Shown here one piece after another: positions 1 to 64,000 of a DNA stretch of 64,000 nucleotides (position 1 is its first letter; every line of letters begins with the position of its first letter). The stretch comes from Bacteroidia bacterium (GTDB lineage Bacteria; Bacteroidota; Bacteroidia; Flavobacteriales_D; JAUILH01). A model generated the notes under the pieces. The model worked only from the letters and a program-made list of their open reading frames with translations, did not search any database and was not told the origin of the DNA. Location: contig JAUILH010000003.1 of the NCBI GenBank assembly GCA_030433115.1, positions 1,746-65,745 on the forward strand, written 5' to 3'. Both the position numbers and the translations under genes were made by a program.

Positions 1-2
1 CC

Positions 3-2105
3 CCATCCTCCGGAACAATTATTACTGGTACTACCACCGTAACCATGACTGTAACTGATGTCAATGGGAATACGAATAACTGTACATTTGATGTGATCCC
101 TGAAGATCAAACCGATCCGGTTGCCGTTTGCCAGAACATCACTGTAACGCTAGACAATACGGGTAATGCCTCTATCGTTGCCAGTGCACTTGACAACGGT
201 TCAACAGATAATTGCAGCGGTGTAACTTTTTCGGCTTCTCAAACCACATTTACATGTGCAGATTTAGTTCCAGGGACTGACATGGGATCAGTTTCTGTAG
301 ATCTTACCGTTCAAGATGCTGCAGGGAATACAGACCAATGCACTGCCACGGTTACAGTAGACGGATCTTCAGTTTCCTCAGTGAATGCGGGAACAGATCA
401 GTCTTTGTGCGAAGGCACTCCTGCAAACTTATCCGGAACCATGACTGGTCCTAACACAATCGGTTGGATTACAAGTAATGGAACCGGAGGGTTCTCAACA
501 CCTACTTCACTCAACACTGATTACACACCAGGAGGGGGTGAAACAGGCGTAATCACTATTGTGTTACAAGCCACTGGAAGTTGCCCAACTGTGAGTGACA
601 CAGTGGAAATCGATTACCTTGAAGCGCCTTCATTCACGTTCTCCACAACAGATGAAAACTGTGGCTCGTCCGATGGCACCATTACTGTTACAGCTTCAGG
701 TGCGTCTGGCTCCTATCAATATTCTTATGACGGTGGCGCAAGCTGGGTTGCCAATTCCACTGAAACGGGTCTAAGTGCCGGGAACTATGATGTTATCGTA
801 AGAGACCTCACAAGTCAGTGTGAATCTCCTCTGGAAACCGTTACGATTGGAAATATTCAAGGGGTTACCTGGGACCAAGTCAATAAAACGGACATCACAT
901 GTAATGGCTTGACTGACGGTATGGTAGAAGGAACAACGCTTAATCCACTATATCCACATAACTATATTTTAAATCCAACAGGAACCACACAGACTAGCGA
1001 CAGTCTTTTTACCGGGCTGAGCGATGGGATTTATGATTTTATTGTTGTGGCTGCTAACGGATGCAGCGATACTGTTCAGATTACTATTAACGAACCCGGT
1101 CCTATCAACATCACAGCAACGGTCACGGATTATTGCTTACCACAATTTGGGGAAATAGATGCGGCTGCAAACGGGGGTACTTCTCCTTACCAGTTCTCAA
1201 TAGACAATATCAACTTCTTGTCAAGTTCGGTATTCGACACCCTTTTGCCATCCAGCAACACCATATATGTTCAGGATGACAATGGTTGTACAAATAATGC
1301 CAGTTTTACGGTAAACGGTACCATCTTACCTCTTCCGAGCCTCAACCTGGCAGCCAGCTATTGTGAAGGCAGCGCCTATCTGGCAACAGCAAATACAAGC
1401 GTAGGAGCCGACTCTTTATTTTGGTCAAACGACCAAATAACAACAGACTTCCTTCAAGGGACTAGTGTCAACCTATGGCCTTATCTGGCAGATGGTGATT
1501 CAGTTTTCATTGCTTATCAGGAAAACGGATGTTTTTCATTACCAGTAGGCGGAGAAATTAGCTTGGTAGCGAGCACTTTAGATGTAGGACCTGACCTTAT
1601 TATTTGCCCCGGAGACAGTGCTCTACTAGCAGCAACTCATGGGACGGGAACTTTTACCTGGTTATCTGCCAATGTTACCGATCCAAGCAACCCTAATTCA
1701 AGTGTTTCGGCAAATACCGACACTTACGTCCTCGCCAGTTTGCAGAGCGGTGCATGTACATTCACCGACTCTGTTTTTGTAGATGTGGATGACACCAACC
1801 CGGATTGTGGCATGGCTGTAGCCAACGCCTTCTCACCAGATGGTGATGGTATAAACGATACCTGGATCATTGAAGCGGTGATGGACAACCCAGTGAATGA
1901 GGTGTACATATACAATCGTTGGGGAGACCAACTGGAGCATTTTACGAACTATGACAACAACACTGTGGTATGGAACCCCGGTGCATCTGGTGCAGCAACT
2001 AATGGAGGTAGCAGAGCACCTGTGACCAACGGTACGTACTTCTATGTCATTGAGTTCCCGGACACCGGATTGAGTTTGACTGGTTGGGTTCAGGTAACCA
2101 GATAA
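3..2105 (+). CDS. T9SS type B (gliding motility-associated C-terminal domain) surface protein with HYR-like/SprB-like repeats; 5' end lies outside the window
   Basis: Frame is open from base 3 (PSSGTIITGTTTVTM...). Repeats such as GGTSPYQFSID and GLSAGNYDVIVRD. C-terminal NAFSPDGDGINDTW...IYNRWG...GTYFYVI is the type B CTD signature. Confidence 0.9.
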   Translation, partial: PSSGTIITGTTTVTMTVTDVNGNTNNCTFDVIPEDQTDPVAVCQNITVTLDNTGNASIVASALDNGSTDNCSGVTFSASQTTFTCADLVPGTDMGSVSVDLTVQDAAGNTDQCTATVTVDGSSVSSVNAGTDQSLCEGTPANLSGTMTGPNTIGWITSNGTGGFSTPTSLNTDYTPGGGETGVITIVLQATGSCPTVSDTVEIDYLEAPSFTFSTTDENCGSSDGTITVTASGASGSYQYSYDGGASWVANSTETGLSAGNYDVIVRDLTSQCESPLETVTIGNIQGVTWDQVNKTDITCNGLTDGMVEGTTLNPLYPHNYILNPTGTTQTSDSLFTGLSDGIYDFIVVAANGCSDTVQITINEPGPINITATVTDYCLPQFGEIDAAANGGTSPYQFSIDNINFLSSSVFDTLLPSSNTIYVQDDNGCTNNASFTVNGTILPLPSLNLAASYCEGSAYLATANTSVGADSLFWSNDQITTDFLQGTSVNLWPYLADGDSVFIAYQENGCFSLPVGGEISLVASTLDVGPDLIICPGDSALLAATHGTGTFTWLSANVTDPSNPNSSVSANTDTYVLASLQSGACTFTDSVFVDVDDTNPDCGMAVANAFSPDGDGINDTWIIEAVMDNPVNEVYIYNRWGDQLEHFTNYDNNTVVWNPGASGAATNGGSRAPVTNGTYFYVIEFPDTGLSLTGWVQVTR

Positions 2106-3491
2106 CTATTCTAATTGCTTGTTGAGCTCTTTTTTCAGCCAAAGTAGGGGTAAAATATCACTGTGCCTGATCGATTTGTCTCTAACAAAATCTGAGACCT
2201 TATTTGACAATTTCTTGAGCTGCTTACTGTTGGGATATCTGAGTAAAGCATTCATACTTTGAGCGCAAAATACGTAACTCCGAAACTGACTTTTAGACTG
2301 AACGGATTGTATTAAATTTTGATTTTCCCGTTCGCAGGAATCCAGGTCCGATTTCAAATAATAGTAAATCGCCCAAACAAGTCTGGCATATAAATAGTCA
2401 TCGTGAGAGCCTTGTTTTAAATTCTGCGGCAACATCTCTTTCGCTGACTTCAAGTCACCCAAACTTAGGTAGTTCATGGCACACAAAAGCTGGGCCTTGA
2501 CTCGAGTTGATGCAAGCCGCTCCATCTTTCTGTAATAAAGCCTAAAAATAACATCCGCTTGCACATGCTTCTGAGATTTAACCAGTGCACTCACGTAGTT
2601 AAACATTACCAGCACCTCCTTGTTTTTGGGGAGGTCATAGGTTTTTATCAAATTTTCATAAAGGCCAACCGATTTGTCGTAAGAGCGATTAAAAAAGTAT
2701 TGCAGGCTCAAATTATTCGTGATAACGATATGCTCATCACGCTTAAGCTCAGGATTCATTGATGCTTTTTTCAAATACTCCAAGGCCAAATTGAGGTATT
2801 TTATTTTGTCCTGATCTGATAAGCTTTTTGCCTTGTACCAATAATATTGACTGGCGCTTGACTGCGTCTCATCAAAGGGCATCTGCTCAATGTGGTTTTC
2901 CTCATCAATACCCATTCTAAAAAAACCTTCATTGATAAACGCCTGAAAAACACCAAGCCGCCTATTTTGCAATAAATAATCTTCCTCAGAATAGGTGTTC
3001 CACTCGTGAAGCAGTTCATTTAAATAGACAAAATCTTCTTGAGATCCTCTCAATTGATTTCGATAAAAGTTGTTAATTGATAAACCCGCTAGCTCTTTCA
3101 GTAAATAGAGGTCGCCATTCTGTGCCAGAGACTTTTTAAGCTTTCGGGCCTCCTTGTCAAACATGGTGTCTAGTTTATGTTGACTCAAGAACTTCAGGAA
3201 ATTGATCTGGTGTTCTTGCGCAGATAGTTGCCTTGTTGACAAAAAATTCACCAAAGCGCGTTTGAGCAACCTCTGTTCATTTCTCAAGAGATAGTCTTTT
3301 GAGACGTCATATACCTCACCATAAACCGATCTGAAAAGATGGGTTTTATCTATTGGTTGACTAGTATTATAACTTAGGTATGAAAACAAGCCATTTAGGC
3401 GCTCATTCTTCTTATTTTTTATCACATTTCTAAAATCAGATTTCTCTTTATTACTTAATAAACGGACTATTTTTACTAAATCTGAAATCAT
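2106..3491 (-). CDS. Uncharacterised ~461-aa helical cytoplasmic protein (possible N-terminal winged helix plus TPR-like repeats)
   Basis: Long ORF with no signal peptide; ATG at 3491 preferred over TTG at 3512. TPR-like segments such as NNLSLQYFFNRSYDKSVGLYENLIK. Confidence 0.65.
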   Translation of the reverse strand: MISDLVKIVRLLSNKEKSDFRNVIKNKKNERLNGLFSYLSYNTSQPIDKTHLFRSVYGEVYDVSKDYLLRNEQRLLKRALVNFLSTRQLSAQEHQINFLKFLSQHKLDTMFDKEARKLKKSLAQNGDLYLLKELAGLSINNFYRNQLRGSQEDFVYLNELLHEWNTYSEEDYLLQNRRLGVFQAFINEGFFRMGIDEENHIEQMPFDETQSSASQYYWYKAKSLSDQDKIKYLNLALEYLKKASMNPELKRDEHIVITNNLSLQYFFNRSYDKSVGLYENLIKTYDLPKNKEVLVMFNYVSALVKSQKHVQADVIFRLYYRKMERLASTRVKAQLLCAMNYLSLGDLKSAKEMLPQNLKQGSHDDYLYARLVWAIYYYLKSDLDSCERENQNLIQSVQSKSQFRSYVFCAQSMNALLRYPNSKQLKKLSNKVSDFVRDKSIRHSDILPLLWLKKELNKQLE

Positions 3492-3575
3492 AATTCTATC
3501 ACAAAAATACAAATTTCATATTCATTTATGAATGCGGCTACTCTAGTTTTGCTTCAAACTAAAAACACACACAAT

Positions 3576-4238
3576 ATGAAACTAAGTGTATTGACCATCT
3601 TATTTATTGGCCTTTGCGCATTTAAAAGCGTTCGCACCGACAAACCGTCATACGCATTCGATACCAGTATGGAGGTGAAAGTTGACTCTTATAAGAAGAA
3701 TGGCAATTTAGACCACTCTCAAACCGTCATGCTGTATACCAACACTAAAAATGATGGCAGTTATTTTGGAATGGAAGTGGATGCCGAAGGTGCGAGTGGA
3801 TTTATGGTTTATGACAATTCACTTCAAAAGATGATTACCCTGGTGGACATGGGTGCTATGAAAACCGCTATGGGCATCAAAATTAAACCTGAGAAATCAA
3901 AAGGCGAAGAAGAAGCACCGCTTAAATTTGAAAAAACCGGACAAACGAAAACGGTCAATGGATTCAGTTGTGACGAATACAAAGCCACAAAGGATGGAGA
4001 AACGCACTACTACTACTCTACTCAGGAAACAGAAAAGGGGCTATTCAAGTTCTTCCTTAATATGTATGGACAAAGAAATAAGCAAAGTTATGCCCAAAAC
4101 ATGCCAGAAGGCACAGTGCTTCAGATTGTCAATATCGATGACAAATCGCGAAAAACGGAAATGACCGTAATGGGCGTCAAAGAGAATATTGAAAAAACCG
4201 TTAACCTATCCGATTACAAAACCATGGGAATCAAGTAA
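3576..4238 (+). CDS. DUF4412/GLPGLI-like exported protein
   Basis: Signal peptide MKLSVLTILFIGLCA; KTGQTKTVNGFSCDEY matches the family 'tG.tktI.Gy.C.eY' motif. Confidence 0.75.
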   Translation: MKLSVLTILFIGLCAFKSVRTDKPSYAFDTSMEVKVDSYKKNGNLDHSQTVMLYTNTKNDGSYFGMEVDAEGASGFMVYDNSLQKMITLVDMGAMKTAMGIKIKPEKSKGEEEAPLKFEKTGQTKTVNGFSCDEYKATKDGETHYYYSTQETEKGLFKFFLNMYGQRNKQSYAQNMPEGTVLQIVNIDDKSRKTEMTVMGVKENIEKTVNLSDYKTMGIK

Positions 4239-4264
4239 AACCAAACTGCACTACCTTGGTTGAG

Positions 4265-4297
4265 AACGGGTGTCATGTTTATGGCACCCGTTTTTTT
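4265..4297 (+). terminator. Rho-independent terminator
   Basis: AACGGGTGTCAT-gttt-ATGGCACCCGTT hairpin followed by a T run, downstream of the stop at 4238. Confidence 0.85.
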
Positions 4298-4399
4298 GAC
4301 CCCTAAAAAACCTATAGCAAGGTTATATCCCATGATTAACCATTAATTCTCCATGAATCAATACCACAAAAATGGTATATTTGTGCCCCAAAATGATTT

Positions 4400-4420
4400 T
4401 ATTTAGAACAATTCTAAATA
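4400..4420. promoter_or_regulatory. 9-3-9 inverted repeat; candidate iron/Fe-S-responsive operator of the suf operon
   Basis: TATTTAGAA-caa-TTCTAAATA is a perfect inverted repeat 26 nt upstream of sufA, between two TAnnTTTG elements (4376-4383 and 4419-4426). Confidence 0.75.
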
Positions 4421-4446
4421 GATTTGCGTTGTAAAACGAGAAAAGC

Positions 4447-4770
4447 ATGATTAAAGTAACCGACAATGCGAAACAGGAAGCCTTGAAGCTCATGGCTAAT
4501 GATGGCAAAGACAACCATTTTATTCGAGTGGGTGTTCAGGGTGGAGGATGCTCTGGCTTAATGTATAATTTGGAGTTTGACAATCAGCTGGGTGCGGACG
4601 ACAAGTCTTTTGAAGACAATGGCATTCAGGTGGTAGTTGACAAAAAGAGTTTTTTGTATTTGGTGGGAACTGAACTTGATTTTCAGGGTGGATTAAACGG
4701 AAAGGGGTTTGTATTCCACAATCCAAATGCAGGCAGAACCTGTGGCTGTGGAGAAAGTTTTTCATTATAA
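4447..4770 (+). CDS. sufA: A-type Fe-S cluster carrier (HesB/IscA/SufA)
   Basis: GGGCSG and TCGCGESF motifs; first gene of the suf operon. Confidence 0.93.
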   Translation: MIKVTDNAKQEALKLMANDGKDNHFIRVGVQGGGCSGLMYNLEFDNQLGADDKSFEDNGIQVVVDKKSFLYLVGTELDFQGGLNGKGFVFHNPNAGRTCGCGESFSL

Positions 4771-4779
4771 GGAGAAGCA

Positions 4780-6225
4780 ATGGGATATACTGAAGAAGAT
4801 TTAAAGGAAGACCTAAAAGGCAAAGAATATGAGTTTGGGTTTGTTACTGAGATTGAGAGTGACAAAGCACCCAAAGGTTTAAATGAAGACATCATTCGTT
4901 TAATTTCTGAAAAGAAAAATGAACCGGAATGGCTGCTCGAATTTAGACTAAACGCCTTTGAGCATTGGCAAACTATGACTGAGCCAGAGTGGGCTCACGT
5001 AAAGTATCCAAAGCCCGATTTTCAGGATTTGCATTACTATGCGGCTCCAAAACAAAAAAAGCAAGTCGAAAGTTTGGATGAAATAGACCCTGAATTGAGA
5101 AAAACGATGGACAAATTGGGCATCTCTATTGAAGAACAGAAAAGATTGTCGGGTGTGGCAGTAGATTTTGTAATGGACTCTGTTTCTGTGGCCACATCAT
5201 TTAAAGATAAATTAGCCGAGTTGGGCATCATCTTTTGTTCATTCTCGGAGGCCGTTCAGGAGCACCCTGAGTTAGTCAGAAAGCATATGGGAACTGTGGT
5301 GCCTTCTACAGATAATTTTTATGCAGCCCTCAATTCTGCTGTATTTACCGATGGTTCATTTTGCTATATCCCAAAAGGTGTAAAATGTCCCATGGAGCTC
5401 TCTACCTACTTCCGAATCAATGAAGCCAATACGGGACAGTTTGAAAGAACTTTGGTTGTGGCGGACGAAGGCAGTTATGTCAGTTATCTTGAAGGATGTA
5501 CTGCACCCATGAGGGATGAAAATCAATTACATGCGGCCGTGGTAGAACTCATTGCTTTAGATGACGCAGAGATCAAGTACTCTACGGTTCAAAACTGGTA
5601 TCCGGGCGATGAAAATGGCAAGGGTGGAATTTACAATTTTGTAACTAAAAGAGGTATTTGTGAACGCAATGCCAAAATCAGTTGGACACAAGTAGAAACA
5701 GGCTCTGCGGTAACATGGAAATACCCGTCATGCATCCTCAAAGGAGACAACTCTGTGGGAGAATTTTATTCTGTGGCTGTTACGAACAACTATCAGCAAG
5801 CAGACACTGGCACTAAAATGATTCATATCGGTAAGAACACCAATAGTACCATCATTTCAAAGGGAATTTCGGCGGGAAAAAGCCAGAATTCTTACCGTGG
5901 ATTGGTCAAAATCAACAAAAACGCAGCCAATGCCAGAAACTTCTCGCAATGCGACTCATTGCTCATGACTGATACCTCAGGAGCGCACACGTTCCCATAT
6001 ATAGAGATCGAAAACAGCACAGCAAAAGTGGAACATGAAGCCACAACTTCTAAGATTGGTGAAGACCAAATTTTCTATTGCCTGCAAAGAGGAATTGATG
6101 AGGAAAAAGCGATTAGTTTAATTGTGAATGGTTACGCAAAGGAAGTATTGAATAAACTTCCTATGGAGTTTGCCGTAGAGGCTCAAAAATTATTAGCCAT
6201 TTCATTGGAAGGAAGCGTGGGATAA
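4780..6225 (+). CDS. sufB: Fe-S cluster assembly protein SufB
   Basis: [54 protein letters not shown]-terminus. Confidence 0.98.
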
Positions 6226-6662
6226 TGAGATATTTAGCATACATACTAGGCTTGGCGCTGACAATAAGTTCTTGCGGTTCAGATGAAAATGAAGATGAAG
6301 CTCCAAAAAAAGCCAAAATTGAGGAATCTGGTGGTCCCTGCGAATACGTAGACATGCCAGGCAAAGTTATCACCATAGAATACTATGAGGATTTGGGGAT
6401 CATTAAAGGACGGTTTTCAGCAAACGATCCCGAACATGAAAAGATGTTACAAAACTCATACACTAATGACACCATTTTCTATTACGCGCAAGCCGGAGAT
6501 AAAACCGAAACTGGCTCCGGAATTAGAGTAAGTATGACCGTAATGGTAAGCGGTTCTTGCCAACCCTATCCGTATCAAATTGAAACCAATGATGGCACGC
6601 AAAGGCTTCTGGTAAGTACCGACAGTTTAAATAATTCAACGACCGATTTAAAAGACAAGTAA
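6225..6662 (+). CDS. Hypothetical lipoprotein inserted in the suf operon
   Basis: Lipobox (LTISSC) followed by an acidic stretch; TAATG stop/start overlap with sufB. Confidence 0.75.
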   Translation: MRYLAYILGLALTISSCGSDENEDEAPKKAKIEESGGPCEYVDMPGKVITIEYYEDLGIIKGRFSANDPEHEKMLQNSYTNDTIFYYAQAGDKTETGSGIRVSMTVMVSGSCQPYPYQIETNDGTQRLLVSTDSLNNSTTDLKDK

Positions 6663-6666
6663 AGCT

Positions 6667-7419
6667 ATGATAAGTATTAACGATTTGAAGGCAGAGATTG
6701 ATGGAAAGGAAATACTAAGAGGCATCAATTTAGACGTGAAAGCTGGTGAAGTACACGCCATCATGGGACCAAATGGTTCCGGGAAAAGTACGCTGGCATC
6801 AGTTTTAGCGGGGAGAGAAGATTATGAGGTTACCGGCGGAACCGTAGATTTTGATGGAGAAGATCTTTTGGATATGGATCCCGAAGAACGTGCCAGAGAA
6901 GGTCTGTTCCTTGCCTTCCAATACCCAGTTGAAATCCCGGGAGTGAGTAACATGAATTTCCTGAAAGCTGCCTTAGAGGAAGTGCATGCACATAAGAATC
7001 TGGATCCCTTGTCCGCCAAAGATTTTCTGGCCAGAGTGAGAGAGAAAAGTGCACTGGTTGAATTGGATTCCAAATTAACCAATCGGTCTGTCAATGAAGG
7101 GTTTTCAGGTGGTGAGAAAAAAAGAAACGAAATATTTCAAATGGCTATGTTAGAGCCAAAACTGGCCATTCTTGATGAGACAGACAGCGGCTTGGACATT
7201 GACGCATTGAGAATTGTAGCCAACGGTGTTAACAAACTCAAATCCGAAAAAAATGCCACAATTGTGGTTACACACTACCAAAGACTTTTGGACTATATCG
7301 TACCAGATTACGTTCATGTATTATACAACGGGAGAATTGTGAAATCAGGCACAAAAGAGTTGGCACTCGAGCTTGAAGAAAAAGGCTACGATTGGATCAA
7401 ACAAGAAGTAGACGTATAA
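6667..7419 (+). CDS. sufC: Fe-S cluster assembly ATPase SufC
   Basis: GPNGSGKST, FQYPVEIPG, NEGFSGGEKKRNE, LDETDSGLDIDAL. Confidence 0.98.
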   Translation: MISINDLKAEIDGKEILRGINLDVKAGEVHAIMGPNGSGKSTLASVLAGREDYEVTGGTVDFDGEDLLDMDPEERAREGLFLAFQYPVEIPGVSNMNFLKAALEEVHAHKNLDPLSAKDFLARVREKSALVELDSKLTNRSVNEGFSGGEKKRNEIFQMAMLEPKLAILDETDSGLDIDALRIVANGVNKLKSEKNATIVVTHYQRLLDYIVPDYVHVLYNGRIVKSGTKELALELEEKGYDWIKQEVDV

Positions 7420-7422
7420 ATT

Positions 7423-8658
7423 ATGGCAACAATACAAGATTTCATTTCGGCGTTTAAGCCTCAGGAAAACCATACAGCTGTTAGGGAAGCTGCTATGGGG
7501 CAATTGTCTGGCATGACATTTCCGAATCGTAAAACAGAAGCCTGGAAATATACGCGAGTGGCTCAATTGGTCAAATCATCCTTCAAGGATAATTCAGGCT
7601 TAACACCTGCTGCCTCCAATTACAAAATTCCTGAGTTGGATTGCCATCAATTGGTGTTCGTGAATGGTCAATTGGAATCAAACCTTTCTAATTTCTCCGA
7701 CCAGGAAGGGGTCTCAATCAATCATTTAAGCGATCAGTCTGTTGAATTAAATGGTGCCCTGGATATTAATCATAATGTTTTTACGGCCATTAACCAGGCC
7801 TTGTTCACTGATGGTTTATTCCTAAATGTCCAAAAGAATGTGAGTGCACAAAAACCAATTCATGTGGTTCATATTTCTATGGGAGAGAACTCAGGCAATC
7901 AACTAAGACATGTGATCAATATAGCTGAAGGGGCTTCTGCAGAACTTATTTTCTCTTATTTAAGTGAAGATGAACACAGCCAATTCAACAACATGGTTTT
8001 TGAGGCTCAAATTGGTGCAAATGCTGACCTCAAGGTCATCAAGCTTCAGAGCGAAAATGGTGCTTCCTTTCATATTGGTAAGGATAATGTCCAACAAGAC
8101 AAAGACAGCCGTTTCAGCATCAACACACTTTGTTTGGGTGGTAAAATGATTAGAAATGATTTGGAAATTTCTGTCAATGGCTCTAATTGTGAAACCGTTT
8201 TGAATGGTGCCTACGTATGCAATGCAAATCAACATGTAGACAACCATACAGTGGTTGATCATAAAGTGCCAGATTGTTACTCAAACGAATTGTACAAAGG
8301 TATTTTGGCAGACCAATCGACAGGGGTTTTCAACGGCAAAGTTTTCGTGAGACCTGATGCCCAAAGAATCAACGCATTTCAGAGCAACGGCAACATTCTA
8401 TTGAGTGATGAAGCCACCATAAATACCAAACCGGAATTGGAAATTTATGCGGATGATGTGAAGTGTAGTCATGGCACAACTACAGGACAGTTAGATAAAG
8501 ACGCCATCTTCTACCTCCGTGCTCGTGGACTATCAGAACAATCTGCAAAGAAGCTTTTGGTAAGGGCCTTTGCTGGCGAAACTGTTGAGAATATTTCCAA
8601 TGAAACACTTAGAAATTGGGCCGCAAACTTGTTGGACGCTAAATTCGACACACTTTAA
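7423..8658 (+). CDS. sufD: Fe-S cluster assembly protein SufD
   Basis: EAWKYT, GVFNGKVFV, KPELEIYADDVKCSHG, FYLRARG. Confidence 0.97.
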   Translation: MATIQDFISAFKPQENHTAVREAAMGQLSGMTFPNRKTEAWKYTRVAQLVKSSFKDNSGLTPAASNYKIPELDCHQLVFVNGQLESNLSNFSDQEGVSINHLSDQSVELNGALDINHNVFTAINQALFTDGLFLNVQKNVSAQKPIHVVHISMGENSGNQLRHVINIAEGASAELIFSYLSEDEHSQFNNMVFEAQIGANADLKVIKLQSENGASFHIGKDNVQQDKDSRFSINTLCLGGKMIRNDLEISVNGSNCETVLNGAYVCNANQHVDNHTVVDHKVPDCYSNELYKGILADQSTGVFNGKVFVRPDAQRINAFQSNGNILLSDEATINTKPELEIYADDVKCSHGTTTGQLDKDAIFYLRARGLSEQSAKKLLVRAFAGETVENISNETLRNWAANLLDAKFDTL

Positions 8659-9876
8659 ATGGTGATCACCCCAAACATAGAGGTCATTCGCGAACAGTTC
8701 CCCATTTTGAAGCGGGAGGTAAATGGTAAACCACTGATTTATCTGGACAATGGAGCCAGCTCCCAAAAGCCATTGAGTGTTATCAAAGCTCTGGATGACT
8801 ATTACAGTCTGGACAATGCCAATATTCATAGAGGCGTGCATTACTTGAGCCAGGTGGCAACAGAAGCTTATGAAAAGGCTCGAAAAAAAGTACAAGGCTT
8901 TGTCAATGCCCAATTCGATCATGAGATTATTTTCACAAAAGGTACCACAGACAGCATCAACTTAATTGCTGCCACATTTCCTTTGAAATCAGGAGATGAG
9001 GTTCTGATAAGCGCCATGGAGCACCACAGCAATATTGTGCCCTGGCAAATTGCCTGTGAGAAGTCTGGCGCACAACTTAGAGTGATGCCCATCAACCACA
9101 AAGGTGAACTGATTCTGGATGAGGCGCTTGACATGATCAATGAACGCACTCAAATATTGGCCATAACGCATGTTTCAAATAGTTTAGGGACCATTAATCC
9201 TATCGAAAAATTGATTGCCAAAGCACGTGAAATGGCTTGCAAAACTTTGATTGATGGTGCGCAGGCCGTTCCCCACATGAAAGTGGACGTACAGGCTTTG
9301 GATTGCGATTTCTATGTATTCTCTTCTCACAAAATGTTTGGTCCAACGGGGGTTGGTATTTTATATGGAAAAGAGTCAGAATTGAATGCCTTACCTCCGT
9401 ATCAGGGAGGTGGCGACATGATTAAGACTGTGACTTTTGAGAAAACAACCTACAACGAATTACCGCATAAATTTGAAGCTGGCACACCACACATTGCTGG
9501 CGGAATTGGTCTGGGTGCAGCCGTTGACTTCATGACAGAAACAGGTTTTCAATTCATTGCAGAACAAGAAAAGAAACTTCTGAGTTACGCTACAGAACAA
9601 CTGCGATCCATCGATGGACTAAGAATTATTGGACAGGCTGAGCACAAAGCATCAGTCATTTCGTTTTTGGTAGACGGCACCCACCCTTACGATCTTGGGA
9701 TGATTTTGGACAAACTAGGTATCGCCATTAGAACGGGGCACCATTGTACACAACCACTCATGGACTTTTTCAACATTCCTGGAACGTGCAGAGCCAGTTT
9801 TGCGCTTTACAATTCACTTGAAGAAGTAGACCTTTTAGTTGAAGGCATTCAAAAGGCAGCTATGATGTTGCGCTAG
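8659..9876 (+). CDS. sufS: Cysteine desulfurase SufS
   Basis: YLDNGASSQKP, ANIHRGVH, SSHKMFGPTG (PLP lysine), RTGHHC. Confidence 0.97.
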   Translation: MVITPNIEVIREQFPILKREVNGKPLIYLDNGASSQKPLSVIKALDDYYSLDNANIHRGVHYLSQVATEAYEKARKKVQGFVNAQFDHEIIFTKGTTDSINLIAATFPLKSGDEVLISAMEHHSNIVPWQIACEKSGAQLRVMPINHKGELILDEALDMINERTQILAITHVSNSLGTINPIEKLIAKAREMACKTLIDGAQAVPHMKVDVQALDCDFYVFSSHKMFGPTGVGILYGKESELNALPPYQGGGDMIKTVTFEKTTYNELPHKFEAGTPHIAGGIGLGAAVDFMTETGFQFIAEQEKKLLSYATEQLRSIDGLRIIGQAEHKASVISFLVDGTHPYDLGMILDKLGIAIRTGHHCTQPLMDFFNIPGTCRASFALYNSLEEVDLLVEGIQKAAMMLR

Positions 9877-9898
9877 AAACACTCGGCTTTGAAACCAA

Positions 9899-10216
9899 CT
9901 ATTCCTGATCTAGCACCTTGTTATCCTCACTGATGGCATCAGGTTGACGCTTAAGAATCTGATAAGCTATTACGCATCCAATGGCCCCAACTCCCACGCT
10001 AATCAATACACCTTTGATCATGCCATCCATTTCGGATTTCACTTCAATGGTCCCATTCTCAACCAAATTTGGAAGTATCAGGAAGCCTACCAGCAGAACC
10101 GGGATATAATAACTTGCTGCTCCAATGAAACCCCAAAGTCCTTTACTTAATTTTTTCTCTTCAGCCTTTTTAGTGAACATCTTCACTACGGCTATCATAA
10201 TCAATATCTCAATCAT
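9899..10216 (-). CDS. Small hypothetical membrane protein
   Basis: 105-aa ORF with 2-3 hydrophobic segments that fills the gap between sufS and a terminator. Confidence 0.7.
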   Translation of the reverse strand: MIEILIMIAVVKMFTKKAEEKKLSKGLWGFIGAASYYIPVLLVGFLILPNLVENGTIEVKSEMDGMIKGVLISVGVGAIGCVIAYQILKRQPDAISEDNKVLDQE

Positions 10217-10299
10217 ATTAGACTTTTATATTAGCTTATTCTATTACCCGTACAAGATATAAATTTCGTTCTACTTTAATTCAACATACCTAAGAGCAT

Positions 10300-10334
10300 A
10301 AAAAAGCGGTGACCATCCGAAGACAATCACCGCT
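10300..10334 (-). terminator. Rho-independent terminator of the Omp28-like gene
   Basis: AGCGGTGA...TCACCGCT stem with an A run on + (U run on -), ~25 nt past the stop at 10360. Confidence 0.7.
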
Positions 10335-10359
10335 CAATAAGTGTTAAATCAAGCAGCTA

Positions 10360-12393
10360 TTACTTAGCCACTGTCATTTTCTTAGTTAATCTTTCATCGT
10401 TAGAGTTCAACACAACAGTATACATTCCGTTGGCCAACTCACTAGTATTGATATTGATAGTAGATCTACCTGCACCAAACCCAGTGTAAGTATCATGGCT
10501 TACCAACTGACCAAACTGGTTGTAAATGCTCACCATAACGTCTGATCCATTGTTCAAATGAAAAGCAATTGTTGCATTGTCCTGAACCGGATTAGGGTAA
10601 ATCTTGGCAGTCAATAATTGCGTGTTATCATTATTCACACCTGTTACCAATGACGCTATGGTAGATTGATACACCTCAAAAGTGTTCTCATCCTGAACCC
10701 AAACAACTACACCTAAATCAGAGAATTCTTCAACCGAGTGCTCAATCGCATGGTTAATGGCATCACTTGCATTAGAAGGTAATCGGTAGTTCCCCTGGAA
10801 GGTATAAGTCTGTGAAGCTGTTTGCTGAACACCAGACTGTAATTGACTGATTGGATCACCATCTTCGTCCGGCAACATTTTTTTCATCACATGAGCAAAC
10901 TCAGTCTCACCGTTAGAACCAGTGTTATTGAAAGTTTCGTATTCAATTACTGCCATGTGAACCACCAGGTCTGTACTTGGCAAAGTTTCAACAGGATCGA
11001 TATCAACATCTACGTTAATAGTCTGGTTGTTGATTGAATACGTAGCAGTCAAATCAACAAAAGCAGGTACAGCATAAAAATCATCGAATAATTGTTGAGT
11101 CATGCTAGAGGCATTGTTATCCCAACCACCATCAACTTCCAATCTTGGAATAGAGTTGATGCCATAGTATTGTCTTCTATTGGTACTCTCATCAGTACAG
11201 TATGGATCTCCAGTACCTGGGAAGCTCGACTGATACTTCACAGAAGTGTATTTTCCAGCATTACCAGAAGTAGCAAAAATGCCTTCAAGGTTCATATTTC
11301 CAGCTACACATGGTCCACACGTAGAACTTGTAAATGTTTCGTACAAAGGAATTCTTTGTGTGAAGTTATTGAAGACCTCTACTGGTCCACTTGCAACATC
11401 ATTGCTTGTATTCGCATCAGTATTTCCATTAATATTGGACGCCCAAACTTCAACAGTATAACTACCCGTTGCGGTTGCGTTCCAAGGTGTTCCGTGCGTG
11501 AAAGTATACGTATCAAATGGTGCCACATTTAAACCTGTTACATTCTGAGTAACTGTTGCGCCTCCATTTACAGAGTAATTAAGATCCATTGAGTTGATGT
11601 TGGCAGAACCAAGATTCATTAACTCACCCTCAATATCAAATGGTGCGTTGGCAATCAATTGATACTGACCTGTTGTCATTGCAACACCAGCCACATCCTC
11701 AGTTGGCTGAGTTCCATATATAAAAGTGTAGTAGAAGTTGTCTACTGCTGTAGGATCCGTATCGGACTGGGTATCCACATTTGGAGAGCCTGCCACTGAA
11801 ATAGCAGTAGATCCGTTGATTTGGATTCCAATAGACTTACTTACCGAGCAAGCATTTCTCATGTCCACTACGTGGATATTGTCAGTACCTTCTTCCAAAA
11901 CAATGGCCCAATATGCCCAACAGCTTGTACTGCTTGGATTAGAAATAGAGGTCCAAAAAATCCAGTGTTGCTGACTTCCCGCACTTCCGAAAGTTTTTGT
12001 CAGTACCTCATCGTTACTTCCTGTCATTTGGAAATCACCCCATGCACACACAGAGTTATCCGGAATAGATGCATCTGGTAATGCAGCAGATGCTACAGCT
12101 GGAGCAGCTCCAGGAGAACTACTAAACGTTAACACACCTGTAGAAGATATAGAGTAAGATGTTACAGGTGCACCATTAAAATTAAACGTAAACGGAATAG
12201 TTTGTGAGCTCGACCATGTTGGAGAAGCACTTGTAGTCAAGATTGATGTCCAACCAGCGCTAGCGCCAGGATATTCATCATCCATGTTTAAGCCTCCAGG
12301 GTTTCCAGGCGACACGCTCGGCAAGTAATAATACTGGCTAAAGCCCATCAAACCAAGGGATAATCCTATCGCAAGGGTAAAAATTTTCTTCAT
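10360..12393 (-). CDS. T9SS type A cargo with CARDB-like and Omp28-related thioredoxin-like (CxxC) domains
   Basis: Signal peptide; YETFTSSTCGPC, YYGINSIP, HVMKKMLP and VVVWVQD (Omp28-like); C-terminal IYPNP...LANGMYTVVL...KKMTV. Confidence 0.85.
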   Translation of the reverse strand: MKKIFTLAIGLSLGLMGFSQYYYLPSVSPGNPGGLNMDDEYPGASAGWTSILTTSASPTWSSSQTIPFTFNFNGAPVTSYSISSTGVLTFSSSPGAAPAVASAALPDASIPDNSVCAWGDFQMTGSNDEVLTKTFGSAGSQQHWIFWTSISNPSSTSCWAYWAIVLEEGTDNIHVVDMRNACSVSKSIGIQINGSTAISVAGSPNVDTQSDTDPTAVDNFYYTFIYGTQPTEDVAGVAMTTGQYQLIANAPFDIEGELMNLGSANINSMDLNYSVNGGATVTQNVTGLNVAPFDTYTFTHGTPWNATATGSYTVEVWASNINGNTDANTSNDVASGPVEVFNNFTQRIPLYETFTSSTCGPCVAGNMNLEGIFATSGNAGKYTSVKYQSSFPGTGDPYCTDESTNRRQYYGINSIPRLEVDGGWDNNASSMTQQLFDDFYAVPAFVDLTATYSINNQTINVDVDIDPVETLPSTDLVVHMAVIEYETFNNTGSNGETEFAHVMKKMLPDEDGDPISQLQSGVQQTASQTYTFQGNYRLPSNASDAINHAIEHSVEEFSDLGVVVWVQDENTFEVYQSTIASLVTGVNNDNTQLLTAKIYPNPVQDNATIAFHLNNGSDVMVSIYNQFGQLVSHDTYTGFGAGRSTININTSELANGMYTVVLNSNDERLTKKMTVAK

Positions 12394-12558
12394 AGTTCTT
12401 TTCTTTATTGTTGAGATTTAAGTCTAAAATAGGTTTTTCAGACCTGAAAACAGAAACCTTTTTAATCAAAGTATTGGTTTCTTAACAGAGGGTGTTAAGA
12501 TTTCAACCTTTTGTTTTGGTTACCTTTTGAGCATATCTACATAAAAAGGAAAAACCTT

Positions 12559-13317
12559 ATGAAAACGATCTTGTCCTTTATTGTTTTGATCTTGTCGACT
12601 GGTTCATCCAAATCACAGTTAGATGAATTATCTCGGAATTCCGGAGTCAGCACAAGTTCTACTAAATATAAACTGGTTAAAGCTGATGTTTTTGATGTGA
12701 CCTTGCAAATTCAGGCTTACACTAGTTGCTCATCTCCCAACTTTCCGAGCCAGTTAATCACCATTGATAGTGCGATACAACAAGCTGCTGCATTTCTGGA
12801 AGACAATGGTGTTGAGCCTTCCAATCAGTTTATTAATTACATGTCGTACACCGGGGTTTCGCAGAAGAAATTCGGCTATGCCACAGTAGATCAGTGGGGC
12901 AACCCTATAAACCAGATTTCACAATCATTCATTGAGATTTCCTTTACTTTAAAAGATGTGAAAGATTTATTTGCGCTACGATATCGACTTGAACATGCTG
13001 AATGGCTTAAAAATTTTTCAGCAAAAGGAAGGGTCTCCGAGGAGAAAAAACGTGAGATGAAAGACAGATTGATGGAGGAATGCGTTGAAGATAACTACCA
13101 GACTGCGCGAGCATTATGTAAAGCACAAAATAGGAAACTGGGTAAAGTGGAAAGCTCCAGTATTTATAACTATGATCAGTATACCTACCCTCAGCCGACA
13201 GCTGTCAATCGGAACGTCTACAATACCAACCTAAATGCTCCAAGGTTTCAACTTACACTGGAAAAAACGAAAATCAGCTACACCGTGAGTACAACATATC
13301 GTTTTAAGAATGAATAA
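12559..13317 (+). CDS. SIMPL (DUF541)-like exported protein
   Basis: Signal peptide from ATG 12559; VKADVFDVTL, A..L.KA...KLGKV and terminal ISYTVSTTY resemble the SIMPL fold. Confidence 0.6.
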   Translation: MKTILSFIVLILSTGSSKSQLDELSRNSGVSTSSTKYKLVKADVFDVTLQIQAYTSCSSPNFPSQLITIDSAIQQAAAFLEDNGVEPSNQFINYMSYTGVSQKKFGYATVDQWGNPINQISQSFIEISFTLKDVKDLFALRYRLEHAEWLKNFSAKGRVSEEKKREMKDRLMEECVEDNYQTARALCKAQNRKLGKVESSSIYNYDQYTYPQPTAVNRNVYNTNLNAPRFQLTLEKTKISYTVSTTYRFKNE

Positions 13318-13350
13318 AACGGGATGGCTCTGTAAAAACCATCCCGCTTT
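13316..13350. terminator. Bidirectional terminator between convergent genes
   Basis: CGGGATGG...CCATCCCG stem flanked by A and T runs. Confidence 0.7.
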
Positions 13351-13352
13351 CC

Positions 13353-14417
13353 TTATTTTTTATCGAGAGCACCACTGTCCACAAGCACCTGAAAAGCGTC
13401 ATGCATGGTCTCTTGCAAAGGTCTGTAATTGGCGTTTAACGATTGGATGCTTTTAGAGTTATCCGCTTTCCACTCATGATTCACGTTATTGCTCACAAAT
13501 CGTCTGGTGAGGGTTTTGTCCAGCATTGGCCCCAATAACCAAACTAACCATTTGGGAGCAGCTTTCTTTGGAAGCGGGTAATCCTGTCCGAACTTTTCGT
13601 TCAGAATCATGGCCATTTCATAGAAATTGGTATTGTGTCCACTGGCAATATGTCTGCCTTCTGCGTTTGGTGTAAAACCAGCATTGAAATGAATGTCAGC
13701 CAAATCTCTGACGTCAACCACACCAACCCCTAATTTTGGAGCTCCCGATTTAAATGTGCCATCCCCCATTTGTTTCAAAATGTTGAAACTTTCAGAGGTG
13801 GTTGCACCAGGGTTTAGAAATGGACCCAAAACAAAGCTCGGGTTTATTGTGATCAAATCCCATCTATCCTGCGCGCTAACAATTTTCCAGGCTTCTTTTT
13901 CCGCCACAGTTTTCGAGTAATAATAAGGCTGGTAGCTCAAAGATGAAGTTGTATTCCAAACTTCTTCAGTTAGTTGACCACCGGGCAAATTGGCACATTC
14001 AGACGCATCCGTGTAGATAGCTGCACAACTACTGGTGAGTACCACACGCTTTACAGAAGGCGTTTGATTGGCTTGTTCCAACACATTCTTGGTGCCGTTT
14101 AGTGCAGGATCTATCAATTGCTTCTGTGGATCATCCACATTAGAAATAAAGGGAGAGGCGGTGTGAAACACCAATTCGCAATCCTTCATAGCTTCTGCAT
14201 ATGACCCATCCTGCATAAGGTCAGCTTTAAAATACTTGATACTTCCCGAGGATTCAGATGCAATTCGATCCAAATGTTGTGTTTTTTCTTTTTTATCTGG
14301 GTTTCTAACTGCTGCATGGACAGTAAATCCTTCTTCAAGAAGTTTTTTTACCAACCATCCTGCCACATAACCTGTAGCGCCGCTTACCATTACTGGTTTT
14401 GATTTATCTATTGTCAT
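13353..14417 (-). CDS. NAD-dependent epimerase/dehydratase (aldehyde reductase/dihydroflavonol reductase-like SDR)
   Basis: VSGATGYVAGW, FHTASPF, VVLTSS, YYYSKTVAEKEAW (YxxxK), VDVRD. Confidence 0.92.
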   Translation of the reverse strand: MTIDKSKPVMVSGATGYVAGWLVKKLLEEGFTVHAAVRNPDKKEKTQHLDRIASESSGSIKYFKADLMQDGSYAEAMKDCELVFHTASPFISNVDDPQKQLIDPALNGTKNVLEQANQTPSVKRVVLTSSCAAIYTDASECANLPGGQLTEEVWNTTSSLSYQPYYYSKTVAEKEAWKIVSAQDRWDLITINPSFVLGPFLNPGATTSESFNILKQMGDGTFKSGAPKLGVGVVDVRDLADIHFNAGFTPNAEGRHIASGHNTNFYEMAMILNEKFGQDYPLPKKAAPKWLVWLLGPMLDKTLTRRFVSNNVNHEWKADNSKSIQSLNANYRPLQETMHDAFQVLVDSGALDKK

Positions 14418-14427
14418 AATTGTATGA

Positions 14428-14955
14428 TTAATCGAGTTTATATTGTTTTAATAATCTGTTTTTTACTTGAGTTTTCATGTCATAGCTTTCAGTCAAAAGT
14501 GCCCTTGTAGCCACACCATCCAACACAATGAGAAGCAGTTCAGCCTCAAGCTCAGGTGCTTCATATCCCAAATCATTAAAGGCCTTTGACGACAAGCTCA
14601 GCATTTGTTCAGTAATATTTTCGAGATGTGTTCGTCTTTGCCATTTGAGTGTATAAATGAGGCGCCAGAAATCGTATTCTGATTCATCAATTGAAAAGGG
14701 CAGTTCTATGATTTGTCTGAGGATGTCTTTAGGTTGAGATTCATTGGCGATCTTGGCATAAAATGCCGCAACGCGTTCTCCTCCATATTCCAGGATGGCT
14801 TTTAAAAGACCGTCTTTGCTTCCAAAATGTCTAAAAATAAGTCCTTCGGACACACCGGCGGTCTTTGCAATTTTACTGGTTGGAGTGGCATCAACCCCAT
14901 CTTCAGCGAATAACTGAAGGGCCGCATGAATGATTTGAAGTTGTCTTTCTGTCAT
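14428..14955 (-). CDS. TetR/AcrR family transcriptional regulator
   Basis: IIHAALQLFAEDG...IAKTAGVSEGLIFRHFGSKDGL HTH. Confidence 0.95.
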   Translation of the reverse strand: MTERQLQIIHAALQLFAEDGVDATPTSKIAKTAGVSEGLIFRHFGSKDGLLKAILEYGGERVAAFYAKIANESQPKDILRQIIELPFSIDESEYDFWRLIYTLKWQRRTHLENITEQMLSLSSKAFNDLGYEAPELEAELLLIVLDGVATRALLTESYDMKTQVKNRLLKQYKLD

Positions 14956-14959
14956 AAAA

Positions 14960-15005
14960 GTGAGTAATCACTCACAAATGTAACGCAAAAAATTCATTCA
15001 ACAAA
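14960..15005 (-). promoter_or_regulatory. Bacteroidota primary-sigma promoter (-33 TTTG / -7 TACATTTG) overlapping a TetR-type operator
   Basis: Minus strand: TTTG (15002-15005), 19-nt spacer, TACATTTG (14975-14982). Palindrome GTGAGT-aatc-ACTCAC at 14960-14975. Confidence 0.8.
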
Positions 15006-15040
15006 TTTTTTACTAAAATCAATTGGTTTTAGAGTATCTA

Positions 15041-15688
15041 CTATTTCTTCGGGTGCCGCTGAATTTCCTCTCTTCTGAATGTTTTGGAACGATGATCTTC
15101 CAATTCATACCGTGGTTCTATTATTATCCCAACTATGGGAATTTGATCCTGTTCCATGACAAAATCATGTATTACAGTCTTGTCAGATGTCACCTTAATG
15201 TCGGCCTTCTTGAGTTCATTATACCCGATATACTTTACCAGAATTTCATAATCTCCGGGGGCGACATTGAACACATATCTCCCATCCAGGTCTGTTTGGG
15301 TGGCTGCCTTTTGTACACCATTTTGCGTCAAGTATACCACAGCAAATGGAATTAGTTCTCCAGAATCAGCATCTTTCACAGTCCCTCGAACCTGTCCCAC
15401 GGCAGTTTGCTTTTTGTAGACAGCAACATCACTGTTTGGCAAGCTACGGCAGTTTGAAGCATTGACAAACAAGCCACTTCCAAATACAAAAAACAATATG
15501 GCTGCAAACCGGGCCAAAAAGGTCTGGTAACTCATTCCTGTAGAATTGTCTACCCCACAATGGACCGCTTCATTTCTCTTTTGAGCATAGACCTTCTTAA
15601 GACAGAGTTCGCAAAACCGACTCTCTTTTGATTCACCTTCAAGGTTTTCCCAGTTCTTTTCAGGGCAAGGATATGTAACTTCAGACAT
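15041..15688 (-). CDS. Membrane protein with an N-terminal Cys-rich motif and a carboxypeptidase-regulatory-like (CarboxypepD_reg) domain
   Basis: PCPEKNW...FCELCLKKV...HCG, then a hydrophobic segment, then VRGTVKDADSGELIPFAVV...TDLDGRY...YIGY. Confidence 0.8.
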   Translation of the reverse strand: MSEVTYPCPEKNWENLEGESKESRFCELCLKKVYAQKRNEAVHCGVDNSTGMSYQTFLARFAAILFFVFGSGLFVNASNCRSLPNSDVAVYKKQTAVGQVRGTVKDADSGELIPFAVVYLTQNGVQKAATQTDLDGRYVFNVAPGDYEILVKYIGYNELKKADIKVTSDKTVIHDFVMEQDQIPIVGIIIEPRYELEDHRSKTFRREEIQRHPKK

Positions 15689-15735
15689 CTTGACGATTTA
15701 CTTAAAGGATGCTATTTTCATAGTCATTCCACAAA

Positions 15736-17262
15736 TCAATCCTTTCGAATGATGAGTTGTTTCATGATCCAACCTTTATCCGTTGCGATTTGAAGTATAT
15801 AACTCCCGTTACTCAACTCTTGAATATTCAAAATTCTATGGTTTAACTGAGCTGACTCAAGGAGTCTTCCAATAGCATCATACACCTGAACCTGATTGAT
15901 CACTCCGTCATAATTGATCTGAAGCTGTCCTGTGTGATTCGGGTTTGGGAACATGGTCACCAGCTTATTAAGTTCAAGCTCTTCTATTCCAACTCCTGTA
16001 ACGGCGTAACATGCGGACGTATCGGCACAAAAACCATCATCCACCACTACTGCATAGTTGCCGTTTGCGGTCGCCATATAACTTTGGGCATTGGCACCAC
16101 TGATGGGTAAAAGACCATTGTCACAATCGAGCCACTGGTAACTGGCACCTGAAGTATTTGCTGTAAGCGTAACCCCACTTACCATAACACTTGTATCAAC
16201 TGTGTTGATTGTTAAATCCAATGTTACAACACTGTCGCACCCAACAGAATTAACCAAAGTATGCGTGGCTGTATTATTGGACGTGTTGTAGGTATTGCCA
16301 TCAATCCAAACCAAAGAGTCACAGACCACCTGAACATCAGTTGCGGTAGTTGGTCCATTCACCTGAAGTACTAAAGTGTCTGTAATTAAACACTCAGTAT
16401 CCCATCCATGGCTGATACTGCGGACAATGTTATAATTTCCTGCAATCGTGTAGATATGACAAACACTGTCTCCCGTTGAAACATTTCCATCACCCCAATC
16501 GGTGGAAATGGTAGGATAAAGTACGTCTTCGTCATACATTTTATGTACCAAAACAGAATCTGTTGAATCTAATTGCACACAAACATTCGACCCGGCACAA
16601 ATGGTATCCATAGACAGGGTATTTTGAAAAGACGTATAAGAGACGATTGGTTCTAACAAATAATCGTAATTCCAGCCATTGGGAGGACTTCCGGAGGTAA
16701 ATGCCGGATCCGTTGTTTGATTATACCACCGAACGTATGATGCCCCTGTCTGGTCATCAAAATACACTGCACTCAGTGCTTCTAAGTTGCCATCCTCTCC
16801 GGAAAAACTATTTCTGGTAATCCCAACCGGCTCTGTAGTGCCCGAGCCATCAAATGCCACATAAAAATCGCTGCTTACCGTCACCGGTGCAGGGAACGTG
16901 ACGCATCTTCTAAAATCGGTATAAGGTACCCCTGAACCAAGCGGAATCACATCCCCTACCGTTGCCAATGCAGTTCCCGGAAGATCGGTGACACCATCTA
17001 CATCATATAAGTGAACTTGTACCTGAGCGGGCGAACTCCCAGATGTAGCAGTATAAGCGTAATAACAAACGCCGTGCACATCTATGGTAGTGGGGGCTTC
17101 AAAACGTTGAGCTACCTGCACATAAAGATCGGCTTGAGAACAAGCCTGTGCTTCTGCAACACTGGTTTTTGAAACCGCGTATTTGAGCGTGTCTGTACAA
17201 GTATGTTGGGCATGAGACTGAAAACCAGTCACCAACAAAAGGCATGGTAGAATTTTTTTCAT
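15736..17262 (-). CDS. T9SS type A cargo protein with a PKD-like domain
   Basis: Signal peptide; DWGDG...HIYTIAGNY (PKD-like); GCDSVVTLDLTI; YQWLDC; C-terminal MFPNP...LSNGSYIL...KQLII. Confidence 0.88.
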   Translation of the reverse strand: MKKILPCLLLVTGFQSHAQHTCTDTLKYAVSKTSVAEAQACSQADLYVQVAQRFEAPTTIDVHGVCYYAYTATSGSSPAQVQVHLYDVDGVTDLPGTALATVGDVIPLGSGVPYTDFRRCVTFPAPVTVSSDFYVAFDGSGTTEPVGITRNSFSGEDGNLEALSAVYFDDQTGASYVRWYNQTTDPAFTSGSPPNGWNYDYLLEPIVSYTSFQNTLSMDTICAGSNVCVQLDSTDSVLVHKMYDEDVLYPTISTDWGDGNVSTGDSVCHIYTIAGNYNIVRSISHGWDTECLITDTLVLQVNGPTTATDVQVVCDSLVWIDGNTYNTSNNTATHTLVNSVGCDSVVTLDLTINTVDTSVMVSGVTLTANTSGASYQWLDCDNGLLPISGANAQSYMATANGNYAVVVDDGFCADTSACYAVTGVGIEELELNKLVTMFPNPNHTGQLQINYDGVINQVQVYDAIGRLLESAQLNHRILNIQELSNGSYILQIATDKGWIMKQLIIRKD

Positions 17263-17314
17263 AGGACCAAGGTTGTAATGGATTTTGAAACTAAATATAG
17301 AAAATCCCCTTTAA

Positions 17315-18283
17315 TCAGTACCCCACTTTGGTTCGAACACGTTGAATCACCTGTTGAGCAACTTCTCTCGCTTTATCAGCACCCTTACTCAAAGCCTCAT
17401 CTAAGATCGATTTATTCTCCATCAAATGGTTGTATCGCTCTCTTTGAGCACCAAATTTATCCAACATCAGTTCGTACAAAGCCTGTTTGGCATGACCGTA
17501 TCCATAACCGCCTGCTTCATAATTGTTTCTCATCTCAGCAGTCTGGCTGTCATCTGCTAAAAGACGGTAAAGTGCAAACACATTACACGTGTCAGGATTT
17601 TTAGGATCTTCAAGAGGTGTACTATCAGTTTCAATGCTCATAATTTGCTTTCGCAACTTCTTTTCCGGGAGAAAAATATTGATGAAATTGTTTCTGGACT
17701 TGCTCATCTTTTCTCCATCGGTTCCGGGAATGAGCATGGTTGATTCGTTGTGCTTCACTTCAGGAATCACAAAAATATCGCCCAATTCATTGTTCATTCT
17801 TCTCGCCACATCTTGTGTAAACTCCAAATGTTGTTTTTGATCTTTTCCAACAGGCACATAATTGGCATCATACAACAAAATGTCCGCGGCCATTAAAACA
17901 GGATAGGTGAACAAACCTGCATTAACATCCTGAAGCCTATCTGATTTGTCTTTAAAAGAGTGCGCCAAATTCAAACGAGAAAAGGGAAAGTAGCAACTCA
18001 AATACCACGTTAACTCGGTACATTCCACCACATCACTTTGTCTGTAAAAAACTGTTTTTTCCGGATTCAGGCCAAATGCCAACCAGGTAGCGGCTACACT
18101 GTATGTGCTCTCTCTCAATTCTTCTCCATTTTTGATTTGAGTAAGCGAATGCATATCTGCAATGAACAAAAAAGAGTCATTATCGGGAGATTCAGACATA
18201 TTTATTGCAGGAATAATTGCGCCTAAGATATTTCCTAAATGGGGCGTCCCTGTACTCTGAATGCCGGTGAGAATTCGTGCCAT
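17315..18283 (-). CDS. trpS: Tryptophan--tRNA ligase
   Basis: LTGIQSTGTPHLGN (HIGH-like), YPVLMAADIL, VPVGKDQKQH, KMSKS. Confidence 0.98.
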   Translation of the reverse strand: MARILTGIQSTGTPHLGNILGAIIPAINMSESPDNDSFLFIADMHSLTQIKNGEELRESTYSVAATWLAFGLNPEKTVFYRQSDVVECTELTWYLSCYFPFSRLNLAHSFKDKSDRLQDVNAGLFTYPVLMAADILLYDANYVPVGKDQKQHLEFTQDVARRMNNELGDIFVIPEVKHNESTMLIPGTDGEKMSKSRNNFINIFLPEKKLRKQIMSIETDSTPLEDPKNPDTCNVFALYRLLADDSQTAEMRNNYEAGGYGYGHAKQALYELMLDKFGAQRERYNHLMENKSILDEALSKGADKAREVAQQVIQRVRTKVGY

Positions 18284-18392
18284 GTGTTAAAATTTGCGGC
18301 TAAAGTTACAAGTTTCTCGGAATGTTTGAGATTCAAAAAATGACCTTGATTCTATTTAGATAAGATGTGTAAATTTGGACAAAACTCGAATT

Positions 18393-19076
18393 ATGCATAT
18401 CGATAAACAGGTCTTTACTTTCCTTCAAAAAATCAAGAAGAATAATAACCGTGAGTGGTTTACGGAGAACAAATCTGAGTATGAAAAGGCGCATCAAAGT
18501 ATGATTGTCTTTGCAGATGATCTGTTAACTGAAATGGAAAAATTTGATGACATTGAAACCGTATCTGGCAAAAAAAGCCTGATGAGAATCTACAAGGATA
18601 TTCGATTCTCAAAAGACAAAACACCTTACAAAACGCATTGGGGTGGTGGGTTTAAACGCGCCACTGCTGCCAGAAGGGGAGGTTTCTATTACCATATCGA
18701 GCCAGGAAATTCATTTGTTGGAGGAGGTTTTTGGGGGCCGAATAAGGACGACCTCCACTTGATTAGACAACAAATTGAATTGAATGCAGACCCTTTAAGA
18801 AAAGTCATTAATTCCAAAGCCTTCAAATCTAGTTTTGGTGAATTGAAAGGTGAGCAACTCAAAACGGCTCCAAAGGGATTTGACAAAGAACACGCCGATA
18901 TTGATTTGTTGCGTTATAAGCAATTCCTGATCAGCACAAAGTTGGACGATAAGGACTTGATGAGCGATCAAGGATCAAAAATAGTGGCCAAACATTTCAA
19001 AGCCATGTTACCATTCTTTGATGTAATGTCTGAGTATTTGACGACTAACCTAAATGGTGAGTCAACCATAGATTAA
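18393..19076 (+). CDS. DUF2461 family protein
   Basis: NNNREWF, RIYKDIRFSKDKTPYK, LKTAPKGF. ATG at 18393 lies downstream of TAAATTTG (18370-18377). Confidence 0.92.
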   Translation: MHIDKQVFTFLQKIKKNNNREWFTENKSEYEKAHQSMIVFADDLLTEMEKFDDIETVSGKKSLMRIYKDIRFSKDKTPYKTHWGGGFKRATAARRGGFYYHIEPGNSFVGGGFWGPNKDDLHLIRQQIELNADPLRKVINSKAFKSSFGELKGEQLKTAPKGFDKEHADIDLLRYKQFLISTKLDDKDLMSDQGSKIVAKHFKAMLPFFDVMSEYLTTNLNGESTID

Positions 19077-19571
19077 TTACCAGGTATACCTAATCGAAAA
19101 AGCCGCTCCGTAGCCAATTCCATTATAAGCACTTAGAAATCCCCACATTGGACGAATGTCAAAACTCATTTGAATGGGGGCGCCCAATTCGTTGAAATCA
19201 TATTCAATTCCTAATTGACCACCAAGACTGATGGTTGCACCATTGTTTTCAGAGTAGATTTTGTCGGAATACAAACCCACTTGTCCGCCCAAACCTGCGT
19301 ACCAGTTAAAACCGTCTTCAATATTCCAAACCCACTGATAAATCCCTGTAACTCCAAGGTGACTGTAACGGCTGTTATTTCTATTGTATCCTCGCCACCC
19401 CAGGTCCAACTCCAAACGATTGGCATCTCCTAGTCCGTGCTGGTATGACAGCTCACCTCCGGAACCATAATTTCCTGCACCACCTCTAATCCCAAGAGCA
19501 TGCGAATTCACCTGAGCCCTCATCTGACCCAAGCATAAAATCACCAACAAACTTGTTAAAAATCCTTTCAT
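19077..19571 (-). CDS. Small outer-membrane beta-barrel protein
   Basis: Signal peptide; alternating strands (RLELDLG, FNWYAGLG, LGIEYDF, SFDIRP); terminal aromatic IRYTW. Confidence 0.8.
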   Translation of the reverse strand: MKGFLTSLLVILCLGQMRAQVNSHALGIRGGAGNYGSGGELSYQHGLGDANRLELDLGWRGYNRNNSRYSHLGVTGIYQWVWNIEDGFNWYAGLGGQVGLYSDKIYSENNGATISLGGQLGIEYDFNELGAPIQMSFDIRPMWGFLSAYNGIGYGAAFSIRYTW

Positions 19572-19622
19572 ACTAATTATTATAGGTACTGTCCTAGAAT
19601 TTGGTTGTTGTAGTGCTTGATA

Positions 19623-19714
19623 GTCATTTCGACCAGCGCGGAGAAATCTCCACTACATAAGGACCAGAGATTTAGCTCCACTGATTTTCAATTCTCGACT
19701 TAGCTCGAAATGAC
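19623..19714. repeat. REP/MITE-like palindromic element
   Basis: 10-bp terminal inverted repeats GTCATTTCGA...TCGAAATGAC with inner GAGAAATCTC / GAGATTT...TTCTC arms; intergenic. Confidence 0.7.
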
Positions 19715-19809
19715 CTTGTTAAGCAACCAAATTCTAGGACAGCGCTTTATCATAAAGACAAAGTTAGTATTATTTCCAGCTCGTTTCGATTGCATATATT
19801 TGCGCGCGC

Positions 19810-20568
19810 ATGAAATTTTTACTGGCTCCATTCAGGCTGTTGTACAAAGTGTATTTTGGGATTGTTTTTTACCTCTCCCTCATTATTATGTACCCTGCTT
19901 TTTGGGTAACTACCAGACGAGAAGAGTGGTATCCAGCCTGCTTTAAACTGAAGCGAATATGGGGGCAGATTTTGCAAATTTCCCTGTTCATCTTTATCAA
20001 AAGAGACTACAAAGCGCCTTTGCCAAAAGGACCATTTATTATTGCCTGTAACCACAGCTCCTATTTAGACATTGTGTTCATGTATCGCGTAATCGATTAC
20101 CGCTTTATTTTTTTAGGGAAAAAGGAATTATTGAAGTGGCCATTGTTCAATCTGTTTTTTAAGACCATGGACATTGCTGTGGACAGAAAGAACAGAGTAA
20201 AAGCCGCTAAATCTCTGGTGAGGGCTAGAAATTATATAGACGATGGCTACGCCATTTCAATTTTCCCGGAAGGAACCATTCCGGAAACTGCCCCCGTGAT
20301 GAAGCGATTTAAAGATGGTGCTTTCAAGTTGGCAATTGACAAACAAATACCCATTGTTCCAGTTGCATTTCTGAATAATTGGAAGTTGTTTTCCGATCCT
20401 TCACAGCCTTTTGGACCGGCCTCACCTGGTGTTTCGAGGGTGATTATTCATGAAGCGATTGAAACTACCGGGAAAACTGATGAAGATTTGGTAACTTTGC
20501 GTCAGAAATGCTTTGATCTTATTCAAGGCTCAGTTGCGAATTATAACTGCAATGACTATGACCGTTAG
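19810..20568 (+). CDS. plsC: 1-acyl-sn-glycerol-3-phosphate acyltransferase
   Basis: NHSSYLD (HxxxxD), FPEGT, FKDGAF, IPIVPV. Confidence 0.88.
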   Translation: MKFLLAPFRLLYKVYFGIVFYLSLIIMYPAFWVTTRREEWYPACFKLKRIWGQILQISLFIFIKRDYKAPLPKGPFIIACNHSSYLDIVFMYRVIDYRFIFLGKKELLKWPLFNLFFKTMDIAVDRKNRVKAAKSLVRARNYIDDGYAISIFPEGTIPETAPVMKRFKDGAFKLAIDKQIPIVPVAFLNNWKLFSDPSQPFGPASPGVSRVIIHEAIETTGKTDEDLVTLRQKCFDLIQGSVANYNCNDYDR

Positions 20569-20845
20569 TGAAAAAGATGTTGACCGAATAGCTGAATTGT
20601 CAAAGCTTCAGTTTGATGATGCTGCTAAAACTGCCGTTCAGCAAGATCTCAATAAGATTATTGACTTCATTGGCAAGTTGGATGAACTGGACACCGACCA
20701 GGTGGAACCTCTGTTATTCATGACGGATGAAGTGAACGTACTGCGCGCCGATGATGCAAGAACAGACATCACGCAGAAAGAAGCACTCAAAAACGCCCCT
20801 CAAAAAGACTCTGATTATTTCAAGATTCCTAAAGTATTGGGATAA
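20558..20845 (+). CDS. gatC: Asp/Glu-tRNA amidotransferase subunit C
   Basis: VDRIAELSKL, LDELDTDQVEP, NVLRAD, ALKNAP...YFKIPKV; 95 aa; overlaps the end of plsC. Confidence 0.93.
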   Translation: MTVSEKDVDRIAELSKLQFDDAAKTAVQQDLNKIIDFIGKLDELDTDQVEPLLFMTDEVNVLRADDARTDITQKEALKNAPQKDSDYFKIPKVLG

Positions 20846-20929
20846 ACGCTTAAGACTTCAGGCAAATCAGATAATCAATTCTGATCAGTTTATTTTATGG
20901 ATTGAGTTACATTCAACAAAAAATCACTC

Positions 20930-21520
20930 ATGAAAATAAGTTTGTTGTTGTGCTTCTTTATCCCACTACTATCTCTTGGTCAAACCTACAAAAAAGCGAA
21001 AGGTTTATCTGATGAGGAATTTGTAAGCCTGGTATTCCCGGACCTGGAGGTTTATGAAGCCATTTATTCGGGTAGCTGGGGAGGATCACATAAAATACTG
21101 GTCACCTATTTAGAGGATGAAGACTTCAAATCAGCGTACCTATTGAGTCAAGCAAAAAAACGCCGATATGAGCTCATTGATTTTCCATACGAATTTGGAA
21201 TGGGCGTTTATCCACGTACTTCAAATATTGATACCGTTCTTTTTCAGGATTGTGACAACGACAAGGTTACCGACATGTTAATTATTGAAAATGGTATTTG
21301 GCGTTGTAGAGTTGAAATTGAAGAAGAAAATCCGGAGACAGGTGAGATAGAGGTATTTGAAACGGGTGCCTCTTGTGAGGTATGTGCCTATTCTGTTTTC
21401 TCGGTCAAAAACAACAAGGTAGAAGTGATTGCAGGGGATGAAGACATTGACTGGAATTGTGATAAAGCACTGATTTTTGAGGCAGTGCGTCAGGAAATCG
21501 AAGACAGGGAAAAGCAATAA
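20930..21520 (+). CDS. Hypothetical exported protein
   Basis: Signal peptide; acidic; contains a DxDxD-like loop (DCDNDKVTD). Confidence 0.65.
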   Translation: MKISLLLCFFIPLLSLGQTYKKAKGLSDEEFVSLVFPDLEVYEAIYSGSWGGSHKILVTYLEDEDFKSAYLLSQAKKRRYELIDFPYEFGMGVYPRTSNIDTVLFQDCDNDKVTDMLIIENGIWRCRVEIEEENPETGEIEVFETGASCEVCAYSVFSVKNNKVEVIAGDEDIDWNCDKALIFEAVRQEIEDREKQ

Positions 21521-21550
21521 AAAAGCCGTTCCTAATCAGAACGGCTTTTA
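21519..21550. terminator. Bidirectional terminator
   Basis: AAAAGCCGTTC-ctaatca-GAACGGCTTTT between convergent genes. Confidence 0.88.
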
Positions 21551-21568
21551 TCAATCTAACTAGTTTCT

Positions 21569-21982
21569 TTAGCAGAACTCATCAAATGCGGCCGTTAAAT
21601 TTTCTGCTATCATCTCTGCAGGTCTGCCCTCAATGTGATGTCTCTCAATAAAGTGAACCAACTTCCCGTCTTTAAACAAAGCCATGGAAGGTGACGACGG
21701 AGGGTAAGGCAACATATATTTTCTCGCCTGATCAACCGCTTCTTTATCTACACCAGCAAATACGGTTAATAAATGGTCTGGGACTTTAGCATTTTCCAGG
21801 GCCATTTTAGCTGCCGGACGTGCATTGGCTGCAGCACAACCGCAAACCGAATTCAGAACAACCAAGGCAGTGCCTTCCTGTGCGTTAATGGCTTGATCTA
21901 CGTCATCCGCCGTCAACAATTCTTTGTATCCTGCTGAAGTTAAATCAGCTTTCATTGGAGCTACTAATTCTGGTGGGTACAT
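21569..21982 (-). CDS. BrxA/BrxB family bacilliredoxin
   Basis: NSVCGCAAANARP, TVFAGVD, PPSSPSMALFKDG, ERHHIEG. Confidence 0.95.
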   Translation of the reverse strand: MYPPELVAPMKADLTSAGYKELLTADDVDQAINAQEGTALVVLNSVCGCAAANARPAAKMALENAKVPDHLLTVFAGVDKEAVDQARKYMLPYPPSSPSMALFKDGKLVHFIERHHIEGRPAEMIAENLTAAFDEFC

Positions 21983-22049
21983 ATATTTTGTGTTTTTAAT
22001 TCTTGTTAATACAACAAAGCTACGAACTTAGAAGATACGATTTGTCATT

Positions 22050-22496
22050 TTAGCGTTTGCTCTGAAAAAATGCCTTGACGATCGCTCCACATTCCTCCGC
22101 CATAACACCACCTTTAACCTCTGTTGTTGGATGTAGGACAGATTCATTCAATCGTGCATACCCCCGCTTTTCGTCTGAAGCACCAAAGACAATCCGGCCC
22201 ACCCTGGTCCAAAAAGCAGCGCCTGCGCACATCACGCAAGGCTCCAAAGTAACATACAGTGTACACTTGTCCAAATACTTGTTTTGAAGTGCATCCGCCG
22301 CCATGGTGTAAGCCTGCATTTCTGCATGAGCCGTGAAATCTGTCAATTGCTCGCTCAGGTTATGGGCTTTCGCAATGATTTTGTCTTTATAGACTACCAC
22401 GGCACCGATTGGAACCTCATCTTTTTCAAGCGCCTTTTGAGCTTCTAAAAAAGCCTGATTCATGAAATGTGCATCCTTCTTGTCCTGATCTATCAT
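22050..22496 (-). CDS. tadA: tRNA-specific adenosine deaminase
   Basis: EVPIGAVVV, AHAE, YVTLEPCVMCAGA, FFQSKR. Confidence 0.88.
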   Translation of the reverse strand: MIDQDKKDAHFMNQAFLEAQKALEKDEVPIGAVVVYKDKIIAKAHNLSEQLTDFTAHAEMQAYTMAADALQNKYLDKCTLYVTLEPCVMCAGAAFWTRVGRIVFGASDEKRGYARLNESVLHPTTEVKGGVMAEECGAIVKAFFQSKR

Positions 22497-22543
22497 CTCC
22501 TCATTATTCTGATCATGAACAAATTTCTTAAATTTATGGAGTT

Positions 22544-23413
22544 ATGAAACATTTTTTGCTCCCGTTCTCATTATTGGTACTACTTGGGTTTTCTGCCTGC
22601 AACAAAGACAAAGGCGATGATCCCACACCACCCCAATCCAGCACTCCCCAATTGGTCATCAAATTCAAGTTTGATTCTACTCAAGTGCGTTTAGATAATT
22701 TTGGGAATCCTGCTAACGTACCAGCTGGCAATGCCGCGCAATCCCCGGTTTTTCATGGCATCAGTGCCCACTATATTGAATTGGCACCAGATCAATGGAC
22801 TCAACTTGGAGATGGAGACATTGTTTTTCAAGGAGCAGAAACCACTGCCGGAGGCAATTCGGCTGTTGACTTTGACCAGGCGACCACCGTAAATGAAGGT
22901 GAGACTTTTTTGAGTATTCCCATTAGCAACCTTACCCCGGGAACTTACGAATGGATTCGAGTCTCTTTGACCTACCAAAACTATGACATTAAATATGAGT
23001 CTTCTGGTTTGAATTTAACGGGTAGGTTATCCTCTTTTGTTGGCTTCAACACTTATATCAGTAACTACACCATCGATCAACAAAACGTGGCTGTAAATGC
23101 CAATAAGCTTCAAGGGTATTGGGGCTTTGAAACGGTAGGACAAGTATTTGAAGGGCAAAGTCCCGCTACCACTGTTCCCAATCCCATTTCCAGCACCTCT
23201 CCCATTCCTGCGGGTTCTTGTGTGGTGACTGGTTCATTTAGCTCCCCTCTTCAGATTACAGGTAATGAAACAGAAAACATTGAATTGACCTTAAGCTTGT
23301 CTACCAACAATAGTTTTGAATGGGAAGATGACGATATGAATGGTATTTTTAATGTGCCTCAAGATACAGTGGTTGATATGGGGCTCAGAGGCTTGATTCC
23401 TATCATAAATTAA
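22544..23413 (+). CDS. Hypothetical lipoprotein
   Basis: Lipobox LGFSAC, Pro-rich linker, beta-rich body. Confidence 0.8.
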   Translation: MKHFLLPFSLLVLLGFSACNKDKGDDPTPPQSSTPQLVIKFKFDSTQVRLDNFGNPANVPAGNAAQSPVFHGISAHYIELAPDQWTQLGDGDIVFQGAETTAGGNSAVDFDQATTVNEGETFLSIPISNLTPGTYEWIRVSLTYQNYDIKYESSGLNLTGRLSSFVGFNTYISNYTIDQQNVAVNANKLQGYWGFETVGQVFEGQSPATTVPNPISSTSPIPAGSCVVTGSFSSPLQITGNETENIELTLSLSTNNSFEWEDDDMNGIFNVPQDTVVDMGLRGLIPIIN

Positions 23414-23420
23414 GTATTGA

Positions 23421-24275
23421 ATGTCCTCCAAAATTCACAATGCACTTGCGCCATATTTTGGAGACATTAGATATCTCAATCCATTATCCGGAGGAGACAT
23501 CAATGAGGTATATTCTTTTGAGAGCAACGACATTAAATACTGCCTAAAAGTTAATGATGCGCTTAGTTTTCCCGGCATGTTTTCCGCTGAAGCCAAAGGG
23601 CTCGATCTACTGAGGGCATCCAATAGTTTCAGAGTTCCAAAAGTGATCCAACAATTCGATTCGGATGAACAAAGCTTCCTGGTACTTGAGTTCATCCATT
23701 CAGGTCGAAAAGATAAACACTATGCAGAACGATTTACGAGGAATTTGTACGAACTTCATAGCCAAACGCACGCACACTTTGGACTTGATCACGACAATTA
23801 TATCGGCTCTATTCAACAAAAAAATACGTCTTGCGATACCTGGGGAGAGTTTTACGGAGAAATGCGTCTAAACACTCTTGCAAGAATTTGTTTTGATCGT
23901 GAACTTTTATCACACCGACATATCGCTCAACTCAATACCTTGTGCCTGCAACTCAATGAGATATTTCCTCAAGAAGCGCCTTCCTTACTTCACGGTGATT
24001 TGTGGGGAGGCAATGCCATGTCCACAATAAACGGCAATGCTTGTATATATGATCCGGCAGTGTATTACGGTCACCGAGAAATGGATTTAGGTATGATGAA
24101 GCTGTTTGGTGGATTTGAAGACGCCATTTTTGATGCCTACCAGGCCATAGCGCCTTTAGCTCCGGACTGGGAAAACCGCATTGAATTGACACAGCTATAT
24201 CCGCTAATGGTTCATCTGATTCTGTTCGGACGATCCTATTTTCAACCAATTGATAAAACCCTTCGGAAGTTTTAA
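23421..24275 (+). CDS. Fructosamine kinase family protein
   Basis: SGGDIN, DNYIG, PSLLHGDLWGGN, DPAVYYGHREMDL. Confidence 0.95.
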   Translation: MSSKIHNALAPYFGDIRYLNPLSGGDINEVYSFESNDIKYCLKVNDALSFPGMFSAEAKGLDLLRASNSFRVPKVIQQFDSDEQSFLVLEFIHSGRKDKHYAERFTRNLYELHSQTHAHFGLDHDNYIGSIQQKNTSCDTWGEFYGEMRLNTLARICFDRELLSHRHIAQLNTLCLQLNEIFPQEAPSLLHGDLWGGNAMSTINGNACIYDPAVYYGHREMDLGMMKLFGGFEDAIFDAYQAIAPLAPDWENRIELTQLYPLMVHLILFGRSYFQPIDKTLRKF

Positions 24276-24318
24276 TTCTTTCGAATGAAAAAATCTATCT
24301 TTAGGCAAAACAAAAACA

Positions 24319-24669
24319 ATGAAAAAGACATTTATTTTAACGATGGCACTATCCGCAATGGCGTTAGTTTCTTGTGGGGATGATAAAAAGGATGAGGATT
24401 CTGAAGAATCAAAAAAAGAAACTAATGAGCAAAAAGTAGCCAAAATTGCTTGTGGTTGTGCAGAAGAAGGTCTAAAAGTATTAGATGGGGAAGACGCTGC
24501 GAGTATGGAGGGCATGCAAGCAGTCCAAGAGGCATATATCGACTGTGCTATGGAACATATGGAAGAGATGAAAAAACTCCAAATCGACAATGATAAAATG
24601 ATGAAAGAAATGGAGAAAATGTGCCCAGACGCTGCCAAAGCTATGGAGAAAATGAGAGAAGCCATGTAG
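24319..24669 (+). CDS. Small Met-rich helical lipoprotein
   Basis: Lipobox ALVSC; CxC...C...C pattern; followed by a terminator. Confidence 0.75.
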   Translation: MKKTFILTMALSAMALVSCGDDKKDEDSEESKKETNEQKVAKIACGCAEEGLKVLDGEDAASMEGMQAVQEAYIDCAMEHMEEMKKLQIDNDKMMKEMEKMCPDAAKAMEKMREAM

Positions 24670-24693
24670 GCTATTTCAGACTTGAAAAAACTC

Positions 24694-24726
24694 AAAAGCC
24701 ATGATGAAATTCATCATGGCTTTTTT
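24694..24726. terminator. Bidirectional terminator
   Basis: AAAAGCCATGATGA-aat-TCATCATGGCTTTT perfect hairpin. Confidence 0.9.
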
Positions 24727-24733
24727 ATTGTAT

Positions 24734-25765
24734 CTACTTAACTAAGTCTACAAATTCTATGACTTCCTGGGTAAATTTTTCCCATTCATTGTCCATTGGC
24801 GAATGTCCGGATGACTCGAAAATAACCAGCTTCTTCTGTGCAGAGGATACTTCATTATAGGCATCCACGCCTAATTGTGGTGGCACTACAAAGTCATATT
24901 TCCCCCATAAAAACAAACAGGGAATCGTGACTTTGTGCAACTCATCGGTCATCGACAATTCTTCCACCTCATTCAATAAATTGGACGTGGCATTGCCCGA
25001 TATCCCACTAATTATGGGATTGGTTGGTCCAAAGAACAAACTATTTGTTATGCCTCCGGAAGACGAGCTCAAAATTCCATCATTTCGCAAATATCCCTCT
25101 GCTTCATAAGCTTTCGAGTTGATCTCACCACCTTGATCGACAGAGATGTTATTAGTATCTATGGCGCTCGCCCAATCCAGAATTGCCTGCCACTGATCCA
25201 CAGAATTTCCGGCTGCAATTTGTGTGTTTGCCTCAGCAATGAACATCCTTGTGGCATCTTTATTTAATTTGGGGATATCATGTGCTCCATCAGCTTCAAT
25301 CCAAGCCTTCACATTGTCCTGAAGCCTTTCAGTAATCATATACTTAGCCGTTAATGTGCCTCCCCAGGAGTGTCCTAACAAAACTATGCTCAAGTCCTCT
25401 CCATATTTAGCCTTCATCACCTTCACTACGGCATCCAAATCATCTACCATTTGTTCAATGTTTACATGACTGGCGGCATACTGTCCATGACTCATGCCCT
25501 GACCTCTTTGATCCCAGTAAGCCATGGCATACTTGTCTTCCAGCGCTTCAACGTACCTACCACTTCTGTATTCCAAACCATTGCCACCCGGTCCGCCGTG
25601 CACAACCAATATCATCACTTTAGAGGCAATGTTTCCCCGAATATACACCGGCATATCAGCCCCATTGTTTCGTACAAAAACTGTTTCCTGAATGGCAAGG
25701 TCATCCGCCTTTTTCTGACAAGACACCGCTGTCAATAAAATCAGTGCTATTCCCAAATATTTCAT
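24734..25765 (-). CDS. Alpha/beta hydrolase lipoprotein (proline iminopeptidase-like)
   Basis: Lipobox TAVSC; HGGPG, WDQRGQG, GHSWGG nucleophile elbow, GKYD, SGHSP. Confidence 0.92.
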   Translation of the reverse strand: MKYLGIALILLTAVSCQKKADDLAIQETVFVRNNGADMPVYIRGNIASKVMILVVHGGPGGNGLEYRSGRYVEALEDKYAMAYWDQRGQGMSHGQYAASHVNIEQMVDDLDAVVKVMKAKYGEDLSIVLLGHSWGGTLTAKYMITERLQDNVKAWIEADGAHDIPKLNKDATRMFIAEANTQIAAGNSVDQWQAILDWASAIDTNNISVDQGGEINSKAYEAEGYLRNDGILSSSSGGITNSLFFGPTNPIISGISGNATSNLLNEVEELSMTDELHKVTIPCLFLWGKYDFVVPPQLGVDAYNEVSSAQKKLVIFESSGHSPMDNEWEKFTQEVIEFVDLVK

Positions 25766-26397
25766 GTCGATTTCTTTTTAATTTGACTTCTTCTAATTCC
25801 CCATTTTGGGTTCCATATCATACCTAATTCCAAACTAAAGTCAGGAACCATAGCGGCGTTATAACCAAAGATGTAATGCACATTCAGCCTGGAATACAAA
25901 GCCTTATTTTTCATATCATTCTTCCCAAAATACTTGCCATATGTGAGGTAAGTTTGTGGCGAAAAATACCCTTTGGAAGCCAACGGAGCTTTCTTAACTG
26001 AACCGGACTCATCCACAACATAGGTCTCTCCAACATTGAACTGTCTCAAATAACCCAATCCGGCACCTACTCCCCAAAATCTACCTTTTGATAAGTTGTT
26101 TCGTCTCAACTCAAAATCCACAGCACTTAACCAGCCTACTTTGGTTTGAGGGTGTGCGTAAACCGACATAGATGGTACAATTATTCGACTCTTCAAAAGC
26201 TCCTTGGTTTTTCGTTTCTTCTCTTTGAGCACTGAGATGTGCTTCAAATGATACTCGGTTCCGATTTTTACTCCGGGATGGGTCGCAAAGTTGCCAAAAT
26301 AAGACACTGAAACTGGCATCACCGTTTGCCGGTCATCTTGAGAAATTGCAACACCAGAGCCCATTACAAGCCCCAATACAATCACATATTTTTTCAT
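25762..26397 (-). CDS. Hypothetical exported/outer-membrane protein coupled to the hydrolase
   Basis: Signal peptide from ATG 26397; THPGVKIG; alternating beta-strand pattern; ATGA overlap with the hydrolase start. Confidence 0.7.
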   Translation of the reverse strand: MKKYVIVLGLVMGSGVAISQDDRQTVMPVSVSYFGNFATHPGVKIGTEYHLKHISVLKEKKRKTKELLKSRIIVPSMSVYAHPQTKVGWLSAVDFELRRNNLSKGRFWGVGAGLGYLRQFNVGETYVVDESGSVKKAPLASKGYFSPQTYLTYGKYFGKNDMKNKALYSRLNVHYIFGYNAAMVPDFSLELGMIWNPKWGIRRSQIKKKST

Positions 26398-26566
26398 TTT
26401 CCCTGCTTTTCTGTTCAACATGATTCCTTAACGCAACTTCCAATTTTTTATGCAGCTCAACATGTCGAACCAACAAAATATCTACACCAAATACTCAAAA
26501 ATTTACACCAAGCCGATTTAGGAGTACATCAAAATATTCGCTAGTTTTAGGGCAAACAATTCAATT

Positions 26567-27100
26567 ATGGAAATCAGAAAGCCTTTCAACCTTCAAAAAT
26601 GGATAGACGATAACCGAGACTTGCTAAAACCGCCCGTAAGCAACAAGTGTTTGTATCCGGAAGGCACTGATTTTATCGTGATGATTGTTGGCGGACCAAA
26701 TGCTAGAAAAGACTACCACTTCAATGAGTCTGAAGAGTGGTTTTATCAATTAGAAGGCGATATTATGGTTACCATTCAACAAGATGGTAAGGCCGTGCAG
26801 GTACCGATTAAAGAAGGTGAAATGTTTTTACTGCCAAGCAATATTCCTCATAACCCGGTAAGACCTGCCAATTCTGTTGGACTGGTTATTGAAAGAGTCA
26901 GAAAGGGCACAGATATGATGGACGGCCTCATGTGGTTTTGCGACAACTGCAATCACAAACTCAAAGAATTCCGGTTTCCATTGACCAATATCGAGAATGA
27001 TTTCCAACCACGTTTCAAAGAGTTCTATGAGTCGGAAGAAGACAGAACCTGCGATAATTGTGGGCATGTGATGGAAATAGACGAGCGGTTTGTAGATTAA
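26567..27100 (+). CDS. nbaC: 3-hydroxyanthranilate 3,4-dioxygenase
   Basis: MIVGGPNARKDYH, EEWFYQ, PHNP, GLVIER and two CDNC rubredoxin-like pairs. Confidence 0.96.
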   Translation: MEIRKPFNLQKWIDDNRDLLKPPVSNKCLYPEGTDFIVMIVGGPNARKDYHFNESEEWFYQLEGDIMVTIQQDGKAVQVPIKEGEMFLLPSNIPHNPVRPANSVGLVIERVRKGTDMMDGLMWFCDNCNHKLKEFRFPLTNIENDFQPRFKEFYESEEDRTCDNCGHVMEIDERFVD

Positions 27101-27101
27101 A

Positions 27102-27189
27102 TTTTGGGCGTTCGGGCAGGCTGTACGCACTCGCTTTTACCGATTTCATGCGGAAAAGAGCTCAAACAATTGCTCCCATCCTTAACGCA
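27102..27189 (+). ncRNA. Candidate structured RNA or dispersed repeat (Flavo-1-like)
   Basis: GCGTT (27108) can pair with AACGC (27184); inner CTTTT-a-CCG...CGG-AAAAG stem. The layout resembles my recollection of a flavobacterial intergenic motif; the family name is unverified. Confidence 0.45.
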
Positions 27190-27266
27190 CTTTCGTTTTT
27201 AGTTCAGGCAAACATTTTCTGAGCATCATATGGCACGAAAATTGCCCCACTAAGGACACCAACACC

Positions 27267-29411
27267 ATGAAACCTGCCTTTTTAGCATTCCTCATTGCTT
27301 TCTGTGCAAGTCCCATTATTTGTGGACAGTGCCCTACCCCAGCTATTCATACCATTTCAAAAAATGAGTCGTACAAAGCTTACCCACACAGGCATTATCG
27401 TCTTGAAGCCTCTGTGATGAATGCAGACAAAATTGAAGTAACACTCAACCAGAAAGTAGTAACACACTATTTCGACAGAGCGAACAACCAACTTGAGGCT
27501 TTCATGCAACTCACTCCGGGCAACAACATCATTCAAGTGACAACCAGTAATGCGTGTGGTGAGAGTACTTCACAAATTCAAATTATAAGTCTTACAGAAC
27601 CATGTGCCCAACTTCCAGTAATATACCGGCAACCCAATTATGTCTCATTCGTGGAGGCCCCTCAAAAGAGAATTCGCTATCAGGTGGAAAGAGCGAGTGT
27701 GAAAAATAATGTGGAAGTAAGCTTCTTTCTCAACGGTCAGCCAATACAGGCTTATTTATCTCCCTCCCAAGTTTATGACCTGAACCTTAGCTTAAACACT
27801 GGAAAGAATCGGCTGAGTGTATCCATCAGCAACGATTGCGAAACTCTGAACAAGGAGTACCTTCTTATCAGGTGCGAGAAACCAGACATCCATAATTTCA
27901 CTGCCTCAGTCAATCGTTCGGAAGAAACTATCAATGTTTTTGCAACGGTCAACCCTCAAGATAGTATTAGGCTCACAATTAATGGTGTTCAAATTTCGCA
28001 TAGCATTAATGGCACCGAATTAAAAGCAAGTTCGAGAATATCTGAGGGGCGGCATGAGGTGGTAATATCTTCGGATAACCAGTGCCAAGAGAGCTCAGCA
28101 AGGAAGATTCTATCTTTTAAGCGCCAGTGCGACTCCAAACCAAAAATAACCATCGTTAATAAAAATGAACTAACAAATGGTAATACGCGCGTTGCCCAGG
28201 TCGAATTCGAAAATACCGATAACAATCATGTTTCAGTTATGAGAAACGATCAGATATATCGACAAATGGATTACCCGAACAAACATTTCGAATATACCGT
28301 CTTTCAGAGTGGACACTCAACCGTTAAAACATCATTTTTCACCGAAAACGCTTGCGGGCAAAAAGCGGTAGCCTCCGTAAAGATCAAGGCAAGTGGACAA
28401 GGTGGTGCTCCAAAAGTCAAAACCAAGAAGGATAAAACCCCTGAGGTGTCAGAAAAATGCAAAGCCAAGAGACCTTATATCACTGTTTACTCCCAGCCAA
28501 ACGTAAAAAGTGCAATCATGCAACCGCAAGTCCTGACTTTCAATGTAAGTGCGCTGAAGAAGATTTACACTGAGGTCATTAATGAATCGACCGAAAAAGA
28601 TCAATACATCATCTGCACCCACAATGGGCTTGTCTTGCCCATCTCCATAAAAAATGACCTTCTAGAAGTCCAGGTAAATCTGTCTGAGGGCAAGAATGTG
28701 ATTGAGATAATAGCACACAATACATGCAAAGCCAAAACACAACGAAAGTATATTCAGTTATTCTATACACCCTGTGTTGGAAGTTTAAACATGACCCTAA
28801 TTCCAGAAAAGACGGAGTTGGAGACGATTTATATGGAAGCCCAGTTAGATAAATTTGAGGTGGATTCCAAATACATCAGGGTAACTCAAAATGATTCCTC
28901 CATTTCATTTAAAATTACTCAAAACAAAGTTCAGATCAGTGCGCACCTGGAAGTAGGTCTAAATCAATTTAAAATCACTTATCAGGGAGAGGGCTGTGAG
29001 AAAAAAACGGCAGAGGCAAGTATTGTTCGGGAAGTGAAATGTCCATTTCCTGAAATAAAACTCCTCACACCAAAGGTCCTGACATACAATTTCGTTCAAT
29101 TCAACAACCCCATATTATTTCAAGTAAAACTGAGTAACTATGCTTTATCCGACACCACTGATGACGATAGAAAAATTCAGGTACTGGTTGATCAGAAAGA
29201 AGTCCCGTATAAATACACTAAGGGTGCTGATTTGGTCACATTCTATGTTTCCCCAAGACCCGGAAGTTCGCAAACCAGAGTGTTCATACGAGTTAAAAAC
29301 GACTGTTGTGAAGAGGCAAATATCTATTATACACTAAAGAATACTGGAAAAATTAATACTCCCGGAATAAGCATACCCTCACCCAAGCCCAGACCAAAGA
29401 AAATTCCTTAG
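27267..29411 (+). CDS. Exported protein built from about six Ig-like repeats
   Basis: Signal peptide; recurring L..G.N.I.V...N.C units; no T9SS CTD. Confidence 0.75.
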   Translation: MKPAFLAFLIAFCASPIICGQCPTPAIHTISKNESYKAYPHRHYRLEASVMNADKIEVTLNQKVVTHYFDRANNQLEAFMQLTPGNNIIQVTTSNACGESTSQIQIISLTEPCAQLPVIYRQPNYVSFVEAPQKRIRYQVERASVKNNVEVSFFLNGQPIQAYLSPSQVYDLNLSLNTGKNRLSVSISNDCETLNKEYLLIRCEKPDIHNFTASVNRSEETINVFATVNPQDSIRLTINGVQISHSINGTELKASSRISEGRHEVVISSDNQCQESSARKILSFKRQCDSKPKITIVNKNELTNGNTRVAQVEFENTDNNHVSVMRNDQIYRQMDYPNKHFEYTVFQSGHSTVKTSFFTENACGQKAVASVKIKASGQGGAPKVKTKKDKTPEVSEKCKAKRPYITVYSQPNVKSAIMQPQVLTFNVSALKKIYTEVINESTEKDQYIICTHNGLVLPISIKNDLLEVQVNLSEGKNVIEIIAHNTCKAKTQRKYIQLFYTPCVGSLNMTLIPEKTELETIYMEAQLDKFEVDSKYIRVTQNDSSISFKITQNKVQISAHLEVGLNQFKITYQGEGCEKKTAEASIVREVKCPFPEIKLLTPKVLTYNFVQFNNPILFQVKLSNYALSDTTDDDRKIQVLVDQKEVPYKYTKGADLVTFYVSPRPGSSQTRVFIRVKNDCCEEANIYYTLKNTGKINTPGISIPSPKPRPKKIP

Positions 29412-29483
29412 CTTATTCTATTTGCGATATTCCGTTTTTAGCCAACCAATCTCCGCCATAAGTTTGTAACAAACAATTGACTT

Positions 29484-30731
29484 ATGTATTGGTTTTTATC
29501 ACAGTGTATGCGTTTGGCTATTAAAGTTTATTTCAAAAAAATAGACATTAAAGGGCTCGAAAACTTGCCCAAAGACAAGCCCATTTTATTGACGCCAAAT
29601 CACCCAAGTGGATTTATGGATCCTATCTTGATTGGAGTTGTCATAAACCGACCGGTCCATTTCATTTCAAGAGGAGAATCTTTCATTAAACCCTTTCAAA
29701 GATGGTTCTTCTCTAAATTGCATATGTTGCCGGTTTACAGACCGGATAAAACTAAACACCTGGTCCACAAAAACAAAGATGTTTTTAAATCGTGTTATAA
29801 AATTCTTGAAAAAAAAGGCGCCATTATCATCTTCCCGGAAGGTTTGAGTCATATGGAGCCAAGACTTATTAAAACAAAAACTGGCGCTGCAAGAATCGCA
29901 CTTGGTGCAGAAAAACAAAACAACTTTAATCTAGACGTGCACATTGTTCCCATTGGTTTAAACTACAGCAACGCGCACAAATTCAGGTCTTCGGTTTGCG
30001 TAAATATAGGGCAAAGCATTCCAGCTAAAAAGTATCAGAACTTCTACAAACAACAAGCTCAGGAGGCTGCCAGGGCACTGACAGGTGAAATCCGTCAGTC
30101 CATCATAGGCAATTCGGTTCACATTTATGACGCGCAAAGATTCAGCACCTATCAAATGCTCATCACTTCAAACATCTATGATACCCCTGACTATACCACT
30201 CATTTGTCTGCCATCAACCACCTAGACGACATAGAATTGAATGTACTCAACAAAGCACTGTACGAGCTCCACTACCTCAAAGATCAACTCAAGATACAAG
30301 AGGATTATCAGAGAACCGTTCGTTGGTCCTGGCAACAAATAGGTCAAATTCCATTGGCACTACTTGGAGTTCTGTTCAACTGTATACCTTATAAATTCAC
30401 CGGAATTTTCACCGATACAGTCATCAAACGTCCCGATTTTAGAGGCTCCTTTCTGCTAGTGTTTGGGTTCTTCATTTTTGCTGCATACTACCTCATATTG
30501 GGAGGTCTACTAGAAAGTATCAAGCCATGGTTCGGATTTGCTTTCATTGTTTCTTGCATATTAAGTGGGTTTGTCTGGCTCAAGCTCATCCATCAATACA
30601 GAGCCTGGAAAAGTTACCGATCCTATCAAAAATCACTTGTACATCAAACAGACCTACACAAAAGGTACTGTAGGATCAAAGTAGACATCAAAAAAATGCT
30701 GGATCAAAAAAGAACTCGAGAGGCTGCTTAA
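29484..30731 (+). CDS. Membrane-bound glycerolipid acyltransferase (PlsC superfamily, long form)
   Basis: NHPSGFMD, IFPEGLS, KTGAARIAL, IVPIGLNY; C-terminal TM helices. Confidence 0.9.
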   Translation: MYWFLSQCMRLAIKVYFKKIDIKGLENLPKDKPILLTPNHPSGFMDPILIGVVINRPVHFISRGESFIKPFQRWFFSKLHMLPVYRPDKTKHLVHKNKDVFKSCYKILEKKGAIIIFPEGLSHMEPRLIKTKTGAARIALGAEKQNNFNLDVHIVPIGLNYSNAHKFRSSVCVNIGQSIPAKKYQNFYKQQAQEAARALTGEIRQSIIGNSVHIYDAQRFSTYQMLITSNIYDTPDYTTHLSAINHLDDIELNVLNKALYELHYLKDQLKIQEDYQRTVRWSWQQIGQIPLALLGVLFNCIPYKFTGIFTDTVIKRPDFRGSFLLVFGFFIFAAYYLILGGLLESIKPWFGFAFIVSCILSGFVWLKLIHQYRAWKSYRSYQKSLVHQTDLHKRYCRIKVDIKKMLDQKRTREAA

Positions 30732-33700
30732 CGCACTAAAGTAACGTGCCCAACCTTCTCCTGTATGACTTCAGGATGGATGTAATCCGTAAAGCGAATC
30801 TTCCAAACATACACGTCAGATGGTGACTGAATGCCTTTATAGGTGCCATCCCATCCATTGTTGAGGCTGGATGAACTAAATATCACTTCTCCCCACCTGT
30901 TGAACACCAACATCTCAAAGGTCTTGATCTCCTTTCCAAATGCGTAAAAGATATCATTCATACCGTCTCCGTTGGCAGTAAAAGCATTGGGTACATAAAG
31001 CACAGCATCAATATATACCGTTACCGTATCAGAATTTCTACATCCGTTTTGATCAACCCCATATAAAATGTAGTTGGTGAGTGTAGATGGATTAGAAACC
31101 GGATTCAGACAATCAAAACAATCCAAACTATCTGCGGGTGTCCACCAATACAAATGCGCGTTGGTAGATCCATTGAGCTGCACAGACTCACCATATTCAA
31201 TGAATTTATCAGGTCCGGCATGCACTTGTGGTCCTGGGAATAAATCTACAAACACCGACACATCCGCGGAGCAACCATTGGCATTGATGACTTCAGCCGT
31301 GTAAGTAGTTGGAGTAGATGGCGTAACCAGAGTAGAATCATTGGTGGGAGAAAAAGTACCTATGACTGGTGTCCAGATGTATGAATCTCCACCCCAGGCG
31401 ACCAACAAAGCTGTGTCATTGGGGCAAATTGTAGTGTCGTTGCTGATACCAGGAACAACACGATCAACAGAAACCAACACAGAATCATACAGAGTGCCAC
31501 AAGCATTTGCAAATTCTGCCACATAGTAAAAATCGATTTCCGGCCACAAACTTGCTTGTGCTCCGAAAGCATCAATGTTATAGGTACTCATCCACTGAAT
31601 ACTCGTAGCGCCAGATGCCGTCATGGAAATGGTGTCTCCCTGACAAATGGTTGTATCGTTAGGTAGGGTAGGATTAGGCGGTGTTAAGATTACATCCACG
31701 AAAACGGAGTCTCTGATTACACAACCATCTGCCGTGGTAACATCCACAAAATACCAGGTTGGCGTTGCCGGAGATGCATCAGGATCTTGAATATTCAAGT
31801 TGCTCAAGGTAGGATCTGCCTGCCATTCATAATTCACACCTCCAAAGCCACTTATTTGGGTAGACTGTCCGATACAGATGACCGTATCTGGTGATGTACT
31901 CACTGTATTTTCATACACCTCAACCACAATAGACACCGTATCCGTACTACAACTATCATGAACAATGGCATAATAAGTAAATGTTGAGTCTGGGAATACC
32001 GTTGGGTTATAACTATTCGGATTCAAAATGTTTTGATTGGGATACCAACTGTACACATCTCCGCCATAGGCTTCCAAGTCTATACTGTCACCCGGACAAA
32101 TAGGTGGTATGGCCAAAATTCCACCATCATTGATGGCATATACATCTACTATCAATTCTGCCGTGTCTGCCTCAATGCAACCAGAGGTGTCGGAAGCTAT
32201 CAAAGTTACCGTATACTGGCCGGTATCGGTGTAAGTGTGGTTAGGCTGAAAATCGGTTGACGTGTTGCCATCACCAAAATCCCAAAAGTACTGGTTAGCT
32301 CCGGTTGTGTTGTTATTGAATTGATAAGAATTAGGAATACACACATAGGGCGCAGGAACACTCACTAAAGTTTGAATATTGTTAATCCCGAACTTAAATA
32401 CCGCCAAATTACAATTGCTGGCATTGTTGGTTTGAGACCAGGCACCAGGAGTAGTTGGAAAGTTCGAATTCCCTCCACAACCCGCACACACCGCATGATA
32501 GACTATTCCTTTTTTATCGAAACGACTGGTACCTCCGTCTACATGGTCAGGGCTGGTACCTCCTAAAAATGTAGCGTAGAGTATGGACTGAGCCTCCTGG
32601 GACAAAACCATAAAGTAAAAATCACTGCCACTAGTTGCTAATTGTAAACCATTTGGAGTTGTGGGCAGTCCAGTTGTGGTACTCGACGGAACTGATGTGG
32701 CATTTACAGAACCTCCCCAGCCCGACCAGTAAATTAAACCACAATTGTTGACCAGAAAAGCGGTTGGCGATACATCTACCGTTCCATTACCAGTTCCAAT
32801 TACGGTACTCCAGATATTTGTAGTGAGTGCATTGTCCAGTTTTTGAATGAATTGGTTCGAATTAGGATTGGTGTATAATCCGGCACTAACGGGATAAGCT
32901 CCTTCAGACACACCTATCACATAAACATCATCGTTTCCATCAATTTGTATAAAGAAAGTAAGATCCTTTGAGCCCGTGCCCAGGTAGGTAGAGCCCATCA
33001 CCGTGTTTCCATTCGAACTGAACTTAGTAATGTAACCGTCAACACCTCCCAAATACGTACCATTGAGCGCTCCGGGGGTGGTATTTAAATCAGAGCTGGA
33101 AGTACCTCCGGATATGTAAATGTCTCCATTAGAATCCAACTGAATTCCAAATCCTGTATCATCTCCTGAACCACCCCAGTAAGTAGACCATGGCATGGCG
33201 GTGAGCGAAGAGTTCATTCTAAAAACAACCGCATCAAAGGCACCAGCGTTTGTCGGCTGCGGTGCATTTGCTGACACTGGAAAGTCCGCACTCTTTGTAC
33301 ATGAAGTCACAATTGGGTTTCCACCAGCATCTACAATGATCTCTCCTCTAAAATCGTCTCCATAAAAATACTTGATGGCATTACCAGAGTTGAGCCCGTC
33401 ATTGTCGCTCCCCCCCACAAATGTGCTCCCCAAGAGAGCGGTACCATTTGCGTTGAATTTGGTCACTGCAATATCAGAACCAGCATTGTAGGCATAATAA
33501 TTAGGTGTAAACCCAATGCCTCCCCCGAATACCGTTTGAAAAGCACCTGCCGTAACCGGAAAATCCGTGGATGCAGTAGTCGACAATACAAATAGATTGT
33601 CAAAATCATCAACCACTAAACTATGTGGACTTTCAACTCCTGTTCCTCCCAAATAAGTTGAGTAAACCAAATTCGATCCATCTGGCAGAAACTTTGAAAT

Positions 33701-34597
33701 TCCTATGTCACAGGTTGGCGCCAAACCACCTGCAAAGCTCATTTGAAAAGCACCGGTTGTAACCGGATAGCCTGCTCCAAAAACAATTCCACCTGCATAG
33801 GTATACTCCTGATTGTCGTAAGTAGCTGTAAAACCCCAGTTATCCGTAGTAGAGCCTGTATAACTGGAAAAGACCAAAATTGGGTCGATTACCAAATCAT
33901 AATCTTCATCATATCCTCTGGGAAATTTAAAGGTGACCTGACCATCTTTGAGTACGTACTTACACGGCACTTCCACCTGCTCTCCATCAATCATTTGGTA
34001 AGCCAGAGGCGCCTTTTCAACCATGTAGCCGAGGGAATTCTCAAGGTACAAACTGCCGTTTTTGATATACATGTTGTCATAACCCTCATAAGACAACTTA
34101 ATCTCATCAGGATTTCCACCGGTAGTTACAATAAAATCGTACTTGGCATAATTGGCATACTGATATACCTTCAAGTCGATAAAGTCATACAAATCGTTGT
34201 AATATACTTCTTTGAACGCACGCACTTCAGTTGCCCACTTGTTGGGATCATTTCCAGTAAAATAATTCTCATACCAGGTACTTGGTTTCTTTTGATCCAT
34301 CAGCGGATTCGGATTGGCATTCAGGAAACTGGTTCTGATTGCGTGCGCCTTGATCTCGTCTGGCATCTTATAATCTGGTTGTGCATGCGCCTCCTTCGAA
34401 AACACTGATTTTTCATAAAACAGATAAGTGAACGCATTTTTTTCCAGATAGAAATTGCCAAACTCCATCTTTGCCCGATACAGCACATTCTCGTGCCACT
34501 GACCTTTATTTTGTGTAAACACGAGCTCATCGTGCGCTCGGGTATAGTTACCCAGGCACAGCCAGACAAAGGCTATGAGCAAAATTCGTGTTCTCAA
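30728..34597 (-). CDS. T9SS type B cargo with SBBP beta-propeller repeats, PKD and Ig-like domains
   Basis: FTQNKGQW N-domain, LVIDP.LVFSSY, repeated STYLGG, WDFGDG (PKD); CTD YVPNAFTANGDGMND...FNRWG...WDG. Confidence 0.92.
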   Translation of the reverse strand: MRTRILLIAFVWLCLGNYTRAHDELVFTQNKGQWHENVLYRAKMEFGNFYLEKNAFTYLFYEKSVFSKEAHAQPDYKMPDEIKAHAIRTSFLNANPNPLMDQKKPSTWYENYFTGNDPNKWATEVRAFKEVYYNDLYDFIDLKVYQYANYAKYDFIVTTGGNPDEIKLSYEGYDNMYIKNGSLYLENSLGYMVEKAPLAYQMIDGEQVEVPCKYVLKDGQVTFKFPRGYDEDYDLVIDPILVFSSYTGSTTDNWGFTATYDNQEYTYAGGIVFGAGYPVTTGAFQMSFAGGLAPTCDIGISKFLPDGSNLVYSTYLGGTGVESPHSLVVDDFDNLFVLSTTASTDFPVTAGAFQTVFGGGIGFTPNYYAYNAGSDIAVTKFNANGTALLGSTFVGGSDNDGLNSGNAIKYFYGDDFRGEIIVDAGGNPIVTSCTKSADFPVSANAPQPTNAGAFDAVVFRMNSSLTAMPWSTYWGGSGDDTGFGIQLDSNGDIYISGGTSSSDLNTTPGALNGTYLGGVDGYITKFSSNGNTVMGSTYLGTGSKDLTFFIQIDGNDDVYVIGVSEGAYPVSAGLYTNPNSNQFIQKLDNALTTNIWSTVIGTGNGTVDVSPTAFLVNNCGLIYWSGWGGSVNATSVPSSTTTGLPTTPNGLQLATSGSDFYFMVLSQEAQSILYATFLGGTSPDHVDGGTSRFDKKGIVYHAVCAGCGGNSNFPTTPGAWSQTNNASNCNLAVFKFGINNIQTLVSVPAPYVCIPNSYQFNNNTTGANQYFWDFGDGNTSTDFQPNHTYTDTGQYTVTLIASDTSGCIEADTAELIVDVYAINDGGILAIPPICPGDSIDLEAYGGDVYSWYPNQNILNPNSYNPTVFPDSTFTYYAIVHDSCSTDTVSIVVEVYENTVSTSPDTVICIGQSTQISGFGGVNYEWQADPTLSNLNIQDPDASPATPTWYFVDVTTADGCVIRDSVFVDVILTPPNPTLPNDTTICQGDTISMTASGATSIQWMSTYNIDAFGAQASLWPEIDFYYVAEFANACGTLYDSVLVSVDRVVPGISNDTTICPNDTALLVAWGGDSYIWTPVIGTFSPTNDSTLVTPSTPTTYTAEVINANGCSADVSVFVDLFPGPQVHAGPDKFIEYGESVQLNGSTNAHLYWWTPADSLDCFDCLNPVSNPSTLTNYILYGVDQNGCRNSDTVTVYIDAVLYVPNAFTANGDGMNDIFYAFGKEIKTFEMLVFNRWGEVIFSSSSLNNGWDGTYKGIQSPSDVYVWKIRFTDYIHPEVIQEKVGHVTLVR

Positions 34598-34810
34598 ATG
34601 AACTATTTTATATCAAATATAACTCCTTAACAACGGTTTGAGAAGCTAATTGTTTCATTATTCACTAATTAACAGACGTTAAAATACAAGAAAGGTTGGG
34701 TCTTTCTTTAGGAATATGATAAAGAGATCATTTTAGGGTATAAAGTGATTGAATTATTGAGCACGAAAATTCGCGAATTAAGTTTAAATTTGTGCCTTAG
34801 GAAGAACACT

Positions 34811-36712
34811 ATGAGCGACCCCATCAAACACGAGTGCGGTATTGCCGTACTTAGGCTTCTCAAGCCCATTGAGCATTACATTGAAAAATATGGAACGGCA
34901 TTTTACGGCCTGAACAAAATGTATCTCCTGATGGAGAAACAGCACAATCGAGGACAAGACGGTGCCGGATTGGCCAATATTAAGCTCGATATGGAACCTG
35001 GTCAACGCTACATTTCCAGAAAAAGATCCATTAGTAACAAGCCCATTCAGGAGATTTTTGACTACGTGAATCAAAAATTCAGAGATCTTCAAATATCCGA
35101 TCCGGATAAACTAAAGGACCCTGCCTACCTCAAAGCCAATTATGGATTTACGGGTGAATTATTTTTAGGGCATCTGAGGTATGGTACTTTTGGCAAAAAC
35201 AGTATTGAAAGCTGCCATCCTTTTTTGAGACAGAATAACTGGATGACCAGGAATTTAGTGGTTGCCGGAAACTTCAACCTAACCAATGTAGATGAGTTGT
35301 TCGACATCCTGAAAAACATTGGTCAACATCCTAAGGAAAAATCAGATACGGTTACGGTTCTTGAAAAAATTGGACACTTTTTGGATGTTGAAAACGAACG
35401 GCTTTTCCAAAAGTATAAGACATTGGGATACAGCAACAAGGAAATCTCAGACCTGATCAGTAAACACATTGATATTTCGGATATTCTTAAGAACTCGGCA
35501 GAAGATTGGGATGGTGGGTATGCCATGGCAGGACTATTCGGTCATGGAGATGCATTTGTGCTGAGAGACCCTTCTAGCATTCGACCGGCCTATTATTATC
35601 ATGATGATGAAATTGCCGTCGTTGCTTCTGAAAGACCTGCCATTCAAACAGCTTTTAACCTGCAGGAAGACCAGATAAAAGAATTGGATGGCGGAAACGC
35701 GTTTATCATCAGAAAAAATGGTGAGATCTCAATCAAAGAAATCAGACAACCACTTGAAAGAAAAGCCTGTTCATTTGAACGCATTTATTTTTCCAGAGGA
35801 AGTGATATCGAGATTTATTCTGAAAGAAAGCAATTAGGACACAACGTCTTTCCTCAAGTGATGGAAGCCATCAACAACGATATTGAAAATGCGGTCTTTT
35901 CTTTTATTCCAAACACAGCAGAGACTGCTTATTACGGCATGATCAAGGCAGCAGAGGATCATTTAAATGCGCAAAAACTGGAATTGATCAAAAACATGTC
36001 TGACAGACAAGATGACAATGCCATTTGGGATATTCTGAGTAAAAGAGCTAAGGTTGAAAAAGTGGCCATTAAGGATGCCAAATTAAGGACCTTCATTACA
36101 CAAGATGATGATCGGGATGATTTGGTAGCTCACGTATACGACATTACTTATGGCACAATTACAAGAGGCAAAGACAATTTGGTTGTGATTGATGACTCCA
36201 TTGTCCGGGGAACCACATTAAGAAATAGCATTTTGAGAATTCTGGATAGATTGGGACCAAAAAACATCATTGTTGTGTCTTCCGCACCACAAATTCGCTA
36301 TCCCGACTGTTATGGCATTGACATGGCTAAACTCGGCGATTTCGTTGCTTTTCAGGCCGCCATCGCTTTACTCAAAGATCATGGTAAAGACGCTTTATTG
36401 GATGAAGTATATGAGTTGTGCAAGCAAGAATTGGAAAAGCCAAAAAACCAGATGGTGAATCACGTTAAAAAGATTTATGACCCATTCACACCTGATGAAA
36501 TTTCTGCCAAAATCTCTGAATTGTTGACTCCGAAAAACATTCAAGCTGGTGTTAAAATCATCTATCAAAACATTGAGGGCTTACATGCGGCTTGTCCTAA
36601 TCACAAAGGAGATTGGTATTTTACTGGAAACTACCCTACTCCGGGAGGAAATAAGGTGGTGAACAAAGCCTTTGTGAATTTTATGGAAGGTGTAAACGTC
36701 AGAGCATATTGA
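34811..36712 (+). CDS. purF: Amidophosphoribosyltransferase (long Bacteroidota form)
   Basis: Propeptide MSDPIKHE followed by CG (Ntn nucleophile); QHNRGQDGAG, GHLRYGT, CSFERIYFSR, VVIDDSIVRGTT, PDCYGIDM. Confidence 0.93.
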   Translation: MSDPIKHECGIAVLRLLKPIEHYIEKYGTAFYGLNKMYLLMEKQHNRGQDGAGLANIKLDMEPGQRYISRKRSISNKPIQEIFDYVNQKFRDLQISDPDKLKDPAYLKANYGFTGELFLGHLRYGTFGKNSIESCHPFLRQNNWMTRNLVVAGNFNLTNVDELFDILKNIGQHPKEKSDTVTVLEKIGHFLDVENERLFQKYKTLGYSNKEISDLISKHIDISDILKNSAEDWDGGYAMAGLFGHGDAFVLRDPSSIRPAYYYHDDEIAVVASERPAIQTAFNLQEDQIKELDGGNAFIIRKNGEISIKEIRQPLERKACSFERIYFSRGSDIEIYSERKQLGHNVFPQVMEAINNDIENAVFSFIPNTAETAYYGMIKAAEDHLNAQKLELIKNMSDRQDDNAIWDILSKRAKVEKVAIKDAKLRTFITQDDDRDDLVAHVYDITYGTITRGKDNLVVIDDSIVRGTTLRNSILRILDRLGPKNIIVVSSAPQIRYPDCYGIDMAKLGDFVAFQAAIALLKDHGKDALLDEVYELCKQELEKPKNQMVNHVKKIYDPFTPDEISAKISELLTPKNIQAGVKIIYQNIEGLHAACPNHKGDWYFTGNYPTPGGNKVVNKAFVNFMEGVNVRAY

Positions 36713-36845
36713 GCGAACGTCTCCGGTGTCGTTTAAATCAAATTTTGTAACTTTCATGGAAGGTTTGAGGTATTTAGTGTAAGAAAAAACACCTTTTGAC
36801 TTGCTTTTTCGTCTATACAATACCAAATAAATAATAAGGCCAACT

Positions 36846-37763
36846 ATGAAAAACTCTTTACTCTCTTTTGTACTGCTACTCTTAGGATCATTTGCTTTTG
36901 CGCAAGGACCGATTACCGAAATCTGTATGGTTACTGTTGACACTGGACATACTCACAACGTGGTTGTGTGGGAAAAAGCCAGTCAAATTAGTACAGTAGG
37001 TATAGACAGTATGCGCATTTACAGACGGACGGTTCTCGGTATGGATTCTCTGATTGCCACTGTGGATTATGACTCGTTAAGCGAATACCACGATCACAAC
37101 GTTAACGTAAACTTAAAAGGGTATATGTATCGAATTGAAGGTATAGATAATCTGGGAGTTGTTGGCAACAAATCTGCACCGCACAGAACTATTCACTTTG
37201 CAGTTATCGACAATGGATCAGGTAATTTACACTTGGAATGGTCGCCTTACATTGGTCACACGGTCAACTCATACGAATGCTGGCGAGACTCTCTGGGCTC
37301 CACTCAGTATCAAAGTGTCAATACCACGTCAACAGCCAATGATACCACCTGGTGGGATAACAATACGCCTATGAGTTGGGCAAATCTCTGGTACAAAGTA
37401 GACGTTCCCGGATTCGTGAGTTGTGAATCCACAAGAGCCAATCACAACACCACCAGATCTAATAAAACTCAACCCATCTCGGGAACTCCGGTAGATGTTG
37501 AAGAGAACTCCCTACAAGAATTGCATGTATATCCAAATCCAAGTAATGATAAGTTCTATTATCAGTTTTCATCTCTTACCTGGGAACCAATAACAATTAG
37601 TGTGATGGACTTGTCTGGAAAACAAGTTTTAGAAACCAAATACATCAAGGTATCCGGACAATACAGAAATGAAATTGACTTGAGCAATATGCCTTCCGGG
37701 ATGTACTTTCTGAGAATCAGTAATTCAAGCAAAACTCTAAACAAAAAACTCTTGCTTAAATAG
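36846..37763 (+). CDS. T9SS type A cargo: minimal member (signal peptide + shared FN3-like module + CTD)
   Basis: EICMVTVD...VVWEK...HRTIH...CESTRANHNTTRSNKTQP; CTD VYPNP...MPSGMYFLRI...KKLLL. Confidence 0.88.
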   Translation: MKNSLLSFVLLLLGSFAFAQGPITEICMVTVDTGHTHNVVVWEKASQISTVGIDSMRIYRRTVLGMDSLIATVDYDSLSEYHDHNVNVNLKGYMYRIEGIDNLGVVGNKSAPHRTIHFAVIDNGSGNLHLEWSPYIGHTVNSYECWRDSLGSTQYQSVNTTSTANDTTWWDNNTPMSWANLWYKVDVPGFVSCESTRANHNTTRSNKTQPISGTPVDVEENSLQELHVYPNPSNDKFYYQFSSLTWEPITISVMDLSGKQVLETKYIKVSGQYRNEIDLSNMPSGMYFLRISNSSKTLNKKLLLK

Positions 37764-37813
37764 GGTTTGTAGGTTGACTTGCAATTGCTTAACTTGCGGC
37801 TTTTATTGAAGCC

Positions 37814-40800
37814 ATGGAATCACTTTCAAAACTCTTGTTAGCACTGCTAAGCTTTGCTCTAATTTCTCACAACTCTACAGCTCAAAACCTAAATTGGGCA
37901 GGCTCTGTAGGTCAGGTTGCCCAAGATAGTGCTACAGCGGTTGCACACACCTCAAATGGTGGTTTTGTAATCGTTGGTAGGGGCACACAGGACGATTTCG
38001 GTCCGGATTATGATCCCTTCGGAGGAAGCGGTGCTTATGGTGGTCCTCAATACGACTGGCACTTCATTGCTAAATATGACAACCAGGGTCAATTGCAGAA
38101 TATCAAGATTCCTGACTATGGATTTGGTGCATTTCAGAATAATAACGGTGGTAATAATGCATTAAGCAGTACTCAAGATGAGTTCACAGATGTTGCAGTA
38201 GATGGCAGTGGGAATATATACGTAACCGGAACTTTTAATCAGGACCTTGAATTTGATGTGGCAAATGGTCCTGCATCTCCTCATGAATTATATCCTGTAA
38301 ACTATAATGGAGATTTACTCGTTCTGAAACTGGATCCGGCACTCAATCCTACATTTTCTTTTAATGCAGGAGCAGATGCCAAATGTGTGGGTCATGCCAT
38401 TGATGCAAATCTGGCTGGTGATTTCTTTGTTGGAGGACAATACTCTAACAATACAAGCCAATTTGATCTCGATAAGTTTACGGCTGGAAATCAAACTCCC
38501 ACCAATAATTCGGGATTTATGGAGGGGGCTTTCCTGGCTGCCTACGATAACACCAATAACCTCACATGGTCTATTGGTTTTGGTGGAAGCCACATGGATG
38601 ATGCCATTTATGATGTAGCCACAGATAACCTTGGAAATGTCATTTGTGTTGGTCAATTGACTACAGCCAATTCTGATTTTAATCCACTTGGTTCCGCTGT
38701 TACATTAAGTCCTGTGGGCTCACAAGACCTATTCATTGCGAGTTATAACTCAGTTGGGCAACTGAATTGGGTGAAGCTGCTGGGTGATAGTGGTTCTGAT
38801 GCGGCCTACTCTGTCACTATAGACGACAATAATAACTGCTACGTAAGTGGTGAGTTCTCAGGAACATTTAGTTTTGATGGTACTCCGGTTAACGCCATAG
38901 GACAGGATGGTTTTCTTGCGAAATATTCGGGTACCGGAAACCTTGTCTGGCTCAAAACGATTTCCGGGGCTGCCAGTGAACGACTGTTAAGTGTGGATGA
39001 AAATAATGGTCAGCTCATCTGCTCAGGAGACTTCACCTCTGATCTCATTGATGATTTGGGCACCTTCAATTCTACTGGTGGAACAGACGGTTATCTGGCT
39101 CAAATTGATACGGCAGGTAATCTAATTAGCTCAAAACACGCCTCTGCAGCAGGCAATAATTCTGTTGTAGGATCGGTATTTACGGGCACCAATGATATTA
39201 TTTCTATTGGTAGTTTGGATCAGGTTAGCTCAGTCACCCTAGACCAATCACAGCCAGGAAACGCACTGTCGCCTGCTCACAGTAATTTAGAATGGTATTT
39301 TGCCAATTTCTGTACAACACCAGAAGTAAACTTGTCCTCGCTACCAGCCTTATGCGAGGGAGATGCCCCAATGACTTTAGATGGCAACGGATCTCCTTCA
39401 GGAGGCAGTTATTCAGGAATCGGCATCATCAATGGTGCATTCTATCCCTTACTTGTAGGAGCTGGAAGTTACGATATGGTATACGAATACCAATATGGCG
39501 CTTGTGTTAATTCAGACACACAAACTATTGTAGTTAACCCTAACCCAATTGTACAACTCGCTGGCATCAGCGATTTTTGCGAAAACGACAATTCTCATGC
39601 TCTTGTTGAAGGCATCCCTGTTGGAGGAAGTTACTCGGGAACAGGTGTTAATTCTGGTAATTTCGACCCGCAACAAGCAGGAAGTGGCATACACACCATA
39701 AACTACACATACACTGATGCCAATGGCTGCACTGATGACGCCTCTCAACCTGTTCTCGTAAATGACGCTCCAGACATTAACGTGTCAACAACTGATGCTG
39801 ATTGCGCCAATCCAAACGGGACTGCAAGTGCCTCAGCCAGTGGTGGCGCACTGCCTTATCTGTATTACTGGAGTACAGGAAATTTTGGGCAAAATATTAG
39901 TGGACTTAGCGGAGGATTCTATCAAATCACTGTTACCGATGGCAATGGATGCAGCAACTTTGAAGTAGCCAACGTATCCGATATTAATGGACCACAAATA
40001 ACGATCAACAGTGTAACAGATGTTACTTGTTTTGGAGATGAAGACGGTGCTATTGACGTTGCCGTATCCGGAGGAACCGGAAACCTTCATTTGAGCTGGA
40101 GCAATGGAGATACTACTGCACTCATTACCGATTTAGCCGCAGGGCCTTATGACCTTTTGGTAGAAGATGATGCAGGTTGTAGCGCGACCATCAGTGTCCT
40201 CGTGAATTCACCGGACGACATCACCATCACACCGAATATTGTGAACGCAGGTTGTGGACAACAAGACGGATCAATTAGTATTGTTGCCGCTGGCGGAAAT
40301 AATACCTTCACCTATGATTGGCCTGCCTCAGGAAATACAACTGACACCGAGTCTTCAATAGGGCTGGGTGTTTACACCGTAATTGTGAGTGATGGAAACA
40401 GCTGTTCTAATTCCTTTGACATTGCCCTCAACGAAACTGGCGGTCCTATCATCTCCATTGACAACATCACAAATACACCATGTGGATCGATTACAGGAGC
40501 GGTAGATATCACGCCATCGGGAGCGGGACCATTTACCTTCAATTGGCAAGACAATAACTCAAGCACTGTGTCCCTGGCAGAAGATTTAACAGGAGTGGCT
40601 TCAGGTAACTACGTAATTACAGTGACTGATACAAATAACTGTAGTTCAACAGAGCCAGTCGTTGTTGGAGTCAGCTTTCAGGATAATATTGAACTTTGTT
40701 TGATCACTGTGGACACAACAAGTGGGAAAAACTTGTTAGTATGGGAAAAGCCTACTACATCTTCAATCGATTTCTTTAATATTTATAGAGAAGGCTCAAT

Positions 40801-41506
40801 GAGTGGCGTTTACGATCTGGTTGATACCGTACACTATAATTCCTTGAGTCAGTACACAGATTTAAGCGCAGATCCATTGGTGAGAAGCTGGCGGTATAAA
40901 ATTAGTGCCGTTGACCAATGCGGTAACGAAAGTGTTTTAAGTACTTTTCACAAAACCATTCACCTAACCAGTAATTATGGCATCAACAACGATATCAATC
41001 TCAACTGGGACGATTACCTTGGCTTTCCATATAGCACTTATTATATTTGGAGATGGTCAGATGTAGATGGCTGGAATCAGTTGGGATCTGTACCAAGCAA
41101 CCTCAACTCGTACACAGATGTGAACCCACCCTTTTCTGCCATGTCAATCAACTACATGATTGAAGCAGTTCCCGATCAACCTTGCGTATCTACCAGGGCC
41201 AATCACAACACAACACGTTCTAACAGAACCCAACCAGTGGCAGGACCTGGTGCCAATTCAATCCATCCATACAATCAATTGAATGTCTCAATTTATCCAA
41301 ATCCGGCCACCAATGGTTTCTTCATTGATAGTTTTGAAAACAGCATTTTGCAATTCAAACTCTACACTCAGGATGGAAAAATTGTGCAGTCTGGTAAAAC
41401 TTCAGGAAAAGCATTTATTCCAACCAGTTCTTTGGCAAAGGGCATGTATTCTTTGTCAATTTCAAACGATCAACACCAAACACACCAAAAAATAATCATA
41501 CAATAA
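37814..41506 (+). CDS. T9SS type A cargo: SBBP-like propeller + SprB-like repeats + shared FN3-like module
   Basis: Propeller repeats (DVAVDGSGNIYVTGTF, FLAKY...W); SprB-like GGALPY.Y.W...GL.GG.Y...VTD.NGC; CVSTRANHNTTRSNRTQP; IYPNP CTD. Confidence 0.9.
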   Translation: MESLSKLLLALLSFALISHNSTAQNLNWAGSVGQVAQDSATAVAHTSNGGFVIVGRGTQDDFGPDYDPFGGSGAYGGPQYDWHFIAKYDNQGQLQNIKIPDYGFGAFQNNNGGNNALSSTQDEFTDVAVDGSGNIYVTGTFNQDLEFDVANGPASPHELYPVNYNGDLLVLKLDPALNPTFSFNAGADAKCVGHAIDANLAGDFFVGGQYSNNTSQFDLDKFTAGNQTPTNNSGFMEGAFLAAYDNTNNLTWSIGFGGSHMDDAIYDVATDNLGNVICVGQLTTANSDFNPLGSAVTLSPVGSQDLFIASYNSVGQLNWVKLLGDSGSDAAYSVTIDDNNNCYVSGEFSGTFSFDGTPVNAIGQDGFLAKYSGTGNLVWLKTISGAASERLLSVDENNGQLICSGDFTSDLIDDLGTFNSTGGTDGYLAQIDTAGNLISSKHASAAGNNSVVGSVFTGTNDIISIGSLDQVSSVTLDQSQPGNALSPAHSNLEWYFANFCTTPEVNLSSLPALCEGDAPMTLDGNGSPSGGSYSGIGIINGAFYPLLVGAGSYDMVYEYQYGACVNSDTQTIVVNPNPIVQLAGISDFCENDNSHALVEGIPVGGSYSGTGVNSGNFDPQQAGSGIHTINYTYTDANGCTDDASQPVLVNDAPDINVSTTDADCANPNGTASASASGGALPYLYYWSTGNFGQNISGLSGGFYQITVTDGNGCSNFEVANVSDINGPQITINSVTDVTCFGDEDGAIDVAVSGGTGNLHLSWSNGDTTALITDLAAGPYDLLVEDDAGCSATISVLVNSPDDITITPNIVNAGCGQQDGSISIVAAGGNNTFTYDWPASGNTTDTESSIGLGVYTVIVSDGNSCSNSFDIALNETGGPIISIDNITNTPCGSITGAVDITPSGAGPFTFNWQDNNSSTVSLAEDLTGVASGNYVITVTDTNNCSSTEPVVVGVSFQDNIELCLITVDTTSGKNLLVWEKPTTSSIDFFNIYREGSMSGVYDLVDTVHYNSLSQYTDLSADPLVRSWRYKISAVDQCGNESVLSTFHKTIHLTSNYGINNDINLNWDDYLGFPYSTYYIWRWSDVDGWNQLGSVPSNLNSYTDVNPPFSAMSINYMIEAVPDQPCVSTRANHNTTRSNRTQPVAGPGANSIHPYNQLNVSIYPNPATNGFFIDSFENSILQFKLYTQDGKIVQSGKTSGKAFIPTSSLAKGMYSLSISNDQHQTHQKIIIQ

Positions 41507-41510
41507 AGCC

Positions 41511-44500
41511 ATGAAAAAATTTGTATTACTCGGACTTCTATGTGCCACAGGGGCTTATTCAAACGCACAAAATCTAAATTGGGCGTTCAACGTAGGTGGA
41601 ACAACCTTCGACTCCGTCAATGTAGTTAAGGAGCACAACGGACACCTGTTTTGTGCAGGTAGTTATTCTGGTAATAGTAATAACGTAGAATTTGATCCTA
41701 TTGGACCAGGACAAGGTGCTTTTAACAATACCACCAGTGGGTTTTTAACGAACTATAATCCCAATGGAACATTAAACTGGGTATTGCCCGTTTATTCTCC
41801 AAATGGAAGCGAATCTAGTGACATTGTTGTTGAGAACGGGACTGTTTTGTACGCCGGAACATTCAACGGAGGCAACATTGGTCTGGATTATCTTGGAGGG
41901 AGTGGATTTCACTCAGTAAACCCAATAGAAAATGGTTTTGTTGGACAGTTTGACGAGAATACGGGCAGTGTTATTTGGTCAACGGCTATAGGCGTCACAG
42001 GAGGCGCCAGCGCCAACGGTGTATCGTATGACCAAAATGGAGATGTATTTGTCGGCGGATATTGTGGAGATCAGGGGCAAGGTATAGATATGGATGCTGT
42101 AGCAACCGGATCTCAATTTCCTACAGGTTTGATCGGTCCTTTCTCTATCCAAGGATACGTAGCAAAATATGACGTGGGAACCGGAGCAGGTGAATTCCAA
42201 TGGGGAATCGCGCTTGGTGGAGATGGATCAGAAGTAATTGATGTGGTTGCTGATGGCGCTGGTGATGTTTACGTGCTTGGGAAAGCCAGTCCGACTAACA
42301 GCGGGAATATTGACCCAGCTGGATTTGGTTTTAATGTTGGAGGTTCAGGGAATGAAAACATGTTTCTGGCCAAATACAATGGCGGATCTGGTACCATGAT
42401 CTGGGGAACAGAATTGGGAGGTACAAGTGATGAGTTTGGTGTGGCAATTGGACTCTACGGACCCTTCGTATACATAGTAGGAACGACTAATTCAACGTCA
42501 TGGAATGCAAATCCATTAGGTACGGCAATTAATGTGTCAAGCAATGGTGGTGTAGATGGCTTCTTTGCAAGTTATTCAGGCTCAACAGGAGATGGTACTT
42601 ATGCAAGAACTTTTGGAGGCACAGGAGATGATGTAATTCATGGCGCAAGCAACGACGATAGTAAGTTGGCCATTACAGGATCTTTCGACGGCACCATAGA
42701 CTTGGATCCTGCTTCAAGTAGTCCTGTCTTTAACTCAAATGGAGGAACCGATTGTTTCGTTGGTCAATACGAATTAACCAGTGGAAATTATACCAATGGA
42801 TTTACCATTGGAGGAACAGCCAATGAATTTGGAACAGGTGCCCACCATAGCAACTCTGATAATGTGTTCGTGGTAGGAACTTCTCACGGTACAATAGATA
42901 TTGATGGCGATGGTAATGATGAAGTTCAAACGAATGGCATAGCTGATGTTTTCATTAGTTCATTCTGCATTGCTCCTGCTGTTACTCATCCAGCTCCTTC
43001 CGCACTTTGTGAGGGCGATCAGGCAATTACCCTTTCAGGTGGATCACCATCAGGCGGAAACTACTCAGGAATTGGAGTTATCGGCGGGAATTTTTATCCC
43101 TTGTTAACCGGTCCGGGAAGCTACAACCTCAACTATGAATACACCGCTCCCAATGGATGTACAGTGAACGTGCCATTCAACATGGTGGTAAATCCTGAAC
43201 CTTCCATTGTATTTGGAAATTTGGATGTGGCATGTATCAATGAGGATCCCATTCAATTAAATCAAGCATTACCAACTGGCGGAAATTATACGGGACAAGG
43301 TATCACCAATGGTGTACTCGATCCAGTAGACGCAGGAATTGGTTTACATCTGGTGACTTATAGCTACACCGATGGAAATGGCTGTGCTGCGGAAGCTTAT
43401 CAAACTCAGGAGGTTGCTGAAATTCCAAGTATCACCGTGTCAACTACAGATTCGGATTGTGGACAGGATAATGGACAGGCCATTGCTTCAAGCACAGGAG
43501 GTGAAGCGCCATACAATTATTATTGGAGCTCTGGTGCAAATGCCTCAGTGGCAGACAATCTTGCCGGCGGACTATACGTGATCAATGTGACTGATGGTAA
43601 CAACTGTTCAAATTTTGAAGTAGTAACCATTTCAGACTTAAATGGACCAAGTATCGCTGTTGACAACATTACAGACGTAACTTGTTATGGCGATGATAAT
43701 GGAGACATCAGCACAACCATTTCTGGAGGAAGCGGGAACTTGTCTATTCTATGGAGCAATGGTGAAACTACAGACGATATCACTCAACTAAGTGCAGGAA
43801 ACTATGAAATTTCGGTAACTGACACAGCCGGATGTGAAGCAACTATGAGCATCACAGTAGATCAACCACAACCATTAAGCATTGATACCACTATCACCTT
43901 GGCAAATTGTGCTACAAACGACGGCAGCATCACAGTAACCGGTCAGGGTGGAAATGGCTCGTATAGTTACGAATGGTTAACTACAGGCAGCAGTGGTCCA
44001 ACCGATTCTAACCTTGCTGTTGGTCTTTACGAATTGGAGTTAACAGACGGACAAGGCTGTGTGGATACTTTCTACCTTACTATGAACGAAAGTGGAGGTC
44101 CGGTCATTACAATAGATCAAATTGATCCGGCAAGTTGTGGCAATCTGGACGGAAACATTCTAACCAGCATTACCGGAAACGGCACCATAGGCTACACCTG
44201 GTTAGATGAATCTGGAAGCACGGTGGGTACTTTAGAAGATTTGAATGGTGTGGATGTCGGGGAATACACAATCATTGCCACTGATCAGGCTGGATGTTCA
44301 TCTTCCAGTTTTGCAGAAGTAATGCCGTTTCTTCCGGAAAATGTTGAAATCTGCTTAGTAACTGTGGATACATTAACTGGCACAAACCTGGTAGTTTGGG
44401 AAAAGCCTGTAAGCACCGGCATAGATCATTTCAGAATCTATAAAGAAGGGTCCGTAAGCGGATTGTATGAATTAATTGATACCATTCACTACAATTCATT

Positions 44501-45173
44501 GAGCCAGTATACTGATCCTGTTTCAAATCCTCAGATCAGAAGTTGGAGATACAAAATTGCTGCTGTGGATGCTTGTGGGAATGAAGGCGACATCAGCCCA
44601 AGACATAAAACCATTCACCTAACAAGTTCATATGGCATCAGCAACGAAATTAACCTAAGCTGGGATCATTATCAGGGATTCTTGTACAGTACTTACAATG
44701 TGTGGAGATGGAGCGACATAGATGGGTGGCAACAATTGACCTCAATTCCAGGCAACTTGAGCAGCTACTCTGATTTAAATCCACCGGTTGGTGCTTCAGC
44801 CATTCGATACATGGTGGAAGCCACACCAAACGTGCCCTGTGTCTCAACAAGAGCCAATCACAATACAACCAGATCTAACAGAACGCAACCTATCGCCGGA
44901 CCTTCAGGTAACCCTGATGGTATAGCAGAAGGTGTTTTGAGATTTAGAGCCTACCCTAACCCAACTTCAGACTACATGAAGTTGGAGTTTAGCGAATCAT
45001 TGAGCGGCACCTTAGTGCTCCTAGATTTAACCGGTAAAACGCTAGAAATCATACCAATCAATTCGGCCCAATCGGCTGAAATCAACTTACAGGGGTACGC
45101 CTCCGGAATCTACCAGTTGGTATTGAGATCAGGAGAAAGAGTTCACACACTAAAGGTACATAAGACGAACTAA
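41511..45173 (+). CDS. T9SS type A cargo, paralogue of the preceding gene
   Basis: Same architecture (AQNLNWA start, propeller, SprB-like stalk, EICLVTVD module, CVSTRANHNTTRSNRTQP, AYPNP CTD). Confidence 0.9.
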   Translation: MKKFVLLGLLCATGAYSNAQNLNWAFNVGGTTFDSVNVVKEHNGHLFCAGSYSGNSNNVEFDPIGPGQGAFNNTTSGFLTNYNPNGTLNWVLPVYSPNGSESSDIVVENGTVLYAGTFNGGNIGLDYLGGSGFHSVNPIENGFVGQFDENTGSVIWSTAIGVTGGASANGVSYDQNGDVFVGGYCGDQGQGIDMDAVATGSQFPTGLIGPFSIQGYVAKYDVGTGAGEFQWGIALGGDGSEVIDVVADGAGDVYVLGKASPTNSGNIDPAGFGFNVGGSGNENMFLAKYNGGSGTMIWGTELGGTSDEFGVAIGLYGPFVYIVGTTNSTSWNANPLGTAINVSSNGGVDGFFASYSGSTGDGTYARTFGGTGDDVIHGASNDDSKLAITGSFDGTIDLDPASSSPVFNSNGGTDCFVGQYELTSGNYTNGFTIGGTANEFGTGAHHSNSDNVFVVGTSHGTIDIDGDGNDEVQTNGIADVFISSFCIAPAVTHPAPSALCEGDQAITLSGGSPSGGNYSGIGVIGGNFYPLLTGPGSYNLNYEYTAPNGCTVNVPFNMVVNPEPSIVFGNLDVACINEDPIQLNQALPTGGNYTGQGITNGVLDPVDAGIGLHLVTYSYTDGNGCAAEAYQTQEVAEIPSITVSTTDSDCGQDNGQAIASSTGGEAPYNYYWSSGANASVADNLAGGLYVINVTDGNNCSNFEVVTISDLNGPSIAVDNITDVTCYGDDNGDISTTISGGSGNLSILWSNGETTDDITQLSAGNYEISVTDTAGCEATMSITVDQPQPLSIDTTITLANCATNDGSITVTGQGGNGSYSYEWLTTGSSGPTDSNLAVGLYELELTDGQGCVDTFYLTMNESGGPVITIDQIDPASCGNLDGNILTSITGNGTIGYTWLDESGSTVGTLEDLNGVDVGEYTIIATDQAGCSSSSFAEVMPFLPENVEICLVTVDTLTGTNLVVWEKPVSTGIDHFRIYKEGSVSGLYELIDTIHYNSLSQYTDPVSNPQIRSWRYKIAAVDACGNEGDISPRHKTIHLTSSYGISNEINLSWDHYQGFLYSTYNVWRWSDIDGWQQLTSIPGNLSSYSDLNPPVGASAIRYMVEATPNVPCVSTRANHNTTRSNRTQPIAGPSGNPDGIAEGVLRFRAYPNPTSDYMKLEFSESLSGTLVLLDLTGKTLEIIPINSAQSAEINLQGYASGIYQLVLRSGERVHTLKVHKTN

Positions 45174-45223
45174 GCCACTCTTAACGTGAATTCTGGGTCA
45201 TTTTTGTTTATTTTTGGACCGCT

Positions 45224-48200
45224 ATGACCCTCAGGTCCGTTGTCATATCATGCCTTTTGGTATTGGTGTCCTTAATGGGGACTTCCCAAATGCGGAAGTT
45301 TTCGGCCAATGGGTATTTGATATTTAAGAACTACCCACCCAATGTGATCAAAGGAAATGCACAGGTCTTTTCCGTCAAACAAGATCACAACGGAATCATC
45401 TATGTTGCCAACAAACAAGGAATTCTTGTTTACGACGGAACAGAATGGCATACGGTTAAAGCTGACAACAATAAAGAAATTAACTGTTTGGAAGTCAGTG
45501 AAGATGGAACTGTTTACGTGGGTGGTATCAATGCATTTGGGAAACTGGTAACAACCAAACTAGGACAAACAGTTTACCAATCACTTTTATCGAATATTAA
45601 CACCAAAGGAGATCACGCCTTTTATGGTCGAATATTGGCTCATAAGGACCAGCTTTACGTCCAAAATGAGCACAATATTTTTGTGTTAGAAGGTGACAGC
45701 CTACAGTTCCAGATTAAATCGAAAGCTGAGATAGACGGTTTTTTCATGCATCAGAATAATCTGTACGCCAATCTTGAAGACATTGGTTTGCACATAGTGA
45801 AGGATCAGGAATTCAAACCCGTTCAGAATGGCTATGAATTTTCTAATAAGGAAATCATTCAGATTACTGATTTTGCAGGAAAAACAATCGTTGTTACCAA
45901 GCAAAATGGGATTTTTGAAATTGATGAAGAAAAAAATGTGCTTCCCCTTGGAGCTATGAAAAACTATAGCTTCCGGTCGTGTTTAAACATTGAGGACCAT
46001 TTGCTGTCTTTGGGGACAAACTCTCACGGACTGATCGTTCTTGACACTGATTTCAACATTGTTTATGAGATTGGCAGTGAAAAAGGCTTGATTGACGCCT
46101 CTGTGCGGTCACAATTTCTTGATCGTGAAAAAAACTTGTGGTTGGCAACCAATATTGGACTTTCCAAACTAGAGATCATCACACCATTTATCACCTTCGA
46201 TAAAAACTCGGGCATAAAAACCACCATTGAAGCGATTGAAAAATTTGACGATAAAATTTACATAGCCACGCTAGATGGGGTATACTACTTTGATAAAGAT
46301 GGGGACATTACGCGAATAGACGACATCAATTTTGATTGCTACAACCTGCGCACGCTGCCATTTGGAGGAGATACCCTTTTATTCATTTCAGGGGTAAATG
46401 CCTTGTACGCTTACAACAAAAATGGCAATATAAAAGAAGTGTCTCTTGGTGGTCCGTATGACGTTAGAATTAACCCATTAGATTCTAATGAACTCATCAT
46501 TTTGCATTATGACGGTTTAACCAACGTTAGAATAAACAGCACCGGTGAGTGGATCTCGGATCATTATTTCAGAGAATTCTCGAATGGAGAGGTCTATAAC
46601 TTTATGGTGGAAGATGACGGTACCATCTACATTGGTACGCAACCTCAGGATGGTATTTACAAGACGCATGTCAATCTTTTTAAAGATACCACTATTGGAT
46701 TTGAACATATTTTTAAAAAGAATGGCCTCAATATAGGCGCTACTTATGTATTTAAGCACGAAGGGCGGCTATATGTTGGGGGAGACAGTGGGTTGTACGT
46801 AAGAAATAAGGACGCTTACTTTGAACCGACGGATCACTTTGGCATCAATTTTAAAAACAGTGATCAAAGTGTACACAGAATCAATGTTGACAGGGAAGGC
46901 AATGTTTGGATGATCTTATTTGACCCTGCCAACAATTTCACCTATGGATACGCCAAAAAAGTAGATGGACAATACGTTTGGAATAGCAAAACTTTCATGC
47001 GCTACACCAAATCGATTATTCATGCTGTATACCATGATGTAGACGGGGTTACATGGATGGGTGGTCCGAAAGGATTGATCAAATATGATTCTAAGTTGTT
47101 GAGGGATGAGTTTGTACCATATCCCACGCTTATAAGAGAAGTTAAATTTGGTGAAAAGGTCCTTTTCCATGGAACGCCAGTTGAAAATTTTAAAACACCA
47201 GAATTAGAGTACTCATCTACCAAATCTGTCAGCTTTAAATTCTCAGCCCTTAGCTTTTTCGATGAAACAGCCACAGAATACAGCTACAAACTAGTTGGCT
47301 ATGACGACAGTTGGTCGGCTTACAGCAATAAAACCTATAAAGAATACAACCTTCAGCCAGGCACTTATGAATTCAAGGTTAAAGCCAGAAATATTTACGG
47401 ACAAGAATCAGAAGTGGCCTCCTTTAAGTTTGTGATACTTCCCCCCTGGTATAGAACTACCTGGGCATACATCTGTTATGTAGTTGGATTCATTGCTCTG
47501 ATTTACCTCTCTATTCGATTTAGTGTAAGAAGGGTAAAAAAGCAAAATCAACGACTGGAAGCGACGGTAAAGGAAAGAACTGCAGAGATTGTCGCACAAA
47601 AAGAAATTGTTGAGAGACAAAAAGAACTGGTAGAGGAAAAGAATCAGGATATCATGGACAGTATTCGCTATGCGAAACACATTCAGGATGCCATATTACC
47701 AAGTGATGAATTTGTAAAAGACTGCTTCTCTGATGCCTTCATTTTATTTAAGCCAAAAGACATTGTCTCCGGTGACTTTTATTGGGTTAAACGCAAAGGA
47801 AATAAGATTCTCTTTGCTGCAGTGGATTGTACGGGTCATGGTGTACCGGGAGCATTTGTAAGTATTGTTGGAAACAACGGTTTGAACAGAGCGGTTAACG
47901 AATTTAACCTGATTACACCTGGAGAAATACTGGATAAACTCACCGTTCTGGTGGAAGAAGCTTTTAAGCAACAAGGTACAGAAGGGTCTGATGATGTCAA
48001 AGATGGGATGGATATTGCACTTGGGGTGTTGGATTTAGACACCAATGTGCTGGAATATGCCGGAGCCAATAACCCACTGTATATTCTCCGTGGCACTGAA
48101 TTAATGGAGACTAAGGCAGACAAACAACCAATTGGGTCTTTTGAAAATAGAAAGCCGTTTACTACACACCGATTCGATATGCAAGCAAAGGATAGAATCA

Positions 48201-48403
48201 TCCTGTTTTCAGATGGGTACGCAGATCAATTTGGTGGTCCAAAAGGTAAAAAATTCAAGTACAAAACATTTAAAAACCTGTTACTTGAGCACAAGAACAC
48301 ATCTTTCTCAGAATTCAAGACAATTCTTGACGATCATTTCGAAGAATGGCGTGGTGATCTGGAACAGATTGATGATGTTTGTGTAATGGGTGTTGAAATA
48401 TAA
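45224..48403 (+). CDS. Membrane sensor Ser/Thr phosphatase: periplasmic regulator propellers + Y_Y_Y + TM + SpoIIE/PP2C domain
   Basis: YSYKLVGYDDSWS...YNLQPGTYEFKVKA, ILPPWYRT + TM, KPKDIVSGDFYW, DCTGHGVPGA, DGMD, FSDGYADQFGG, QIDD. Confidence 0.93.
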   Translation: MTLRSVVISCLLVLVSLMGTSQMRKFSANGYLIFKNYPPNVIKGNAQVFSVKQDHNGIIYVANKQGILVYDGTEWHTVKADNNKEINCLEVSEDGTVYVGGINAFGKLVTTKLGQTVYQSLLSNINTKGDHAFYGRILAHKDQLYVQNEHNIFVLEGDSLQFQIKSKAEIDGFFMHQNNLYANLEDIGLHIVKDQEFKPVQNGYEFSNKEIIQITDFAGKTIVVTKQNGIFEIDEEKNVLPLGAMKNYSFRSCLNIEDHLLSLGTNSHGLIVLDTDFNIVYEIGSEKGLIDASVRSQFLDREKNLWLATNIGLSKLEIITPFITFDKNSGIKTTIEAIEKFDDKIYIATLDGVYYFDKDGDITRIDDINFDCYNLRTLPFGGDTLLFISGVNALYAYNKNGNIKEVSLGGPYDVRINPLDSNELIILHYDGLTNVRINSTGEWISDHYFREFSNGEVYNFMVEDDGTIYIGTQPQDGIYKTHVNLFKDTTIGFEHIFKKNGLNIGATYVFKHEGRLYVGGDSGLYVRNKDAYFEPTDHFGINFKNSDQSVHRINVDREGNVWMILFDPANNFTYGYAKKVDGQYVWNSKTFMRYTKSIIHAVYHDVDGVTWMGGPKGLIKYDSKLLRDEFVPYPTLIREVKFGEKVLFHGTPVENFKTPELEYSSTKSVSFKFSALSFFDETATEYSYKLVGYDDSWSAYSNKTYKEYNLQPGTYEFKVKARNIYGQESEVASFKFVILPPWYRTTWAYICYVVGFIALIYLSIRFSVRRVKKQNQRLEATVKERTAEIVAQKEIVERQKELVEEKNQDIMDSIRYAKHIQDAILPSDEFVKDCFSDAFILFKPKDIVSGDFYWVKRKGNKILFAAVDCTGHGVPGAFVSIVGNNGLNRAVNEFNLITPGEILDKLTVLVEEAFKQQGTEGSDDVKDGMDIALGVLDLDTNVLEYAGANNPLYILRGTELMETKADKQPIGSFENRKPFTTHRFDMQAKDRIILFSDGYADQFGGPKGKKFKYKTFKNLLLEHKNTSFSEFKTILDDHFEEWRGDLEQIDDVCVMGVEI

Positions 48404-48480
48404 CCAATTCCTCAAACATATCGTGTTCGTCGCAGGCTCCTCGAGAGGATGATGTTTGTGTAATGGGTGTTGAAATATAA
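48371..48480. repeat. Perfect 33-bp direct repeat separated by 44 bp
   Basis: GATGATGTTTGTGTAATGGGTGTTGAAATATAA at 48371-48403 and 48448-48480. Confidence 0.95.
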
Positions 48481-48481
48481 A

Positions 48482-49201
48482 TTATTTCACCGCAGCCAAT
48501 CTGGGGGCTCCATATACCACACTCGCGCGTATCTTAGGTATCCTGTTTTCTTTCACCGTCTTATCATAATACATGACCCTTACAGACATCACACGGTGGT
48601 ATTTGGATTGCATTTCTTTCCGATTCGATTTGAATAAGTCATCAAAGATTATTTGAGCCAAAGACTCATACGTATAATGCTCTACGGATTCAGCTTCAAA
48701 GGATTCATCATTCACTTGAGAACGCCTTCCGTATACCAAACCTCCGGTTTCTTCATAGAAAAAATAGGGTTTGCCACCTTTGTAGTTCATCGCGAAAACC
48801 TGCGTCATACTCGTTTTAAAAATACCATAAGGGAGTCTCCGGTATTTCAAGGTTCTTTTGAGTTCTCTGGTAAATTTAATTCGACTTTTGACCGGTTTTT
48901 CAAAGCTCGAATTCGAGTTAACTAAGCTATTGAAATACGCCATCTTATCCACTGTTGTGTCAAACTCTAACGGTTTAAGATGGCGCCTTTTTCGATATGA
49001 ATTGATCTTCTCGAAAACCAGATTATTCAGTAAATCAAAGTCAATGTTGTCCGGGTCAACTTCTTGTGTCTCACCGGAATTTCCGACATGCCGATATTCC
49101 GACAGATTGATTTCACTGGAATCCAGAAACTGATATAATTTTGGTCGTTGAGCCTGAACTGACCCAACGACCAAAAGAAATATGACTAATAAGCGCTTCA
49201 T
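48482..49201 (-). CDS. Exported CAP/SCP-like domain protein (divergent)
   Basis: Signal peptide; LVFEKINSYRKRRHLKPLEFD resembles the first CAP helix. Confidence 0.6.
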   Translation of the reverse strand: MKRLLVIFLLVVGSVQAQRPKLYQFLDSSEINLSEYRHVGNSGETQEVDPDNIDFDLLNNLVFEKINSYRKRRHLKPLEFDTTVDKMAYFNSLVNSNSSFEKPVKSRIKFTRELKRTLKYRRLPYGIFKTSMTQVFAMNYKGGKPYFFYEETGGLVYGRRSQVNDESFEAESVEHYTYESLAQIIFDDLFKSNRKEMQSKYHRVMSVRVMYYDKTVKENRIPKIRASVVYGAPRLAAVK

Positions 49202-49202
49202 C

Positions 49203-51872
49203 TTAACTCATCATTTTTTTCATCATCTCGGCCGTAGATAATCCTTTTGTTTTAGTCAATTCAACCGGGATTCTCAAAGAAGCTCTATTAAATGGGCGAC
49301 CTTCCATACTTTCAGATTGAATAATGGCCATATTGTCATCTTCCAGCACCAAAATAATGTTGTAACTCGTCCCTTTGTCTACCTGGAAAGTCTCATCTCC
49401 GTCGTACGACAAAACTCCATTGGCATCAAATTCCAGAACGTAGACTTTTTTTGCCTTCAGGACATGCCCTTTGCCGTCCACAAATTTGGCCAACACGGGT
49501 ACCGGATCTTGCATTCTTTGAATACGATCGCAATTAAACACACCAAAGCCGAACAAGGAAAAACTTCTGGATGCCTCAACAGGCTTAGCTTTTGTGTTGA
49601 GATATTCACTAGCAAGTAGCTTTTTACCAACCATCTTTTTGCGATATTCTCTGGCGTCAAACGCGATCAACGATTCTATTGTTTCATCCAAACCGGCCTC
49701 TTTCATCTCTCGTATCAAGGCCCTGTTCTTTCGTCTAACCTCTCTTTTATTGGTTCTGTTTGCGCGTGTATCTTTATACGATTTCACACGGTATCTTTTG
49801 AGTGCAGACAGATTTTTCCGCACTTGTTTGGCAGACCCAAGGTCCTCCCTTTCCGGATAAACGTTCAGTTGGATGAGTGTATCCTTGAAGTTGAAACTCA
49901 GAACAAAAGTATTCCCGTCTGCTGATGGTTTCAAATCCACATTCTTAATAAAAGACGGGCCGTTTAAACTATACACCCCTCCCGGAACTCTGTACTTGCC
50001 ATAAATGTTCATGGAATAACGATCTATGCTATCAAGATAATGATGAATGTCCTCATATCTGTCTCCGTCATAAATCCATTTACCACGTCCCAATTCCTGT
50101 AAGCGTTTATTGGATGCCACCATATGACGCGATTTTGGGCTCGTCAATTCATGAAGGTCAATGGTAAAACTGTTGGTTCTTTTATGACATTTTACTTTGG
50201 CTCTGATCTTAGGATGCTTTATTCTGTTTTCAGACAGACGCAATTTATAAGCATTCATTTGGTTGAGATAGGTCTGCATTTCATAAAAGTTGTCTGGCAA
50301 AACAGACACGCTGTCGTACTTAGCACTAAAATCTCGTTTATTTCCCCCTGTATTCGTAACAACATCTGAAGAAGCACGGTCAGTATCGGAATTTAGCGAA
50401 TTGACCTCATCTTTACCCAAGAGATTCCATTGACCTGATTGCTCATCAAATGCATACAGATTATAGTCCGTATCACTGCTGGAGCTTTTCATGTCAACAC
50501 GAATAGGCTTCTCAGGGTTAGGAAATACAGGCTTGCCATTTACGTTGGCATTGATCTCAAACATACCGGCAGAAGAGAAATTGTACCTTACACCGGCACT
50601 GTCATAGTTCATGGGAATGCCACTTAGCATAATCTGAGCAGGGTTCATGAATTCCGTATACTCCAAATTCACTGGTTCCGTGATGAGCGCTCCATTCTCA
50701 TCTAAAAATGCATCCGAAGGAACTGTCAATCGTGCTGAACTAAATTCAACCTCTTGTTTTTCAGTAGGACTAACGGTACTTTTTTCAATCGTCAACTCTG
50801 CGTTTTTAATGGGTTTGTCAAGCTTCAAAGGCTGCAATGGTTTGTCAGTTTCAAACTTAATTTTACAATTAGGTAGCGCTTCACTCAGATCGGCCAATGC
50901 TTCTTTACTTAAGGGATTATTGTTGAGGTTGAGTCGCTTCAAGCCTGACAACTTCTCAAGTGCTTTTACATTCTTTAATCGGTTGCCAGACAGGTCCAAC
51001 TCATCAATAGAATTCAAGATCTGAATATACCTTGGAACAACTGTCCAGTCCTCACGGATTTTAACTTTTGTCAGGTTCATGCATTGATTGACTTCCTGCA
51101 AAACTTGTTTCGGTCTTAAGGATAAAGCTCGGTTCAAATACAGCTCCTGAATGCCTTGATTTTCGGATAGCTTGCCGTTAAAGCTAAGTTCTGCACTCTG
51201 GTGAATCTCAAGTCGTCGACATTTCAGATTGGCAAAATCATCACCCACTTCTTTCACATGACTCAGTTTCAATAACTTCAAATTATCCAGTAAAGAGAGG
51301 GCAGAAATAAACTCCTTATGGTTCAGCTTTTCATTTCCACGTACATCTATCTCTTTTAAGTTGTACCAGCCATAGGTGCATACATTCAGGTTTTCCAGTT
51401 GATTGTTACTTAGGTCAAGATATTCCAAACGGCTCAGTTCCACCATGTCGTAGGGTAGATAAACCAGATGATTGTCGGACAGATCAAGATGCTTTAATTT
51501 GGAAAAACGCTCCATTCCAATCGGCATAATAGGAATATGACATGCCTGCAAATTCAAGTGCTCTAATGAACTATCGGGCAGATAATCCACAATGTGTTCA
51601 ATATTCAACCTAGGATTATAAGATAAATTGAGCTCTACCAATTTTTTGTTGGAGATCATTCGGGCATCCAGTTGCCGGAGATCATTTCTTGACACATCCA
51701 ACACCCTCAACTCACGATTTTGAAAAATATCCTGAGGAAGGCGACTCAGCTCTTGATTAGACAGGTTTTTAACAACCATATAATCGGGCTTGGTTTCTGA
51801 GGTAATCTTATGGTTATAGGTGAAAAGAGAAATTGAAACAACACCCAGCAATAAAGTGCTTTTAACTAACAT
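49203..51872 (-). CDS. Exported leucine-rich-repeat protein with an uncharacterised C-terminal domain
   Basis: LxxLDLSxNxL repeats (LKHLDLSDNHL, LEYLDLSNNQL, LKRLNLNNNPL); later FSSAGMFEINA and FGVFNCDR motifs. Confidence 0.85.
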   Translation of the reverse strand: MLVKSTLLLGVVSISLFTYNHKITSETKPDYMVVKNLSNQELSRLPQDIFQNRELRVLDVSRNDLRQLDARMISNKKLVELNLSYNPRLNIEHIVDYLPDSSLEHLNLQACHIPIMPIGMERFSKLKHLDLSDNHLVYLPYDMVELSRLEYLDLSNNQLENLNVCTYGWYNLKEIDVRGNEKLNHKEFISALSLLDNLKLLKLSHVKEVGDDFANLKCRRLEIHQSAELSFNGKLSENQGIQELYLNRALSLRPKQVLQEVNQCMNLTKVKIREDWTVVPRYIQILNSIDELDLSGNRLKNVKALEKLSGLKRLNLNNNPLSKEALADLSEALPNCKIKFETDKPLQPLKLDKPIKNAELTIEKSTVSPTEKQEVEFSSARLTVPSDAFLDENGALITEPVNLEYTEFMNPAQIMLSGIPMNYDSAGVRYNFSSAGMFEINANVNGKPVFPNPEKPIRVDMKSSSSDTDYNLYAFDEQSGQWNLLGKDEVNSLNSDTDRASSDVVTNTGGNKRDFSAKYDSVSVLPDNFYEMQTYLNQMNAYKLRLSENRIKHPKIRAKVKCHKRTNSFTIDLHELTSPKSRHMVASNKRLQELGRGKWIYDGDRYEDIHHYLDSIDRYSMNIYGKYRVPGGVYSLNGPSFIKNVDLKPSADGNTFVLSFNFKDTLIQLNVYPEREDLGSAKQVRKNLSALKRYRVKSYKDTRANRTNKREVRRKNRALIREMKEAGLDETIESLIAFDAREYRKKMVGKKLLASEYLNTKAKPVEASRSFSLFGFGVFNCDRIQRMQDPVPVLAKFVDGKGHVLKAKKVYVLEFDANGVLSYDGDETFQVDKGTSYNIILVLEDDNMAIIQSESMEGRPFNRASLRIPVELTKTKGLSTAEMMKKMMS

Positions 51873-52028
51873 AAGAATTGATTTAAGGTTTTGATACTTA
51901 ATACATCAAACTGTAAAAGGTAACATCTTATTGTACCGGTACATTCTCAACAAAGCGCACAATACCGTCGCAACGCTCATTGATTCGTAATATTTCGTAC
52001 TTTTATCGCTACGCACAGAACGGGAGAT

Positions 52029-53570
52029 ATGAAGGAAAAAATTGAGGCATTAAGAACTAAGCAGGAAGAAGCCAAACAAGGTGGTGGCGAGAAACGAATT
52101 GAAAGTCAGCACAGCAAAGGCAAATTAACCGCCAGAGAGCGAATTTCATTGTTAATTGATGAAGGCACTTTTGAAGAGATTGGGATGTTCGTAGAGCACA
52201 GATCAACCAACTTTGGGCTTGATAAAGTTAAGTTTCCCGGAGATGGTGTGGTGACCGGTTACGGAAAAGTTAATGGTCGATTGGTTTATGTCTATGCACA
52301 AGATTTTACCGTAATGGGAGGCTCATTGGCTGAAGCACATGCAGAGAAAATCTGTAAAATCATGGACTTGGCTATGAAAAATGGTGCACCGGTAATTGGA
52401 CTAAATGATTCGGGAGGGGCTCGAATTCAGGAAGGTGTTGTTTCACTTGGTGGCTATGCCGATATTTTTTACCGAAATACTTTAGCTTCTGGTGTGGTTC
52501 CACAGATTTCTGCGATTATGGGGCCATGTGCAGGCGGAGCTGTATATTCTCCGGCATTGACGGATTTCATTTTTATGGTAGAGAACACCTCCTACATGTT
52601 TGTAACTGGTCCAAATGTGGTTAAAACAGTGACTCATGAAGAAGTGAGTTCTGAAGATTTGGGTGGTGCATCAGCACATGCTTATAAATCGGGTGTGACA
52701 CACTTTGCATCCCCAAATGAATTGGCCTGTATCAATGACATTAAACGGTTACTGTCTTACATTCCTCAAAATTGTGAAGAAAAACCACCGGCAATTGCTG
52801 TTGATAATTCTGATCATAAACGACCGGCACTCAATGACATTATTCCTGACAACCCAAATCAACCTTACGACATTAAAGACGTTATTGAGCATCTGGTGGA
52901 TGCAGATTCCTTTATGGAAGTCCACAAAAACTACGCTGAGAACATTGTGGTTGGCTTGTCCAGAATCAATGGGAAATCAGTGGGAATTGTTGCCAATCAA
53001 CCGGCTTATTTAGCTGGTGTATTGGACATTAAAGCGTCCAATAAAGCAGCTCGTTTTGTTAGATTCTGTGACGCATTTAATATCCCATTGGTGGTATTGG
53101 AAGACGTTCCGGGCTTCTTGCCGGGAACCGATCAGGAATGGAATGGCATTATTTCCAACGGCGCCAAATTGTTGTATGCATTCTGTGAGGCTACAGTGCC
53201 AAGAATTACGGTTATAACAAGAAAAGCATATGGTGGTGCGTATGACGTGATGAACTCCAAACACATTGGCGCAGATATGAATTATGCATGGCCAAGTTCT
53301 GAAATTGCTGTAATGGGCGCAAAAGGAGCAGCCGAAATTATTTTTAAACGTGAGATCTCTTCTTCTGATGATCCTGAAGCTACCTGGAAAGAGAAGGAGC
53401 AGGAGTATGCAGACAAATTTGCAAACCCCTACAATGCAGCAAAAAGAGGTTATGTTGATGAGGTTATAGAACCGTCAGAAACCAGGCAAAAGCTGATCAG
53501 TGCTTTGGATATGCTGAAAAATAAGGTAGACAATCTGCCGCGAAAAAAGCATGGCAATATTCCGCTATAG
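52029..53570 (+). CDS. pccB: Acyl-CoA (propionyl/methylmalonyl-CoA) carboxylase carboxyltransferase beta subunit
   Basis: [64 protein letters not shown]. Confidence 0.93.
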
Positions 53571-55713
53571 ATCAATTAAAGCCTATGCTTTTATAAGGGG
53601 TATACTTGCCCTTGTTCTTTTAGGAACATCCCAATCCTTTGGTCAGGATGCCAATGAATTGGCTGATAAACTGAGCAGCAACTACGATTCCTGTAAACAA
53701 ATCATCATAAAGCTTGAAGAAGGCAAGCCATATGATTTGGATGATCAGTTCTGGCTGGAGCAGCAGCTTGTGCGCAATATGTTGGGCCAGGAATCACCGG
53801 ATGCCGCTATTGATTATGCCGCATCACTCACAAAAAAGTACAAAGGAACCCACAAAGAGCCCTCCACTTATATCAACCGGGGTAATTTGTTTTACGTAAC
53901 TGGAGAGTATGAAAAAGCGGTAGATATGTACAATAGTGCCATAGATATTGCTGAAGATATGGAGAGACTTGCTGATATAGCTAAGGCAAATAATAATAAA
54001 GCAGGTTGCTTAACAAGTCTTGGGAACTATCAGGAAGCACTCAATGCCATTAACGGTTCAATAGATAGTTATCTGGCACTAAAGGACAGCGTGAATGCAG
54101 CCAATACCTATTTAGTGCGTGGAAATAACTATTTCGCCCAGGATATTTTCGATGAAGCCATGTCTTCCTATCAAGCCGGACTGGAGATGCTCGTCAATCA
54201 AGGAGATTCACAGCTCAAAGGAAGCCTGTTAAACAACATGGCTCTGATTTTTAACGAAACCAAGCAGTGGACCAAAGCAATCAGTTATTTGCGGCAAAAT
54301 ATCAGCATTTGCCAAGCTTTAAATATTCCTCCTGTCGACTCGTATACGAATTTGGGAGAGTCATACAGACATATTAATCTGGATAGCGCCTTATACTATT
54401 ATGAATTGTCACTGGGATTTGCAAGAGAATCTCCAGACCCGGAGGCGCTCTACAGAGCTTTGAACAATATTGGTTTGGTTAAAGAGGAAATGGGGTATGA
54501 AGATGAAGCCCTCGAAATATACAATGAAGCTTTAACCGCCATTGACAATAATTTCGATTATCCCAAAGTAGCACAATTGCTCATCAATATTGCGAACATA
54601 GAAACCTTGAATCAAAACTATGATCGAGCGAAAAAAATGGCAAATCTTGCCTTGGAAAAATCCCTTAAAAGAAGAGAATTACAGCACATCCAAAATTCTT
54701 ATGCCTCTTTATATAGTTTAGCCAAAGCGCAGAAAAACTATGAAGATGCACTCAAATACGATAACTTGAGAGATGAATACCGGGATTCTGTTTTGAATGA
54801 ATCTTCCTTGGACGCCATTGCTGAATATGAGGCCAAATATCAATTGGCACTCAAGGAACAGCTCATAGCAAAAGAACGGAATGACAAGTTGCAAGCCATT
54901 AACAAACAAAAAAGTGCGGAAGCAAAGCGACAAGAATCCGAATTGACTGCGGCCAATCGTCAAAAGTGGATTTTTGGGCTAGTCGGTGGCATTCTGGCAA
55001 TCGCATTTTTAGCCCTATTTGTCATTCAACGTAACAGAAGAAAGGCTCAGGCAGAAAAAGATGCCGCCATCATTTCAGAGCGAGACAAAGGTCTTCAGTC
55101 AGTTATTTCAGCTCAAGAAGAAGAAAGAAAGAGAATCTCCAAAGAATTGCATGATGGCATTGGGCAGCAACTTTCCGGCATTAAATTAGCCTGGCAAAAC
55201 CTCAGTACCTCTATGGGTCAAAAAGCCCCTGAAGAGTTTAAACAACTCATGACCATCAGTTCTGTTTTAGATGAAACAACAGCTGAGGTAAGAAATTTAT
55301 CCCACCAAATGATGCCGAGAGCTCTTCAGGAATCCGGTTTGATTGCTGCCATTGAGGGAATGCTTCAAAAATCACTGCAATTTTCTAATATTCAATATGA
55401 ATTCGACCACTATAATGTGGATAAGCGCTTCAGCGAAAATCTCGAATTAAGTATGTACAGAATTTGTCAGGAACTCATCAACAATGTGATCAAACACAGT
55501 GACGCCAGTTCGGTAATGGTTCAACTATTTAGAAATCAGGACAAACTCATATTAATTGTTGAGGACAATGGAAAAGGTATCAGCAAAGGTGATGAAAGCG
55601 GACATGGTCTGTTAAACATAAGGTCCAGATTAAACACAGTACATGGAACAGTAAACTACGAACCCAGTCCAAACAGTGGAACCATTGCTACTATCGTTAT
55701 TCCGATAAACTAG
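53551..55713 (+). CDS. TPR-containing sensor histidine kinase (HisKA_3 type)
   Basis: TPR repeats, a TM segment, [37 protein letters not shown]. Exact start uncertain (overlaps pccB by 20 nt). Confidence 0.92.
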
Positions 55714-55718
55714 TACTT

Positions 55719-57728
55719 ATGAAATATGCCTTCATCTTTTGCTTCCTATTTAATAGTGTTTCCGGAATTTCTCAAAATCTGGATAGCCTCAAAGGGGCAC
55801 TTCAGCAAAGCGGTGATTCTTCAGAAGTAAATACACTTATTCGAATCTCTGAAACACTGATTAATTCGAAACTACAGGAAAGTTCATTGTACGCGAAACG
55901 TGCCTTGACTTTATCAGAACGAATTGGTTTTGAGAAAGGACAAATACGTGCACTCAATCTGGTAGGGAATTTTCATCAAAGACAAGGCAGGTACGATACA
56001 GCAATGGTTTATTATCAGAAGTCATTGGAATTGTCAAAACGTCTTAATAATGTAAAAGGTCTGGCCGTCATCTACAATAACATTGGTATTATTTATAACA
56101 ACTTAGGTGAGTATGACAGAGCATTGGAAAACTATTTAATTGCACTGGATCAGGAAAAAATCCTTAACAACCAAAATGGCATTGCTGAAGCGTACAACAA
56201 TATTGGTGTGGTTCATTATTATATGGGAAACGTTGACAAAACCCTCGAATATCTTGAGAAATCGGTCGATATCCAGAAAGAAGTGGGAAACCTGGCCGTT
56301 CTAAAAAAAGGCTACATCAATTTGGGCGCGATATATGATGCCGTTAAACAAAATAAGGAAAAGGCATTAGAGTTTTACAACAAGGCACTGGACATTAGTA
56401 TACAATTGGATGATAAAAAAGAGACCGGTATTATTTACCTGAACATTGGGGGTGTTTATTTTTCTTACAAAGATTACGACAAAGCGCTGGACTTCTACAA
56501 CCGTTCTTACAAGCTTAGAGAATTGAACGGAGATCAGGAAGGCATGGCATACGTACTTCTGCGGTATACAGAGTTGTATGAGGCAAAGGGTGAGCTACAA
56601 AAGTCATTGGATTATGGACTTCAAGCACTTAATATTGCTCAAAAGATCAACTCCAAATTATTGAAACGTGAAGCCTATAAACGACTCACCACCATTAGTG
56701 AGAAAAAAGGGCAGCTTAAAGATGCCCTTGCATACCTTGAGCAGTACACATTGGTAAAGGATTCTTTACTTAATGAGGAAAAAGCTAAGCTCGTCACTGA
56801 AATGGAAACTAAATACGAAACCGCAGAAAAAGAACGTCAGATTTTAATTGGACAACGTGTTCAAGACAGTCTTACTATAGCCAACAATGAGATAGAAAAC
56901 GAGCGGATTCGGGAAAAGATACAAGCCGAAAAACGTGCTACAGAAGACGCTTTAAAATTATCCAATAGAAACAACTGGATTTTAGGCCTTACAGGAGGTC
57001 TATTGGCGATTGGATTTTTGGCACTTTTTATCATTCAAAGGAACAAAAGACGGGCCCAAGCAGAGAAAGACGCAGCATTGATTGAAGAAAGAGATCGTGG
57101 ACTCAAAGCCATGATCAATGCCCAGGAAGAAGAAAGAAAGAGAATTTCTAAAGACCTCCACGACGGCATTGGTCAACAACTATCTGGTTTAAAAATGGCT
57201 TGGCAAAACCTTAGTACAGATATTGGATCCAAAGCCCCGGATAAATACGCCAAATTGATCAACATCACCAAAATATTGGACGATACAGCAAGTGAAGTAA
57301 GGAGCATTTCTCATCAGATGATGCCAAAAGCTCTTGGGGAAATGGGGCTTGCACCGGCAATCCAGGATATGTTGACAAAATCTTTGGAACCTACAGACAT
57401 TCAATATGAGTTTGAGCACTTTAATCTGGATCAAAGATTCAATGAATCTATTGAAATTGGTCTTTACCGAATCACTCAGGAACTGATTAACAACATCATT
57501 AAACATGCAAATGCCAAATTCGTATCGGTTCAATTATTCAAGAACAAGAACAACTTAATCCTAATGGTAGAAGACAATGGGATAGGTTTTGACTCTGAAA
57601 AAGGAGAGGGTCACGGTTTGATGAACATTAAGTCCCGGCTCAATACCATTAATGGTGAAGTAAATTACGAATCCAGTCCGGGAAGTGGCATTATCGCCAC
57701 AATTAAGGTGCCTTTGGACTCTAAGTAG
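55719..57728 (+). CDS. Second TPR-containing sensor histidine kinase (HisKA_3 type)
   Basis: Signal peptide, TPRs (YNNIG.IY), a TM segment, [24 protein letters not shown]. Confidence 0.94.
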   Translation: MKYAFIFCFLFNSVSGISQNLDSLKGALQQSGDSSEVNTLIRISETLINSKLQESSLYAKRALTLSERIGFEKGQIRALNLVGNFHQRQGRYDTAMVYYQKSLELSKRLNNVKGLAVIYNNIGIIYNNLGEYDRALENYLIALDQEKILNNQNGIAEAYNNIGVVHYYMGNVDKTLEYLEKSVDIQKEVGNLAVLKKGYINLGAIYDAVKQNKEKALEFYNKALDISIQLDDKKETGIIYLNIGGVYFSYKDYDKALDFYNRSYKLRELNGDQEGMAYVLLRYTELYEAKGELQKSLDYGLQALNIAQKINSKLLKREAYKRLTTISEKKGQLKDALAYLEQYTLVKDSLLNEEKAKLVTEMETKYETAEKERQILIGQRVQDSLTIANNEIENERIREKIQAEKRATEDALKLSNRNNWILGLTGGLLAIGFLALFIIQRNKRRAQAEKDAALIEERDRGLKAMINAQEEERKRISKDLHDGIGQQLSGLKMAWQNLSTDIGSKAPDKYAKLINITKILDDTASEVRSISHQMMPKALGEMGLAPAIQDMLTKSLEPTDIQYEFEHFNLDQRFNESIEIGLYRITQELINNIIKHANAKFVSVQLFKNKNNLILMVEDNGIGFDSEKGEGHGLMNIKSRLNTINGEVNYESSPGSGIIATIKVPLDSK

Positions 57729-57784
57729 TTTGTCAGAATAGTCTTTCTGCTCAGATCGTCAAATCTCCACAAAAACTGTGACCC

Positions 57785-58477
57785 TTATTCAACTTCCTTT
57801 AAAATTGCTTTTCTGGTTGATGCCACCTTTTGAGTTATGTCTTTGTAATAGTTGAGGATATAGGCTCTATTTGCATAGACTTTCCATACATACACCAGAG
57901 CTTTTTTGCGGTCACCATCGGATAAAGTCAGGGGCATGTCTATTCCAGTCATTTGTTTTGTCAAAGAATCAATGATGAAATTGGGAGATAAGATGTCATT
58001 CAATTCCTTAAAGTAGGATTGATGGTATTGCATTTCAGAATATTCTTCTTCAAACTTCCTCAAAGTATTGTAGTCGTACTCATACAGGTTGATAATTTGA
58101 TGTCTGAGTTTGTCATTTTCAATTAATTCTAATCCTCTGGATTTAAGCGCTTCATAGCCCCCAACATTCTGTATCGAAATAAAATCTCTGGTAAGCGCCA
58201 TGTAGTGTATTAAAAACGAATCGACATTAACTTCTGCGTCTGCCAGCACTTTTGCAAAGTACATGCACGCATCAACACCTTGCTCATGGCCCGTTTGATT
58301 AAGTTTCAAATCCTCAAGATCATACTCCAAACCATGCGCAATTTCTATTAAAATTTTGTTCTCGGCATTTCTTGCTTTTCGGTTTTCATTCCAATTGTTC
58401 AATCCAAAAGCAGACAATACTGCAATAAATATTGACAAGAATTCAAATCCGAATTTTCTTAAGCCTTTAAATTTCAT
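57785..58477 (-). CDS. Hypothetical membrane-anchored protein (DUF6090-like)
   Basis: EFLSIFIAVLSAFGLNNWNE N-terminus; YEALKSRGLELIEN..LR..II.LY. Confidence 0.7.
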   Translation of the reverse strand: MKFKGLRKFGFEFLSIFIAVLSAFGLNNWNENRKARNAENKILIEIAHGLEYDLEDLKLNQTGHEQGVDACMYFAKVLADAEVNVDSFLIHYMALTRDFISIQNVGGYEALKSRGLELIENDKLRHQIINLYEYDYNTLRKFEEEYSEMQYHQSYFKELNDILSPNFIIDSLTKQMTGIDMPLTLSDGDRKKALVYVWKVYANRAYILNYYKDITQKVASTRKAILKEVE

Positions 58478-58555
58478 AGGTAATTAGTTCTCTTTAAATC
58501 GTGCAATTTAAGCAAATCTTATGCTTTGATGTCCGCAGCGGCTATTGAGGTTTAA

Positions 58556-58573
58556 CTACGTTAAATCACGTAG
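58556..58573. promoter_or_regulatory. NarL/LuxR-type inverted repeat upstream of the response regulator
   Basis: CTACGT-taaatc-ACGTAG, i.e. TAC-N10-GTA geometry. Confidence 0.7.
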
Positions 58574-58641
58574 ATCAGTTAGTGATTCTCATGAATTGCT
58601 TCCCTTAAATGCATGTAAATATTATATTTACAGAATTGGGC

Positions 58642-59286
58642 ATGGAAAAGAAAAAAACCTTACTTGTAGACGATCATCAACTTGTACTTGACGGCATCAG
58701 TAATTTACTGACGAGCCTGGAGGCAGTTGAAGTAGTAGGGGTCGCCAATAATGGTAAACGTGCACTTGAAATCATTGAAAACATTCAAATCGATTTGGTT
58801 TTGATGGATATTGACATGCCAGTGATGAATGGTTTGGAAGCCACTGCACAGATCAAAAAGTCTTTTCCTCACATCAAAATCATCATTTTATCTATGCACG
58901 ACGAGCATGCGGTGATTCAAAAAGTGATGAACCTTGGCGCAGATGGCTACCTGTTGAAGAACTCTGATAAAGACGAGTTTTGGGCGGCAATTGAAAAAGT
59001 GCTTGAAGGGCAGAAGTTTTTCTCTGCTGATGTTACCATGGCACTACTCAATAAAAAAGAATCTTCCTCGAGTTCTGATAGTGTGACTTTGGCACAGCTG
59101 ACCGAAAGAGAGGTTGAAATTTTGAGGAATATTGCAGAAGGGCTCTCGAATAAAGAAATTGGTGAAAAGCTATTTATATCGCACAGAACGGTTGATACAC
59201 ACAGAACCAACCTCATGCGCAAGTTAGAGGCTAAAAATATTGCCGGCCTGGTTCGTTTCGCCATCAAAAATGGTCTCGTAGAATAG
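58642..59286 (+). CDS. NarL/FixJ family response regulator
   Basis: LVDDH, LMDIDMPVMNG, LSMH, GYLLK; HTH LTEREVEIL...SNKEIGEKLFISHRTVDTHRTNLMRKL. Confidence 0.96.
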   Translation: MEKKKTLLVDDHQLVLDGISNLLTSLEAVEVVGVANNGKRALEIIENIQIDLVLMDIDMPVMNGLEATAQIKKSFPHIKIIILSMHDEHAVIQKVMNLGADGYLLKNSDKDEFWAAIEKVLEGQKFFSADVTMALLNKKESSSSSDSVTLAQLTEREVEILRNIAEGLSNKEIGEKLFISHRTVDTHRTNLMRKLEAKNIAGLVRFAIKNGLVE

Positions 59287-59289
59287 AAT

Positions 59290-59307
59290 CTACGGTTTTC
59301 GTCGTAG
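59290..59307. promoter_or_regulatory. Second NarL/LuxR-type inverted repeat, upstream of the solo LuxR gene
   Basis: CTACG-gttttcgt-CGTAG, with the same length and arms as 58556-58573. Confidence 0.65.
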
Positions 59308-59376
59308 TCAATTCCGTTTTTTTCCCGATTCTAAATCTTCTCAAAATAGAGGACGTTTACATCATAATTAAGATGT

Positions 59377-59610
59377 ATGCCTCAAATAAAGAAAGCGCCA
59401 GAAAAAACCATTCAAGCATTATCCAACAGGGAAGAAGAAGTATTATTTTTTTTGGCTCACGGCTATTCAAACGATCAAATAGCACTCATCCTAAACATCT
59501 CATCAAGAACAGTGAGTACGCATAGAAATAACATCATGGGAAAGCTTCAAGTTAACTGCCTGGCAAAATTGGTACGGGTGGCGTATCAACATAAATTAGT
59601 CCATCTTTGA
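59377..59610 (+). CDS. Stand-alone LuxR/GerE-type HTH protein
   Basis: LSNREEEVL...GYSNDQIA..LNISSRTVSTHRNNIMGKL; 77 aa; no receiver domain. Confidence 0.85.
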   Translation: MPQIKKAPEKTIQALSNREEEVLFFLAHGYSNDQIALILNISSRTVSTHRNNIMGKLQVNCLAKLVRVAYQHKLVHL

Positions 59611-60549
59611 AGTCCCTCTTGCCCCTTTGGTGATCCATTTATACCGTCGCTTGCTGCCTTTGTACAATGGATTGTAATAAAAATCATAGGAAATCAAAAT
59701 TTCATGAGAGCCCGTTGTTCCAGGTCTTAGCCCAGAAAGGACCAAATCGTAATTATAACTGACTTTTAAGTAATCAATGATCTCGAAACCGAGTCCTAAC
59801 ACCAGATCCTTTGAAGACTTAAAGCCCAATTCAAGGTCATATCTCTCCATGTAAGATGTGATGAATCGGGCATCTACATATACAGGATAACCCGCAATGT
59901 AGCTGGAATAGATGGCCGGCGTGAAGGTGAACTTATTGTTGCCTTCAATTCTATAGTATCCATGAAAATTGAAATGTGAGATATCTGAAATGGCCAGGTT
60001 TGTTCCAAGCTCTCTCTGGCTAGACAGCATATTTTGTGCGGATAAACCAAACATGAAATTCGATCGACTCAACAATACACCAAACGACACATCAGGTACT
60101 AAACCAGACCTCATTTGAGCCGAAATTGAGGCATCATTGGGATCATGAAGATTCAACTTTGCCTGATCCAGGCCGTAAAAAGAAAACCTTCCACCTAAAC
60201 CAAAGCCTAACTTAATGTCCTCACCCACCTGAAAGTGATAAGCAGAGCTGACCAAAAACCCGGAATGTTTGATGGTTCCTAAATTGTCGTTAAAAAACCC
60301 TCCTCCTACACCCAAACTCATTTCATTGATAGAACTGTGCATGGTTAATTGTTGGTTAAACGGACTGCCATCAAAGCCGGCCCACTGTTTCTTACCGTGC
60401 AATGAAAAGTCCATGAACATATCGTAACCAGATACTGCCGGATTGAGCACATAAGGGTTCTGCGTCCACAAGGAATAAGCTGGTAATTGCTGAGATTTTA
60501 ATCCCCAACTTCCAAACATCAACAATATGCCTATGAACCACCTCATCAT
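59596..60549 (-). CDS. T9SS membrane protein, PorP/SprF family
   Basis: QQLPAYSLW..NPYVLNPAVSG, QWAGFDGSP, YNYDL, GSHEILISY. Confidence 0.93.
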   Translation of the reverse strand: MMRWFIGILLMFGSWGLKSQQLPAYSLWTQNPYVLNPAVSGYDMFMDFSLHGKKQWAGFDGSPFNQQLTMHSSINEMSLGVGGGFFNDNLGTIKHSGFLVSSAYHFQVGEDIKLGFGLGGRFSFYGLDQAKLNLHDPNDASISAQMRSGLVPDVSFGVLLSRSNFMFGLSAQNMLSSQRELGTNLAISDISHFNFHGYYRIEGNNKFTFTPAIYSSYIAGYPVYVDARFITSYMERYDLELGFKSSKDLVLGLGFEIIDYLKVSYNYDLVLSGLRPGTTGSHEILISYDFYYNPLYKGSKRRYKWITKGARGTSKMD

Positions 60550-62537
60550 TTAATCACCGTAATTGTTCCAAACAGCGGATCTGCCTGATTATTCAAATCT
60601 AGTTTGTAGTAGTACACTCCACCTGGTAAACCGTCTGCATTGAAGTTATTCTGATAATTCGTTGCCTTAAACACCGTTTGTCCGCGTCTGTTATAAATCT
60701 CCACCGTATTGTTCTGATAATTGGAGATGTTGTCAACGATCCAAAAATCATTGCTCCCATCGCCATTAGGGGTAATTGTGTTTGGTGGACTGAAGCACTG
60801 GAAAACATCAAAGTAGGCTGTAATATCACAATTTCCATTACTGATATTCACACTGTATAATCCTCCAATATCAGCTACGATGGTTTGTGTATTTGCCCCG
60901 TTGTTCCACAGGTAAGTATCTCCCGGATTGTCTGCATTCAGCACAACAGATGATCCATTACAAATTTCAAACAAGGTCTCCGAAGGATAATCAGGTCTGG
61001 AAAAGTTTGATACGTTGACGGTGTCGCAAGCCACACAATAACCATCATCCACCATCACCCAAACCTGAGCAGCCCCAAACACTTCAATGGTTTGCGTTAT
61101 TTCACCTGTGGACCATGAGTAGTTTAAACCTGGGTTTTGAGCATCCAGCACAACACTGTCCTGATCGCAAGTATTGACATCTCCACCCAAGTCCACTGAG
61201 TGAACCAGACTGCAGTATTTGGAGCATTTAGTGCCTTCAGGCACTGTGCCATTAAATTCTTCAACACCCGTTCCTCCGGGAGTAGAGTTGATATGACCAC
61301 CGTTGCATCCCGCGGTAGAGTTTACCACAATTCCGTTACTTCCTCCTGTTAAATTGCTGTTGATACCGGCTAATGCCACAGCACCTTTATATCGAATAGT
61401 GCCTCCCGCACCACCGCCACCAGGACCAAAACACCGGTTGGTATTGGCTGCAATAGAGGCATCCATATTGCCACCATTTCCACCGTGCAAATCAATGGTC
61501 AAAGTACCGTTGAGATTATCTGCCAGCAAACAAACAGTGCCTCCTGCTCCGCCGCCACCCGCACCGTCTCCATGTGCTTCCGGGGCATTCGTTCCGTAGC
61601 CAAAAATACTTTCCCCGTTACCATCAACATCATCACTTATAATAATGGCTATACCACCCCCATTTCCGCCATGTGTGACCCACATACTATTGGAATGACC
61701 AGCACCGCCGCCGCCACCCATAAAAAGTCGAAAGCCACTGCTTGCCAACGCTCTGCCTCCTATTCCCGGATAGTAACCTTTACAATTGAACAAGCCAGGA
61801 TCGTCATTTTCTCCTCCAATACCCCCGAAACTTAAGTTGGCACCGCCACCACCACCGGAGTTGTGATCGTTTCCACCACCGCCACCATTGGCATATGGAC
61901 CTCTTCCGCCACCATCGGGATCGTAATCTGCAATGCCCTCTCCTTTTTGTGCACCATTTCCTCCTGAAACAGAATAATCGTAATCTGTAAAATTCGCAGC
62001 AAAACTGCACGAGTTGGTAGATAGGAAATGCTGCCCTCCTCTAAAACCTTTGCTCACCAAATTGATGGGAGCGTTGAAAGTCAAAGTGCCTTTGTTGTAC
62101 AACACCAAAACACCACCGGTGGTACCATCCCATGCTTGACAGGTCAATGTATCGGTGATCGTGGCATTGGAATATACCGTCAGTGGTATCAATTGGACTT
62201 TACCCTGACCATAAGCGTTCTCAAACTGCTTCTTAAAATGGATGGTATTTCCGTTTACCGAGCAAACTTCCACCAACTCCCAAGAACCGGCACCATTGTA
62301 ATTGGTAACACCACCATTCACAGTATCTACCTGGGAATTACTAATTTCTGCGCCTTGCATTTGAATCAGGATCAATGAGTCATCTACTTGAATCCCGGAA
62401 GCCGAAACCACATCTACGGAAGATTCATTCATGTCCACGGAACTTACCTCAACATAAGTATTAATGGTACCACTCACATTTTGGGCAAGAGAATTACCAA
62501 GTGATAAACAGAGCAGGACGAGTAAAATGAGCCGCAT
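60546..62537 (-). CDS. Glycine-rich T9SS type B cargo paired with PorP/SprF
   Basis: Signal peptide; AWDGTTGGVL, GKGEG-like, multiple GGGGAG runs; CTD PNTITPNGDGSND...IYNRRG...GVYYY; overlaps the porP/sprF start. Confidence 0.9.
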   Translation of the reverse strand: MRLILLVLLCLSLGNSLAQNVSGTINTYVEVSSVDMNESSVDVVSASGIQVDDSLILIQMQGAEISNSQVDTVNGGVTNYNGAGSWELVEVCSVNGNTIHFKKQFENAYGQGKVQLIPLTVYSNATITDTLTCQAWDGTTGGVLVLYNKGTLTFNAPINLVSKGFRGGQHFLSTNSCSFAANFTDYDYSVSGGNGAQKGEGIADYDPDGGGRGPYANGGGGGNDHNSGGGGGANLSFGGIGGENDDPGLFNCKGYYPGIGGRALASSGFRLFMGGGGGAGHSNSMWVTHGGNGGGIAIIISDDVDGNGESIFGYGTNAPEAHGDGAGGGGAGGTVCLLADNLNGTLTIDLHGGNGGNMDASIAANTNRCFGPGGGGAGGTIRYKGAVALAGINSNLTGGSNGIVVNSTAGCNGGHINSTPGGTGVEEFNGTVPEGTKCSKYCSLVHSVDLGGDVNTCDQDSVVLDAQNPGLNYSWSTGEITQTIEVFGAAQVWVMVDDGYCVACDTVNVSNFSRPDYPSETLFEICNGSSVVLNADNPGDTYLWNNGANTQTIVADIGGLYSVNISNGNCDITAYFDVFQCFSPPNTITPNGDGSNDFWIVDNISNYQNNTVEIYNRRGQTVFKATNYQNNFNADGLPGGVYYYKLDLNNQADPLFGTITVIK

Positions 62538-62647
62538 ACCTTAAAATTACGATAATCCTTCTAATTTGAATCACATGATTATACCAGCGTCAATGAAAAC
62601 CAGATGAATGGACTCCTTGGATCAATAAGATGTTGAAACACATTTTA

Positions 62648-63943
62648 TCAGTTCTTCCAAAATATGGATTCGCCAAGTTGCTCAAGTAAACGTTTGTTCT
62701 CTTTGGTTTCATTGGCTCTCACTAGGTTCAAACTCCATAGATAAACAATGCCATTCACATGTCCCTTGACCAGACTTTGATTTTTTAATACCAGAATAGT
62801 CTGCTCAAATAACTTTCGATCTCTGCTTAAAATCAACTCCATCATCGCATGCTTGCCCAAGTCTGGTAAACCATCACAATTTAATACATACTGGCTCATC
62901 AGTTCCGTATCTCCGGGCTCATCAAAAATGGTCTTAAAATGAGGGTAAAAATCGCTGAGATTAAAATAGTAGTACGCCAATTCCTCTTTGTTGAGACAGG
63001 CCTTTTCAAAGCTTGTCCTTATTTCTTTCTTTCCTTTTTCAGGATTTAAGAAAAAGAAAATACTGTTGAACCTTTGTAGTTCCCCTAAATCTGTTTTTGG
63101 CTTGTCACATGCCTGTCTGTATTTATCAACGATTCTTGCAGCCTCTAAATTCTTTGTTTTAAAGTGCCTCAATAAGTTAAATACATAAAAATTATAGTAG
63201 TGTGTACCCCGAGCAAATGTGTCGAGTTGGTTCCAGTAACTCAGCAACTCAATTTGAGTTTTTTTAGGATACAGTCGATACATCAACTTATAAAACCTCT
63301 CTCCCTTACCGTTACTTGGTCCACGATTGAATTGGCTTCTTAAAACCATTTCAGCTTTTTTCTTGTTGGATTCACTTAGCTGTTCCGCCCAGTCATTAAT
63401 TAGTCTGTGATTAAGCCCCGCATATTGAGATGTATCACTGAGTTTATCATCCAGATAGTCATTCACCCAATCTTTGTTCGCTGTTGATGAAATGGCATAA
63501 TCCATCAGTACTTTTTTGTCTCTATAATAAGCTGGACAGCCTTCCTCCGACAATAGAAAAAAGACCAGTTGCTGACTCTCTTTACGGTTAGGATGGTGTG
63601 CAATGCCATCCAGAAGGGCTCTTATCATCAAACCATAGTTATCAGTGTTATCGCTTTCTTCCAGAATTCTTAAATAATAATACTCAACTGGTACTGGCAA
63701 TGGAGCTTCACCGGTGTAATGACCATTAAATTCTGGTAAACTGGGTTTTACGTGCAATCGAGAATTTTGAATTTCAAAAAAAGATTCCCAAATACTCTGT
63801 TCTTTGGCAAAGAACGTCTGGTATTGTTCCTTATCTTTTTTTAATCGATGAGCCCTCCTAACGATTTTGGACAAATCATACTCGAATTGCGCGTGAGCCG
63901 GCAAACCAATCCACAGAACAAAAGAGAGTAGCGCAAATTTCAT
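62648..63943 (-). CDS. Hypothetical exported helical protein
   Basis: 431-aa ORF with a signal peptide (…PAHA|Q); no family recognised. Confidence 0.7.
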   Translation of the reverse strand: MKFALLSFVLWIGLPAHAQFEYDLSKIVRRAHRLKKDKEQYQTFFAKEQSIWESFFEIQNSRLHVKPSLPEFNGHYTGEAPLPVPVEYYYLRILEESDNTDNYGLMIRALLDGIAHHPNRKESQQLVFFLLSEEGCPAYYRDKKVLMDYAISSTANKDWVNDYLDDKLSDTSQYAGLNHRLINDWAEQLSESNKKKAEMVLRSQFNRGPSNGKGERFYKLMYRLYPKKTQIELLSYWNQLDTFARGTHYYNFYVFNLLRHFKTKNLEAARIVDKYRQACDKPKTDLGELQRFNSIFFFLNPEKGKKEIRTSFEKACLNKEELAYYYFNLSDFYPHFKTIFDEPGDTELMSQYVLNCDGLPDLGKHAMMELILSRDRKLFEQTILVLKNQSLVKGHVNGIVYLWSLNLVRANETKENKRLLEQLGESIFWKN

Positions 63944-64000
63944 ATGTGAAAATTACGATATCCTCAGGCGTATTTGTAGGAAGATTGTGTGAACGGTTAT

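Follow-up and report, generated by a model that had tools for sequence, protein, structure and literature searches.

A short peptide that closes a tandem FN3-like stalk in a subset of proteins exported through type IX secretion (T9SS) is spelled uniformly within a genome and differently between genomes, as RANHNTTRSN, ANNHNTSRSN, GDFNSSRSN, EDYNSSRSN, KDYNSSKSN and others. This genome-specific uniformity is a new result. Because each genome keeps one spelling and other genomes another, a docking tag with a single shared partner is likely, and we lean towards reading the peptide as a putative docking tag recognized by one shared, lineage-specific partner on all module-bearing proteins. The proposal of the earlier note on this DNA, that the peptide is a recognition tag for a shared partner, is thereby strongly supported by a new line of evidence, concerted evolution that is specific to each genome and restricted to the motif.

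In the window (the whole stretch of 64,000 nucleotides analysed), the motif C-x-STRANHNTTRSN(K/R)TQP is found in three ORFs (Table 1), reading as the earlier note had described it. Fifteen of the 16 peptide residues are identical in all three, with the 305-aa protein sharing 35-39% identity with the C-terminal ~290 aa of the other two. The codon differences quoted earlier (Ser tcc/tct/tca, second Arg aga/cgt/aga, Thr acc/aca) were confirmed, and conservation is indeed at the protein level, because 9 of the 10 motif codons vary synonymously among the eight copies of the genome. A degenerate DNA pattern for NHNTTRSN gave 3 matches in the window versus 0 in 100 shuffles. Genome-wide, RANHNTTRSN occurs eight times (five outside the three window ORFs), each time 94-99 residues before the stop codon; the four other N[ST][ST]RSN matches all lie in short ORFs of 17-96 aa and are taken to be spurious. 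All three window ORFs terminate in a PF18962/TIGR04183 type A sorting domain (CTD; Pfam, NCBIfam). This Por_Secre_tail (residues 228-302) was the sole match in a Pfam/NCBIfam scan of the 305-aa "bare stalk" protein, which has about 30 orthologues of ~300-310 aa at 43-81% identity.

Table 1. Cargo genes, modules, motif copies and the adjacent sensor gene, in positions of the window.
Feature	Coordinates	Strand	Basis
Gene, 305-aa "bare stalk" protein: signal peptide, two-domain FN3-like module, linker, type A CTD	36846..37763	+	ORF
Two-domain FN3-like module of the small protein, invariant Cys (EIC-MVTVD) to motif	36915..37481	+	alignment
Motif copy 1, C-E-STRANHNTTRSNKTQP	37422..37475	+	sequence
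Type A T9SS CTD, small protein (residues 228-302)	37527..37751	+	PF18962 E 4.6e-16; TIGR04183
Gene, 1230-aa cargo: SBBP beta-propeller repeats, SprB repeats, module, CTD	37814..41506	+	ORF, Pfam/NCBIfam
Two-domain FN3-like module, 1230-aa protein	40688..41242	+	alignment; 307 bits vs own family profile
Motif copy 2, C-V-STRANHNTTRSNRTQP	41183..41236	+	sequence
Type A CTD, 1230-aa protein (residues 1160-1229)	41291..41500	+	PF18962
Gene, 1220-aa cargo: N-terminal region, SprB repeats, module, CTD	41511..45173	+	ORF, Pfam/NCBIfam
Two-domain FN3-like module, 1220-aa protein	44343..44897	+	alignment; family profile
Motif copy 3, C-V-STRANHNTTRSNRTQP	44838..44891	+	sequence
Type A CTD, 1220-aa protein (residues 1148-1213)	44952..45149	+	PF18962
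Gene, 1059-aa membrane sensor: signal/TM, Reg_prop propellers, Y_Y_Y, TM, SpoIIE-type PP2C phosphatase	45224..48403	+	Pfam

Every motif copy is the end of one ~185-aa module of two FN3-like domains that starts with C[LMVA][IV]xV[DN], and the passenger domains N-terminal to it are the only part that varies among carriers. The earlier note had mentioned (N/D)HN(T/S)(T/S)RSN peptides in unrelated hypothetical proteins; (N/D)(H/Y)N(S/T)(S/T)RSN peptides are present in many other proteins, but not on unrelated scaffolds, as they always terminate the same homologous module. This two-domain stalk, hitherto without a name, is widespread and occurs on a subset of the surface proteins exported by type IX secretion. 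A profile search of the library returned 15142 representatives at E≤1e-3, of which 2685 remain at E≤1e-30; among them, single-copy matches above 200 bits carry the tag and long, generic tandem FN3 arrays score weakly and lack it. Each half of the module resembles the FN3 domains of bacterial surface proteins in strand order and sequence habits (..VxW.., YxYxV.AVD..GNES..S). Unlike FN3, it is a fixed domain pair joined by a continuous strand (H.TIH..); its first strand opens with an invariant Cys, and another Cys immediately precedes the last strand. We found no Pfam or NCBIfam model that covers it and no Pfam match, fn3 included, even at E≤10.

Within 136 modules, the best 10-column window of the 185 columns is profile 170-179, with 3.38 bits versus a mean of 2.31. 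Strongly conserved are T169, K/R170, A171, N174, S/T175, S/T176, R177 (111/118), S178 and N179 (both 118/118), as is C166 (134/134). The possibility raised earlier that ..SRSN alone is conserved while the rest varies freely thus does not hold inside the family, where all the positions just listed are retained; only the most distant members keep just ..S.SN. The AF2 model of the 305-aa protein (pLDDT 89.6, pTM 0.84) consists of three beta-sandwiches with a low-confidence linker at 211-220, and Foldseek places it on FN3 arrays as top matches (E 7e-8, prob 1.0). In this model, a strand at 182-194 ending in Cys193 is followed by the turn ESTRA and a strand at 199-205, NHNTTRS. The motif is therefore predicted to supply the F-G turn of the second domain together with its last beta-strand, and is not a polar, non-core loop. 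Ordinary FN3 G strands differ from this last strand, in which all residues are polar, variation is nearly absent and the spelling depends on the genome. A disulfide probably links the invariant Cys that opens the module to the Cys that immediately precedes the tag. In FN3-like sandwiches the last strand normally lies at an edge, and the tag strand may accordingly be exposed in the modelled fold.

Spelling follows the genome closely, although related genomes in this comparison are not independent samples. RANHNTTRSN is the spelling of G000, G401 and G402, while 3/3 copies in G403 read ANNHNTSRSN, 8/8 in G405 GDFNSSRSN, 7/8 in G411 A[VI]NHNTTRSN, and 6 of the 9 module copies found in G410 ED[YF]NSSRSN. 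The own-genome spelling was likewise found in 13/13 copies of G424, 6/6 of G438, 16/16 of G512, 9/9 of G487, 4/5 of G519 and 2/2 of G586; an exception is G503, with two or three tag classes in one genome. Trees built without the motif interleave genomes (an ML tree of 46 modules and a second tree of 54 rows). A clade of small proteins in the ML tree (98/83) spans seven genomes, each copy bearing the spelling of its own genome, and tag class requires 14 changes on this tree versus a minimum of 4. AU tests on natural genome groups, made after the tree had been inspected, reject one clade per genome (G405, p 8.9e-6; G403, p 2.1e-5; G411, p 5.5e-54). With body identity held at 0.3-0.4, tag identity is 0.88 within versus 0.44 between genomes. 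Synonymous sites of the module copies are scrambled, with third-codon-position identity within genomes of 0.29-0.53 in most and 0.73 in G403 and G512. When all columns were compared, the nine with the largest within-minus-between identity all fell at 168-180, and columns elsewhere in the module or in the CTD do not share this pattern. Such concerted evolution at the protein level implies a common trans-acting constraint, which may come from a receptor or enzyme, from a surface glycan or from the tags themselves.

The conservation could also be purely structural, the turn and last strand being the most constrained part of the fold, stapled by a disulfide, shaped by an Asx-turn and salt-bridged to the N-terminal strand, and the spellings reflecting lineage amino-acid or mutational bias at sites that tolerate two or three residues. 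The tag is a strand in a confident AF2 model, conservation in the module is second highest in the window of the N-terminal EICLVTVD strand, C4/C166 occur together in 133/136 modules and D9/R177 in 106, and the ..S.SN of distant members is an ordinary strand end. All between-genome substitutions are moreover conservative (N/D, H/Y/F, S/T, R/K), so that structural constraint accounts for the conservation, though not for the uniformity within genomes. Elsewhere in the module, control columns with two states and matching chemistry (R/K 34, 70; S/T 10, 12; N/D 61; F/Y 30, 55) gave within-minus-between differences of -0.03 to 0.14, versus 0.44-0.68 at columns 173 and 175-177, and these genome-specific positions lie on both faces of the strand. 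No module-body or CTD column co-varies with the tag, which argues against intramolecular compensation. We therefore regard a purely structural origin as distinctly unlikely.

An enzyme would be one kind of shared trans partner and would fit concerted evolution: [DN]-[HYF]-N-[ST]-[ST] might be an N-x-S/T sequon modified by, for example, a lineage-specific N-glycosyltransferase whose specificity drives the concerted changes. N174 and S/T176 are present in 116/120 and 119/120 modules, respectively, and D is frequent at -2 (among 120 modules, 24 have D and 67 have N at position 172), a residue that the bacterial D/E-x-N-x-S/T sequon also has there. However, no STT3 (PF02516) over the cut-off was found in six genomes (G000, G403, G405, G410, G411 and G418), in a search whose positive control genomes were archaea only and whose sensitivity to bacterial PglB may differ, and no GT41 (PF13844) in G000. 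In addition, the Asn is predicted to lie in a beta-strand rather than a loop, and it is missing in some members (YGSTRSN in P0083 and P0085). N-glycosylation is thus not supported, and we consider a modification site very unlikely.

Module proteins otherwise look like typical type A cargo, with a signal peptide, passenger domains and a Por_Secre_tail at the extreme C-terminus, and the SprA translocon is present in the source genome. The tag might extend the T9SS signal, marking a sub-class of cargo to PorU, PorV, PorZ or the translocon; T9SS components, being present in single copy, are partners able in principle to drive change in concert. A type A CTD scored over the Pfam cut-off in 30/32 representatives scanned, and the motif lies ~100 residues from the C-terminus in most members. 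Yet in at least 9 of the 32, one to four PKD domains stand between motif and CTD, so that the peptide's position is not fixed at the CTD junction or near the mature C-terminus, where the earlier note had placed it. The tag is outside the CTD and dispensable for defining cargo: in the source genome it is carried by 8 of at least 150 type A cargo genes (CTD matches) and absent from at least 142 others as well as from two module proteins. Tagless module proteins (G000 C1, G000 C87 and G411 L052) still have a CTD, and CTD columns show no genome-specific uniformity. An extended sorting signal is thus a most improbable explanation.

The exposed edge strand could instead pair with the same strand of other module proteins and build a common surface stalk array, or form a lectin-like site (aromatic plus Asn/Asp/Arg) that anchors the protein to the cell's own lineage-specific LPS or polysaccharide near the membrane anchor. 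Mutual pairing or a common glycan ligand would require uniformity across the paralogues of a cell, and the tag is the last strand of its sandwich. Sugar-binding sites typically combine aromatic, Asn/Asp, Ser/Thr and Arg/Lys residues, a mix that the tag shares. A base or cap subunit could be provided by the "bare stalk" protein, which several families conserve, and the two tag classes of G503 follow gene clades in the 54-row tree, as two assembly groups would. Concerted change is, however, difficult for a self-pairing motif, and the tag is not membrane-proximal where PKD domains intervene; taken jointly, these two possibilities appear unlikely.

For a docking tag with one reader, the closest parallels are short sorting or recognition motifs with a dedicated reader, such as LPXTG with sortase and PEP-CTERM with exosortase. 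Like these, the tag is a short motif common to many otherwise unrelated secreted proteins of one cell and has lineage-specific variants, as expected when many substrates meet one reader. Unlike these cleavable C-terminal tails with a TM helix, it is a predicted beta-strand in a folded domain upstream of an already known sorting domain.

From gene order, the Reg_prop/Y_Y_Y/PP2C sensor encoded 50 nt past the last module gene of the window is the leading candidate for a partner or regulator, albeit a doubtful one. Full-length orthologues (E≤1e-150) were found only in the 9 of 21 relatives that have the module. In many families the sensor gene directly follows a module gene on the same strand, as seen in G000, G401, G402, G411 and G418, and also in G476, G537, G493, G479, G487, G586, G512, G430 and G574; ~139 kb separate the orthologue from the module genes in G403, and the strand is the opposite one in G405. 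In the class sample, the periplasmic domain matched at E≤1e-70 in 12/48 module-positive versus 0/153 module-negative genomes. The association is not strict, because at E≤1e-50 module-negative genomes also match (11/153, versus 20/48 module-positive). Reg_prop/Y_Y_Y sensors are known as glycan sensors rather than peptide sensors, and the gene order is also explained without contact, because a regulator may simply adjoin its target genes. If contact does occur, the sensor would bind the tag through its periplasmic propeller domain while cargo is in transit, and cargo load would thereby be reported.

Such signalling from tag to sensor would follow a logic like that of PorA-PorY in Porphyromonas gingivalis. 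There, in the PorA-PorXY-SigP pathway (PMC7712824), PorA, a small CTD-bearing T9SS protein, relays a signal to a membrane sensor that controls T9SS-related expression; the lectin domain of PorA is FimH-like, and the receiving sensor is a histidine kinase. The likeness lies in gene order, with a "bare stalk" CTD protein or another module gene directly preceding the gene of a membrane sensor; here, in contrast, a tandem FN3-like module makes up the small protein, while Reg_prop/Y_Y_Y propellers and a PP2C phosphatase output characterize the sensor. Whatever its identity, a single partner would read the tag on every module protein of the cell, with a specificity of its own in each lineage. Uniformity within genomes across anciently diverged paralogues points to one trans-acting partner per genome.

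Three consecutive genes of the window encode a 305-aa protein and two large cargo proteins of 1230 and 1220 aa, each with a signal-peptide-like N-terminus (MKNSLLSFVLLLLGSFAFAQ, MESLSKLLLALLSFALISHNSTAQ and MKKFVLLGLLCATGAYSNAQ, read by eye from the sequence), a module of ~185 residues that ends in a near-invariant peptide (the tag), and a type A C-terminal T9SS sorting domain (CTD). The CTD assignments rest on PF18962 (40.2-59.3 bits, cut-off 27) and TIGR04183 (34.8-53.8 bits, cut-off 23). Upon re-reading the sequence, we found the three peptides at the positions reported by the earlier note, and the codon differences that it quoted were correct. A degenerate DNA pattern for NHNTTRSN matched three times in the window and in none of 100 shuffles, and over its last ~290 residues the small protein shares 35-39% identity with both large ones. 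Genes for type A and type B cargo are neighbours here, since an ORF on the opposite strand, 2 kb upstream, encodes DUF7948, SBBP, PKD and Ig_7 domains together with a CHU_C (type B) T9SS signal domain.

Positions of module genes, tag copies and other features in the window and, where indicated, in other contigs of this genome (G000) or in genome G519.
Feature	Position	Strand	Remark
1289-aa ORF	30728-34597	-	CHU_C (type B) T9SS signal
305-aa ORF	36846-37763	+	signal-peptide-like N-terminus, module, type A CTD
Tag copy 1	37422-37475	+	small protein; C-E-STRANHNTTRSNKTQP
1230-aa ORF	37814-41506	+	signal-peptide-like N-terminus, module, type A CTD
Tag copy 2	41183-41236	+	1230-aa protein; C-V-STRANHNTTRSNRTQP
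1220-aa ORF	41511-45173	+	signal-peptide-like N-terminus, module, type A CTD
Tag copy 3	44838-44891	+	1220-aa protein; C-V-STRANHNTTRSNRTQP
Sensor gene	45224-48403	+	1059 aa; directly after the module-gene cluster
239-aa ORF	48482-49201	-	no Pfam family
889-aa ORF	49203-51872	-	leucine-rich-repeat protein
Module without tag	G000 C1:1280-1792	-	1027-aa protein, CTD present; C-LVTRANDFNWILSN
Module without tag	G000 C87:4811-5302	-	674-aa protein, CTD present; C-NSGSTIMASSYSN
Module ORF	G519:C203:10607-11152		in-frame TAG

Six-frame translation of the G000 assembly (264 contigs, 4.38 Mb, 40% G+C, 93.7% complete) revealed eight copies of RANHNTTRSN, each 94-99 residues ahead of a stop codon, while the remaining four N[ST][ST]RSN matches fell in ORFs of just 17-96 aa. 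All eight copies close the same ~185-residue module, which starts at an invariant Cys (E-I-C-L-V-T-V-D) and ends with C-x-S-[ST]-RANHNTTRSN-[KR]. Neither Pfam nor NCBIfam contained a model for the three window modules, even at E<=10, and fn3 (PF00041) did not match them at this threshold. A sequence search of solved structures returned no relative of the module (best E 0.39), the ESM Atlas gave only unnamed Bacteroidota clusters and fn3, and nothing on module or tag came up in the literature searched. Both are thus undescribed in the libraries and literature searched.

The structure of the 305-aa protein, predicted from a 54-sequence alignment (pLDDT 89.6, pTM 0.84), comprises a signal helix and three beta-sandwiches. 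Foldseek returned 299 PDB matches at E<=0.001, of which the top ones were all FN3 arrays (gp130, contactins, fibronectin; probability 1.0); differences in domain arrangement kept the global TM score low (0.21-0.31). On this model, the module fold is an FN3-like beta-sandwich that can be superposed on solved FN3 domains. In the model, domain 1 ends in a strand (H-R-T-I-H) that passes directly into the first strand of domain 2. The tag is predicted to run from the end of strand 182-194, which finishes at Cys193, through a turn (ESTRA) and to close domain 2 with its terminal strand, NHNTTRS (199-205); a linker modelled with low confidence (211-220) then leads to the CTD. The earlier note had taken the peptide to be polar and non-core; in the predicted model it is instead a strand of a folded domain and no free polar loop. 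One rival reading is that its role is structural only. An intein or bacterial intein-like element, with the Cys at the module start and an HN/T end, was rejected on account of the FN3-like fold and the lack of conservation of the His in the C-terminal His-Asn (His173 in only 77 of 120 members, Val in 13, Tyr in 11). No Hint family of Pfam matched the three window proteins.

With a profile built from the eight G000 modules, the library yielded 15142 representatives at E<=1e-3, of which 2685 reached E<=1e-30; the highest summed scores came from long tandem FN3 arrays, which match weakly per domain and have neither the Cys residues nor the tag. Members of the family proper give a single match of >200 bits spanning the entire profile, and 136 such modules were analysed. 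Profile positions 170-179 form the most conserved 10-column window of the 185 columns (3.38 bits against a mean of 2.31), followed by the N-terminal EICLVTVD (3.06 bits). Conservation inside the family thus extends beyond SRSN, the segment to which the earlier note had considered that it might be confined, and only in very distant members is ..S.SN alone kept. Cys4 and Cys166 are both present in 133 modules, both absent from two, and one of them is present in one. Exactly three Cys occur in 106 of the 136 modules, two of them universal; the third is found at column 77, in the F-G loop of domain 1, in 99 modules and at column 119, in strand C of domain 2, in 29, never at both, so that one Cys is probably unpaired. 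This pattern suggests a Cys4-Cys166 disulfide, which in the small protein would join Cys27 and Cys193, and one spare Cys.

Residues at profile columns in and near the tag (136 modules; denominators vary by column), and identity within and between genomes (87 sequences, 16 genomes).
Column	Residues and count	States compared	Within	Between
166	C 134/134
169	T 106/131
170	K/R 121/127
171	A 97/122
172	N 67, D 24, T 13, of 120
173	H 77, V 13, Y 11, of 120	H/Y/F	0.95	0.27
174	N 116/120
175	S/T 113/120	S/T	0.96	0.47
176	S/T 119/120	S/T	0.99	0.55
177	R 111/118	R/K	1.00	0.46
178	S 118/118
179	N 118/118

The module was found in 9 of 21 close relatives at E<=1e-20. In the class sample of 201 genomes from 122 genera, 48 genomes and 29 genera had it at E<=1e-35, a tally that takes in G499, flagged as unpublished. 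An orthologue of the small protein, P0163, occurs in Parvicella tangerina. Among 401 genomes of the phylum, the exact RANHNTTRSN DNA pattern occurred in G000 only. Scanning genome contigs for NHNTTRSN gave 86 pattern matches. Of these, 22, at 21 separate loci, encode relatives; every one lies in a Flavobacteriales MAG, and this exact spelling is confined to a few such MAGs, with labels such as Parvicellaceae. Two further G000 proteins, on contigs C1 and C87, carry the module and a CTD without the tag; tag-less orthologues in G411 and G402 (loci L052 and L036) mark them as old tag-less branches of the family.

One rival reading is that the tag is N-glycosylated by a PglB- or NGT-type enzyme. 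N-x-S/T is near-universal in the module (N174 in 116 of 120, S/T176 in 119 of 120); with regard to a D/E-x-N-x-S/T sequon, position -2 is Asp in 24 of 120 members and Asn in 67, including G000. STT3/PglB (PF02516) had no match in G000 (93.7% complete) and none over the cut-off in five relatives, and GT41 NGT (PF13844) had none in G000. We consider this explanation to be of low probability; the N-glycosylation idea, based on the N-x-T triplets, is left without an enzyme in the genomes searched. The wider rival is that the tag serves as a modification site.

Reading the module tags across relatives revealed a single spelling per genome, both in a first set of relatives and in a second, more distant one. 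The only clear exception was G503 (loci L131-L138), in which two or three tag classes follow gene clades (TNLN[ST]SRSN, SSIKSSKSNTSD and SSGYSSARSN).

Tag spelling per genome in the first set and in the second, more distant set.
Set	Genome	Spelling	Copies
First	G000, G401, G402 (one genus)	RANHNTTRSN	8, 5, 2
First	G403	ANNHNTSRSN	3/3
First	G405	GDFNSSRSN	8/8
First	G410	ED[YF]NSSRSN	6 of 9 found
First	G411	A[VI]NHNTTRSN	7/8
Second	G424	K[TKS]YN[SA]SKSNTA	13/13
Second	G438	K[NS][FY]NSSKSNTSS	6/6
Second	G512	K[DN]YNSSKSNT[ST]	16/16
Second	G487	..[YF]NSSRSN	9/9
Second	G519	SENHNSSRSN	4/5
Second	G586	VNYNSSKSNTGN	2/2

Such uniformity could reflect lineage-specific gene expansion, recent gene conversion or compositional bias, and each was ruled out. 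In a maximum-likelihood tree of 46 modules from which the tag columns had been removed, the genomes interleave: a clade of small ~310-aa proteins (support 98/83) unites G000, G401, G402, G403 (two copies), G405, G411 and G418, and its members spell the tag like the large paralogues of their own genome, which fall in different clades. For the tag class, 14 changes are required on this tree against a minimum of 4. AU tests, on groups named by genome but tested after inspection of the tree, rejected a single clade for the eight copies of G405 (p 8.9e-6), the three of G403 (p 2.1e-5) and the seven of G411 (p 5.5e-54). Quick trees of the second set (54 rows) and of all 95 rows showed the same interleaving; the G519 ORF with an in-frame TAG and several G487 copies containing X (undetermined bases) were left out of the trees. 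Together, trees and AU tests exclude gene expansion as the cause. Gene conversion is excluded by the low third-codon-position identity inside the tag within genomes (about 0.29-0.56 in most, 0.73 in G403 and G512) and by the use of both Ser codon families.

Compositional bias was addressed by ranking all columns by within-genome minus between-genome identity (87 sequences, 16 genomes). The nine top-ranked columns all lie inside 168-180, while control two-state columns of the same chemistry outside the tag (R/K 34 and 70, S/T 10 and 12, N/D 61, F/Y 30 and 55) differed by only -0.03 to 0.14, which excludes such a bias. No domain-core, linker or CTD column of the first set exceeded 0.35. At a body identity of 0.3-0.4, tag identity was 0.88 within genomes versus 0.44 between them. 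The body of 35 of 85 sequences is closest to a module from a different genome (identity 0.56, versus 0.42 to own paralogues), and the tags of these same 35 are nearer to the copies of their own genome (0.85 versus 0.60).

A constraint shared by every copy in a cell, limited to these few residues and without intramolecular compensation points to a shared reader acting in trans, and on balance we lean towards the existence of such a reader in each cell. A further rival is that the tag serves self-pairing or glycan anchoring. This evolutionary signature and its controls back the proposal of the earlier note, according to which the peptide is a tag recognised by a shared partner and marks out a sub-system of secreted proteins. 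It is rare for ~10 residues to evolve in concert at the protein level in anciently diverged paralogues, and here internal controls accompany the observation.

G000 encodes the SprA translocon (SprA_N, 505 bits, in a 2373-aa ORF) and its Por_Secre_tail matches number at least 150 (of 244 candidates, 150 were scored), so that the eight tag copies mark ~5% of type A cargo; the tag could alternatively be a T9SS sub-signal. Por_Secre_tail exceeded its cut-off in 30 of 32 family representatives, with one truncated match and one representative without it, and SprB repeats occur in 21 of the 32. Passengers upstream of the module are SprB repeats, an SBBP propeller and PKD-like regions in G000 (the last read by eye), and Kelch, RCC1, FG-GAP, MAM, GEVED and beta-helix domains in other members. 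Two expectations of the earlier note were not borne out: the tag is not tied to the CTD junction, since 1-4 PKD domains intervene in at least 9 of the 32 representatives, and it does not occur on unrelated scaffolds, being always part of one homologous domain pair while the upstream passengers vary. To our knowledge, T9SS cargo is at present classed by the C-terminal domain only (type A or type B); our finding adds another sub-class, recognisable by an unnamed stalk of two domains, the last strand of which behaves as an address label would.

The gene that follows the module cluster in the window encodes a membrane protein (the sensor) in which Pfam identifies Reg_prop propellers and Y_Y_Y between a signal/TM segment and a TM helix, followed by a SpoIIE-type PP2C phosphatase domain. 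A module gene lies immediately upstream of the sensor orthologue on the same strand in G000, G401, G402, G411 and G418 (gaps of 26-125 nt by our ORF calls) and also in G476 and G537, and comparison of positions gave the same order and strand in G493, G479, G487, G586, G512, G430 and G574. In all, at least 14 genomes from many families thus have the sensor gene directly after the gene of a T9SS cargo protein with the module (sensor-adjacent loci: window 45224-48403, L054, L058, L059, L060, L142, L144 and L145). The two genes lie within ~4 kb in G438 and G469, adjoin on opposite strands in G405, and are ~139 kb apart in G403. In close relatives, the conserved core is the gene for the small protein, a bare stalk, followed 26-125 nt later by the sensor gene. 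As the adjacent module gene is sometimes small and sometimes large, the link is to the module itself. The small gene is followed directly by the sensor gene in G402, of the same genus (L059), so the two large genes of G000 represent an insertion or duplication. The 239-aa ORF and the leucine-rich-repeat gene just past the sensor gene are kept in G402 only.

Among the 21 relatives, full-length sensor orthologues (E<=1e-150) are present in the 9 with the module and in no other. In the class sample, in which only five candidates per genome were scored and related genomes are not independent, the periplasmic domain of the sensor, residues 23-745, was matched at E<=1e-70 in 12 of 48 module-positive versus 0 of 153 module-negative genomes, and at E<=1e-50 in 20 of 48 versus 11 of 153. 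The five other G000 tag loci share no common neighbour gene; their flanks hold MutS, LeuRS, RecA and similar. Paralogues of the SpoIIE PP2C output domain are very numerous: at E<=1e-30, 37 matches were listed in G000 and 23-43 in module-bearing relatives except G410 (10), whereas most relatives without the module had 0-6 (G415 had 29).

The gene order may simply reflect a regulator placed beside its targets. It also permits a direct reading, as cargo in transit and the propeller domain of the sensor are both periplasmic. That the sensor itself reads the tag has, in our view, a rather low probability, though it is the leading candidate. Were it the reader, its propeller domain would bind, in the periplasm, the genome-specific tag on the last strand of the stalk. 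In this way the cell would gauge how many tagged surface adhesins are in flux or backed up and adjust their expression, and tag and sensor would co-evolve in each lineage. We give such a cargo-sensing circuit for type IX secretion only a small chance. A precedent for a small CTD protein signalling to a membrane sensor is PorA-PorXY (PMC7712824).

The module is a new domain family that merits a Pfam or NCBIfam model. For work on T9SS, the tag is a precisely defined peptide that can be mutated, swapped or employed as bait, and the adjacent sensor phosphatase is a testable candidate reader. If the sensor is the reader, PorA-PorXY would be joined by a second case in which T9SS cargo feeds back on regulation.
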